Shown: positions 1-64,000 of the stretch, one piece after another
Layout of the letters: each line of letters starts with the position of its first letter
Numbering within the stretch: position 1 is the first letter of the stretch
NCBI GenBank assembly: GCA_010909165.1
Contig: MU008178.1
Location: forward strand, 322,369 to 386,368
Length of the DNA stretch: 64,000 nucleotides
Direction of reading: 5' to 3'
DNA from: Anthoceros angustus
Taxonomy: Eukaryota > Plantae > Anthocerotophyta
The notes under the pieces: model-generated
Seen by the model: only the letters and a program-made list of their open reading frames with translations
What the model was told of the DNA's origin: nothing
Databases searched by the model: none
Translations under genes and position numbers: made by a program

Positions 1-414
1 TGATCCGATTCAAACACGGCTGATTTATGGTTGTTTATTAATGGACAAGCGGTTGGTTATTGGCCGACATCAATATTTGATGGCTTTCTTTCTCTTGAAC
101 TATTTAATCACGGAATGGGAGGCAACCTTGGTATGACAAGTAAATATTCGCAAGTCATGTTGGGAAATGGGAGACTAGGGATGATGCTCATGGTCCAAGA
201 GGTTGGTGTGAGTGTCTGGCCTATCAAAAACGCTTGATGTATTTGATGAAGGATGACAAGAATAACATCGATTCCAAATTTCCTTGATAGAATAGTAATC
301 CATTCAACTTATGAAGACAATTGGAATGGAAAATCATTCTATGTTCCGATCATAAACAATATTCTTCCCGTATCTGGTTTTTTTTGGTGGGCGAGTGGTT
401 CGAGGATACCTTAG
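1..414 (+). CDS. Neprosin-like gene, last exon only (copy truncated by window start)
   Basis: DSNTADLWLFINGQAVGYWPTSIFDG...MLGNGRLG...FFGG, ending at TAG 412-414. Matches the DUF239 C-terminal pattern (WWL..G..VGYWP..IF; MGSG; YGGP). Confidence 0.8.
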
Positions 415-1145
415 TCTCAAATCTTCCTCTTATGAAGCTAGTGAAGATACGGATGCATTTATGGAAGAAGTGCTATGAGAGAGAAACCCTTGAACCTTTG
501 TCTATCTTTTATATTGTAGCAATGTCTTTTAAAATTTTTTTTCGTTAACGAACCGATATAGGATCGGGGATTGTGATTCTAACGTCGTAACAATCCTTGT
601 CCACATGTCATCCAGCAAATTTCTGATTTTGAAGAAACTCCTCTATACCCCACCCGGCTTAGCCGCAAGGCCCAATGCGTGCGTTGGAGCCACAGTGGTA
701 AGACAAACAATCCACAACGTACCTCCGCATTAAATCCGAACGGACTTCAACACCTAGTTGGTCCAAGTCACTCCCACGCAATTTATGGGAAGCGGTGTTA
801 AGGATAGTTTTGAATGTCTAACAACAACCCATCACAAACCTCCCACCGAACCCTTGCAGCAGATTTCAAGAGACTCCGGGAAAATGAGTGTGATGCACGA
901 GTTATGTCAATGCAGGGCTTGACGGAGAATCAATCACGTTCTTGAATGTCAAGGCCGGAATGAGGCGGGACCAAAGAACTAAGGATGGACTATTTCACAA
1001 AGTTCAAAAAGCGTTGAAGTAAATATGGCGAAATAAACTTGGGCTCCAAATGAATCAAGGTCCCCATGCTCGCAAGAGATGTGTCTTCGGTTCAGCAGCC
1101 ACCCTTTGTGCCCTTCACTAGATAGAAGGTTGACCTAAAGCAATT

Positions 1146-1560
1146 CTAGTCAAATTGTTTAGTCTGGCATTCAAGCCGATGGGAGTGGACCAGCGGTGAT
1201 GTGCAAAGGGTATCGTGCCACTCACCTTCACTATCTCGGTCGAGAATGAGGAAGGTTGTAGGCAACCAACACACGAAATGGAAAGCACAACGACTTATCA
1301 TACAACTAGGTAGAGCCCGTATAATGTGATGACAAATGGGCACAATCACCTTAAAAGGGTCTCCTCTCAATGACCGCACGTAAAGGGAATTTTTCATACC
1401 ACGACCTTGCAACATAGCACATGCTGCGTTAGATTGTTGCAAACTACATATCTTTGTTGACTGGTAAATCCACCATCAAAGTAACATACCTCCAACGCCA
1501 CATCCCAAAGACGCCTCGTGTGTGCACAGCAAATACGTCGACATTCTCCTCACAACTTCA
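1146..1560 (-). pseudogene. Possible degenerate RNase H-like retroelement remnant in the array spacer (present in every unit)
   Basis: Minus-strand translation VCYFDGGF...QQSNAACAML..GMKNSLYVRSLRGDPFKVI loosely resembles RNase HI motifs (YFDG; NNxAEYxAL; GDSxLV). Similarity is weak. Confidence 0.3.
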
Positions 1561-2922
1561 TGTGATTGTAATGCCTTCCATTCATATAGTAAGGCGTGTG
1601 TAATTACATTTATTAGGGAGCCATGTCAAACATCATATGCAATATGCCATCCACAAGCAGATGTTGCCGTCGTGCAACCAATCAAATTCGGATGATACGT
1701 TTAGATTTCTTACATCTTCTCTCCAACCACCTCATCCGCAAGGACCTCAAATTAAGATACCTTCGTCTCACTTGGTCCCCATTTCAAAAGGAGGAGTTTT
1801 GTGTCAATCCTCCTTTTGGTTTCTCGACTGTGCCGCTATCAACTTAGTTCTCTTCTTTCCTTCAAACTCCAGAACTCAATTTAGTTAATTGTTAGCTCGC
1901 ATCACCTCGGGATTGAGGCGGGTGCGGCATGAAAGGCGTTCTTAGACGGCCGATTGATTACTGGCGGCTAGGGCTCCTCTTACCAAGATGGGCTGTTAAT
2001 CGGATATTAGCTAGATAGTTCTATAATGAGGAGAAAGATTTAGGCAAATGTTTCTTGATGTGAGACGATTCCTATCACGGAGTCTTTTAGATAGACTTGA
2101 CGGTCACCTATAATCTATCGGGTTGGATAATCGAAATGAGCAACTTTTGTGTCTAGTTTTGTCGCTTTGCAAATAGGTTACAACTTTTCATCCATGAAAG
2201 ATGGCTTGATTACGTGGTGCAAGTATGCGTGCGAGACATGGTCATAGATACCACCAAACCTAATTGAAGAGATCACAAGATCTCAACGCAAATGGAGATC
2301 AATGTCATGAGTTTTCACCTTCGTCTTGTGACTTTGCCTCCAGTTTGAGTGGATCATGCTACCGCTAATTGTATTTTTGATCCAACTTTGGAACTCCCAC
2401 AATAGAGAACCTTGGGAAAGATGATTAATCAGAACAAAGGTCTTGAACAATTTGGGGTACATCAATATAGTTAGTTGTGATGGACTTGGATCATGTGATT
2501 GATAACCCTCATCCAATGATTTTTTGTGTTTTTAATATTATTTTAACATTATCGCTCCCAATTCCAAACCCACTCGCCAAAGAAAAAAGAAGATGGTCTT
2601 TTATGCCTGAAACATATTGTACTCAATATTTAATTAAATATTAAATATATTTATTATCGAGAGTTTGGAATGGAGAAGGCTATATATATGTAGACTTGCA
2701 GTCTTAAGTCCTCATCCTTTTCAAAGTCTGGGGATAAGGTATATGATTATTTGTGATAGAAAATAGAATTGTCACCATGTTTGTTTGGTTACTTGTATGC
2801 TTGTTTAATGTGTCCATATTGTATCACAATGGAGTTGTGATGGCAAACATATTGAGTCTACCCCTTGGATGATGCCAACTTCCTCTTAACCAATTTTCAA
2901 AGGCCATTCCTCGAATCGCATA

Positions 2923-4632
2923 ATGTATTCCACTTGTTCTACTTTATATTTGTTTGATCCAATAGTCATTCATCAATGTGCATGTGATTATACAAACGAT
3001 ATTTCTTTTGTTTTCAATGGAGTGATTATGCATGTGGAATGACGATAATTCTTTGGTGAGTGTCCTGCGCTTTCGGATGGTACAATCGTGAGATTGCGTG
3101 AAGATAGAAGATCAATTAACGTTACAACATCCACTTTTTGAAGGACATGTTATACAAGTATGTATTTATATTCAAGTTACAAGTCATTCTTGTAATCAAC
3201 AATATCTAGAACATTCAAGTATGGATATTAATATAGTTTTGTTTTTGAAACCACCGGTTTCACTAAGACATAATTATGTGGAGTCCACGAATGTCAAACG
3301 TGCAATCCAAATTTATGAACAAGAAGTGGGTTCATGTCCAAAAGGTACCATTCCAATTCAAAGGTTCACTTACGAGCAAATGAATAGAAGTATAGAAGTG
3401 AAGAGGAGAGTCGACATAAGTCGCGAGGTGAAGAGGAGAGTCGACAATGGACGGAGGTCTCTCCTCATGTTGAAGATGATGGCTTTTATTTTGAGGTATA
3501 CTATTCATGGTCCACATTCCATTTTGTTTACACTTAAGGGTATTTGCACCGATACTAATGAGGATAAATTTGCAGTGATACTAAATATGAATTGACTCGT
3601 ATGTTTATGTGAGATACAGCCGTATATACGTACAACAACAAGACTACTTTTATGGAGTCAGTGCGGTGATTAGCATTTGGGATCCAGTTGTGAGAGAGGT
3701 CCAAATGATTTCTCAAGCTCATATATTCGCCTTGAAAGCCGGAGACTATGGCGAATATAATGGTGTTGATATTGGATGGCATGTAAGTCAAAAGGGTATA
3801 GTATTTGTTTGTTTTTATAAGCGCAAATGATACATGTACTTATTTTTCTCGCTTGTTGCAATTGCAGAAATTTCCATTTTGTATTCAAATGACCTCTACC
3901 TCGTTTGTACATTGGATATAAGGTTAGTTCATACACTCATGTGCGTTCCTATATTTAATTATATTATTTTGAAAATCAGTTGGGTTCCAAACAACAATCC
4001 TTTCATCTTATATGTGTCCATGTACAACGGGTGTTTTAACTTGTTTTGCGCTGGGTTTGTGCAAACTAATCCGCATTTGTGTTCGTGGTGCTTTCCTCAT
4101 GATTATGAGGGACAACTATAAATGCTCGGATAAGCAAAGTAAGTATAACAATCTTTTATCAACAATTAGACAACAAAATGGACTTATTGACTCTCCATAC
4201 TCATTCTTAGTTTGGACAATGTGATCCAGATTCAAACACGGCTGATTTATGGTTGTTTATTAATGGACAAGCGGTTGGTTATTGGCCGACATCAATATTT
4301 GATGGCTTTCTTTCTCTTGAACTATTTAATCACCGGAATGGGAGGCAACCTTGGTATGACAAGTAAATATTCGCAAGTCATGTTGGGAAATGGGAGACTA
4401 GGGACGGATGCTCATGGTCCAAAGACAGTTGGTGGAGTGTACGCCTATCAAAAAGCTTGATGTATTTGATGAAGGATGACAAGAATAACATCGATTCCAA
4501 ATTTCCTTGATAGAATAGTAATCCATTCAACTTATGAAGACAATTGGAATGGAAAATCATTCTATGTTCCATTGTAAACAATATTCTTCACAGTATGGTT
4601 TTTTTTGGTGGGCGAGTGGTTCGATACCTTAG
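2923..4632 (+). CDS. Neprosin-like (DUF4409 activation peptide + DUF239) spliced gene, copy 1
   Basis: Exons read DGTIVDCVKIEDQLTLQHPLFEGHVIQ|gtatgt; KPP...GSCPKGTIPIQR...FE|gtatac; YFYGVSAVISIWDPVV...GVDIGWH|gtaagt; PRLYIGYK|gttagt; YNGCFNLFCAGFVQTNP...|gtaagt; GYWPTSIF. The start codon is uncertain. Small frameshifts are probably read errors. Confidence 0.85.
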
Positions 4633-7127
4633 TCTCAAATCTTCCTCTTATGAAGCTAGTGAAGATACGGATGCATTTATGGAAGAAGTGCTATGAGAGA
4701 AACCCTTGAACCTTTGTCTATCTTTTATATTGTAGCAATGTCTTTTAAAATTTTTAGATTAAGCCGATATAGGATCGAGTTGTGATTCTAACGTCGTAAC
4801 AATCCTTGTCCACATGTCATCCAGCAAATTTCTGATTTTGAAGAAACTCCTCTATACCCCACCGCCCACGCAAGGCCCAATGCCGTGCGTTGGAGCCCAC
4901 GTGGTAAGACAAACAATCCACACAACCTCCGTTAAATCCGAGCGGACTTCAACACCTAGTTGGTCCAAGTCACTCCCACGCAATTTATGGGAAAGCGGTG
5001 TTAAGGATAGTTTTGAATGTCTAACAACAACCCATCACAAACCTCCCCACCGAACCCTTGCAGTGATTTCAAGAGACTCCGGGAAAATGAGTGTGATGCA
5101 AAGTTATGTCAACGCGATGGGGCTTGACAGCGAGAATCAATCACGTTCTTGAATGTCAAGGCCGGAATGGCGGGACCAAAGAACTAAGGATGGACTATTT
5201 CACAAAGTTCAAAAAGCGTTGAAGTAAATATGGCGAAATAAACTTGGGCTCCAAATGAATCAAGGTCCCATGCTCGCAAGAGATGTGTCCTGTTACGCTT
5301 GGCCACCCTTTGTGCCCTTCACTAGATAGAAGGTTGACCTAAAGCAATTCTAGTCAAATTGTTTAGTCACAACGCATTAAGCCAGTAGGGAGTGGACCAG
5401 CGTAGCGGATCGCATAAAGGGTATCGTGCCACTCACCTTCACTATCTCGGGTCGAGAATGAGGAAGGTTGTAGGCAACCAACACACGAAATGGAAAGCTG
5501 CACAAAACGACTTATCATACAACTAGGTAGAGCCCGTATAATGTGATGACAAATGGGCACAATCACCTTAAAAGGGTCTCCTCTCAATGACCGCACGTAA
5601 AGGGAATTTTTCATACCACGACCTTGCAACATAGCACATGCTGCGTTAGATTGTTGCAAACTACATATGCTTTGTTGACTGGTAAATCCACCATCAAAGT
5701 AACATACCTCCAACGCCACATCCCAAAGACGCCTCCTCGTGCGCAAATAAATCTGACATTCTCCTCACAACTTCATGTGATTATGTAATGCCTTCCATTC
5801 ATATAGTAAGAGCTGTAAGATCTACGGTGGGAGCCATGTCAAACATCATATGCAATATGCCATCCACAAACAGATGTTGCCGTCGTGCAACCAATCAAAT
5901 TCGGATGATACGTTTAGATTTCTTGCATCTTCTCTCCAACCACCTCATCCGCAAGGACCTCAAATTAAGATACCTTCGTCTCACTTGGTCCCCATTTCAA
6001 AAGGAGGAGTTTTGTGTCAATCCTCCTTTTGGTTTCTCAGCCCGCTATCAACTTAGTTTTCTTCTTTCCTTCAAACTCGTAAACTCAATTTAGTTAATTG
6101 TTAGCTCGCATCACCTCGGGATTGAGGCTGGGTGCGGCATGAAAGGCGTTCTTAGGACGACGCGATTCGGTGTCTGGCTGCTCTCTTACCAAGATGGTAC
6201 ATTAATCGGATATTAGCTAGATAGTTCTATAATGAGGGAGAAAGATTTAGGCAAATGTTTCGATGTGAGACGATTCCTATCACGAGTCTTTTAGATAGAC
6301 TTGACAGTCCGCTATAATCTATCGTTGGATAATCGAAATGAGCAACTTTTGTGTCTAGTTTGTCGTTTTGCAAATAGGTTACAACTTTTCACATCCCGTG
6401 AAAGATGGCTTGATTACGATCGTGGTGCAAGTATGCGTGCGAGACATGGTCATAGATACCACCAAACCTAATTGAAGAGATCACAAGATCTCAACGCAAA
6501 TGGAGATCAATGTCATGAGTTTTCACCTTCGTCATCGGACTTTGCCTCAGTTTGAGTGGATCATGCTACCGCTAATTGTATTTTTGATCCAACTTTGGAA
6601 CTCCCACAATAGAGAACCTTGGGAAAGATGATTAACTGTAACAAAGGTCTTGAACAATTTGGGGTACATCAATATAGTTAGTTGTGATGGACTTGGATCA
6701 TGTGATTGATAACCCTCATCCAATGATTTTTTTGTGTTTTTAATATTATTTTAACATTATCGCCCAATTCCAAACCCAATTCGCCAAAGAAAAAAGAAGA
6801 TGGTCTTTTATGCAGAAACATATTGTACTCAATATTTAATTAAATATTAAATATATTTATTATCGAGTTTGGAATGGAGAAGGCTATATATATGTAGACT
6901 TGGTCTTAAGTCCTCATCCTTTTCCAAAAGGTCTGGGGATAAGGTATATGATTATTTGTGATAGAAAATAGAATTGTCACCATGTTTGTTTGGTTACTTG
7001 TATGCTTGTTTAATGTGTCCATATTGTATCACAATGGAGTTGTGATGGCAAACATATTGGAGTCTACCCTTGGATGATGCCAACTTCCTCTTAACCAATT
7101 TTCAAAGGCCATTCCTCGAATCGCATA

Positions 7128-8827
7128 ATGTATTCCACTTGTTCTACTTTATATTTGTTTGATCCAATAGTGCTCATCAATGTGCATGTGATTATACAAA
7201 CGATATTTCTTTTGTTTTCAATGGAGTGATTATGCATGTGGACGACGATAATTCTTTGGTGAGTGTCCTGCGACTTTCGGATGGTACAATCGTAGATTGC
7301 GTGAAGATAGAAGATCAATTAACGTTACAACATCCACTTTTTGAAGGACATGTTATACAAGTATGTATTTATATTCAAGTTACAAGTCATTCTTGTAATC
7401 AACAATATCTAGAACATTCAAGTATGGATATTAATATAGTTTTGTTTTTGAAACCACCAGTTTCACTAAGACATAATTATGTGGAGTCCACGAATGTCAA
7501 ACGTGCAATCCAAATTTATGAACAAGAAGTGGGTTCATGTCCAAAAGGTACCATTCCAATTCAAAGGTTCACTTACGAGCAAATGAATAGAAGTATAGAA
7601 GTGAAGAGGAGAGTCGACATAAGTCGCGAGGTGAAGAGGAGAGTCGATGGACGGAGGTCTCTCCTCATGTTGAAGATGATGGCTTTTATTTGAGGTATAC
7701 TATTCATGGTCCACATTCCATTTTGTTTACACTTAAGGGTATTTGCAAATACTAATGAGGATAAATTTGCACGGTGATACTAAATATGAATTGACTCGTA
7801 TGTTTATGTGAGATACAGCCATACTGTACAACAACAAGACTACTTTTATGGAGCTGGTCGGTGATTAGCATTTGGGATCCAGTTGTGAGAGAGGTCCAAA
7901 TGATTTCTCAAGCTCATATATTCGTCTTGAAAGCCGGGAGACTATGGCGAATATAATGGTGTTGATATTGGATGGCATGTAAGTCAAAAGGGTATAGTAT
8001 TTGTTTGTTTTTATAAGCATAAATGATACATGTACTTATTTTTCTCGCTTGTTGCAATTGCAGAAATTTCCATTTTGTATTCAAATGACCCTCTACCTCG
8101 TTTGTACATTGGATATAAGGTTAGTTCATACATGTGCGTTCCTATATTTAATTATATTATTTTGAAAATCAGTTGGGTTCCAAACAACAATCCTTTCATC
8201 TTATATGGGTCCATGTACAAGGGTGTTTTAACTTGTTTTCTTATTTGGGTTTTGCAAACTAATCCCATTTTGTGTTCGGTGGTGCTTTCCTCACGATTAT
8301 GAGGGGACAACTATAAATGCTCGAGATAAGCAAAGTAAGTATAACAATCTTTTATCAACAATTAGACAACAAAATGGACTTATTGACTCTCCATACTCAT
8401 TCTTAGTTTGGACAATGTGATCCGTGATTCAAACACGGCTGATTTATGGTTGTTTATTAATGGACAAGCGGTTGGTTGTTGACATCAATATTTGATGGCT
8501 TTCTTTCTCTTGAACTATTTAATCACGGAATGGGAGGCAACCTTGGTATGACAAGTAAATATTCGTCATGTTGGGAAATGGGAGACTAGGGATGATGCTC
8601 ATGGTCCAAAGACAAAGTTGGTGACAGAGTGTACCGCCTATCAAAAACGGCTTGATGTATTTGATGAAGGATGACAAGAATAACATCGATTCCAAATTTC
8701 CTTGATAGAATAGTAATCCATTCAACTTATGAAGACAATTGGAATGGAAAATCATTCTATGTTCCATTGCATAAAACAATATTCTTCCCGGTATCCGGTT
8801 TTTTGGTGGGGTGGTTCGATACCTTAG
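7128..8827 (+). CDS. Neprosin-like gene, copy 2
   Basis: Same exon motifs as copy 1 (ORFs 7226..7693, 8030..8302, 8671..9141). Confidence 0.82.
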
Positions 8828-11333
8828 TCTCAAATCTTCCTCTTATGAAGCTAGTGAAGATACGGATGCATTTATGGAAGAAGTGCTATGAGAGAGAAAC
8901 CCTTGAACCTTTGTCTATCTTTTATATTGTAGCAATGTCTTTTAAAATTTTTAGATTAGCTAACCGATATAGGATCGATTGTGATTCTAACGTCGTAACA
9001 ATCCTTGTCCACATGTCATCCAGCAAATTTCTGATTTTGAAGAAACTCCTCTATACCCCACGGCTTAGCCCACGCAAGGCCCAATGCGTGCGTTGGAGCC
9101 AAGTGGTAAGACAAACAATCCACACAACGCCTCCGCATTAAATCAGAACGGACTTCAACACCTAGTTGGTCCAAGTCACTCCCACGCAATTTATGGGAAG
9201 CGGTGTTAAGGATAGTTTTGAATGTCTAACAACCCATCACAAACCTCCCCACCCGCCCCTTGCAGTGATTTCAAGAGACTCAGGAAAATGAGTGTGATAT
9301 GAAGTTATGTCAACGCAATGGGCTTGACAGTAGAATCAATCACGTTCTTGAATGTCAAGGGAATGACGAGGCGAGGACCAAAGAACTAAGGATGGACTAT
9401 TTCACAAAGTTCAAAAACGTTGAAGTAAATATGGCGAAATAAACTTCGGCTCCAAATGAATCAAGGTCCCATGCTCAAGAGATGTGTATCGCTGATTACC
9501 TTGGCCACCCCTTTTGTGCCCTTCACTAGATAGAAGGTTGACCTAAAGCAATTCTAGTCAAATTGTTTAGTCACAAGCGTTACCAAGCGGGAGTGGACCA
9601 GCGTGCGGATCGCAGGTGTCAGCCACTCACCTTCACTATCTCGGTCGAGAATGAGGAAGGTTGTAGGCAACCAACACACGAAATGGAAAGCCCACAAAAC
9701 GACTTATCATACAACTAGGTAGAGCCCGTATAATGTGATGACAAATGGGCACAATCACCTTAAAAGGGTCTCCTCTCAATGACCGCACGTAAAGGGAATT
9801 TTTCATACCACGACCTTGCAACATAGCACATGCCTGCTTAGATTGTTGCAAACTACATATGCTTTGTTGACCTGGTAAATCCACCATCAAAGTAACATAC
9901 CTCCAACGCCACATCCCAAAGACGCCTCCCCGTGTGTGACGCAAATACGACATTCTCCTCACAACTTCATGTGATTATGTAATGCCTTCCATTCATATAG
10001 TAAGGCGTGTGTAATTCGTTACCGTGGGAGCCATGTCAAACATCATATGCAATATGCCATCCACAAGCAGATGTTGCCGTGACGTGCAACCAATCAAATT
10101 CGGATGATACGTTTAGATTTCTTCGCACATCTTCTCTCCAACCACCTCATCCGCAAGGACCTCAAATTAAGATACCTTCGTCTCACTTGGTCCCCATTTC
10201 AAAAGGAGGAGTTTTGTGTCAATCCTCCTTTTGGTTTCTCACATGCCCGCTATCAACTTAGTTCTCTTCTTTCCTTCAAACTCGTAAACTCAATTTAGTT
10301 AATTGTTAGCTCGCATCACCTCGATTGAGGCGGGTGCGGCATGAAAGGCGTTCTTAGGCAGTGATTCGGTGTCTGGGCGGCTAGGGCTCTCTCTTACCAA
10401 GATGGTACATCGGCAGATATTAGCTAGATAGTTCTATAATGAGGAGAAAGATTTAGGCAAATGTTTCTTGATGTGAGACGATTCCTATCACGAGTCTTTT
10501 AGATAGACTTGACCATCCGGCTATAATCTATCGAGTTGGATAATCGAAATGAGCAACTTTTGTGTCTAGTTTGTCGCTTTGCAAATAGGTTACAACTTTT
10601 CACATCACATGAAAGATGGCTTGATTAAGTGGTGCAAGTATGCGGTCAGACATGGTCATAGATACCACCAAACCTAATTGAAGAGATCACAAGATCTCAA
10701 CGCAAATGGAGATCAATGTCATGAGTTTTCACCTTCGTCTTGTGACTTTGCCTCGGTTGAGTGGATCATGCTACCGCTAATTGTATTTTTGATCCAACTT
10801 TGGAACTCCACAATAGAGAACCTTGGGAAAGATGATTAATCTGTAACAAAGGTGCCGGAACAATTTGGGGTACATCAATATAGTTAGTTGTGATGGACTT
10901 GGATCATGTGATTGATAACCCTCATCCAATGATTTTTTTTGTGTTTTAATATTATTTTAACATTATCGCTCCCAATTCCAAACCCAATTCGCCAAAGAAA
11001 AAAGAAGATGGTCTTTTATGAAACATATTGTACTCAATATTTAATTAAATATTAATATATTTATTATCGAGAGTTTGGAATGGAGAAGGCTATATATATG
11101 TAGACTTGCGGTCTTAAGTCCTCATCCTTTTCCAGTCTTTGGGGATAAGGTATATGATTATTTGTGATAGAAAATAGAATTGTCACCATGTTTGTTTGGT
11201 TACTTGTATGCTTGTTTAATGTGTCCATATTGTATCACAATGGAGTTGTGATGGCAAACATATTGAGTCTACCCCTTGGATGATGCCAACTTCCTCTTAA
11301 CCAATTTTCAAAGGCCATTCCTCGAATCGCATA

Positions 11334-13040
11334 ATGTATTCCACTTGTTCTACTTTATATTTGTTTGATCCAATAGTCATTCATCAATGTGCATGTGATT
11401 ATACAAACGATATTTCTTTTGTTTTCAATGGAGTGATTATGCATGTGGAATGACGATAATTCTTTGGTGAGTGTCCTGCGACTTGGATGGTACAATCGTA
11501 GATTGCGTGAAGATAGAAGATCAATTAACGTTACAACATCCACTTTTGAAGGACATGTTATACAAGTATGTATTTATATTCAAGTTACAAGTCATTCTTG
11601 TAATCAACAATATCTAGAACATTCAAGTATGGATATTAATATAGTTTTGTTTTTACACCAGTTCACTAAGACATAATTATGTGGAGTCCACGAATGTCAA
11701 ACGTGCAATCCAAATTTATGAACAAGAAGTGGGTTCATGTCCAAAAGGTACCATTCCAATTCAAAGGTTCACTTACGAGCAAATGAATAGAAGTATAGAA
11801 GTGAAGAGGAGAGTCGACATAAGTCGCGAGGTGAAGAGGAGAGTCGACAATGGACGGAGGTCTCTCCTCATGTTGAAGATGATGGCTTTTATTTGAGGTA
11901 TACTATTCATGGTCCACATTCCATTTTGTTTACACTTAAGGGTATTTGCACCGATACTAATGAGGATAAATTTGCACGGTGATACTAAATATGAATTGAC
12001 TCGTATGTTTATGTGAGATCTGAGGCCGTATACTTCTGACAACAACAAGACTACTTTTATGGAGTAGTGCGGTGATTAGCATTTGGGATCCAGTTGTGAG
12101 AGAGGTCCAAATGATTTCTCAAGCTCATATATTCGTCTTGAAAGCCAGGAGACTATGGCGAATATAATGGTGTTGATATTGGATGGCATGTAAGTCAAAA
12201 GGGTATAGTATTTGTTTGTTTTTATAAGCGCAAATGATACATGTACTTATTTTTCTCTTGTTGCAATTGCAGAAATTTCCATTTTGTATTCAAATGACCC
12301 TCTACCTCGTTTGTACATTGGATATAAGGTTAGTTCATACACTCATGTGCGTTCCTATATTTAATTATATTATTTTGAAAATCAGTTGGGTTCCAAACAA
12401 CAATCCTTTCATCTTATGTGCGTCCATGTACAACGGGTGTTTTAACTTGTTTTGCGCTGGGTTTGTGCAAACTAATCCGGCATTTGTGTTCGTGGTGCTT
12501 TCCTCACGATTATGAGGGACAACTATAAATGCTCGAGATAAGCAAAGTAAGTATAACAATCTTTTATCAACAATTAGACAACAAAATGGACTTATTGACT
12601 CTCCATACTCATTCTTAGTTTGGACAATGTGATCCGAGATTCAAACACGGCTGATTTATGGTTGTTTATTAATGGACAAGCGGTTGGTTATTGGCCGACA
12701 TCAATATTTGATGGCTTTCTTTCTCTTGAACTATTTAATCACCGGAATGGGAGGCAACCTTGGTATGACAAGTAAATATTCGCAAGTCATGTTAGGAAAT
12801 GGGAGACTAGGGGATGATGCTCATGGTCCAGACAGGTTGGTGGAGTGTCAAGCCTATCAAAAGCAACGATGTATTTGATGAAGGATGACAAGAATAACAT
12901 CGATTCCAAATTTCCTTGATAGAATAGTAATCCATTCAACTTATGAAGACAATTGGAATGGAAAATCATTCTATATGTTCGTAAACAATATTCTTCCCGG
13001 TATCCGGTTTTTTGGTGGGCGAGTGGTTCAGATACCTTAG
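11334..13040 (+). CDS. Neprosin-like gene, copy 3
   Basis: Same exon motifs (ORFs 11681..11896, 12234..12515). Confidence 0.82.
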
Positions 13041-16000
13041 TCTCAAATCTTCCTCTTATGAAGCTAGTGAAGATACGGATGCATTTATGGAAGAAGTGCT
13101 ATGAGAGAGAAACCCTTGAACCTTTGTCTATCTTTTATATTGTAGCAATGTCTTTTAAAATTTTTCGTTAGCAGAACCGATATAGGATCGGGATTGTGAT
13201 TCTAACGTAACAATCCTTGTCCACATGTCATCCAGCAAATTTCTGATTTTGAAGAAACTCCTCTATACCCCACCGGCTTAGCCCACGCAAGGCCCAATGC
13301 GTGCGTTGGAGCCCACGGTAGTAAGACAAACAATCCACAGCGTGCCTCCGCATTAAATCCGAACGGACTTCAACACCTAGTTGGTCCAAGTCACTCCCAC
13401 GCAATTTATGGGAAAGCGGTGTTAAGGATAGTTTTGAATGTCTAACAACAACCCATCACAAACCTCCCCACCCTTGAACCCTTGCAGATTTCAAGAGACT
13501 CGGAAAATGAGTGTGATGCACCGAGAGTTATATCAGCGATGCAGGCTTGACTCAATCACGTTCTTGAATGTCAAGGCCGGACAGGCGGGGACCAAAGAAC
13601 TAAGGATGGACTATTTCACAAAGTTCAAAAAGCGTTGAAGTAAATATGGCGAAATAAACTTGGGCTCCAAATGAATCAAGGTCCCATGCTCGCAAGAGAT
13701 GTGTATCAGTGCAGCAGCCACCCTTTGTGCCCTTCACTAGATAGAAGGTTGACCTAAAGCAATTCTAGTCAAATTGTTTAGTCACAACGTTACCGGCAGA
13801 GGAGTGGACCAGCGATGGCGGATCGCAAAGGGTATCGGGCCACTCACCTTCACTATCTCGGTCGAGAATGAGGAAGGTTGTAGGCAACCAACACACGAAA
13901 TGGAAAGCACACAAAGCGACTTATCATACAACTAGGTAGAGCCCGTATAATGTGATGACAAATGGGCACAATCACCTTAAAAGGGTCTCCTCTCAATGAC
14001 CGCACGTAAAGGGAATTTTTCATACCACGACCTTGCAACATAGCACATGCACCTTTGGTTGTTGCAAACTACATATGCTTTGTTGACCTGGTAAATCCAC
14101 CATCAAAGTAACATACCTCCAACGCCACATCCCAAAGACGCCTCCCCGTGTGTGCAGCAAATCGTCGACATTCTCCTCACAACTTCATGTGATTATGTAA
14201 TGCCTTCCATTCATATAGTAGGCGTGTGTAATTCATTACAGGAGCCATGTCAAACATCATATGCAATATGCCATCCACAACGGATGTTGCCGTCGTGCAA
14301 CCAATCAAATTCGGATGATACGTTTAGATTTCTTCGCACATCTTCTCTCCAACCACCTCATCCGCAAGGACCTCAAATTAAGATACCTTCGTCTCACTTG
14401 GTCCCCATTTCAAAAGGAGGAGTTTTGTGTCAATCCTCCTTTTGGTTTCTCACCATGCCGCTATCAACTTAGTTCTCTTCTTTCCTTCAAACTCCAGTAA
14501 ACTCAATTTAGTTAATTGTTAGCTCGCATCACCTCGGGATTGAGGGGTGCGGCATGAAAGCGTTCTTAGGCAGCGATTCGTGTCTGGCGGCTAGGGCTCA
14601 TCTCTTACCAAGATGGGCGTTAATCGGCGGATATTAGCTAGATAGTTCTATAATGAGGAGAAAGATTTAGGCAAATGTTTGCGATGTGAGGCAGATTCCT
14701 ATCACGGAGTCTTTTTAGATAGACTTGACCATCCACAGCTATAATCTATCGGGTTGGATAATCGAAATGAGCAACTTTTGTGTCTAGTTTGTCGTTTGCA
14801 AATAGGTTACAACTTTTCACATCGCAAAGATGGCTTGATTCATCGTGGTGCAAGTATGCGCGGGACATGGTCATAGATACCACCAAACCTAATTGAAGAG
14901 ATCACAAGATCTCAACGCAAATGGAGATCAATGTCATGAGTTTTCACCTTCGTCTCACTTGGTCCCCATTTCAAAAGGAGGAGTTTTGTGTCAATCCTCC
15001 TTTTGGTTTCTCGACAGCCGCTATCAACTTAGTTCTCTTCTTTCCTTCAAACTCGTAAACTCAATTTAGTTAATTGTTAGCTCGCATCACCTCGGGATTG
15101 AGGATGCGCATGAAAGCGTTCTTAGGCGGATTGGGTGTCTGCGGCTAGGGCTCTCTCTTACCAAGATGGGCGTGTAATGAGATATTAGCTAGATAGTTCT
15201 ATAATGAGGAGAAAGATTTAGGCAAATGTTTCTTGATGACGATTCCTATCACGAGTCTTTTTAGATAGACTTGACCAGTCCCTATAATCTATCGTTGGAT
15301 AATCGAAATGAGCAACTTTTGTGTCTAGTTTGTCGTTTGCAAATAGGTTACAACTTTTCACATCCGTGAAAGATGGCTTGATTCTCGTGGTGCAAGTATG
15401 CGGCGAGACATGGTCATAGATACCACCAAACCTAATTGAAGAGATCACAAGATCTCAACGCAAATGGAGATCAATGTCATGAGTTTTCACCTTTTCTTGT
15501 GACTTTGCCTCCAGTTTGAGTGGATCATGCTACCGCTAATTGTATTTTTGATCCAACTTTGGAACTCCCACAATAGAGAACCTTGGGAAAGATGATTAAT
15601 GTAACAAAGGTGGAACAATTGGGGTACATCAATATAGTTAGTTGTGATGGACTTGGATCATGTGATTGATAACCCTCATCCAATGATTTTTTGTGTTTTA
15701 ATATTATTTTAACATTATCGCTCCCAATTCCAAACCACCGCCAAAGAAAAAAGAAGATGGTCTTTTATGCAACATATTGTACTCAATATTTAATTAAATA
15801 TTAAATATATTTATTATCGAGAGTTTGGAATGGAGAAGGCTATATATATGTAGACTTGCGGTCTTAAGTCCTCATCCTTTTCCAAAGGTTGGATAAGGTA
15901 TATGATTATTTGTGATAGAAAATAGAATTGTCACCATGTTTGTTTGGTTACTTGTATGCTTGTTTAATGTGTCCATATTGTATCACAATGGAGTTGTGAT

Positions 16001-16082
16001 GGCAAACATATTGGAGTCTACCCCTTGGATGATGCCAACTTCCTCTTAACCAATTTTCAAAGGCCATTCCTCGAATCGCATA

Positions 16083-17786
16083 ATGTATTCCACTTGTTCT
16101 ACTTTATATTTGTTTGATCCAATAGTCATTCATCAATGTGCATGTGATTATACAAACGATATTTCTTTTGTTTTCAATGGAGTGATTATGCATGTGAATG
16201 ACGATAATTCTTTGGTGAGTGTCTGCAGCTTTCGGATGGTACAATCGTAGATTGCGTGAAGATAGAAGATCAATTAACGTTACAACATCCACTTTTGAAG
16301 GACATGTTATACAAGTATGTATTTATATTCAAGTTACAAGTCATTCTTGTAATCAACAATATCTAGAACATTCAAGTATGGATATTAATATAGTTTTGTT
16401 TTGCGAAACCACCGGTTTCACTAAGACATAATTATGTGGAGTCCACGAATGTCAAACGCGTGCAATCCAAATTTATGAACAAGAAGTGGGTTCATGTCCA
16501 AAAGGTACCATTCCAATTCAAAGGTTCACTTACGAGCAAATGAATAGAAGTATAGAAGTGAAGAGGAGAGTCGACATAAGTCGCGAGGTGAAGAGGAGAG
16601 TCGACAATGGAATGGAGGTCTCTCCTCATGTTGAAGATGATGGCTTTTTATTTGAGGTATACTATTCATGGTCCACATTCCATTTTGTTTACACTTAAGG
16701 GTATTTGCACGATACTAATGAGGATAAATTTGCACGGTGATACTAAATATGAATTGACTCGTATGTTTATGTGAGATCTGGTAGTATACTCAACAACAAG
16801 ACTACTTTTATGGGTAGTGCGGTGATTAGCATTTGGGATCCAGTTGAGAGAGGTCCAAATGATTTCTCAAGCTCATATATTCGTCTTGAAAGCCGGAGAC
16901 TATGGCGAATATAATGGTGTTGATATTGGATGGCATGTAAGTCAAAAGGGTATAGTATTTGTTTGTTTTTATAAGCGCAAATGATACATGTACTTATTTT
17001 CTCGCTTGTTGCAATTGCAGAAATTTCCATTTTGTATTCAAATGACCCTCTACCTCGTTTGTACATTGGATATAAGGTTAGTTCATACACTCATGTGCGT
17101 TCCTATATTTAATTATATTATTTTGAAAATCAGTTGGGTTCCAAACAACAATCCTTTCATCTTATGTGTCCATGTACAACGGTGTTTTAACTTGTTTTTA
17201 CTGGGTTTGTGCAAACTAATCCGCATTTGTGTTCGTGGTGCTTTCCTCACGATTATGAGGGGACAACTATAAATGCTCGGATAAGCAAAGTAAGTATAAC
17301 AATCTTTTATCAACAATTAGACAACAAAATGGACTTATTGACTCTCCATACTCATTCTTAGTTTGGACAATGTGATCCGAGGATTCAAACACGGCTGATT
17401 TATGGTTGTTTATTAATGGACAAGCGGTTGGTTATTGGCCGACATCAATATTTGATGGCTTTCTTTCTCTTGAACTATTTAATCACGGAATGGGAGGCAA
17501 CCTTGGTATGACAAGTAAATATTCATAAGTCATGTTGGGAAATGGGAGACTAGGGATGATGCTCATGGTCCAGGAGTTGGTGGAGTGTATGAAGCCTATC
17601 AAAAGCGGCTTGATGTATTTGATGAAGGATGACAAGAATAACATCGATTCCAAATTTCCTTGATAGAATAGTAATCCATTCAACTTATGAAGACAATTGG
17701 AATGGAAAATCATTCTATGTTAAACATAAACAATATTCTTCACGGTATCCGGTTTTTTTGGTGGGCGAGTGGTTCGGATACCTTAG
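16083..17786 (+). CDS. Neprosin-like gene, copy 4
   Basis: Same motifs. Exon 2 reads in frame to DNGMEVSPHVEDDGFLFE|gt in this copy (ORF 16486..16698). Confidence 0.82.
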
Positions 17787-20309
17787 TCTCAAATCTTCCT
17801 CTTATGAAGCTAGTGAAGATACGGATGCATTTATGGAAGAAGTGCTATGAGAGAAACCCTTGAACCTTTGTCTATCTTTTATATTGTAGCAATGTCTTTT
17901 AAAATTTTTCGTTAACGCAGAACCGATATAGGATCGAGATTGTGATTCTAACGTCGTAATAATCCTTGTCCACATGTCATCCAGCAAATTTCTGATTTTG
18001 AAGAAACTCCTCTATACCCCACCCGGCTTAGCCCACGCAAGGCCCAATGCGTTGGAGCCACCAGTGGTAAGACAAACAATCCACACAACGTACCTCCGCA
18101 TTAAATCCGAACGGACTTCAACACCTAGTTGGTCCAAGTCACTCCCACGCAATTTATGGAAAGCGGTGTTAAGGATAGTTTTGAATGTCTAACAACAACC
18201 CATCACAAACCTCCCCACCGAACCCTTGCAGATTTCAAGAGACTCAGGAAAATGAGTGTGATGCACCGAGTTATGTCAGCGATCAGGGCTTGAGCAAGAA
18301 TCAATCACGTTCTTGAATGTCAAGGCCGGACGAGGGACCAAAGAACTAAGGATGGACTATTTCACAAAGTTCAAAAAGCGTTGAAGTAAATATGGCGAAA
18401 TAAACTTGGGCTCCAAATGAATCAAGGTCCCATGCTCGCAAGAGATGTGTCTTTGATTCGCTTGGCCACCCCTTTGTGCCCTTCACTAGATAGAAGGTTG
18501 ACCTAAAGCAATTCTAGTCAAATTGTTTAGTCACAACGCTACCCCGAGGAGTGGACCAGCGTAGCGGATCGCAAAGGGTATCGGGCCACTCACCTTCACT
18601 ATCTCGTCGAGAATGAGGAAGGTTGTAGGCAACCAACACACGAAATGGAAAGCACACTGCGACTTATCATACAACTAGGTAGAGCCCGTATAATGTGATG
18701 ACAAATGGGCACAATCACCTTAAAAGGGTCTCCTCTCAATGACCGCACGTAAAGGGAATTTTTCATACCACGACCTTGCAACATAGCACATGCTGCGTTA
18801 GATTGTTGCAAACTACATATGCTTTGTTGACTGGTAAATCCACCATCAAAGTAACATACCTCCAACGCCACATCCCAAAGACGCCTCCCTGTGTGCCACA
18901 AATACATCTGACATTCTCCTCACAACTTCATGTGATTATGTAATGCCTTCCATTCATATAGTAAGGCGTGTATGATGCATTTGTTACTGGGAGCCATGTC
19001 AAACATCATATGCAATATGCCATCCACAAGCAGATGTTGCCGCACGTGCAACCAATCAAATTCGGATGATACGTTTAGATTTCTTCGCACATCTTCTCTC
19101 CAACCACCTCATCCAAGGACCTCAAATTAAGATACCTTCGTCTCACTTGGTCCCCATTTCAAAAGGAGGAGTTTTGTGTCAATCCTCCTTTTGGTTTCTC
19201 ACCAGCCCGCTATCAACTTAGTTCTCTTCTTTCCTTCAAACTCCGTAAACTCAATTTAGTTAATTGTTAGCTCGCATCACCTCGAGATTGAGGTCGGGTG
19301 CGGCATGAAAGGCGTTCTTAGACGGCGCTGATTGCACGAGGCGGCTAGGGCTCATCTCTTACCAAGATGGTCATGAATCGGAGATATTAGCTAGATAGTT
19401 CTATAATGAGGAGAAAGATTTAGGCAAATGTTTCATCGATGTGAGACGATTCCTATCACGGAGTCTTTTAGATAGACTTGACCACAGCTATAATCTATCG
19501 GGTTGGATAATCGAAATGAGCAACTTTTGTGTCTAGTTTGTCGTTTTGCAAATAGGTTACAACTTTTCACATCCTGTGAAAGATGGCTTGATTACGATCG
19601 TGGTGCAAGTATGCATCGGCAGACATGGTCATAGATACCACCAAACCTAATTGAAGAGATCACAAGATCTCAACGCAAATGGAGATCAATGTCATGAGTT
19701 TTCACCTTCGTCTTGCTTTGCCTCCAGTTTGAGTGGATCATGCTACCGCTAATTGTATTTTTGATCCAACTTTGGAACTCCCACAATAGAGAACCTTGGG
19801 AAAGATGATTAATCTGTAACAAAGGTCTTAGGAACAATTTGGGGTACATCAATATAGTTAGTTGTGATGGACTTGGATCATGTGATTGATAACCCTCATC
19901 CAATGATTTTTTTGTGTTTTAATATTATTTTAACATTATCGCTCCCAATTCCAAACCCAATTCGGCCAAAGAAAAGAAGATGGTCTTTTATGCAGAAACA
20001 TATTGTACTCAATATTTAATTAAATATTAAATATATTTATTATCGAGAGTTTGGAATGGAGAAGGCTATATATATGTAGACTTGCAGGTCTTAAGTCCTC
20101 ATCCTTTTCGATCTTTGGGGATAAGGTATATGATTATTTGTGATAGAAAATAGAATTGTCACCATGTTTGTTTGGTTACTTGTATGCTTGTTTAATGTGT
20201 CCATATTGTATCACAATGGAGTTGTGATGGCAAACATATTGAGTCTACCCCTTGGATGATGCCAACTTCCTCTTAACCAATTTTCAAAGGCCATTCCTCG
20301 AATCGCATA

Positions 20310-22018
20310 ATGTATTCCACTTGTTCTACTTTATATTTGTTTGATCCAATAGTCTTCATCAATGTGCATGTGATTATACAAACGATATTTCTTTTGTTTT
20401 CAATGGAGTGATTATGCATGTGATGACGATAATTCTTTGGTGAGTGTCCTGACTTCGGATGGTACAATCGTGATTGCGTGAAGATAGAAGATCAATTAAC
20501 GTTACAACATCCACTTTTGAAGGACATGTTATACAAGTATGTATTTATATTCAAGTTACAAGTCATTCTTGTAATCAACAATATCTAGAACATTCAAGTA
20601 TGGATATTAATATAGTTTTGTTTTGCGAAACCACCGGTTTCACTAAGACATAATTATGGAGTCCACGAATGTCAAACGTGCAATCCAAATTTATGAACAA
20701 GAAGTGGGTTCATGTCCAAAAGGTACCATTCAATTCAAAGGTTCACTTACGAGCAAATGAATAGAAGTATAGAAGTGAAGAGGAGAGTCGACATAAGTCA
20801 TGGTGAAGAGGAGTCGACAATGGACGGAGGTCTCTCCTCATGTTGAAGATGATGGCTTTTTATTTTGAGGTATACTATTCATGGTCCACATTCCATTTTG
20901 TTTACACTTAAGGGTATTTGCACGATACTAATGAGGATAAATTTGCAGTGATACTAAATATGAATTGACTCGTATGTTTATGTGAGATACGAGGCCGTAT
21001 ACTACATGCAACAACAAGACTACTTTTATGGAGGTAGTGCGGTGATTAGCATTTGGGATCCAGTTGTGAGAGAGGTCCAAATGATTTCTCAAGCTCATAT
21101 ATTCGTCTTGAAAGCCGTGGAGACTATATGAATATAATGGTGTTGATATTGGATGGCATGTAAGTCAAAAGGGTATAGTATTTGTTTGTTTTTATAAGCG
21201 CAAATGATACATGTACTTATTTTTCTCGCTTGTTGCAATTGCAGAAATTTCCATTTTGTATTCAAATGACCCTCTACCTCGTTTGTACATTGGATATAAG
21301 GTTAGTTCATACACTCATATGCGTTCCTATATTTAATTATATTATTTTGAAAATCAGTTGGGTTCCAAACAACAATCCTTTCATCTTATGTGTCCATGTA
21401 CAACGGTGTTTTAACTTGTTTTCTGGGTTTGTGCAAACTAATCCGACATTTGTGTTGATGGTGCTTTCCTCACGATTATGAGGGGACAACTATAAATGCT
21501 CGGATAAGCAAAGTAAGTATAACAATCTTTTATCAACAATTAGACAACAAAAATGGACTTATTGACTCTCCATACTCATTCTTAGTTTGGACAATGTGAT
21601 CCGTGATTCAAACACGGCTGATTTATGGTTGTTTATTAATGGACAAGCGGTTGGTTATTGGCCGACATCAATATTTGATGGCTTTCTTTCTCTTGAACTA
21701 TTTAATCACGGAATGGGAGGCAACCTTGGTATGACAAGTAAATATTCGCAAGTCATGTTGGGAAATGGGAGACTAGGACATGCTGCTCATGGTCCAAAGA
21801 CAAAGTTGGTGGAGTGTCTGAAGCCTATCAAAAGCGGCTTGATGTATTTGATGAAGGATGACAAGAATAACATCTTGATTCCAAATTTCCTTGATAGAAT
21901 AGTAATCCATTCAACTTATGAAGACAATTGGAATGGAAAATCATTCTATGTTCATTGCGTAACAATATTCTTCCCGGTATCTGGTTTTTTTGGTGGGCGA
22001 GTGGTTCGGATACCTTAG
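20310..22018 (+). CDS. Neprosin-like gene, copy 5
   Basis: The last exon is nearly open in ORF 21587..22018 (DSNTADLWLFINGQAVGYWP...FFGGRVVRIP*). Confidence 0.82.
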
Positions 22019-24541
22019 TCTCAAATCTTCCTCTTATGAAGCTAGTGAAGAATCTGGATGCATTTATGGAAGAAGTGCTATGAGAGAAACCCTTGAACCT
22101 TTGTCTATCTTTTATATTGTAGCAATGTCTTTTAAAATTTTTAGGTTAACGCAGAACCGATATAGGATCGAGGATTGTGATTCTAACGTCGTAACAATCC
22201 TTGTCCACATGTCATCCAGCAAATTTCTGATTTTGAAGAAACTCCTCTATACCCCACAGCTTACATGAGGCCCAATGCGTGCGTTGGAGCCAAGTGGTAA
22301 GACAAACAATCCACACAACGTACCTCCGCATTAAACCGAACGGACTTCAACACCTAGTTGGTCCAAGTCACTCCCACGCAATTTATGGGAAGCGGTGTTA
22401 AGGATAGTTTTGAATGTCTAACAACAACCCATCACAAACCTCCCCACCCGAACCCTTGCGGATTTCAAGAGACTCCGGGGAAAATGAGTGTGATGCACCG
22501 AGTTATGTCAACGCGATGCAGGGCTTGATAGAATCAATCACGTTCTTGAATGTCAAGGCTGGACAATGAGGCGGGGACCAAAGAACTAAGGATGGACTAT
22601 TTCACAAAGTTCAAAAACGTTGAAGTAAATATGGCGAAATAAACTTGCTCCAAATGAATCAAGGTCCCATGCTCGCAAGAGATGTGTCGTTACCTTGGCC
22701 ACCTTTTGTGCCCTTCACTAGATAGAAGGTTGACCTAAAGCAATTCTAGTCAAATTGTTTAGTCACAGCGTTCAAGCCGAGGAGTGGACCAGCGTAGGAT
22801 CGCAAAGGGTATCGTGCCACTCACCTTCACTATCTCGGTCGAGAATGAGGAAGGTTGTAGGCAACCAACACACGAAATGGAAAGCCGCACAAACGACTTA
22901 TCATACAACTAGGTAGAGCCGTATAATGTGATGACAAATGGGCACAATCACCTTAAAAGGGTCTCCTCTCAATGACCGCACGTAAAGGGAATTTTTCATA
23001 CCACGACCTTGCAACATAGCACATGCTGCGTTAGATTGTTGCAAACTACATATCTTTGTTGACTGGTAAATCCACCATCAAAGTAACATACCTCCAACGC
23101 CACATCCCAAAGAGGCGCCTCCACTGTGTGCCAGCAAATACGTCTGACATTCTCCTCACAACTTCATGTGATTATGTAATGCCTTCCATTCATATAGTAA
23201 GAGCGTGTGTAATTACATTACTGGGAGCCATGTCAAACATCATATGCAATATGCCATCCACAAGCAGATGTTGCCGTCGTGCAACCAATCAAATTCGGAT
23301 GATACGTTTAGATTTCTTAGCATCTTCTCTCCAACCACCTCATCCGCAAGGACCTCAAATTAAGATACCTTCGTCTCACTTGGTCCCCCATTTCAAAAGG
23401 AGGAGTTTTGTGTCAATCCTCCTTTTGGTTTCTCGCTTGTCGCTATCAACTTAGTTTTCTTCTTTCCTTCAAACTCAGAAACTCAATTTAGTTAATTGTT
23501 AGCTCGCATCACCTCGGGATTGAGGCCCAGTGCGGCATGAAAGCGTTCTTGCGGCGATTCGGTGTCTGGCGGCTAGGGCTCTGTCTCTTACCAAGATGGC
23601 TGTTAATCGGGATATTAGCTAGATAGTTCTATAATGAGGAGAAAGATTTAGGCAAATGTTTCGATGTGAGACGATTCCTATCACAGTCTTTTAGATAGAC
23701 TTGACCGATCACAGCTATAATCTATCGGGTTGGATAATCGAAATGAGCAACTTTTGTGTCTAGTTTGTCGCTTTGCAAATAGGTTACAACTTTTCACATC
23801 ACAGCGAAAGATGGCTTGATTACGATCGTGGTGCAAGTATGCGTCAGACATGGTCATAGATACCACCAAACCTAATTGAAGAGATCACAAGATCTCAACG
23901 CAAATGGAGATCAATGTCATGAGTTTTCACCTTCGTCTTGTGACTTTGCCTCCAGTTTGAGTGGATCATGCTACCGCTAATTGTATTTTTGATCCAACTT
24001 TGGAACTCCCACAATAGAGAACCTTGGGAAAGATGATTAATCTGTAACAAAGGTGCTTGGAACAATTTGGGGTACATCAATATAGTTAGTTGTGATGGAC
24101 TTGGATCATGTGATTGATAACCCTCATCCAATGATTTTTTTGTGTTTTTAATATTATTTTAACATTATCGCTCCCAATTCCAAACCCAATTACGGCCAAA
24201 GAAAAAGAAGATGGTCTTTTATGCCTGAAACATATTGTACTCAATATTTAATTAAATATTAAATATATTTATTATCGAGAGTTTGGAATGGAGAAGGCTA
24301 TATATATGTAGACTTGCAGGTCTTAAGTCCTCATCCTTTTCGGTCTTTGAGGATAAGGTATATGATTATTTGTGATAGAAAATAGAATTGTCACCATGTT
24401 TGTTTGGTTACTTGTATGCTTGTTTAATGTGTCCATATTGTATCACAATGGAGTTGTGATGGCAAACATATTGGAGTCTACCCCTTGGATGATGCCAACT
24501 TCCTCTTAACCAATTTTCAAAGGCCATTCCTCGAATACATA

Positions 24542-26249
24542 ATGTATTCCACTTGTTCTACTTTATATTTGTTTGATCCAATAGTCATTCATCAATGTGC
24601 ATGTGATTATACAAAGCGATATTTCTTTTGTTTTCAATGGAGTGATTATGCATGTGAGACGATAATTCTTTGGTGAGTGTCCTGCTGACTTGGATGGTAC
24701 AATCGTAGATTGCGTGAAGATAGAAGATCAATTAACGTTACAACATCCACTTTTTGAAGGACATGTTATACAAGTATGTATTTATATTCAAGTTACAAGT
24801 CATTCTTGTAATCAACAATATCTAGAACATTCAAGTATGGATATTAATATAGTTTTGTTTTGCGAAACCACGGTTTCACTAAGACATAATTATGTGGAGT
24901 CCACGAATGTCAAGCGTGCAATCCAAATTTATGAACAAGAAGTGGGTTCATGTCCAAAAGGTACCATTCCAATTCAAAGGTTCACTTACGAGCAAATGAA
25001 TAGAAGTATAGAAGTGAAGAGGAGAGTCGACATAAGTCGCGAGGTGAAGAGGAGAGTCGACAATGGACGGAGGTCTCTCCTCATGTTGAAGATGATGGCT
25101 TTTTATTTGAGGTATACTATTCATGGTCCACATTCCATTTTGTTTACACTTAAGGGTATTTGCAACGATACTAATGAGGATAAATTTGCGGTGATACTAA
25201 ATATGAATTGACTCGTATGTTTATGTGAGATACAGGGCCGTATACTGTACAACAACAAGACTACTTTTATGGAGTCTGGTCTGGTGATTAGCATTTGGGA
25301 TCCAGTTGTGAGAGAGGTCCAAATGATTTCTCAAGCTCATATATTATCTTGAAAGCCGTGGAGACTATGGCGAATATAATGGTGTTGATATTGGATGGCA
25401 TGTAAGTCAAAAGGGTATAGTATTTGTTTGTTTTTATAAGCGCAAATGATACATGTACTTATTTTTCTCGCTTGTTGCAATTAAAATTTCCATTTTGTAT
25501 TCAAATGACCCTCTACCTCGTTTGTACATTGGATATAAGGTTAGTTCATACACTCATATGCGTTCCTATATTTAATTATATTATTTTGAAAATCAGTTGG
25601 GTTCCAAACAACAATCCTTTCATCTTATGTGCGGTCCATGTACAACGGTGTTTTAACTTGTTTTTGCTGGGTTTGTGCAAACTAATCCGGCATTTGTGTT
25701 CGTGGTGCTTTCCTCACGATTATGAGGGACAACTATAAATGCTCGGATAAGCAAAGTAAGTATAACAATCTTTTATCAACAATTAGACAACAAAATGGAC
25801 TTATTGACTCTCCATACTCATTCTTAGTTTGGACAATGTGATCCGAGATTCAAACACGGCTGATTTATGGTTGTTTATTAATGGACAAGCGATTGGTTAT
25901 TAGTGACATCAATATTTGATGGCTTTCTTTCTCTTGAACTATTTAATCACAGAATGGGAGGCAACCTTGGTATGACAAGTAAATATTCGCAAGTCATGTT
26001 GGGAAATGGGAGACTAGGACGGATGCTCATGGTCCTCCGGAGGTTGGTGACAGGTGTAGGCCTATCAAAGCAACTTGATGTATTTGATGAAGGATGACAA
26101 GAATAACATCGATTCCAAATTTCCTTGATAGAATAGTAATCCATTCAACTTATGAAGACAATTGGAATGGAAAATCATTCTATGTTCACAAACAATATTC
26201 TTCACGGTATCCGGTTTTTTTTGGTGGGCGAGTGGTTCGGATACCTTAG
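24542..26249 (+). CDS. Neprosin-like gene, copy 6
   Basis: ORFs 24690..25211 and 25424..25738 carry the same motifs. Confidence 0.82.
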
Positions 26250-28743
26250 TCTCAAATCTTCCTCTTATGAAGCTAGTGAAGATGGATGCATTTATGGAAG
26301 AAGTGCTATGAGAGAGAAACCCTTGAACCTTTGTCTATCTTTTATATTGTAGCAATGTCTTTTAAAATTTTTCGTTAAGGCAGAGTATAGGATCGGGGAT
26401 TGTGATTCTAACGTCGTAACAATCCTTGTCCACATGTCATCCAGCAAATTTCTGATTTTGAAGAAACTCCTCTATACCCCACCGGCTTAGCCGCAAGGCC
26501 CAATGCCGTGCGTTGGAGCCCAGTGGTAAGACAAACAATCCACACAACGTACCTCCGCATTAAATCCGACGGACTTCAACACCTAGTTGGTCCAAGTCAC
26601 TCCCACGCAATTTATGGAAGCGGTGTTAAGGATAGTTTTGAATGTCTAACAACAACCCATCACAAACCTCCCCAAGACCCTTGCAGATTTCAAGAGACTC
26701 GGGGAAAATGAGTGTGATGCAGAGTTATGTCACGTGATGCTTGACAAGAGAATCAATCACGTTCTTGAATGTCAAGGCGGAATGAGGACAAAGAACTAAG
26801 GATGGACTATTTCACAAAGTTCAAAAAGCGTTGAAGTAAATATGGCGAAATAAACTTGGGCTCCAAATGAATCAAGGTCCCATGCTACTTAGAGATGTGT
26901 CTTTGGATTGCTTGGCCACCCTTTTGTGCCCTTCACTAGATAGAAGGTTGACCTAAAGCAATTCTAGTCAAATTGTTTAGTCTGGCGTTACGCCGATGAG
27001 TGGACCAGCGATGGCAGATCGCAAAGGGTATCGGGCCACTCACCTTCACTATCTCGGTCGAGAATGAGGAAGGTTGTAGGCAACCAACACACGAAATGGA
27101 AAGCACACAAAAGCGACTTATCATACAACTAGGTAGAGCAGTATAATGTGATGACAAATGGGCACAATCACCTTAAAAGGTCTCCTCTCAATGACCGCAC
27201 GTAAAGGGAATTTTTCATACCACGACCTTGCAACATAGCACATACTGCGTTAGATTGTTGCAAACTACATATGCTTTGTTGACTGGTAAATCCACCATCA
27301 AAGTAACATACCTCCAACGCCACATCCCAAAGGCGCCTCCTGTGTGCACAGCAAATACGTCGACATTCTCCTCACAACTTCATGTGATTATGTAATGCCT
27401 TCCATTCATATAGTAGGCGTGTGTAATTACATTGTACGATGGGAGCCATGTCAAACATCATATGCAATATGCCATCCACAAACAGATGTTGCCGTCGTGC
27501 AACCAATCAAATTCGGATGATACGTTTAGATTTCTTCGCACATCTTCTCTCCAACCACCTCATCCAAAAGGACCTCAAATTAAGATACCTTCGTCTCACT
27601 TGGTCCCCATTTCAAAAGGAGGAGTTTTGTGTCAATCCTCCTTTTGGTTTCTCGGCTTGTGCCGCTATCAACTTAGTTTTCTTCTTTCCTTCAAACTCAG
27701 TAAACTCAATTTAGTTAATTGTTAGCTCGCATCACCTCGATTGAGGAGTGCGGCATGAAAGGCGTTCTTAGGCAGCCGATTCGGTGTCTGAGCTGGCTCT
27801 CTTACCAAGATGGTGGTAATCGAGATATTAGCTAGATAGTTCTATAATGAGGAGAAAGATTTAGGCAAATGTTTCGATGTGAGACGATTCCTATCACGAG
27901 TCTTTTAGATAGACTTGACCGATCCGGCTATAATCTATCGGGTTGGATAATCGAAATGAGCAACTTTTGTGTCTAGTTTTGTCGTTTTGCAAATAGGTTA
28001 CAACTTTTCACATCCCGTGAAAGATGGCTTGATTAATTGCAAGTATGCGGTCTGGACATGGTCATAGATACCACCAAACCTAATTGAAGAGATCACAAGA
28101 TCTCAACGCAAATGGAGATCAATGTCATGAGTTTTCACCTTTAGTCTTGTGACTTTGCCTCCGGTTTGAGTGGATCATGCTACAGCTAATTGTATTTTTG
28201 ATCCAACTTTGGAACTCCCACAATAGAGAACCTTGGGAAAGATGATTAATCTGTAACAAAGGTCTTGAACAATTTGGGGTACATCAATATAGTTAGTTGT
28301 GATGGACTTGGATCATGTGATTGATAACCCTCATCCAATGATTTTTTTGTGTTTTTAATATTATTTTAACATTATCGCTCCCAATTCCAAACCCAATTCG
28401 GCCAAAGAAAAAGAAGATGGTCTTTTATGCAACATATTGTACTCAATATTTAATTAAATATTAAATATATTTATTATCGAGAGTTTGGAATGGAGAAGGC
28501 TATATATATGTAGACTTAGGGTCTTAAGTCCTCATCCTTTTCCAGTCTTTGGGGATAAGGTATATGATTATTTGTGATAGAAAATAGAATTGTCACCATG
28601 TTTGTTTGGTTACTTGTATGCTTGTTTAATGTGTCCATATTGTATCACAATGGAGTTGTGATGGCAAACATATTGAGTCTACCCCTTGGATGATGCCAAC
28701 TTCCTCTTAACCAATTTTCAAAGGCCATTCCTCGAATCGCATA

Positions 28744-30629
28744 ATGTATTCCACTTGTTCTACTTTATATTTGTTTGATCCAATAGTCATTCATCAATGT
28801 GCATGTGATTATACAAACGATATTTCTTTTGTTTTCAATGGAGTGATTATGCATGTGGACGAACGATAATTCTTTGGTGAGTGTCCTGCTTTCGGATGGT
28901 ACAATCGTAGATTGCGTGAAGATAGAAGATCAATTAACGTTACAACATCCACTTTTTGAAGGACATGTTATACAAGTATGTATTTATATTCAAGTTACAA
29001 GTCATTCTTGTAATCAACAATATCTAGAACATTCAAGTATGGATATTAATATAGTTTTGTTTTGCGAAACCACCGGTTTCACTAAGACATAATTATGTGG
29101 AGTCCACAGATGTCAAACGTGCAATCCAAATTTATGAACAAGAAGTGGGTTCATGTCCAAAAGGTACCATTCCAATTCAAAGGTTCACTTACGAGCAAAT
29201 GAATAGAAGTATAGAAGTGAAGAGGAGAGCCAATAAGTCGCGAGGTGAAGAGGAGAGTCGACAATGGACGGAGGTCTCTCCTCATGTTGAAGATGATGGA
29301 TTTTTATTTGAGGTATACTATTCATGGTCCACATTCCATTTTGTTTACACTTAAGGGTATTTGCACCGATACTAATGAGGATAAATTTGCGGTGATACTA
29401 AATATGAATTGACTCGTATGTTTATGTGAGATACAGCCGTATACTCTGTACAACAACAAGACTACTTTTATGGAGTGCGGTGATTAGCATTTGGGATCCA
29501 GTTGTGAGAGGTCCAAATGATTTCTCAAGCTCATATATTCGTCTTGAAAGCCGGGAGACTATGGCGAATATAATGGTGTTGATATTGGATGGCATGTAAG
29601 TCAAAAGGGTATAGTATTTGTTTGTTTTTATAAGCGCAAATGATACATGTACTTATTTTTCTCGCTTGTTGCAATTGCAGAAATTTCCATTTTGTATTCA
29701 AATGACCCTCTACCTCGTTTGTACATTGGATATAAGGTTAGTTCATACACTCATGTGCGTTCCTATATTTAATTATATTATTTTGAAAATCAGTTGGGTT
29801 CCAAACAACAATCCTTTCATCTTATGTGCACCATGTACAACGGTGTTTTAACTTGTTTTCTGGGTTTGTGCAAACTAATCCGCATTTGTGTTCGGTGGTG
29901 CTTTCCTCACGATTATGAGGGACAACTATAAATGCTCGGATAAGCAAAGTAAGTATAACAATCTTTTATCAACAATTAGACAACAAAATGGACTTATTGA
30001 CTCTCCATACTCATTCTTAGTTTGGACAATGTGATCCGAGGATTCAAACACGGCTGATTTATGGTTGTTTATTAATGGACAAGCTTGGTTATTACATCAA
30101 TATTTGATGGCTTTCTTTCTCTTGAACTATTTAATCACCGGAATGGGAGGCAACCTTGGTATGACAAGTAAATATTCGCAAGTCATGTTGGGAAATGGGA
30201 GACTAGGGACAGATGCTCATGGTCCAAAGACAGTTGGTGGAGTGTACCGCCTATCAAAAACGGCTTGATGTATTTGATGAAGGATGACAAGAATAACATC
30301 GATTCCAAATTTCCTTGATAGAATAGTAATCCATTCAACTTATGAAGACAATTGGAATGGAAAATCATTCTATGTTCCAACTGTAAACAATATTCTTCCC
30401 GGTATCCGGTTTTTTTTGGTGAGTGGAGTGTACCGCCTATCAAAAACGGCTTGATGTATTTGATGAAGGATGACAAGAATAACATCTGATTCCAAATTTC
30501 CTTGATAGAATAGTAATCCATTCAACTTATGAAGACAATTGGAATGGAAAATCATTCTATGTTCATGTAAACAATATTCTTCACAGTATCCGGTTTTTTT
30601 TGGTGGGCGAGTGGTTCGAGATACCTTAG
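28744..30629 (+). CDS. Neprosin-like gene, copy 7 (with ~190 bp internal duplication in last exon)
   Basis: Same motifs. Segment ~30235-30420 is repeated at ~30421-30605. Confidence 0.8.
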
Positions 30630-33127
30630 TCTCAAATCTTCCTCTTATGAAGCTAGTGAAGATACGGATGCATTTATGGAAGAAGTGCTATGAGAGAGAA
30701 ACCCTTGAACCTTTGTCTATCTTTTATATTGTAGCAATGTCTTTTAAAATTTTTCGTTAACGCAGAACCGATATAGGATCGTGATTGTGATTCTAACGTC
30801 GTAACAATCCTTGTCCACATGTCATCCAGCAAATTTCTGATTTTGAAGAAACTCCTCTATACCCCACCGGCTTAGCCGCAAGGCCCAATGCGTGCGTTGG
30901 AGCCACAGTGGTAAGACAAACAATCCACACAACCTCCGCATTAAATCCGAACGGACTTCAACACCTAGTTGGTCCAAGTCACTCCCACGCAATTTATGGG
31001 AAGCGGTGTTAAGGATAGTTTTGAATGTCTAACAACAACCCATCACAAACCTCCCACCCGAACCCTTGCAGCAGATTTCAAGAGACTCGGGAAAATGAGT
31101 GTGATGCAAAGTTATGTCAACGATGCGGAGCTTGACAGAATCAATCACGTTCTTGAATGTCAAGGCCGGGACGGTGGGACCAAAGAACTAAGGATGGACT
31201 ATTTCACAAAGTTCAAAAACGTTGAAGTAAATATGGCGAAATAAACTTGGGCTCCAAATGAATCAAGGTCCCATGCTCGCAAGAGATGTGTCATGATTGC
31301 TTGGCCACCCTTTGTGCCCTTCACTAGATAGAAGGTTGACCTAAAGCAATTCTAGTCAAATTGTTTAGTCACAACGCTACCGGAGGAGTGGACCAGCGAT
31401 GGCGGATCGCAAAGGGTATCGTGCCACTCACCTTCACTATCTCGTCGAGAATGAGGAAGGTTGTAGGCAACCAACACACGTAAATGGAAAGCCTCGCACA
31501 AAACGACTTATCATACAACTAGGTAGAGCCGTATAATGTGATGACAAATGGGCACAATCACCTTAAAAGGGTCTCCTCTCAATGACCGCACGTAAAGGGA
31601 ATTTTTCATACCACGACCTTGCAACATAGCACATGCGTTAGATTGTTGCAAACTACATATGCTTTGTTGACTGGTAAATCCACCATCAAAGTAACATACC
31701 TCCAACGCCACATCCCAAAGACGCCTCCTGTGTGCACAGAAATACGACATTCTCCTCACAACTTCATGTGATTATGTAATGCCTTCCATTCATATAGTAA
31801 GAGCGTGTGTAATTGTATTACCTGGGAGCCATGTCAAACATCATATGCAATATGCCATCCACAAAGATGTTGCCGTCGTGCAACCAATCAAATTTCGGAT
31901 GATACGTTTAGATTTCTTCGCATCTTCTCTCCAACCACCTCATCCGCAAGGACCTCAAATTAAGATACCTTCGTCTCACTTGGTCCCCATTTCAAAAGGA
32001 GGAGTTTTGTGTCAATCCTCCTTTTGGTTTCTCGACCAGCCCGCTATCAACTTAGTTTTCTTCTTTCCTTCAAACTCCGTAAACTCAATTTAGTTAATTG
32101 TTAGCTCGCATCACCTCGGGATTGAGGCGGGTGCGGCATGAAAGGCGTTCTTAGGCAGCCGATTCGGTGTCTGAGGCGGCTAGGGCTGTCTCTTACCAAG
32201 ATGGTCATTAATCGGCGGATATTAGCTAGATAGTTCTATAATGAGGAGAAAGATTTAGGCAAATGTTTCGATGTGAGACGATTCCTATCACGAGTCTTTT
32301 AGATAGACTTGACCGATCCGCTATAATCTATCGTTGGATAATCGAAATGAGCAACTTTTGTGTCTAGTTTGTCGTTTTGCAAATAGGTTACAACTTTTCA
32401 CATCCCGTGAAAGATGGCTTGATTACGTGGTGCAAGTATGCGGTCAGACATGGTCATAGATACCACCAAACCTAATTGAAGAGATCACAAGATCTCAACG
32501 CAAATGGAGATCAATGTCATGAGTTTTCACCTTTCTTTTGCCTCCGGTTTGAGTGGATCATGCTACCGCTAATTGTATTTTTGATCCAACTTTGGAACTC
32601 CCACAATAGAGAACCTTGGGAAAGATGATTAATCAGAACAAAGGTGCGGAACAATTTGGGGTACATCAATATAGTTAGTTGTGATGGACTTGGATCATGT
32701 GATTGATAACCCTCATCCAATGATTTTTTTGTGTTTTAATATTATTTTAACATTATCGCTCCCAATTCCAAACCCAATTACGGCCAAAGAAAAAGAAGAT
32801 GGTCTTTTATGCAAACATATTGTACTCAATATTTAATTAAATATTAAATATATTTATTATCGAGAGTTTGGAATGGAGAAGGCTATATATATGTAGACTT
32901 GCAGGTCTTAAGTCCTCATCCTTTTCCAGTCTTTGGGGATAAGGTATATGATTATTTGTGATAGAAAATAGAATTGTCACCATGTTTGTTTGGTTACTTG
33001 TATGCTTGTTTAATGTGTCCATATTGTATCACAATGGAGTTGTGATGGCAAACATATTGAGTCTACCCCTTGGATGATGCCAACTTCCTCTTAACCAATT
33101 TTCAAAGGCCATTCCTCGAATCGCATA

Positions 33128-34830
33128 ATGTATTCCACTTGTTCTACTTTATATTTGTTTGATCCAATAGTCTGCTCATCAATGTGCATGTGATTATACA
33201 AACGATATTTCTTTTGTTTTCAATGGAGTGATTATGCATGTGATGACGATAATTCTTTGGTGAGTGTCCTGCTTTCGGATGGTACAATCGTAGATTGCGT
33301 GAAGATAGAAGATCAATTAACGTTACAACATCCACTTTTGAAGGACATGTTATACAAGTATGTATTTATATTCAAGTTACAAGTCATTCTTGTAATCAAC
33401 AATATCTAGAACATTCAAGTATGGATATTAATATAGTTTTGTTTTGCGAAACCACCGGTTTCACTAAGACATAATTATGTGGAGTCCACGAATGTCAAAC
33501 GTGCAATCCAAATTTATGAACAAGAAGTGGGTTCATGTCCAAAAGGTACCATTCCAATTCAAAGGTTCACTTACGAGCAAATGAATAGAAGTATAGAAGT
33601 GAAGAGGAGAGTCGACATAAGTCGCGAGGTGAAGAGGAGAGTCGACAATGGACGGAGGTCTCTCCTCATGTTGAAGATGATGGATTTTTATTTTGAGGTA
33701 TACTATTCATGGTCCACATTCCATTTTGTTTACACTTAAGGGTATTTGCACCGATACTAATGAGGATAAATTTGCAGTGATACTAAATATGAATTGACTC
33801 GTATGTTTATGTGAGATACAGGCCGTATACTGTACAACAACAAGACTACTTTTATGGAGTCGGTGATTAGCATTTGGGATCCAGTTGTGAGAGGTCCAAA
33901 TGATTTCTCAAGCTCATATATTCGTCTTGAAAGCAGGAGACTATGGCGAATATAATGGTGTTGATATTGGATGGCATGTAAGTCAAAAGGGTATAGTATT
34001 TGTTTGTTTTTATAAGCGCAAATGATACATGTACTTATTTTTCTCGCTTGTTGCAATTGCAGAAATTTCCATTTTGTATTCAAATGACCCTCTACCTCGT
34101 TTGTACATTGGATATAAGGTTAGTTCATACACTCATGTGCGTTCCTATATTTAATTATATTATTTTGAAAATCAGTTGGGTTCCAAACAACAATCCTTTC
34201 ATCTTATGTGCGTCCATGTACAACGGTGTTTTAACTTGTTTTTGCTGGGTTTGTGCAAACTAATCCGGCATTTGTGTTCGGTGGTGCTTTCCTCACGATT
34301 ATGAGGGACAACTATAAATGCTCGAGATAAGCAAAGTAAGTATAACAATCTTTTATCAACAATTAGACAACAAAATGGACTTATTGACTCTCCATACTCA
34401 TTCTTAGTTTGGACAATGTGATCCGATTCAAACACGGCTGATTTATGGTTGTTTATTAATGGACAAGCTTGGTTATTGGCGACATCAATATTTGATGGCT
34501 TTCTTTCTCTTGAACTATTTAATCACCGGAATGGGAGGCAACCTTGGTATGACAAGTAAATATTCGCAAGTCATGTTGGGAAATGGGAGACTAGGGATGA
34601 TGCTCATGGTCCAAAGACAGTTGGTGGAGTGTACCGCCTATCAAAAACGGCTTGATGTATTTGATGAAGGATGACAAGAATAACATCGATTCCAAATTTC
34701 CTTGATAGAATAGTAATCCATTCAACTTATGAAGACAATTGGAATGGAAAATCATTCTATGTTCAATCAGAAACAATATTCTTCCCGGTATCCGGTTTTT
34801 TTGGTGGGCGAGTGGTTCGAGATACCTTAG
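33128..34830 (+). CDS. Neprosin-like gene, copy 8
   Basis: Same motifs (ORFs 33479..33739, 34671..34961). Confidence 0.82.
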
Positions 34831-35092
34831 TCTCAAATCTTCCTCTTATGAAGCTAGTGAAGATACGGATGCATTTATGGAAGAAGTGCTATGAGAGAGA
34901 AACCCTTGAACCTTTGTCTATCTTTTATATTGTAGCAATGTCTTTTAAAATTTTTCGTTAACGCAGAACCGATATAGGATCGAGGATTGTGATTCTAACG
35001 TCGTAACAATCCTTGTCCACATGTCATCCAGCAAATTTCTGATTTTGAAGAAACTCCTCTATACCCCACCGGCTTAGCCCACGCAAGGCCCA

Positions 35093-35787
35093 ATGTGCGT
35101 TCCTATATTTAATTATATTATTTTGAAAATCAGTTGGGTTCCAAACAACAATCCTTTCATCTTATGTGCTCCATGTACAACGGGTGTTTTAACTTGTTTT
35201 GCGCTGGGTTTGTGCAAACTAATCCGCATTTGTGTTCGGTGGTGCTTTCCTCACGATTATGAGGGACAACTATAAATGCTCGGATAAGCAAAGTAAGTAT
35301 AACAATCTTTTATCAACAATTAGACAACAAAATGGACTTATTGACTCTCCATACTCATTCTTAGTTTGGACAATGTGATCCGAGATTCAAACACGGCTGA
35401 TTTATGGTTGTTTATTAATGGACAAGCGGTTGGTTATTGGCGACATCAATATTTGATGGCTTTCTTTCTCTTGAACTATTTAATCACGGAATGGGAGGCA
35501 ACCTTGGTATGACAAGTAAATATTCGCAAGTCATGTTGGGAAATGGGAGACTAGACGGATGCTCATGGTCCAAAGACAGTTGGTGGAGTGTACCGCCTAT
35601 CAAAAAGCTTGATGTATTTGATGAAGGATGACAAGAATAACATCGATTCCAAATTTCCTTGATAGAATAGTAATCCATTCAACTTATGAAGACAATTGGA
35701 ATGGAAAATCATTCTATGTTCCATTGTAAACAATATTCTTCACAGTATCTGGTTTTTTTGGTGGGCGAGTGGTTCGAGATACCTTAG
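35093..35787 (+). pseudogene. Duplicated 3' half of neprosin-like gene
   Basis: The sequence jumps back at 35093 (ccaatgtgcgttcctat) and repeats the GCFNL..GFVQTN exon and the last exon. Confidence 0.75.
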
Positions 35788-38275
35788 TCTCAAATCTTCC
35801 TCTTATGAAGCTAGTGAAGATACGGATGCATTTATGGAAGAAGTGCTATGAGAGAGAAACCCTTGAACCTTTGTCTATCTTTTATATTGTAGCAATGTCT
35901 TTTAAAATTTTTCGTTAACGCAGAACCGATATAGGATCGGGGATTGTGATTCTAACGTCGTAACAATCCTTGTCCACATGTCATCCAGCAAATTTCTGAT
36001 TTTGAAGAAACTCCTCTATACCCCACCGGCTTAGCCCACGCAAGGCCCAATGCGTGCGTTGGAGCCACGTAAGACAAACAATCCACACAACCTCCGCATT
36101 AAATCCGAGCGGACTTCAACACCTAGTTGGTCCAAGTCACTCCCACGCAATTTATGGGAAAGCGGTGTTAAGGATAGTTTTGAATGTCTAACAACAACCC
36201 ATCACAAACCTCCCCACCACCAACCCTTGCAGCAGATTTCAAGAGACTCCGGGGAAAATGAGTGTGATGCACCGAGTTATGTCAACGCATGAGCTTGACA
36301 GAATCAATCACGTTCTTGAATGTCAAGGCCGGACATGAGGCGGGACCAAAGAACTAAGGATGGACTATTTCACAAAGTTCAAAAACGTTGAAGTAAATAT
36401 GGCGAAATAAACTTGGGCTCCAAATGAATCAAGGTCCCATGCTCGCAAGAGATGTGTCATGCGGTTGCTTGGCCACCCTTTGTGCCCTTCACTAGATAGA
36501 AGGTTGACCTAAAGCAATTCTAGTCAAATTGTTTAGTCACAACGTTCGACGCAGAGGAGTGGACCAGCGTGAGATCGCAAAGGGTATCGTGCCACTCACC
36601 TTCACTATCTCGGTCGAGAATGAGGAAGGTTGTAGGCAACCAACACACGAAATGGAAAGGCACAAAAGCGACTTATCATACAACTAGGTAGAGCCCGTAT
36701 AATGTGATGACAAATGGGCACAATCACCTTAAAAGGGTCTCCTCTCAATGACCGCACGTAGGGAATTTTTCATACCACGACCTTGCAACATAGCACATGC
36801 TGCGTTAGATTGTTGCAAACTACATATGCTTTGTTGACTGGTAAATCCACCATCAAAGTAACATACCTCCAACGCCACATCCCAAAGACGCCTCCCTGTG
36901 TGTGCACAAATCGTGACATTCTCCTCACAACTTCATGTGATTATGTAATGCCTTCCATTCATATAGTAAGGCGTGTGTAATTGTTACTGGGAGCCATGTC
37001 AAACATCATATGCAATATGCCATCCACAAGCAGATGTTGCCGTCGTGCAACCAATCAAATTTCGATGATACGTTTAGATTTCTTCGCACATCTTCTCTCC
37101 AACCACCTCATCCGCAAGGACCTCAAATTAAGATACCTTCGTCTCACTTGGTCCCCATTTCAAAAGGAGGAGTTTTGTGTCAATCCTCCTTTTGGTTTCT
37201 CACCAGCCCGCTATCAACTTAGTTTCTTCTTTCCTTCAAACTCCGTAAACTCAATTTAGTTAATTGTTAGCTCGCATCACCTCGGGATTGAGGCTGGTGC
37301 GGCATGAAAGGCGTTCTTAGACGCGCATTCGATTACAGTAGGGCTCTCTCTTACCAAGATGGCTTAATCGGATATTAGCTAGATAGTTCTATAATGAGGA
37401 GAAAGATTTAGGCAAATGTTTGCGATGTGAGACGATTCCTATCACGGAGTCTTTTTAGATAGACTTGACCATCCGCTATAATCTATCAAAGTTGGATAAT
37501 CGAAATGAGCAACTTTTTGTGTCTAGTTTGTCGTTTTGCAAATAGGTTACAACTTTTCACATCCTGTGAAAGATGGCTTGATTACGTGGTGCAAGTATGC
37601 TAGACATGGTCATAGATACCACCAAACCTAATTGAAGAGATCACAAGATCTCAACGCAAATGGAGATCAATGTCATGAGTTTTCACCTTCGTCGGCCTTT
37701 GCCTCCAGCTTGAGTGGATCATGCTACCGCTAATTGTATTTTTGATCCAACTTTGGAACTCCACAATAGAGAACCTTGGGAAAGATGATTAATCAGAACA
37801 AAGGTGCTTAACAATTTGGGGTACATCAATATAGTTAGTTGTGATGGACTTGGATCATGTGATTGATAACCCTCATCCAATGATTTTTTTGTGTTTTAAT
37901 ATTATTTTAACATTATCGCTCCCAATTCCAAACCCAATTCGAAAAAGAAGATGGTCTTTTATGCAAACATATTGTACTCAATATTTAATTAAATATTAAA
38001 TATATTTATTATCGAGAGTTTGGAATGGAGAAGGCTATATATATGTAGACTTGCAGTCTTAAGTCCTCATCCTTTTCCGTCTGGGGATAAGGTATATGAT
38101 TATTTGTGATAGAAAATAGAATTGTCACCATGTTTGTTTGGTTACTTGTATGCTTGTTTAATGTGTCCATATTGTATCACAATGGAGTTGTGATGGCAAA
38201 CATATTGAGTCTACCCCTTGGATGATGCCAACTTCCTCTTAACCAATTTTCAAAGGCCATTCCTCGAATCGCATA

Positions 38276-39988
38276 ATGTATTCCACTTGTTCTACTTTAT
38301 ATTTGTTTGATCCAATAGTCATTCATCAATGTGCATGTGATTATACAAACGATATTTCTTTTGTTTTCAATGGAGTGATTATGCATGTGGACGACGATAA
38401 TTCTTTGGTGAGTGTCTGCGACTTTCGGATGGTACAATCGTAGATTGCGTGAAGATAGAAGATCAATTAACGTTACAACATCCACTTTTGAAGGACATGT
38501 TATACAAGTATGTATTTATATTCAAGTTACAAGTCATTCTTGTAATCAACAATATCTAGAACATTCAAGTATGGATATTAATATAGTTTTGTTTTTGCAG
38601 AAACCACCGGTTTCACTAAGACATAATTATGTGGAGTCCACGAATGTCAAACGTGCAATCCAAATTTATGAACAAGAAGTGGGTTCATGTCCAAAAGGTA
38701 CCATTCCAATTCAAAGGTTCACTTACGAGCAAATGAATAGAAGTATAGAAGTGAAGAGGAGAGTCGACATAAGTCGCGAGGTGAAGAGGAGAGTCGACAA
38801 TGGACGGAGGTCTCTCCTCATGTTGAAGATGATGGCTTTTATTTGAGGTATACTATTCATGGTCCACATTCCATTTTGTTTACACTTAAGGGTATTTGCA
38901 CCGATACTAATGAGGATAAATTTGCACGGTGATACTAAATATGAATTGACTCGTATGTTTATGTGAGATACGCGTATACTGTACAACAACAAGACTACTT
39001 TTATGGAGTGCGGTGATTAGCATTTGGGATCCAGTTGTGAGAGAGGTCCAAATGATTTCTCAAGCTCATATATTCGCCTTGAAAGCCGGAGACTATGGCG
39101 AATATAATGGTGTTGATATTGGATGGCATGTAAGTCAAAAGGGTATAGTATTTGTTTGTTTTTATAAGCGCAAATGATACATGTACTTATTTTTCTCGCT
39201 TGTTGCAATTGCAGAAATTTCCATTTTGTATTCAAATGACCTCTACCTCGTTTGTACATTGGATATAAGGTTAGTTCATACACTCATATGCGTTCCTATA
39301 TTTAATTATATTATTTTGAAAATCAGTTGGGTTCCAAACAACAATCCTTTCATCTTATGTGTACCATGTACAACGGGTGTTTTAACTTGTTTTTGCGCTG
39401 GGTTTGTGCAAACTAATCCGCATTTGTGTTCGTGGTGCTTTCCTCACGATTATGAGGGGACAACTATAAATGCTCGAGATAAGCAAAGTAAGTATAACAA
39501 TCTTTTATCAACAATTAGACAACAAAATGGACTTATTGACTCTCCATACTCATTCTTAGTTTGGACAATGTGATCCAGATTCAAACACGGCTGATTTATG
39601 GTTGTTTATTAATGGACAAGCTTGGTTATTGGCCGACATCAATATTTGATGGCTTTCTTTCTCTTGAACTATTTAATCACCGAATGGGAGGCAACCTTGG
39701 TATGACAAGTAAATATTAAGTCATGTTGGGAAATGGGAGACTAGGGACGGATGCTCATGGTCCAAGACAGTTGGTGACAGAGTGTCGCCTATCAAAAACG
39801 GCTTGATGTATTTGATGAAGGATGACAAGAATAACATGTTGATTCCAAATTTTCTTGATAGAATAGTAATCCATTCAACTTATGAAGACAATTGGAATGG
39901 AAAATCATTCTATGTTCCGACTGCTGTAAACAATATTCTTCCTGGTATCTGGTTTTTTTTTGGTGGGCGAGTGGTTTAGATACCTTAG
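38276..39988 (+). CDS. Neprosin-like gene, copy 9
   Basis: Same motifs. Canonical acceptor ttttgcag|aaacca is intact at 38598-38600. Confidence 0.82.
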
Positions 39989-41440
39989 TCTCAAATCTTC
40001 CTCTTATGAAGCTAGTGAAGATACGGATGCATTTATGGAAGAAGTGCTATGAGAGAGAAACCCTTGAACCTTTGTCTATCTTTTATATTGTAGCAATGTC
40101 TTTTAAAATTTTTCGTTAACGCAGAACCGATATAGGATCGATTGTGATTCTAACGTCGTTACAGTCCTTGTCCACATGTCATCCAGCAAATTTCTGATTT
40201 TGAAGAAACTCCTCTATACCCCACCCGGCTTAGCCCACGCAAGGCCCAATGCCGTGCGTTGGAGCCCATGAAGTGGTAAGACAAACAATCCACACAACGT
40301 ACCTCCGCATTAAATCCGGACGGACTTGAGCACCTAGGCGGTCCAAGTCACTCCCACGCAATTTATGGGAAAAGGTGTTAAGGATAGTTTTGAATGCCTA
40401 ACAACAACCCATCACAAACCTCCCCACCCGCCGAACCCTTGCAGCTGATTTCAAGAGACTCCAGGGAAAATGAGTGTGATGCACCGAGTTATGTCAACGA
40501 TGAGCTTGACAGAGAATCAATCACGTTCTTGAATGTCAAGGAGACGGTATGAGGACCAAAGAACTAAGGATGGACTATTTCACAAAGTTCAAAAACGTTG
40601 AAGTAAATATGGCGAAATAAACTTGGGCTCCAAATGAATCAAGGTCCCATGCTCAAGAGATGTGTCTATGATTCGCTTGGCCACCCTTTTGTGCCCTTCA
40701 CTAGATAGAAGGTTGACCTAAAGCAATTCTAGTCAAATTGTTTAGTCACAGCATTCGTTGATGAGTGGACCAGCGATGGCAGATCGCAAAGGGTATCAGC
40801 CACTCACCTTCACTATCTCGTCGAGAATGAGGAAGGTTGTAGGCAACCAACACAGAAATGGAAAGCCCGCACAAAAGCGACTTATCATACAACTAGGTAG
40901 AGCCCGTATAATGTGATGACAAATGGGCACAATCACCTTAAAAGGGTCTCCTCTCAATGACCGCACGTAAAGGGAATTTTTCATACCACGACCTTGCAAC
41001 ATAGCACATGCGTTAGATTGTTGCAAACTACATATGCTTTGTTGACCTGGTAAATCCACCATCAAAGTAACATACCTCCAACGCCACATCCCAAAGACGC
41101 CTCCCTGTGTGTGCACAAATACGTCTGACATTCTCCTCACAACTTCATGTGATTATGTAATGCCTTCCATTCATATAGTAAGGCGTGTGTAATTACGTTA
41201 GTGGAGCCATGTCAAACATCATATGCAATATGCCATCCACAGCAGATGTTGCCGTCGTGCAACCAATCAAATTCGGATGATACGTTTAGATTTCTTAGCA
41301 TCTTCTCTCCAACCACCTCATCCGCAAGGACCTCAAATTAAGATACCTTCGTCTCACTTGGTCCCCCATTTCAAAAGGAGGAGTTTTGTGTCAATCCTCC
41401 TTTTGGTTTCTCAGCTTGTGCCCGCTATCAACTTAGTTCT

Positions 41441-42707
41441 CACACAATTTACTAGTCCACCAGATGGACGTTAAAACAGCCTTTTTAAACGGTCCCCTGG
41501 ACGAGACCATCTTCATGACACTGCCAGAAGAATATGTGTTTGATCCAGACGTTGTGTGTGAACTACTGAAGTCATTAATGGGCTGAAAGAATCAGCTCGC
41601 ATATGGAACGGGCGAGCTGACAAGAAGCTTCAAGCTTTAGGTTTTGAACCTCTCACAGATTGCAGCGTGTATGTCTGCGTCGCAAACGGATTATGTATCA
41701 TTGCGCTGTATGTAGACGATAATTTCATATTCGCTAGCAGCCAGGAAATTCTCACACAAGTTAAAAAGGACTTAGCTGAAGAGTGGGATATGACTGATGT
41801 TGGTCCTCTACGTTTTGCTTTTGGAATCCAGTTCCATTTCAATCCAATTGATGCTTCAGTGACCCTGTATCAAGAGCACTTCACTAGACAAATTCTGAAC
41901 AAGTTTCAGCTACAAGATATCAATCCTGTTGCCACCCCTGTTGCTGCTGGAGAAAAGCTCTCAATAGCAGATTGCCCAACAACAGAGGCGGACAAATATA
42001 AAATGTCTCAAATACCTTATAGGGAGGTTGTCGGGAGTCTTCTATACCTTGCAAGATGGACACGTCCTGATATTTCTCTAGCAACAGGCGTTGTATCACG
42101 TTATTTATCAAACCCTGGCAAACGACACTGGATCGTTGTAAAGAGAATCCTACGCTATTTAAAGGGAACTAGGCATCTATGTCTCAGGTATACTAAAGCA
42201 CAAGACTTCACACTTACCGCTACACGGATGCGGTGCAGCGATGATGTGGATGGACGGAAGTCCATAGCTGCCTACTGCAATCTCCTTTGTGGATCTGCCA
42301 TAAGTTGGCAAAGCAAAAGCTTAGCACTATCAGCCTCTCATCTACGGAAGCAGAATACTTTATCCTTGGCAGCCCGCGAGATCAGCTGGATACGTCAATT
42401 CCTCACAGACATTAAAGTACCCCAGACTGGCCCTACGACATTACAATGTGACAACCAGTCGGCAATCGCGCTATCAGCTAATCCCATTCTACATGCCAGA
42501 TCAAAGCACATAGAAATTCAGTTTCACTATATCAGGCAAGCCGTTGAACATAAGATCATAGCTTTAATTTATGTGCCAACAGCCCAAAACGTGGCAGACC
42601 TGCTTACAAAAGGCCTAAGCAAGCAGCTCCATGAGCAGCATAGACTCTCCTTGGGTCTAACAGACGTTACTTATCTCAAGGCTGACGACAAACATGCAGC
42701 TGGGTAG
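41441..42707 (+). mobile_element. Ty1/copia pol fragment (reverse transcriptase + RNase H), 5'-truncated
   Basis: HQMDVKTAFLNGPLDETIFM (from ~41456); ALYVDD; YREVVGSLLYL; RWTRPDI; CDNQSAIAL..NPILHARSKHIEIQFHYIR; ADLLTKGL. Confidence 0.95.
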
Positions 42708-43249
42708 TCCGATTGCAGTCGCTTGCAGGAGTTGGGGCAATTTCAGCGGATACCTCTTATGTTTCTAGCAGGCGAGTTCAACCGCTCTAGTATCTGCAGC
42801 AAGCCCACATGTTAGACCCTGCAGCAACCTGGATGAAGCTCAAAGCACACAACAAATCAGTTTGTAGCAGTAGCGTACCCTCTCCTATTTCACTTAATTT
42901 TGGACAGCAACACCTAGCATGCAGCTCTGGGCATGAGCCAAAGTCTGTGCCTGTTATGGGCAGACTCACGCGAGTCATATGGGACAGCATCTCCTCTCCA
43001 AGCTGCAGGCTACGTCGTTTTTTGCTCCTTTCTCCTTAGGAACTTCACACGCGCGCAGCAGCCATGTAATGTGGCGTTGCTCACCATCTCATGCCCGGCT
43101 TAAGTTCTTCGACAGTCCGTTTTTCCTTTTGAGCCGCAGGACTATGTATGGTCGAGAATTCACGTTCACGACAACCGCAGAAGACGCGCAGCCTTATCAA
43201 CAACCTTATCCATTTTTCAACCCGTAACCTATGATCCTCAGTTAGGTTT

Positions 43250-43270
43250 GAGAGGGGGTGTAGAAATAAG
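43250..43270 (+). other. Polypurine tract followed by putative 3' LTR start (TG at 43259)
   Basis: ttgagaggggg|tgtagaaataag lies downstream of copia RNase H. The LTR end was not identified. Confidence 0.5.
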
Positions 43271-44067
43271 TAATTATTTATTATCATCCCAAACTAATTA
43301 TCATACTAGGTTAGGGTTAGTGAAGCGTTATCAATTGTGAAACTCCCTACCGTCACGACTCTCCAGCACCACCTTTCTTGTACCACACACGTTTTTGCTC
43401 AATTTACTTCTCACACAACGCCATCTCTTTATGATTGCTTGATGCTTATACTTGCCATAACTGTTTAGACATGTTGACTTAGTTAGCTGACTAGCACTCA
43501 GACAAAGAAGAAGAGAGCTATGACCAGGTGCCAAGAGTTGTGAGGCACCGACGCACGTAGCTAGAGTATAGTGTACAGTTGAGGTGAGGCTAGACGAACT
43601 TAGGTGTATATTATTTGAAGGAATTCTAAATGTTCTGAAATGTATTCCTGCTCCTGCTATGAAGTTATCAAATTCCGTACGAGAACAAAGCTACTATGCT
43701 CTAGAATGGAGACATAAGAGATGGTAGGGTTGACAAAATCTGCTCTACATGTAGCATGCATTGTTCAACATTCATCGAACTATATACCATCGAACTATGA
43801 GATTCGATAATGATATCATATCTAGGATGTGTGTTACACGTGAGACCATCAAAGTTAATTTGAATGTGATAGGCCATTCCATCTCTCTCTATAATGAATT
43901 TCTCTATGAGGCATATAATTCTTTTGATGATAAAAAATAATTTTAAATCAATTAAAAAGCTCTTAAAGTCGGTTGCTTAAAGGAGTTACTAGCAAGTACC
44001 TAAAACTCACTCTAGCTAGAGAACAAGGGCGGCAAGAGCGGAGGACAGAAGCGGCAGGGCAGTGCGT

Positions 44068-44410
44068 GCGGTGGGGCGGTGCGTGGGCAGGGTGGTGCAT
44101 GCGGTGGGGCAGTGTGTGGCGGGCGTGTGGTGGGGGCGCGTGTGGTGGGGCAGTGCGTGTGGTGGGGCAGTTCGTGTGGTGGGGCGATGCGTGGGCAGGG
44201 TGGTGCATGCGGTGGGGCAATGCGTAGGCAAGGCGGTGCGTGCGGTGGGGCGGTGCGTAGGCAGGGTGGTGCATGCGGTGGGGTAGTGCGTAGGCAGGGC
44301 GGTGCGTGCGGTGGGGTAGTGCGTAGGCAGGGCGGTGCGTGCGGTGGGGCGGTGCGTGGGAAGGGTGGTGCATGTGGTGGGGCAATGCGTAAGCAGGGCG
44401 GTGTGTGCGG
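44068..44410 (+). repeat. G-rich 33-bp minisatellite (gcggtggggcggtgcgtaggcagggtggtgcat-like)
   Basis: Repeats visible directly; the 11-aa periodicity RQGGACGGAVR in ORF 44079..44510 confirms the 33-bp period. Confidence 0.9.
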
Positions 44411-44599
44411 AGCAACAGGAGGGAGGACAGGGTGGGGCATGGGGTGTGGCGGCGGTGCGGGGAGCGGCGGGTCCGGCAGAGCAGCGTTTCTGGCGCGGGG
44501 GGAGAGTTAGAAGTAGAGACCGTGGTTATGGTTAGCTAGCTTAACCCAGCGTGGTCATACCCTTTGGTATCTTGTACCGAAGAGGTACAACTCTTCAAG

Positions 44600-46650
44600 C
44601 AGGCTATAAAAGCCCGGCCTGGGTCCATGTCTGCGGGCTCTTGAGAGGTGTTCCGGTTTCTGCCAAGGGGTTTAGATTTTTGCCGACGAGAGACTTTTAG
44701 TTCTCGGCGTGGGCTTTAGCAATTTTTGCCTCTTTGTGTTTGGTAGGGGTTCTTGTGGCCTGGTGTAGCTTTGGGCAGTCGAGGCGGTTTTCCGGTTCGG
44801 GTGTTGGCTTTGGCGGCATTCCTGGGTGAGTGGGGGTTTTTCCATGTGGCAGGACAGGTGCATTTTTACGACATCATTGAACAAGCTTGGTTTTTCCAAA
44901 GTGGCGCGGTAAGTCCATATCGTGGGGTGCAGTAGTGCATTTTGGCAAATTTCAGGTTGTTCTCTTTTTGGCCATAGGGTCCCTTACTTCTGCTCTTAAG
45001 AAAGACACTCCTTGTCCCGTGTGCGGGAAATTATTTAAGTCTTGGGGAGTCAAGAGCCACATCGGTCTAGTTCACAAAGACTTCGATCGGACTACTTGGG
45101 AGGCTTAGTTGAGGCTTGCTTCTTCTTCGAATGTTATCCCCCCAGCTTTGGATATCCATCCTGGGCCCTCTCCAGAGTCTTAGCAATGGTTGCGGGGGTG
45201 GGCTGATCATCTTTTGGCCTTGTATGAAGCGCGGTTCCCAGGACCACTCCTTTTTTTACGCCTCCCGTGGCACCTATAGGACGACATCCGCCTTGCTTAT
45301 TGCCTTCCCTTGGAGCGCCTCGCGTTGGATCCCAGAGATGATGCTGCTTGGGCTTTGTTCTTGTTTCTCCCTCGATGGTGCCTCCGTTGCTCTCGAGCCA
45401 GTTTTCCTGAGCATTGGGAGGTTGCCTCTTGTCTTCGCCGATTCTTGGCGGGGGATTGGGAAGTTCTGCAGGAGGAGGCTGGACGCACAGCAAGATCTAG
45501 GTTGGACTCTGCTAAGGATGGCCTTGTATGATCATACAAGGCGATCATACAAGGCCATCCTGTATGATCGTACAAGGCGATCATACAAGGCCATCTTGTA
45601 TGATCGTACACGTCGTTCTTCAAGTTGACGTCAAGAATGCCTTCAACACTATCTCTAGGGCGGCTATCTTCGACGAGCTCAAGGATGCGCGAGGACTGCT
45701 GGCTGGCCTTATCCCCTTTGTCCGCTCCTTTTATGGGTCTCCTTCCAACCTCTACTACCAACATGGACCCTCGGTGCAGCAGGTTTCTATTTTGGAATTG
45801 GAGACGGGCACAAGACAGGGTGACCCTGTGGGGGGAGTGCTTTTTTCTCTAGCGCACTTCAAGGCCCTGTCTTTAACTGCCTCCTCAGTGTGAGAATGAC
45901 TGTACCTGTCAGTGGCTGAAAATACTCATGTCATGGTGCCTAGGGACAAGGTTAATGGGGCTTTTGGTTTCTTCTCCTCGGAGCTCTCTTGGCTTGGCTT
46001 GAAGGTCAAGATCTTAAAGTGCAGGGTTTGGTCTTCGTCGGGTGTTTCGCCCTCTCTTCAGTACCCAGAAGGGGACATTGCTTCTCTGCAAGGGCTTCGT
46101 GTTCTTGGCGTCCTATTGGGGCCCCCGGTTTTCATTCAAGAATTCGTGGATGTGGCTTTGACAAAGGATTTGGCACACATTTATGACCTTTCTTAGCTAG
46201 GGGAGCCGTAGGTGACATTTGGGATCCTCTCTTTGTACTTGGCGCGGCGGCTTGGGTACCTTCTCCGTATGGTACCTCCTTCTCTAGCTTTCTTCTTCCA
46301 TATGGGAGCTTTCGACAAAAGGATTATGTAGGCTTTGGGTGACATCATTAGCCCTAGCACCTTCAAGTATGCCGCCAGGGATTTGGCGAAGCAGCAGGCT
46401 TCCCTTCCTGTCGCTTTTGGGGGCACTAGTCTGTTGGCTACGGAGGTCTCTACGCCGACGGTCTTCTTAGGGAGATGGGCCCTCTCTACCCCCATCCTGA
46501 CCTCTCGATTCTTAATTTGGGACTCCCACATTTTAGAGGCATTCATCTCGGGCGTGGAGGAGGGGGTTTTCCTCTCATAGGCATCCTTAAGGTTGGCTAG
46601 GGGACTTTTATCGCCTGAGACTGGGGTCACCTTGCCACATTTCTTCTCAC
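44600..46650 (+). mobile_element. Degenerate non-LTR retrotransposon (CRE/RLE-like), with C2H2 finger and RT, 3' end missing
   Basis: CPVCGKLFKSWGVKSHIGLVH (45013-45075); AWALFLFLPRWCLR; LQVDVKNAFNTISR; GTRQGDP; GLRVLGVLLG; QASLPVAFGG. No apurinic endonuclease domain seen. Confidence 0.75.
45521..45612. repeat. 36-bp tandem repeat (2.5 copies) starting with perfect 22-bp palindrome GCCTTGTATGATCATACAAGGC
   Basis: tgtatgatc starts at 45525, 45561 and 45597. Bases 45521-45542 equal their own reverse complement. Confidence 0.92.
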
Positions 46651-46694
46651 TCCCCGAGGTTGGGCTATGTGGGCTTCAAGTATGTGGGCGCCAT

Positions 46695-47125
46695 ATACAA
46701 CGGGTGTTTTAACTTGTTTTGCGCTGGGTTTGTGCAAACTAATCCGGCATTTGTGTTCAGTGGTGCTTTCCTCACTGATTATGAGGGGACAACTATAAAT
46801 GCTCAGATAAGCAAAGTAAGTATAACAATCTTTTATCAACAATTAGACAACAAAAATGGACTTATTGACTCTCCATACTCATTCTTAGTTTGGACAATGT
46901 GATCCAGGATTCAAACACGGCTGATTTATGGTTGTTTATTAATGGATAAGCAGTTGGTTATTGGCCGACATCAAAATTTGATGGCTTTCTTTCTCTTGAA
47001 CTATTTAATCACCTGGAATGGGGAGGCAACCTTGGTATGACAAGTAAATATTCGCAAGTCATGTTGGGAAATGGGAGACTAGGGACAGATGCTCATGGTC
47101 CAGCATAGGTTGATGACAGGTGTCA
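46695..47125 (+). pseudogene. Orphan neprosin-like fragment (last two exons, truncated)
   Basis: YNGCFNLFCAGFVQTNPAFVFSGAFLTDYEGTTINAQISK|gtaagt ... ccag|gattca (DSNTADLW) ... NHLEWGGNLG. Confidence 0.85.
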
Positions 47126-47129
47126 TGCT

Positions 47130-47671
47130 GTGTGATACTAATCTCTGCACTTGGGTTTAGTGTTTGATTAGCATTAATTAATCTAATTACTTATCTTTAA
47201 GCAAGTAATTAGTGTTAATTAATATAAGGTGCTTATGTTAATTAAGCATTGATTAGTGTTAATTAAACATGCATGTTTAATTAACACTAATCAATCTTGT
47301 GTAAAGCGTTGTACCCACCAGACGCTCAAACTTAGATGTTGTAATTCCTTTTGCAATTGGGATGTTGTAAATGGTTTTGTAAAATGGCACCACGTCATCA
47401 CATGGTGATGTGGCAATGAGGCCATGTCATCAATTATGCCACGTCATCACCGATGATGTGGCAATGAAGGCCATGTGGCAACAACATGCCATGTCATCAC
47501 TTGGTGATGTGGCGATGATGTGGCGCCACATCACCACTTTAATGACATGGCCGGCCATGTCGCAATTTTAGCGTGAAGCTCTCGGTTTACAACGTTGTTG
47601 CGCTGCTTTTACGCCAGCGTTGTAACACCCGTTGTAAAAACCGTTGTAAAAACCCTCATTTTCTTGTAGTG
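47130..47671 (+). mobile_element. 3' end of a CACTA (En/Spm) DNA transposon
   Basis: TIR ttttcttgtagtg at 47659-47671 (reverse complement of CACTACAAGAAAA). It is preceded by subterminal repeats (cgttgtaaaa; gccacgtcatca/gatgatgtggc). No matching 5' TIR was seen. Confidence 0.75.
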
Positions 47672-47679
47672 ATGGTTAG

Positions 47680-47815
47680 CAATAGCTAAGTGGATAAGCT
47701 CAAGTAATATGCTTTGGCATATTCCTTGCATATTATAGTGTATTCTTAGGATACAATAGCTAAGTGGATAAGCTCAAGTAATATGCTTGGGCATATTCCT
47801 TGCATATTATAGTGT
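47680..47815. repeat. Tandem duplication of ~74 bp
   Basis: caatagctaagtggataagctcaagtaatatgctt.ggcatattccttgcatattatagtgta occurs twice. Confidence 0.9.
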
Positions 47816-47829
47816 ACAAGCTATGATCT

Positions 47830-48230
47830 CGGCGTGTATGCTGGCGTGCTAGCGTCTTAGGCGTGCTAGCGATGCTAGCGTGCCAAGCGTGCTAGCGATG
47901 CTGGCGATGCTGGCGATGCTAGCGATGCCAGCGTGCTAAGCGTGCTGGCGATGCTAGGCGTGCTAGCGTGCTGCGAGGCGTGCTAGGCGTGCTGGCGTGC
48001 TGGCGATGCTGGCGTGCTAGGCGTGCTGGCGTGCTGGCGTGCTGGCGTGCATGCTGGCGTGCTAGGCGTGCCAGGCGGCGTGCTAGGCGTGCTGGCGTGC
48101 TGCGTGCTAGGCGTGCTGGCGATGCTGGCGTGCTAGGCGTGCTGGGGGCGTGCTGGCGATGCTGGCGTGCTAGGCGATGCTGGGCGACAGGCGTGCTAGG
48201 CGCTAGCGATGCTAGGCTATGCTGGCGATG
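47830..48230 (+). repeat. GGCGATGCTA/GGCGTGCTA minisatellite, left part
   Basis: 9-10 bp units read directly. Confidence 0.9.
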
Positions 48231-48411
48231 TGTGTAAAACAATTTGGACATCCGATAGCACAACATTTCCACATTCTCACACTTGTGCATGTGGTGACAC
48301 CACTAACTAACTACAAACATTTGCGAACGTGACATGTCATGATCAACACCAACTACGACCAATGCACATCCGAGAGCGATTAGAAAAGAAAACAATAATC
48401 CTAAATTCCCA
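48231..48411 (-). repeat. Partial LTR (U3-end fragment, equivalent to 48918-49103)
   Basis: ggacatc.gatagcacaacatttcc...gaaaagaaaacaataatcc..ctaaattccca matches the right part of the full LTR. Confidence 0.9.
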
Positions 48412-48417
48412 TCAAAA

Positions 48418-49103
48418 TGCCTCATTCAATCGGCGTCTATCACCGATCAACGCGGTGAGTTTGAGAGTTCACAGAGCGGACAGATATGCTGTGCCCAAAA
48501 CCAAGTGTCGACTCGGACATCCGTGATCGAAATTCCCAAGCAAGCTTTGGCATTCACTATAATTCTATGACGGGAGCTCGTCACTCCTCCGCTCAAGAGA
48601 CTCTCAAGACTATCCTAAGCCAAGCACGCTTGCCTCTTGTATCCGCGCCTAGTCGCTGCCGCCTCCGCCGCCTCCCGCCATGCATCGCCTTCCATCCTTT
48701 TCCATGATTGCGTTTCCCGGTCTTGTCACTCTCACCGCTCCCGCGAATCTCCTTGTTATGATCCAAAGAAATCAATGGTAATTCGTCACGACCTTCCCCG
48801 AAAACTAATGGCTAACAATACATGACATTTCTAGATGTCAAGATATTACCGATATCCTCTCTATGTACATGGACTTGCCTCAACCAATGATCCCGACACC
48901 GTGACTCGGCGCAATATCGTGCAAAACAGTGGACATCGGATAGCACAACATTTCCTGTTCTCACACTTGTGCATGTGGTGACACCACTAAGCGACTACAA
49001 ACATTTGCGACAGCGTGACATGTCATGATCAACGGCTCAACTACGACCAATGCACATCGGTGAGGCGATTAGAAAAGAAAACAATAATCCTGCTAAATTC
49101 CCA
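48418..49103 (-). repeat. Complete 3' LTR (~686 bp, TGGGAATT...GAGGCA in element orientation)
   Basis: TG/CA termini; immediately follows a G8 polypurine tract; central ~480 bp matches 56300-56770. Confidence 0.88.
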
Positions 49104-49113
49104 TCCCCCCCCA
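49104..49113 (-). other. Polypurine tract (GGGGGGGGA)
   Basis: The plus strand reads ca|tcccccccc directly beside the LTR terminus, about 40 bp after the stop of the PHD ORF. Confidence 0.85.
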
Positions 49114-49202
49114 GCTCGAAGCCAAGAGAAGGCCAACACGAGAATGCTGGTTCAACTAGAACCGCTAGGATCCCAAAGAGGTCTGGAGCTGGTCTCTCCA
49201 TC

Positions 49203-49337
49203 ACACTGAGCACAATACCACAATCCTTCAGGCACCTCTGTTAATGGCGGAACAAGGCAAAACAGATGAAAGCCTCCGTTACAACCATCACAAAGCAACA
49301 TGAGCTCAGGGTCATCCACCCGTTGACAAACTTGACA
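49203..49337 (-). CDS. PHD finger at integrase C-terminus
   Basis: CQVCQRVDDPELMLLCDGCNGGFHLFCLVPPLTEVPEGLWYCAQC is a complete C4HC3 pattern (ORF 49152..49484). Confidence 0.93.
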
Positions 49338-49499
49338 TGGATAATCACTAGGTGGCACCCAATTCATTTGAATCGTGGGATCCAGATTAGGTAGATGGCA
49401 AGGAGCACAATTGGTCATGTGGTCTTGTATAGTCCGCCATCTGCTCACGGAGCACCAACACAGCCTGGATCGAAGTTCCTTCACACGCAGAACAAGCGG

Positions 49500-50400
49500 T
49501 TAGTAGAAGGTTCTAATGTCGGCTTTGTCATGAAGATAAACATAATCGCCAACATGGAACTTCCTCATCTTAGGTCGGAAATGCCCACTCCTGGTGTAAG
49601 CATAACGTAAAGAGTCCCGATGTTGAGCAATTTTCAAATTCGCCATCGCCATAGGCATGGCTCTGCGAAACAACACTGCCCTGTCGCCAACAACCTTAGC
49701 CCAAGTGGCTGGATCATCCAGCTGGACCACCTGGTTCATTTCCTTGGCAATGGCAACCGGCGGAACCGGATCTCGTCCAAACAAGAGGAAATACGGTGAA
49801 AAGTGAGCTAGCGAAGCGTGTTTGCTCATACGGTACCCCATAGCCACATATGGCAAAGCCAAATCCCAGTCTGTCTTAGACATCTTGAGCAACAACTTAC
49901 GTAGCCCTTGTTTGATGGTCTGAACAAGTCGTTCAGCCAAACCGTCAGCTTGAGGATGGTCTCTGCTAGTGCGTCGGTGATCGATGAATGCGAAGTCTAA
50001 CAGATCTTGGAATTCTCCCCGGAATTCTGTGCCTTGATCCGTCAAACACTCTGCACAGCTACCAAAGCGACTGAGAACATGCTGCAAGAAGGCCTGAGAA
50101 GTGCTTCTGGATGACTTGTAGAGTGCCACAATTTCGGCCCACTTGGAAAAATGTTCCACCATCACCATCACATACGCGCGAGGCGTCTGGCAAATCTCCT
50201 ATAAGATCACAAGACCATCGTAAAACAAACCCATAATGGGTAATGGGCTGTGCTCACGGCTTGATGTTAAAAGAAGACTTCACCTTTGACCAGACCACCA
50301 CGCACTTGAGCATACATCCCAAACCAATGGAAATGAGGAGACAATAAACTATATGTTCGCTTGACCCCAAAGTGACCCATGTCGAATGAGCACGCATGAC
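49500..50400 (-). CDS. Integrase (zinc-binding + rve core)
   Basis: MGHFGVKRTYSLL..HFHW.GMY near 50320-50380; VEHFSKW, LTDQGTEF, HPQADGLAERLVQTIK in ORF 49500..50171. Confidence 0.93.
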
Positions 50401-50729
50401 CAAAGCTACTCGGTCATGTGCGAGCACCAGTGAGCCCGAGACAAGTGCGGATCAAATAGCCATCTTTCCAACGATCGAGCCTCAGATCCGATCTCGTTGA
50501 AGTCTGCAAGTGCAATCAGGAAACAATCCATTTGAAGAAACCGCACAGTATGATCATCTTCCCATATGTCGCGCATGTGCCCGAAATCAGCAGTCGGTTC
50601 TCCATGTCCCACACATAGATTCCGCAAACATGTTGCTGCTGTGTAAGAAACTTGACCCGTGATCTCGTCATGGTCCTGCCTAGCACACGTCTCATCCTCA
50701 TCACAGAGTCGGGGATGTCGAGAAAGCAC

Positions 50730-51065
50730 ATCCGCATTCTGGTGTGTGATGCCAGGGCGATGAACGACTTGGAATTCATAATCCTGCAATGTCATTGCCC
50801 ACCTTGCGACCTTGCCACTGAGCTTAGTATTCGTCATAAGCCAACGTAAAGGCTGATGGTCAGTCACCAAAGTAAATGGCCGACCATACAGATAAGGTCT
50901 GAAATGGCAAACAGCCCAGACCGCGGCCAAACACTCCCCTTCATATAGCTAGGATAATTGCTCTCAGCCCTGTTGTTGCTACGTGATGCATAAGCGATAA
51001 CACGCTCATGTCCTTCTTCGTCCAGTTGTGCAAGCACGGCTCCAATACCTAACTGACTCCAATCC
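50730..51065 (-). CDS. RNase H (Ty3/gypsy type)
   Basis: LHTDWSQLGIGAVLAQ; VIAYASRS; AAVWAVCHFRPYLYGRPFTLVTDHQPLRWL; HRPG..HQNADVLSR. Confidence 0.92.
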
Positions 51066-52117
51066 GTATGAAGCACAAATGGCTTCTCGAATCGGCGGGC
51101 CATCACCACATCACTGTTCTTCAACAATTCAAATGCTGTTGGCGTCCTCTCCAATCCCAAATCACGCTTGCAGCAGTTGTTAAGTGGCTTAGCAAGGCTG
51201 CTAAAATCTTGAATGTAAATCCGGTAGTAGTTGCACAATCCCAGATAGGAGCACAATTCCGACACACCAGACGGAACAGGTACCTCTAACACAGCTTGAA
51301 CCTTTGCAGTGTGTGGCATGATACCATTAGGCACAATCCTATGTCCCAAATAGGCGACAGTATCCATGCCCAGCTCACACTTAGCTGGATGACATTTGAG
51401 TCCTACCTTGCGGAGCCTGCAGAATAGATCCTCTAAATGCCTCAAATGAGCCTCAAAATCCTTGCTGTGCACAAGCACATCATCAATATAGCAAAGCGAG
51501 ATGGCTCGGACAATACCTTGTCCATGATACTATGTACAGTGCATTTCAAACCCAAACGGCATAAACAACCATTCCCATAGTAGCGATGAAATGCTGTCTT
51601 TTTATGTCTTCTTCAACCATTGGCACTGGTTGAATCCTTGCAGTCGAGAACAGAAGAATGCTCGTCCGATGCTATCAAATAGCTCCTCTGGTATGGGCAT
51701 CGGATAACGATCTTGAGCCGTCACAGCATTGATCGGTCGATAATCACCACACATGCGTTTCTCTGTCCATAAACCCTGACTGTCCTTCTTAGGAGGAAGA
51801 ACAATTGCAGCTGCATAGTCAGAAGTGGATGGTCGAATCAATCCTGCCTCATACAGTTCCTGACAGCGCTTATCGACTATTTCCCATTCTGCAGGACTGA
51901 GCCTGTAACGACGTCGGTAGATGGGCTCATTAGTTGTCAGCTGCACCCCGAACTTCATAACGTTGCAAGTACCAAGGTCCTTCATCGAAAACGCAAAACA
52001 ATCTTGATATGTTATCAGCAGCTGAAGCAATCGCCGTCGCTGATCATCTGTCAACTGTGGACCCATCTTCCACTGGAAATCAGCCACTTTTAGCCTCGAT
52101 TGCTTCCGATAACGCAA
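51066..52117 (-). CDS. Reverse transcriptase (Ty3/gypsy type)
   Basis: IRPSTSDYAA..V...KKD; KRMCGDYRPIN..T..DRYPMP; CYIDDVLVHS (~51479-51493); AYLGHRI; SYLGLCNYYR. Confidence 0.95.
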
Positions 52118-52314
52118 CGAGTCGCCAGATCATCATTGAAGCTGAAACGATGATCTCTAAAATGCATACTCCCCTTCCGGTGAAAAGGCGATTCGAAGCT
52201 CGAAAAGGCAGATGAACAGCATCTGGATGACACAAGCGCGATCGCCGACAAAGCCGCAAAACCAGGACCAAAGAAAAGTTGGAAAGCCAACAGAGTCTTG
52301 TGACGAGCTCACAA

Positions 52315-53200
52315 GATGTAAATCCATGGCACGACCCAGAGCAGCACATCACTGAGCAATAGAAATGCCAGGAGCGGCAGTATCGTGAGTCGCAAACCCC
52401 ATAATGCGTTCCCGCTCTTCAGCAGTGGGTTCCTCCCAACGCCGAGTCTCTGAATGCAGCAATAATCCCGGGCCTTCTCCACGATACGCATAAGACCCTG
52501 GGAAACTAACAAGTGTAGGCAAGGTACGTCGCGGATAACCCACCTCATTGGTAGCAAACCATGGGGCTTTCTCCGGGGCTGTAATTGGTCGAGGAGAGTG
52601 ATAAACTTCGAGCACATCCTGTAATTGACGTTCAGGACGAATAGTATGATGTAAAGACAATACAAGGACTATCAACGGAGCCCAGTTTGTCCAAAAACTG
52701 CGAAGACGATGAGCATAACTGCCTGTCTGCACGGCATCAAAAACCAGAGGCGGGCCCAGAACATGCTGCACCAAATTGGCGTCATGGCGCACACACAGCC
52801 GAGAATCTAGATGTGCAGGAGTGTTTTCCAGCATGTAAACCACCGACGGATTATCTGCTGAAACTCATGCGCGACGAGAGGCAAGAACAACCCGGATCGC
52901 GAATCCGAGGCCATCCCCAAATCCAAGAGAACCCCTGGCATTCCCAACCAGCAACCACAAGGTCCACACGTCCTAAAGCTTGAACATGGGATGATTGAAT
53001 CAGCAAGATATCTTGTGGCAGGGTGGTAAAAGCACAATTGAAAGCGGATAAATTGGGGAAAACGGATGCACAAGCTGCAAACGATGTGCGCAATTGAAAC
53101 CACTAAGCGATTATCACAATAGTAATAACTATGAATACGCAATCCCGCACGTAAGCCTCCAAGCAAATACCTCCAAACAACTCCACCAATACATGCCCCT
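52315..53200 (-). CDS. C5 cytosine DNA methyltransferase domain embedded in pol between protease and RT
   Basis: Motifs in canonical order: I LVELFGGI (53166-53189), II RIHSYYYCD, IV VDLVVAGWECQGFS (52927-52967), VI YMLENTP (52820-52828), VIII QTGSYAHRLR, IX EERERIMGF, X LGRAMDL (~52319-52339). Frameshifts and one TGA (52349-52351) interrupt the frame. Confidence 0.88.
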
Positions 53201-53559
53201 CGGCAGGCCACGAAATAGTCGTCGTCACGAGTGAAAGCAACTCTGTGCAATCGCCCAAATAGGCCGAGGCCGATCCAGAACCGCGTAAACAAATTCGACA
53301 TGATGTTGAGCCTCAACCGACAACGAGGGTGACCTGACAATCATCTCATCAACAGCAGCGGCACAAGCCTCCACCACTGAGTCAGGGTGCGTCACTTCAT
53401 CGACAGTCTCATCAACCTCTGAAAACAACCATTGCTCATGCCGATCATCCTTGACCAACTGAGGAATACACTGTATCATACAGACATGGCGGCCGGCCAA
53501 CGACACTTCCACATCGTCATTGCAGTGATGCAAATCAAGTGGAATATAGGCCAATCTCT

Positions 53560-53900
53560 TGCCTCCTTGCCCAATGTCGTCAGAAAAGCTTGCTCGGTCC
53601 AATTATCAATGCTGACCCCAGGTGGGAACAAAAACTCCTGACCCAAAAGTACATCATAATTGGTAGCAGTAGAAACCAGACAACGTAACTCGAGAGTCAC
53701 GCGATCGGCGTCAGTCGAGAGAAATAGAATCGGAAACACCGTCTCACCCTTGACCGCTCCACGCTCCGCTTTGTCACGGATGTTCCAGGGAGAGTTGCGT
53801 AATGCCGATCCCATCAACTGCAATCGAGTGGCCGTAGTCGACCAATAATAAGCGGCGAGCACCGATGTCGAACAACACCATACGAGGTGCAACACCATTG
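53560..53900 (-). CDS. Aspartic protease
   Basis: VLFDIGA (D-T/I-G, ~53858-53878) and TNYDVLLGQEFL..PGVSIDNWTE. Confidence 0.8.
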
Positions 53901-54419
53901 ATCGTCACATGACCAGCGGTATTGTTCACCAATGCATGATTGACCCGAACTTGCGGCGATTTGTTGGTTGCACCAACGGATTGCCTTGAGTGGCAAGGGC
54001 CAAGTGTGAAACCATCACCGGTTTTCCAGCAGCGTGGCTCAATCCAATCCAGCTCACGGTAGCTAGAGCATCACTAGTCTTGCCTCACTCGGCTCTGTCT
54101 AACTCGCGGCGTAACATGCACAGAACCGGTGATGTAAAAGGGAAGCAACCCGTGCAGTCCCTATTCCCACCTCCTCAAGAGAAAATAAAGGTACATGCAC
54201 CAGTTTGTGTAGCAATTCCGACTCCTCCCACGTCATGGAAGACAAACGAATAGGTTCACCTCCTTGATCTCTGGCTGACTCACGTCCAGATATGGCTGGC
54301 AAATGGTCTGAACCACGCAATGGCGGAACAGACGCCAAAGGTACAGTGGCAAATGACTTAGGCATGACTGCCCTAGCTTGCTGCAACCTGATACTTTGCC
54401 GTGGGAGCCGAACCTCCGC

Positions 54420-56140
54420 CGTCATGCTGGCAGCTCCTGACCTAACCAAGAGCAAGGTAAGTCTTCTAGCATACTAGATGTGTGCACAACGTGCTCTCGC
54501 TCCAGAATTTTCTTCGTCTCAGCCATCTTGTGAGCCATGCAAACATGGTAAGGATCCCCATAATCTTCTCCCACACGTACATGCTCTGTGAGAGTCACAA
54601 ACCATAACTCCTGCAAGTTTATCTTTAGACACCACGGAAGCTCCTCCAGCAGCTTGAGCCAAACTAGCGAAGTGTACCCAAGCTGCGTTGTAAGAGCAGC
54701 AAGTAGCTTCAGCATGGGTTACCTTACTAGCATTGGCCACGATCTTCGCTTAAACTTCTCCCGCTTTAATTTGCTCTTGGAAACAGTCCCAGATGTCCGC
54801 CATTATAGTAGGAGACCCAATGGCAATCGGATGCTGAAATTTCACCATCTCCACCCGCCTTTTGCACTCGACGCAGAAACTGAAATGATCGTCACAACAT
54901 GACGCCTTGTGACAAGCAGGTGTGCATAATGACTCCATCACGCATTTGCATGCGAGACAAATGTTCGGTGCTTCCACATCCGTTACACAACGGTGTGAAA
55001 GTAGCAGCAGCTCGCCATCGGGTTTAACCCGTAGGCTTTACCACTCCACGCCGACTCGCCGAGTTACTTTTGCCAAAGAACATGTGCCGATAATGCGAGT
55101 ACGCTTCGAGTGTAAGCATAAGCCGAGAATGCGCCTTTCGCCCGCTTCAAACACCGCTCAAGAGTGTATTGATCTCCGTACTTGTCAACAAGTGAAGTGA
55201 ACAATTGGAAATGAAATAATGGCTGGCTCCAAAGCACTAAGAAACTTTGAGCGCCTCGATCCAACATGCACTTCCTTAGCTTCAGACGACGGAAAGCCAT
55301 TTGAACAGCTCCTTTCTTATGTAAACGCAGATAACTCTAATCTTCTGGGGTCTTGAAAGGAAAAGCCTTCTCAAGAATGATAAAGAATTCCTCCACCGGA
55401 TTAGCGTAAGTTGGAACCTCAATGTATTCTTCTATACCTCGCAGCACGCTCTTGGGAGGTCATCGATCACCCCGGAGGTTTCACATTAGGTGACACAGCG
55501 CAGATGGCGGCTTGATGAGCCGACACCGATGCATGCAAATTATTATACGCCACCTGCAAGGCTTGCTGATAAGCAGGATTAGGAGTCACAGATGTAGCCA
55601 GCAATGCAGCTGCATGTGTCTCATATAGATCGAGAGCTCATCTGCCATGTAACCAGGCAGCTGCTCAAACATGTAACGATCTGTAAAAGCTATGCCATGC
55701 TTGAATTTCACACGGCTAGTAAGGAAGTTGAAATAGAGCTTGAAATCACGCAAAGTCTGCGTGCCAGGTCTACCAGAAAACTTATCTGATTTGGCTGGAA
55801 GAGAACCAGTATCAGCCATGATTTCAGAGTCACTCGATTCTGCAGAAGAACCGAGCTCACAAGTCGTGATCTCACCAATGGTGACCAGCCAACATCTGGC
55901 CGTTGAAGATGTCTCTTCAGAACAAGCGCATCTCCCGTCGCAGGTCTTCCACGGATGCTCACTCGTAATCGATCGATTTTGCCGTCCGGCTCTTTTGCGG
56001 TGCGAGCCACATGCTTGAGCACCCTCCTTGAACGTAATTGGTGGTGCCTCACCACTCAGCTCATCCGCGCATCCGTCATGCAAAGAACAATGATCGAAAC
56101 CGATTTCATCCAACAACTTGATTACCACATTCTGTTTCAC
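54420..56140 (-). CDS. gag-like region (fragmented)
   Basis: Lies between the 5' LTR and protease; KFSGRPGTQTLRDFK...FEQLPGY is capsid-like. Assigned largely by position. Confidence 0.5.
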
Positions 56141-56283
56141 GACATCGAATCCGGACCCTAACTCAAGGCTTTCTCAAGAACCGTAACAAGGTCCTCGGCT
56201 TGACATCAAGGTGATGACATGCAACTAGGAACATAGCTCGAACCCTAGTTCTTTCTCAAGCACGACATCACACGCCGTCGAGC

Positions 56284-56295
56284 AGTCTTGAGAGT
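56284..56295 (-). promoter_or_regulatory. Putative self-priming primer binding site (ACTCTCAAGACT in element sense)
   Basis: Starts 4 nt downstream of the 5' LTR end and is the exact reverse complement of LTR bases 56475-56486. No TGG-initiated tRNA PBS is present. Confidence 0.75.
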
Positions 56296-56299
56296 AAAA

Positions 56300-56782
56300 T
56301 GCCTCATTCAAGCCTATCAGCCGATCAAACGCGGTGAGTTTGAGAGTTCACAATGAGCGACATAGTGCCGCAACCCAAAACCAAGTGTCGACTCGGACAT
56401 CCGCATCGAAATTCCCAAGCAAGCTTTCGGCATTCACTACATAGCCGCCGAGCTCGCCACCTCCGGCTCAAGAGACTCTCAAGACTATCCTAAGCCAAGC
56501 ACGCTTGCCTCTTGTATCCGCGCCTAGTCGCCTTCGCTCGCCGCCCTCCCGCCATGCATCGCCTTCCATCCTTTTCCATGATTGCGTTTCCGGTCTTGTC
56601 ACTCTCACCAGCTCCTGAATCTCCTTGTTATGATCCAAAGAAATCAATCGGTAATTCACCACGACCTTCCCGAAAACTAATGGCTAACAATACATGACAT
56701 TTCTAGATGTCAAGATATTACCATATCCTCTCTCTATGTACATGGACTTGCCTCAACCAATGATCCCGATAATGCGGGACTC
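56300..56782 (-). repeat. 5' LTR, lacking its outer ~200 bp of U3
   Basis: tgcctcattcaa...caaccaatgatcccga matches 48418-~48900. Confidence 0.9.
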
Positions 56783-56792
56783 CTAAAGAGAT

Positions 56793-57170
56793 GGCGATGC
56801 TAGGCGATGCTAGGCGATGCCAGGCGATGCCAGGCGATGCCAGGCGATGCCAGGCGATGCTAGGCGTGCTAGGCGATGCTAGGCGATGCCAGGCGATGCC
56901 AGGTGCCACGCCAGGCCCACGCCAGGCGATGCTAAGCGTGCTAGGCGATGCCAGGCGATGCTAGGCGATGCCAGGCTTACGCCAGGCGATGCCAGGCTTA
57001 CGCCAGGCCCACGCCAGGCGATGCTGGCGATGCCAGGCTTAGGCCACGCCAGGCCCACGCCAGGCGATGCTAGGCGATGCTAAGCGTGCTAGGCGATGCC
57101 AGGCGATGCTAGGCGTGCTAGGCGTGCTAGGCGATGCTAGGCGATGCTAGGCGATGCTGGGCGACGCCTA
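56793..57170 (+). repeat. GGCGATGCTA/GGCGATGCCA minisatellite, right part (same orientation as 47830-48230)
   Basis: Shares variant units gctaagcgtgct and gctgggcgac with the left block. Confidence 0.9.
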
Positions 57171-57232
57171 GCCTTTTTGGGCAAGTAGACAAGGGACTCT
57201 CAAGTGTACCCAAGGCTTGAGGCCTAGGAGGG

Positions 57233-57417
57233 GACCAAGCCCAAGGCCAAGGAGAGGAGGCGAAGCCAAGTCCAAGGCCAAGGAGAGGAGGAAGAAGTCC
57301 AAGGCCAAGGAGGAGGCGAAGAAGCCCAAGTCCAAGGCCAAGGGAGGCGAAGAAGCCCAAGTCCAAGGCCAAGGAGAGGAGGAGAGGAGGCGAAGAAGCC
57401 CAAGGCCAAGGAGAGGT
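57233..57417 (+). repeat. ccaagtccaaggccaaggagaggaggcgaag-type tandem repeats
   Basis: Read directly. Confidence 0.85.
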
Positions 57418-57649
57418 ATGTCATCCATTTGATTTCACTTTCAAAACTCCAATAAGTGTCATCATCCACCATCCAGTAATCGATCCACCCCATCGTACCG
57501 ATCCACCGCTTAACTGTTCTTATGCCTTTGCTATCCAACTCACCAGCTCACATTTTTGACCAAATGTAGCCTGCAGAGTATTTGTATGCAATTTTAACAT
57601 GCATAGATACTTAGAGGTTTCACTAATCACGATCTAAGATAGCGGGTGT

Positions 57650-60340
57650 TAACCTTGATTAAGGGTTTGATCTAGCCACTAACCGCCTGGAGTGCATGCC
57701 CGACACACTCGATCCGGACGGAGCTACCAACCAAAGAAGTCCATCGAGCGAATTCAAGTCCCGACCAAGAGAGAAGTGCGAACACCTCGATTTTGGTACC
57801 AAAGGACACGGAGGAACCCAACACCCAATCAACAATCTTTGAAGGATCCGTGAGTGGCAACACACAAGACACGTTAGCTGCCGGACAACTGCCAATGAGG
57901 AGGACTTGTCTTGGAGTCGCCAAGATGGGAGGAGACAAGGATCGAATGGAGTTGTTCATGACGGCACCTTGCACCGGAGGACTTCATCGAGAAGTACGGT
58001 GCGTGTGGAGATGGAATTGAAGACCGGATACACGAAGCGATACTTCCATCCAAATGCAAGTACTTGGGGATGAAGCATTGGCGCTATCGCGAGCACAAGG
58101 CGAGGTTGTTGAGCACATCCGGAGGACCGGAGTAGCAAGCTCGAGGAACCAAGAAAGCAAGGCACCAAGTGGGCACGATCCCATCAAGAGATGTTGACAT
58201 CTTCCTACCGGAGTTTCGCAAGCACGGATGAGAAGATCTCGCACACTTCAAGATGAAGTCAGCGAGACCAAGATGGCTTATCAAGAATCGCTGGTACGTG
58301 ACACCAAGATCATGAGTGACCGATCGGGCGCAGAGAAGTACTTGCAGCATTGCCATATGCGCATATGAAGGTGCAACAAGCGTGCAAAGGGCAACACTAC
58401 ACCCTCAAGGAAGTGTACGAGATGGTGACAAGATAGGGCCCGGCCGACACTTTCTCTCGTCTTGCAAGTGATTACTCCAAAGACAAGTAGGAGTGGTGGA
58501 CGACATGACCGACGCGGAGGTCAGAGTGGAGGAGCTCGGCGAGACAAGCCAGCCCACACAGCCCAAGTGACGAGCCCCTGCGTGAGGTGCCGAGGGACGG
58601 ACCATTCCCTCATGAGTGCGAGCATGCATCTGGAGGAGTCAAGGGTGAGGAGCCATGCCCTAGTGGGAGGTACGGCACAATGAAGCGCATGTTGGGAGAA
58701 GCATCCGAATTGCGCTCACGGGTTATCGAAAGCAACCCCGCCAATGCATCTGCCAACCTCATCCACAAAATCAAAAAGAGCAAAGGCGCCTGGAGGAGGC
58801 ACCGCAAGTCCCGTGGACAAAAGAAACGGGAAGCATCAAAGAAGACGATGGACATTTGGCACGCCGCAAAGGAGAAGGAGGGGAGAGGAGGCGAAGATCA
58901 AGGAGAGCAGCTCATCATCGAGGACGAAGAAGATGAGCACAAGCTTGGATACATGGCGATCGTGACCGATCCAAGGGCAGGGAAGAAACCTCCGCGACGA
59001 GAGAAGATAGCTCGAGGAAGAAGAGGATGTCTTGACACCGCAGGGAAGACACGGAAGGAAGCTTCGGATCCTCTTCCCGAACCTATGCCAAGATGCCAAA
59101 GTCGTTTGAGCCATTGCCAACAGGAGCAACTGGGAGCAACATCAAAGTCCAGAGTGGGCGATGTGGAGAAACCCATGCGCAGATTGTTGACGGAGACGAT
59201 GGCACAAAAGCTTCTGGAGATGCCATGTTTCAGCCTACAAGACATGGGGTTGAGCGTGAAGGAAGTCAGGGGTTTGACTCGGATGTTGACAACCCTTGAA
59301 GACGAAGCAAGTGTCCAAGATTTGCCACAGCAGGTAGCAATGATGTCATTGCGACCTCAACCAAGCATCTCGCGTGGAGAAGGAATGTCGCACGAGTGGG
59401 GTGGCTTTGGTCAACAATCGGGAGAGGCACATTGAAATCAATGGATTCGCACCAAGGAGGGTGTTGATTGACACCGGAGCACAGGGTGATCGTTGGAAGA
59501 AGAGTGAAGGAAGCTGGGTCTCCACCAAGAAAGGTTGAAGGAAACCAAGTGGAAGATCCGCATCACTGGGACCACGGAGCATGTGTTGGGGTGACAAGGT
59601 ACAAGCTGAAGGTTTCATTCAAACCAAGAACAGCAGACTTCACCTTTGTCGAGGTACACTGCTTGGTCACTGATGCGCACATTTGATGTCTTGCTGGGAG
59701 CGGACGCTTTGTACAAACCTGGAGTCATGGTGGATTTGTGGACGGAGATAGTCTACTATCGACCAGGCTGGAGAAGCTGGAGCAAAACCGATGAACGGAT
59801 TGCCCGCATCCCTCTGCATGCATGGCAAGGATCATGAGAACCTCATTGCCACCGCTACCCAAGTTTGGCCAGAGGAAGGACACGCCATACGTGCTTGAAC
59901 CTCTTGGCGTGTGTCTAACAACCGCACGACTGATGGAGGATTTGACGAGGAGGAAGACAAGCTAGGGTTGCAACCACCCTCGGAGGAGGTTCTTCAAGTC
60001 ACCGGACGGGTGCTGCAATGAGCCGTGCAAAAGGCTGTGGAGGATGGTGCAAGAGGACCCGGTGTCCTATGAGCGGGAGCTACGTAAGTTCTTGCCTAGG
60101 GTTGAGCTTTGTTTGACCTAAACACCGGTCATCACATGGCGACCTCGGGAAGGCGGCATAGTGCTCGTGGAACTCTTTGGAGGCATCAAGTCTTGAAGCA
60201 ATGCTGAAGTGTGGCATCAAAGTGCGAAGATACGTGGATTGTGACCCGGATCCGAAAGCAAAGATTGTGCCGTCAGGCGGAAGGACTTGATGGGGAGTAC
60301 TAACCTCGGCGTGCCCTACTAGAAAGGGCAGCCTATGTTA
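57650..60340 (+). mobile_element. Degenerate second Ty3/gypsy element: gag-CCHC knuckle-protease-DNMT N-terminus
   Basis: CVRCRGTDH.PHEC (58579-58619, frameshifted); VLIDTGAQ (59461-59484); FDVLLGADALYKPGVMVDLWTE; VLVELFGGI (60161-60189) then LEAMLKCGIKVRRYVDCD. Confidence 0.8.
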
Positions 60341-60746
60341 CGATCGTTGTTGCAATTTTATGTTACACTTCTAACTTGCAACATCATTTGGAGCATATTG
60401 AGTTTGTCATTTCTTTCCCCAAGTGGGCCTACAATCTTAACAGTTTCTCTACCACTTCACCCTCTTTACATCCCCTCTCTCATATTGTTTATGAATTCCT
60501 CATGCAATTACAACATGAATAAGGACCCTCTCTCTTCTCTCCCAGTCCCCATCTTTATTACACCCCATTGAGTACAATTAGTTAATGTTTTTCCTAGCGC
60601 TCTTTGCACTCTCTTCACAACTATTTGTTAATGGTGCCCTTTGAATATCACGGTAACATGCCCATTAATTGTCACCTTAAGGTGACCTAAACATAATATT
60701 ATTTACCTATATAGTTTGTGGGTCAGGCTCACTGTGTTCGGGCAGG

Positions 60747-61195
60747 AAGGAGGAGGAGGAGGAGGGAGGAGGGGAGAGGAGGGAGGAAGAGGAGAGGAGG
60801 AGGAAGGGGAGAGGCAGGAAAGGGGAGAGGAGGAGGAGAGGAGGGAGGAGAGGAGGAGGAGGAGGAGAGGAGGAGGAGGCAATGAGAAAGGGGAGGGATC
60901 AGAGGTGGGGAGGAGGAGGAGGAGGGAGGAGGAGGAGGAGGAGGAGGAGGAGGAGGAGGAGGAGGAGGAGGAGGAGGAGGAGGAGAGAGGCAAGAGGAAA
61001 GGGGAGAGGGATCGATATAGAGGAGGAGGAGGAGAGGAAGGAGGAAAGGAGGAGGAGGAGGAGGAGGAGGAGGGAGGAGGAAGGAGGAGGGAGAGGGAGG
61101 AGGAGGAGGAGGAAGGAGGAGGGAGGAAGGAGGGAGAGGAAGAAGGAGGAGATGGGAAGAAGGAGGAGGAGGGAGGAAAGGAAGAGGAGGAGGCC
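60747..61195 (+). repeat. (GGA)n-rich polypurine low-complexity tract
   Basis: About 450 bp, almost exclusively G/A on the plus strand. Confidence 0.95.
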
Positions 61196-62329
61196 CGTTC
61201 CATGCTGTGATTTCAAGTAGAGACCCAATCCATGCTTGGATTTCAGTGAGACCCATTCCATGCTATGATTTCCGTCAATTTTTCGATTGATGCGTAACCA
61301 CCGTGACATGATGTTGGTGAAGGGATGGTGGCGGGCGGGATCACGTGTACGTATAAGCGGATCTTGTACTTGTAGAGCATTGTCAGGCCAAGACCTGTTC
61401 CAATCATGATTTCCTCTCAAATTTTCAGCGAACTAGCTAGTGCGATTTGATGTTAGAGAAGGCGATAGTAGCATGGCGGGTGTCTCGTGTACATGTACAA
61501 CGCAAGTAGTTGCAAGGTCGTGCCAAGACCCATTCCATCTTTATTTCTTATCTCAAATTTTCAGTGCGTGCAGGACTATGATGTGAAGTTAGGGAAGGCG
61601 ATGGAAGAAGGCGGAGGGAGGATAGGAGGTGGAGCAACGCAGCCATGGTCGAGGCAAGGGCAAAAGGCGCGTGGACATGAGGCGTGTCTAGGGGAGAGAA
61701 GGAGGGAGGACTTGGGCCAAACAACCCAGCGCAAACATGGGTCCGCGTAGCACAAACTCGTAGGCACAAAAGGCCGAATGCTCAAGGACAAACTAGTAAA
61801 CGTATCGTGGACGTGTACAAAGTATGTACGTTATCCGTGTACGATATGCTTATTTTTATATAAAATAGAATATGACCATATATCACGGAAATTACCATAT
61901 AGTATATGTTACCATGAACAATACGTGTATTTTACAAAGAATGTATTCATACATGTATTTTTATATATGTGTATTCATACGAGTATCGGTGGGAACTACT
62001 AAGTAAAACTAGGTATTCCATAGGGTAATAGTAGTAAAAGAGGAAGGTAGATGGGGAGGAGGTTCGGTACCAAGCACAGAAAAGAGACGATGTAACACTT
62101 TGGTTGTTGCAATTATGTTGAAATTTTGAGAGGGACACAAACCACCTCTCACTACATTGCAACATAATTGCAACAAGACATATATGAGTAAGGTGGAGGT
62201 TGGTTTCCAAACCTAAGCATCAAGGGGTCCCAAAAGTGTAACAAGACCCCAAGATTTTAACATAATTGCAACAAAGGGGTCCAAATCTTAACATAAAATG
62301 TAACATGACGCCCTTTCTAGTAGGTGGGA

Positions 62330-62625
62330 GTGGGTGGGTTACCGAGGAGGCGGTCGATGGATGCTCGCATGATAGGGTTGTCCCATTTGAGTTGTCTTGG
62401 GCAACCGTGGACCTTGTCATCGCGGGTTGGGAGTGTCGAGGACTATCCTCTGCAGGCAAGGGTCAAGGTCAAGGATCCACGACAACATTGTTCTATGACG
62501 ATGAGGATCTTGCGCTTGAAAAGGGCAAGAAAGGCCTTGTGGATACATGTTGGAGAATGTGCCAGCATGCCCAAGAAATTTTTAATGGTGTGCAAGTCCT
62601 ACTAGAAAGGCAGCCTATATTCTGA
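62330..62625 (+). pseudogene. Third retroelement-type DNMT fragment (motifs IV and VI)
   Basis: VDLVIAGWECRGLSSAGKGQG (62407 onward) and GYMLENVP (62541-62564, different frame). Confidence 0.8.
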
Positions 62626-63454
62626 TCGTTGTTGCAATTTTATGTTACTTCAAATTGCAACATGCTATAGGCTTGGTATTAAGTTTGACACTATTCCCTT
62701 CTCATTTTGTCACCATCTTAACACGAACTCTCTCTCTCATCACCTCACCCTCCTAAGTACACCTCTCTCTCACAAGCATTGTTTATGATTTCAAACATAC
62801 TATATGAAACTATATTCACAGTCCTTTGTTACAATTTCATGTAACACTTTCCATTTGGAACACTCATTAAGTTAGTTGGCTTGGTGTTAAGTTTGTGATA
62901 CTCTTCTCTACCTTCTCTCACCATCTTAACAACATGCAAGTGGTCTGTTGACTTTACACCTCACCATTAAGAGCTTAGCATTAAGTTTGTTGGCTTGGTG
63001 TTAAGTTTGTGATTTTCTTCTCCACCTTCCCTCACCTTCTTAACAACCTGCCTTTGGTCTCTCCTTTCACCTTACACTCCTAGTTAATGCTCCAGTATGA
63101 CACCCATTTTATAATTTTTCCCTCTTTGTGTTGCAACATGACTGTGACAATGAGCTCCCCTCTCACACTACTATTTTTATTCTTCCCCTCTTGCTTTTCC
63201 TACATGACAGTAACCAGGAACTCTATCTCTCTCCCTTTGGTTGTCATTCTCTTTCCATTTTGCCTCCTTTGCATAGCTATGCATTTATAATCTACCTTCC
63301 CTCTTCAATGCACCCTTGTGTCCACATCTGGTTTTGTTTTAAGCTCCATACAATTGAAAACTCTTGTTTTTGATTATGTATAGTAGGATTCTAGATTATT
63401 TTATATGTCTATCTATATATACACGGTTTGCGGGCGACTTATGTGTATATTCCT

Positions 63455-63481
63455 ATATATATATATATATATATATATATN
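63455..63481. repeat. (TA)n microsatellite ending at scaffold gap (N at 63481)
   Basis: tatatatata... followed by n. Confidence 0.95.
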
Positions 63482-64000
63482 AGCGGCTGCGCCCACAGGC
63501 GGGCAGCCGGCCGCCGGCATGGAACATGTGGGGCTCGGCATGCCGATCGTTGTCGATAAAGCCATGCGGCGCCGCTGGTGCGAGCGGCCAGCGTGCAGGC
63601 GCCGGCATCGGCGCATAAGCGCTGTCGCGCCACCGCGACCCAGTGTGGGGCGGCCCGTCTGCGTGCGGGTAGGCGCGGCCCACCGTGATTAAAGCCGGGC
63701 CTGCACCGTCGACGGTGCGAGGCGTCGGCGGGCAGCCGGCCCCGCGGCAATGGCGTCGGCGGGCACCTCGGCGCAGTAGCGCGATCCTCCTGGCGCCCGG
63801 TAGATGGGGCATCGCACTGGTATGGGGTATGGGTTGGGGCCCTCATCCGGCGCCCCCTAGTTGGGCGGCGTGTCCACACTTAACAGTGTGGGGCGTACCG
63901 TCGGTCTCATGCAGGTGGGGCGCGGCCCACCGTGATTAGCCGGACGCCTGCGTCGACCCCGGTGCGAGGCGTCGGCGAGCCGGCCCCGCGGCGTGGGCGT
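63482..64000. repeat. Very GC/CpG-rich block with ~247 bp direct repeat
   Basis: ggcgcggcccaccgtgatta at 63672 and 63919; ggtgcgaggcgtcggcg at 63714 and 63961. Confidence 0.75.

What the first reader, a model, noticed from the sequence alone, without database searches (positions are those of the whole stretch)
52315..53200. Ty3/gypsy retrotransposon carrying its own cytosine DNA methyltransferase inside pol
Seen: six or more C5-MTase motifs in canonical order (LVELFGGI, GWECQGFS, ENT, SYAHRLR, ERERIMGF, LGRAMDL) on the same strand as, and between, the protease and RT. Established (from memory): de Mendoza et al. 2018 (Nat Commun) reported DNMT capture by retrotransposons in dinoflagellates and charophytes, with de novo CG methylation activity. 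Inference: the host here has intron-containing neprosin genes and looks like a land plant. If so, this may be a poorly described land-plant lineage of retroelements that methylate their own cDNA or target. The single stop in motif IX-X is TGA where Arg (CGA) fits, which is itself a 5mC-deamination signature.
Basis: partly seen in the sequence, partly recalled or inferred. Interest (0 to 1): 0.92.

Follow-up and report, generated by a model that had tools for sequence, protein, structure and literature searches.

The report
Dead methylase-carrying Gypsy retrotransposon copy
This is a broken, old copy of a jumping gene that carries its own DNMT3-type DNA-methylating enzyme; papers describe the family only from the alga Klebsormidium, but it also occurs in other green algae and the liverwort Marchantia.

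Summary
All six motifs lie on the minus strand at 52315-53200, in canonical order, between a protease remnant and the RT. The 164-aa C-terminal piece finds 597 protein clusters (best E 5e-33).

The domain is DNMT3-type by family profile (DNMT3A 5e-23, M.HhaI 1e-10) and by fold (top 50 PDB matches are all DNMT3A/B/C).

The element (about 48231-56781, minus strand) belongs to the streptophyte Gypsy-DNMT3 family described as KnitGypsy-Dnmt3 (de Mendoza 2018). It shares:
- the order PR-DNMT-RT-RNaseH-INT-PHD;
- the 'A-coding-B-A-B' repeat layout;
- one integrase clade (support 99) with elements of Klebsormidium, Closterium and Marchantia polymorpha.

This copy is dead. The DNMT has at least four frameshifts and one stop. 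The rest of pol has about 11 further stops. The repeats differ by 9-12%.

I could not identify the host: it is plant-like, and earlier scan notes call it hornwort-like.

This scan already reported the same family on other DNA of this genome (s1-267830, s1-300096). Verdict: a new, decayed member of a known kind, of moderate interest.

The parts
56296..56781 (-). Repeat A1, the 5' terminal repeat of the element. It ends ...GAGGCATTTT next to the internal region.
   Evidence: 89.7% identical to A2 over 497 columns; K2P 0.125; alignment; boundaries.
55586..56140 (-). 184-aa ORF in the gag position. The assignment rests on position only.
   Evidence: ORF list. No Pfam hit. No tblastn match to the gag of relatives.
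53476..53932 (-). Aspartic protease remnant, with several stops and frame changes.
   Evidence: tblastn to the protease region of P0024 (536-582) and P0086 (1092-1126). P0024 carries PF13650/PF13975. Six stops when read in one frame.
52315..53260 (-). DNMT3-type C5 cytosine methyltransferase domain. Motifs I-X are in order. There are at least four frameshifts in the N-terminal half and one TGA at 52349-52351. Motif IV reads GWECQ, not PCQ.
   Evidence: Family profile against PDB: DNMT3A 5e-23. Fold of a relative: DNMT3A/B/C, TM 0.80.
50864..52117 (-). Reverse transcriptase (YIDD present). It is in the same frame as the DNMT C-half and is broken by stops at 51604 and 51532, with local loss of motif sequence.
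   Evidence: Pfam RVT_1, RT_RNaseH_2 and RT_RNaseH on 50864-51478. Colinear tblastn to P0269 and P0134. Stops.
50406..50951 (-). RNase H domain, reached by a frame change near 50945.
   Evidence: Pfam RT_RNaseH 3.9e-16; tblastn.
49500..50279 (-). DDE integrase. The zinc-finger part is broken by stops at 50408-50201. The core is an open 223-aa ORF at 49500-50171.
   Evidence: tblastn to the integrases of P0134 and P0269. 61% identity to the Marchantia element's integrase. Pfam itself gave no rve hit on the fragment.
49203..49337 (-). PHD finger (C4HC3) fused after the integrase, preceded by a conserved NCAPCH..D motif.
   Evidence: Pfam PHD 1.1e-13. The same module sits after the integrase in Klebsormidium L002 5602-5838 and Marchantia L003 17997-18233, and in chlorophyte relatives.
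49106..49117 (-). Polypurine-tract-like GAGCTGGGGGGG, immediately upstream of repeat B1.
   Evidence: The same AGCTGGGGGGG-type run precedes B1 in Klebsormidium. A weaker version (AGCTAGGGGTG) does so in Marchantia.
48915..49105 (-). Repeat B1.
   Evidence: 88.4% identical to B2; K2P 0.089; alignment.
48414..48906 (-). Repeat A2. It is separated from B1 by about 8 nt (48907-48914) and abuts B2 directly.
48231..48413 (-). Repeat B2, the 3' end of the element. It ends ...ACACA against the satellite.
56793..57164 (.). Roughly 10-bp satellite (GGCGATGCTA) flanking the 5' end of the element.
   Evidence: TRF. Similar to the 47839-48230 array.
47839..48230 (.). The same satellite family flanking the 3' end, so the element sits inside a satellite array.
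   Evidence: TRF; blastn.

Best explanation
The stretch is the DNMT3-type methyltransferase domain of a decayed copy of a streptophyte 'Gypsy-DNMT3' retrotransposon, the family first described as KnitGypsy-Dnmt3 in Klebsormidium nitens.

The element lies on the minus strand at about 48231-56781. Its layout is repeat A, gag?, protease, DNMT3-like domain, RT, RNase H, DDE integrase, PHD finger, a G-run, then repeats B, A, B.

Shown here:
- homology;
- domain order;
- the repeat layout;
- membership of one integrase clade with the Klebsormidium, Closterium and Marchantia elements;
- the fact that this copy cannot encode any working protein.

Inferred for intact family members:
- The pol polyprotein delivers a SAM-dependent C5 methyltransferase into the particle or pre-integration complex, where it most likely methylates the element's own newly made cDNA. 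This is the proposal of de Mendoza 2018. The catalytic Cys, ENV and RxR residues are invariant across the family.
- The C-terminal PHD finger steers the integrase by reading histone H3 tails.
- The unit A...B is inserted as one linear DNA with TG...CA ends. It keeps an internal end-to-end junction (...GACA GC TGTC..., a perfect palindrome in Klebsormidium and Marchantia). That is what opening a two-LTR circle at a palindromic site inside one LTR would give.

In this window none of this is active. It is a fossil inside a satellite array.
For: - Motifs and frames.
- phmmer with the 164-aa piece: 597 hits, best 5e-33, many inside 1000-3400-aa polyproteins.
- Two architectures among the relatives. 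PR-DNMT-RT occurs in Closterium spp., Klebsormidium nitens (KFL_000540020, KFL_013780020) and Marchantia polymorpha (MARPO_0020s0163).
- DNMT-RT-RNaseH-INT is colinear with a single 2138-aa ORF.
- Family profile against PDB: DNMT3A/3B/3C 5e-23 to 2e-19, DRM2 1e-9, M.HhaI 1e-10. PF00145 hits 8 of 9 intact members.
- AlphaFold model with pLDDT 93.5; all top 50 PDB folds are DNMT3A/B/C.
- 19 invariant columns across 53 diverse domains, including the motif IV Cys, ENV and the RxR Arg.
- A-coding-B-A-B layout in the window, in Klebsormidium and in Marchantia with PR-DNMT-RT-RH-INT-PHD between the repeats. The paper describes this layout for KnitGypsy-Dnmt3.
- Integrase tree: all PR-DNMT-RT elements form one clade (SH-aLRT 99). 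The window is nearest Marchantia at 62% identity.
- PHD finger: Pfam 1e-13, also present in Klebsormidium and Marchantia.
- Decay: stops and frameshifts; repeat divergence K2P 0.125 and 0.089.
Against: - No piece of this copy reaches Pfam PF00145. The DNMT call rests on relatives.
- Motif IV has Glu in place of the near-universal Pro before the catalytic Cys.
- The only activity test of a family member (the Klebsormidium domain in yeast) detected no methylation. The authors called this inconclusive.
- The DNMT-only tree does not place the window copy with support.
- The window copy's internal B-A junction and termini are too decayed to show the palindrome or a target-site duplication.
- Host identity is unproven.
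- cDNA self-methylation, PHD-guided targeting and the circle-opening route are inferences. They were not shown here or in the literature I could read.
Confidence: 0.88

Rival explanations
1. An independent, land-plant-specific capture of a DNMT by a Gypsy element, making a new lineage unrelated to the charophyte one. This is the stronger reading of the first reader's proposal.
For: DNMT-only identity to Klebsormidium and Marchantia is just 38-40%. The DNMT tree does not resolve the window copy's position.
Against: It shares the position in pol, the A-coding-B-A-B layout, the G-run before B1, the PHD tail with its NCAPCH motif, and the family-specific DNMT signatures (W before the catalytic Cys, AHRLR.FWTN, ERERAMGF, LGRAMD) with the algal elements. 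The integrase clade has support 99.
Confidence: 0.04
2. The DNMT-like stretch is a host DNMT3 pseudogene, or a separate insertion, that merely lies next to or inside a Gypsy element.
For: The copy is too broken to show one continuous ORF across PR-DNMT-RT.
Against: The DNMT C-half and the RT are in one frame and colinear with single-ORF polyproteins. The same junctions recur in at least four organisms. No repeats flank the DNMT segment.
Confidence: 0.02
3. In this family the domain is no longer a DNA C5-methyltransferase. For example, it might serve as a DNA- or SAM-binding module, or act on RNA. On this reading 'self-methylation of cDNA' is wrong even for intact members.
For: Most members, including this copy, have Glu for the conserved Pro of the Pro-Cys catalytic dipeptide: 110 WECQ against 41 WPCQ. 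The state needs at least 8 changes on the tree. The Klebsormidium domain gave no methylation in yeast.
Against: The catalytic Cys, ENV Glu/Asn, RxR Arg and the motif I glycines are invariant or nearly so across 53 divergent domains. The paper reports Ka/Ks<0.2 for the Klebsormidium copies. The predicted fold overlays DNMT3A bound to DNA. The yeast assay also failed for human DNMT3B.
Confidence: 0.2
4. This copy is still functional, or is expressed as a source of DNMT activity for the host.
For: None found. No sequencing run was listed for the stretch, so expression could not be looked at.
Against: There are at least four frameshifts and a stop in the DNMT, about 11 more stops in RT-RH-INT, a degraded protease and 9-12% repeat divergence.
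Confidence: 0.01

Closest known systems
KnitGypsy-Dnmt3 of Klebsormidium nitens (de Mendoza et al. 2018, Nat Commun 9:1341; called 'streptophyte Gypsy-DNMT3' in bioRxiv 10.64898/2026.05.21.726589)
   Same: It has a DNMT3-type domain inside pol upstream of RT, and Gypsy RT-RNaseH-integrase. The A-coding-B-A-B repeats, the G-run before B1 and a PHD finger after the integrase are shared. I found the PHD finger in the K. nitens DNA at L002 5602-5838. Both fall in one integrase clade.
   Different: The window copy is dead and old. Its motif IV is ECQ, where K. nitens has PCQ. DNMT identity is only about 38%. The host is plant-like and not Klebsormidium: no close protein match exists in public collections.
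Marchantia polymorpha element at KZ772692.1:1719915-1731614 (includes MARPO_0020s0163)
   Same: It is the closest integrase (61-62% identity). It has the same PR-DNMT-RT-RH-INT-PHD order and the same A-coding-B-A-B repeats.
   Different: The Marchantia repeats are 98% identical, so that copy is young. It has clean TGTC...GACA termini, a GACA-GC-TGTC internal junction and a candidate 4-bp duplication (ATTT). Its motif IV is PCQ. It carries a 1-kb internal tandem duplication and is itself frameshifted in the RT. I found no paper describing it.
Chlorophyte RT-RNaseH-DNMT-INT-PHD Gypsy polyproteins (Haematococcus lacustris, Monoraphidium neglectum MNEG_11595, Chromochloris zofingiensis, and many metagenome contigs)
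   Same: They share a homologous DNMT domain (34-46% identity, same signatures including GWECQ) and a homologous integrase-PHD tail with the NCAPCH motif.
   Different: The DNMT sits between RNase H and integrase instead of between protease and RT.
SymbioDIRS-Dnmt3 of Symbiodinium (de Mendoza 2018)
   Same: It has a DNMT3-type domain in pol and A-coding-B-A-B repeats. It is the only retroelement DNMT with shown de novo CG methylation.
   Different: It has a DIRS backbone with a tyrosine recombinase, not a DDE integrase. The paper judges it an independent acquisition.
Canonical DNMT3A/3B (animals) and plant DNMT3/DRM
   Same: The fold and motif order match, and these are the best profile and fold matches.
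   Different: Identity is about 20%. There are no PWWP or ADD domains. The domain is embedded in a retroelement polyprotein, and Glu replaces Pro before the catalytic Cys in most members.

Membership tests
C5 cytosine DNA methyltransferase, DNMT3 class | Motifs I, IV, VI, VIII, IX and X in canonical (non-permuted) order | tested here: met
   Searches give coordinates for each motif.
C5 cytosine DNA methyltransferase, DNMT3 class | Significant match to Pfam PF00145 | tested here: not met
   No hit for any piece of this copy, even at E 10. Eight of 9 intact relatives pass the gathering score, so the failure reflects fragmentation and divergence.
C5 cytosine DNA methyltransferase, DNMT3 class | Pro-Cys catalytic dipeptide in motif IV | tested here: not met
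   The Cys is present but is preceded by Glu (GWECQ). This is the majority state in the family, while Klebsormidium and Marchantia keep PCQ.
C5 cytosine DNA methyltransferase, DNMT3 class | Closer to DNMT3 than to other C5-MTase classes | tested here: met
   Family profile: DNMT3A 5e-23 against DRM2 1e-9, M.HhaI 1e-10 and DNMT2 1e-5. The fold search top 50 are all DNMT3A/B/C. No tree with canonical DNMT1/3/5/6 was built, because I had no reference sequences.
C5 cytosine DNA methyltransferase, DNMT3 class | Methyltransferase activity | not testable with these tools
   This copy is broken. The literature test of the Klebsormidium domain was negative and called inconclusive.
Streptophyte Gypsy-DNMT3 (KnitGypsy-Dnmt3-like) | DNMT3-type domain inside the pol ORF of a Gypsy element, upstream of RT | tested here: met
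   (one frame, colinear with a single-ORF relative). Klebsormidium locus L002 has the DNMT gene followed by RT-RH-INT.
Streptophyte Gypsy-DNMT3 (KnitGypsy-Dnmt3-like) | A-coding-B-A-B arrangement of repeats | tested here: met
   Window. Klebsormidium B-A-B. Marchantia, full layout. Paper.
Streptophyte Gypsy-DNMT3 (KnitGypsy-Dnmt3-like) | Sequence kinship with the Klebsormidium elements | tested here: met
   P0115 (KFL_000540020) hit at 2.8e-19. The integrase clade has SH-aLRT 99. The DNMT-only tree is unresolved.
Streptophyte Gypsy-DNMT3 (KnitGypsy-Dnmt3-like) | Streptophyte host | tested here: inconclusive
   Neprosin_AP genes lie in the window. The organism was not identified.
Ty3/Gypsy LTR retrotransposons (Metaviridae) | PR-RT-RNaseH-INT order with a DDE integrase | tested here: met
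   Relatives carry RVT_1, RT_RNaseH, Integrase_H2C2 and rve.
Ty3/Gypsy LTR retrotransposons (Metaviridae) | Two identical-at-insertion LTRs flanking the internal region | tested here: not met
   The 5' end has only A. The 3' end has B-A-B.
DIRS-like retroelements | Split direct repeats A-coding-B-A-B | tested here: met
   Paper definition.
DIRS-like retroelements | Tyrosine recombinase instead of a DDE integrase | tested here: not met
   An integrase of the rve type is present. No recombinase ORF was seen.

The most novel reading that the evidence does not exclude
The copy is one fossil of a single, ancient Gypsy lineage spread across the green lineage. It carries both a DNMT3-type 'writer' and a PHD 'reader'.

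- The lineage is abundant in chlorophytes (RT-RH-DNMT-INT-PHD). It is present with the DNMT moved ahead of RT in streptophyte algae and bryophytes.
- On this reading the DNMT capture predates land plants, and perhaps the chlorophyte-streptophyte split, rather than arising 'in the K. nitens lineage'.
- Most members have swapped the catalytic Pro-Cys for Glu-Cys.
- The streptophyte branch integrates through a palindromic end-to-end junction kept inside its LTR, which gives the DIRS-like A-coding-B-A-B layout with a DDE integrase.
- Young copies in Marchantia would make self-methylation by a retroelement testable in a genetic model land plant.
Probability: 0.3. Interest if true: 0.7.

Novelty: new member of a known kind. 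Interest (0 to 1): 0.4.

Why it matters
Cytosine methylation is the host's main weapon against transposons, so a transposon that carries its own methyltransferase is a paradox. Papers describe it only in dinoflagellates and one charophyte alga.

This window adds one more dead copy in a plant-like genome. That alone changes little. The searches around it show three things:
- The family reaches Closterium and the liverwort Marchantia polymorpha.
- It shares its DNMT and PHD modules with a very large set of chlorophyte elements.
- It has a conserved, unusual end structure.

If active copies exist in a tractable land plant, two questions become experimentally approachable: does a retroelement methylate its own cDNA, and what does it gain from doing so?

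Tried and rejected
- Pfam on the separate DNMT, integrase, RT-start and protease pieces gave nothing, even at E 10. One call failed because a reference contained stops.
- phmmer of the 164-aa piece against PDB gave nothing. Only the family profile worked.
- The look-up of sequencing runs listed no run, so neither expression nor assembly errors could be checked.
- Host identification failed by five routes:
  - The Copia ORF 41667-42707 finds only about 40% identical proteins from many plants and metagenomes.
  - Exact look-ups of two window ORFs are not on record.
  - Rfam found no RNA gene in the window.
  - The ESM-Atlas look-up of a neprosin ORF gave only sub-threshold, unrelated hits.
  - The three cluster look-ups gave no names for the closest DNMT hits.
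- The DNMT C-half tree is too weakly resolved to place the window copy. I rely on the integrase tree instead.
- The CpG-deamination idea was tested by CpG observed/expected ratio and by stop-codon types. It is not supported.
- A target-site duplication for the window copy could not be defined, because both flanks are the same satellite and the termini are decayed.
- Literature searches found no description of Gypsy-DNMT3 in land plants, nor of the chlorophyte RT-RH-DNMT-INT-PHD elements. The library lacks most subscription journals, so this is absence in what was searched only.
Full report
**Observation.**
- LVELFGGI, 53166-53189
- GWECQGFS, 52926-52949
- (ML)ENT, 52820-52834
- SYAHRLRSFWTN, 52685-52720
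- ERERIMGF, 52394-52417
- LGRAMDL, 52319-52339

The C-terminal 164 aa (52349-52843) form one open frame. A phmmer scan of this piece against 1.84 billion representatives gave 597 hits at E<=1e-3 and 319 at E<=1e-10. The best was 5.1e-33 at 43-53% identity. This is not chance.

The motif I block, the following GLRAGL...YYYCDN block, the motif III-IV block, the DSRSGLF block and the motif VI block lie in alternating frames. That means at least four frameshifts. In addition there is the TGA at 52349-52351. Pfam does not recognise any piece of this copy.

**What the domain is.**
An alignment of nine intact domains from the hits (A2) was used as a profile against PDB sequences:
- DNMT3A/3B/3C: 5e-23 to 2e-19
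- DRM2: about 1e-9
- M.HhaI: about 1e-10
- DNMT2: about 1e-5

Eight of the nine members pass Pfam PF00145. An AlphaFold model of a Closterium domain, built on a 53-sequence alignment, reached pLDDT 93.5. Its 50 best PDB fold matches are all DNMT3A, 3B or 3C, with E down to 2e-18 and TM 0.80 by target. Across the 53 divergent domains, the motif IV Cys, the Glu-Asn of ENV and an Arg of RxR are invariant. So the domain is a DNMT3-type C5 methyltransferase.

One feature is unusual. The residue before the catalytic Cys is Glu (GWECQ) in this copy and in most relatives: 110 WECQ against 41 WPCQ. The Klebsormidium and Marchantia proteins keep Pro. On the tree of the C-terminal half, the Pro/Glu state needs at least eight changes. 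That tree is weakly resolved, so the count is soft.

**The element around it.**
On the same strand lie the following parts:
- a protease remnant (53476-53932), matching the protease region of Closterium and metagenome relatives;
- the RT (52117-50864, with YIDD present);
- RNase H (50951-50406);
- a DDE integrase (50279-49500);
- a PHD finger (49337-49203; Pfam 1.1e-13).

The DNMT C-half and the RT are in one frame from 52852 to 50940. The whole DNMT-RT-RNaseH-INT stretch is colinear with a 2138-aa single ORF on a metagenome scaffold, which carries PF00145, RVT_1, RT_RNaseH, Integrase_H2C2 and rve. The DNMT is therefore part of pol, not a nested insertion. No repeats flank it.

The copy is dead. 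In-frame stops lie at:
- 52351, 52159, 52135, 52132, 51604 and 51532 in the DNMT-RT frame;
- 50951, 50408, 50351, 50282, 50201 and 49502 in the RNaseH-INT frame.

The protease is also badly broken.

**Repeats.**
A self-comparison and alignments show, in element orientation:
- A1 (56781-56296), then the coding region;
- a G-run, GAGCTGGGGGGG (49117-49106);
- B1 (49105-48915), then about 8 nt;
- A2 (48906-48414), directly abutting B2 (48413-48231).

A1 and A2 differ by K2P 0.125. B1 and B2 differ by 0.089. This is the 'A-coding region-B-A-B' arrangement. De Mendoza et al. 2018 describe it for DIRS elements and state that it is also the repeat structure of KnitGypsy-Dnmt3, whose domains are otherwise Gypsy-like. 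Both ends of the window copy abut the same roughly 10-bp satellite (47839-48230 and 56793-57164). The element therefore sits in a satellite array, and no target-site duplication can be read.

**Relatives.**
I sorted 264 retrieved proteins by the order of matches to the window's own pieces. This gave two architectures.

The first is RT-RNaseH-DNMT-INT-PHD, with more than 110 complete cases. Named examples come from the chlorophytes Haematococcus lacustris, Monoraphidium neglectum and Chromochloris zofingiensis.

The second is PR-DNMT-RT-RNaseH-INT, as in the window. Named examples are:
- several Closterium strains;
- Klebsormidium nitens KFL_000540020 and KFL_013780020;
- Marchantia polymorpha MARPO_0020s0163.

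In the Klebsormidium locus, DNMT and RT-RH-INT genes are followed by B (161 bp), A (385 bp), B. The run GCTGGGGGGG lies before B1. The B1-A2 junction reads CACGACA-GC-TGTCACG. A PHD finger that the gene models missed lies at 5602-5838.

The Marchantia locus (KZ772692.1) has this layout:
- A1, 7222-7517;
- PR, DNMT, RT, RH, INT and PHD, from 12398 to 18233;
- B1, 18401-18512;
- the dinucleotide GC;
- A2, 18515-18810;
- B2, 18810-18921.

Both repeat pairs are 98% identical. A starts TGTCATG and B ends CACGACA, so the unit has TG...CA ends. The internal junction GACA-GC-TGTC is a perfect palindrome. The flanks read ATTT on both sides, a candidate 4-bp duplication. That Marchantia copy is young but not intact: the RT is frameshifted, the PHD has a stop, and 1 kb of the DNMT region is tandemly duplicated.

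An integrase tree puts all PR-DNMT-RT elements (Klebsormidium, Marchantia, window, Closterium and the metagenome element) in one clade with SH-aLRT 99. The window is nearest Marchantia at 62% identity. The DNMT C-half tree is unresolved for the window copy.

The integrase-PHD linker motif (NCAPCH..D) is shared with the chlorophyte elements. So are the DNMT signatures. On the DNMT tree the two architectures need only two changes. I read this as one backbone in which the DNMT changed place. This is an inference, because no Gypsy elements without a DNMT were included.

**How it most likely works.**
Shown here:
- homology;
- domain order;
- repeat layout;
- conserved catalytic residues in the family;
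- the death of this copy.

From the literature:
- The Klebsormidium copies are under purifying selection (Ka/Ks<0.2).
- They are themselves CHG/CHH-methylated.
- Only the Symbiodinium DIRS-Dnmt3 domains were shown to methylate CG de novo in yeast.
- The Klebsormidium Gypsy domain gave nothing. The authors call that inconclusive, because human DNMT3B also failed.

Inferred:
- In intact members the DNMT is released from pol and methylates the element's own cDNA. This is the paper's proposal.
- The PHD finger guides the integrase through histone H3 tails.
- The plus-strand primer site (the G-run) sits before B, and the internal region begins right after A. Reverse transcription should therefore give an LTR of the form B-GC-A.
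- Joining two such ends gives the A|B junction seen at A2|B2. Opening that circle at the palindromic GACA-GC-TGTC site of one LTR gives exactly A-coding-B-GC-A-B with TG...CA ends.
- This fits the three loci, but nobody has shown it. A DIRS-like bridging mechanism would give the same layout.

- The TGA at 52349-52351 does fall on a conserved Arg column, and the next residue, Cys, falls on another.
- However, the element's CpG observed/expected ratio is 0.84, against 0.76 in the neighbouring gene array. Most other in-frame stops are TAG or TAA. Only 11 of 34 transitions between A1 and A2 are at CpG sites. There is no special deamination signature.
- Activity of the charophyte family was not demonstrated.

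**Host.**
The window holds a tandem array of intron-split genes with Neprosin_AP domains and a Copia element. No tool named the organism. Earlier reports of this scan call the genome hornwort-like. I did not verify that.

**Prior knowledge and novelty.**
The kind is known: de Mendoza 2018, and a 2026 preprint that speaks of 'streptophytes (Gypsy-DNMT3)'. The papers I could search contain no description of it in land plants, nor of the chlorophyte DNMT-PHD Gypsy elements. One survey states that no DNMT3 was found in green-algal transcriptomes.

This scan had already reported decayed copies of the same family elsewhere in this genome, and its presence in Marchantia (s1-267830, s1-300096). My searches confirm the Marchantia presence independently. 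The one copy I examined there is not intact.

The present window therefore adds a further fossil copy, plus a second, more fragmentary one on the plus strand (PR-like at 59667-59864, motif III-IV at 62290-62502).

**Verdict.**
This is a new, decayed member of a known kind, of moderate interest.

**Working limits.**
I made no repaired or joined translation of the element, and no consensus of copies. All searches used the separate open pieces by reference.

Noticed in passing
window 59667-59864 (+) and 62290-62502 (+): A second, much more decayed PR-DNMT-type remnant lies on the opposite strand. It has a protease-like stretch and a DNMT motif III-IV stretch reading AGWECRGLS, separated by low-complexity DNA.
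   Followed up: partly
window 1-41000: A tandem array of units about 4.2 kb long, with GC content alternating 0.36/0.43. Each unit holds intron-split ORFs with the Neprosin activation-peptide domain (PF14365, up to 1.5e-15).
   Followed up: partly
window 41667-42707 (+): A 346-aa open frame of a Ty1/Copia pol (RVT_2 relatives). It is only about 40% identical to anything in the public protein collection.
   Followed up: partly
window 45528-46196 (+): RT-like ORF fragments (weak RVT_1, 2.7e-4), probably from a non-LTR element. They lie next to a 33-bp tandem repeat at 44053-44410.
   Followed up: no
window 47839-48230 and 56793-57164: The same 9-10-bp satellite (GGCGATGCTA-like) borders both ends of the DNMT-Gypsy. 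The element therefore inserted into a satellite array, or carries it at its ends.
   Followed up: partly
public proteins P0013, P0016, P0032, P0214, P0229 and more than 100 others: A very large set of chlorophyte and metagenomic Gypsy polyproteins has the order RT-RNaseH-DNMT-INT-PHD. Their DNMT and PHD modules are homologous to the window's. I found no paper describing them.
   Followed up: partly
motif IV of the family (window 52926-52949; proteins): The Pro of the catalytic Pro-Cys dipeptide is Glu in most members (110 WECQ, 41 WPCQ, and rarer A/S/D/L/Q). The state needs at least 8 changes on the tree.
   Followed up: partly
L003 (Marchantia polymorpha KZ772692.1) 7222-18921: A young copy (repeats 98% identical) with TGTC...GACA termini, a palindromic internal junction GACA-GC-TGTC and candidate 4-bp duplication ATTT. 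It has a 1-kb tandem duplication (13269-14269 / 14269-15269) that repeats the DNMT C-half. About 4.9 kb lie between A1 and the protease, including a called gene with an S-methyl_trans hit.
   Followed up: partly
L001 (metagenome scaffold ERZ19026216 scaffold_1611): An 8043-bp unit carrying the 2138-aa PR-DNMT-RT-RH-INT ORF is repeated head to tail at 100% identity over 6.7 kb. This is either a true tandem or an assembled circular or multi-copy form. No PHD finger follows its integrase.
   Followed up: no
window 60748-61193 and about 63440-63480: A long imperfect AGG/CCT microsatellite (148 units). Further on, a TA run sits next to an ambiguous base (N) in the assembly.
   Followed up: no
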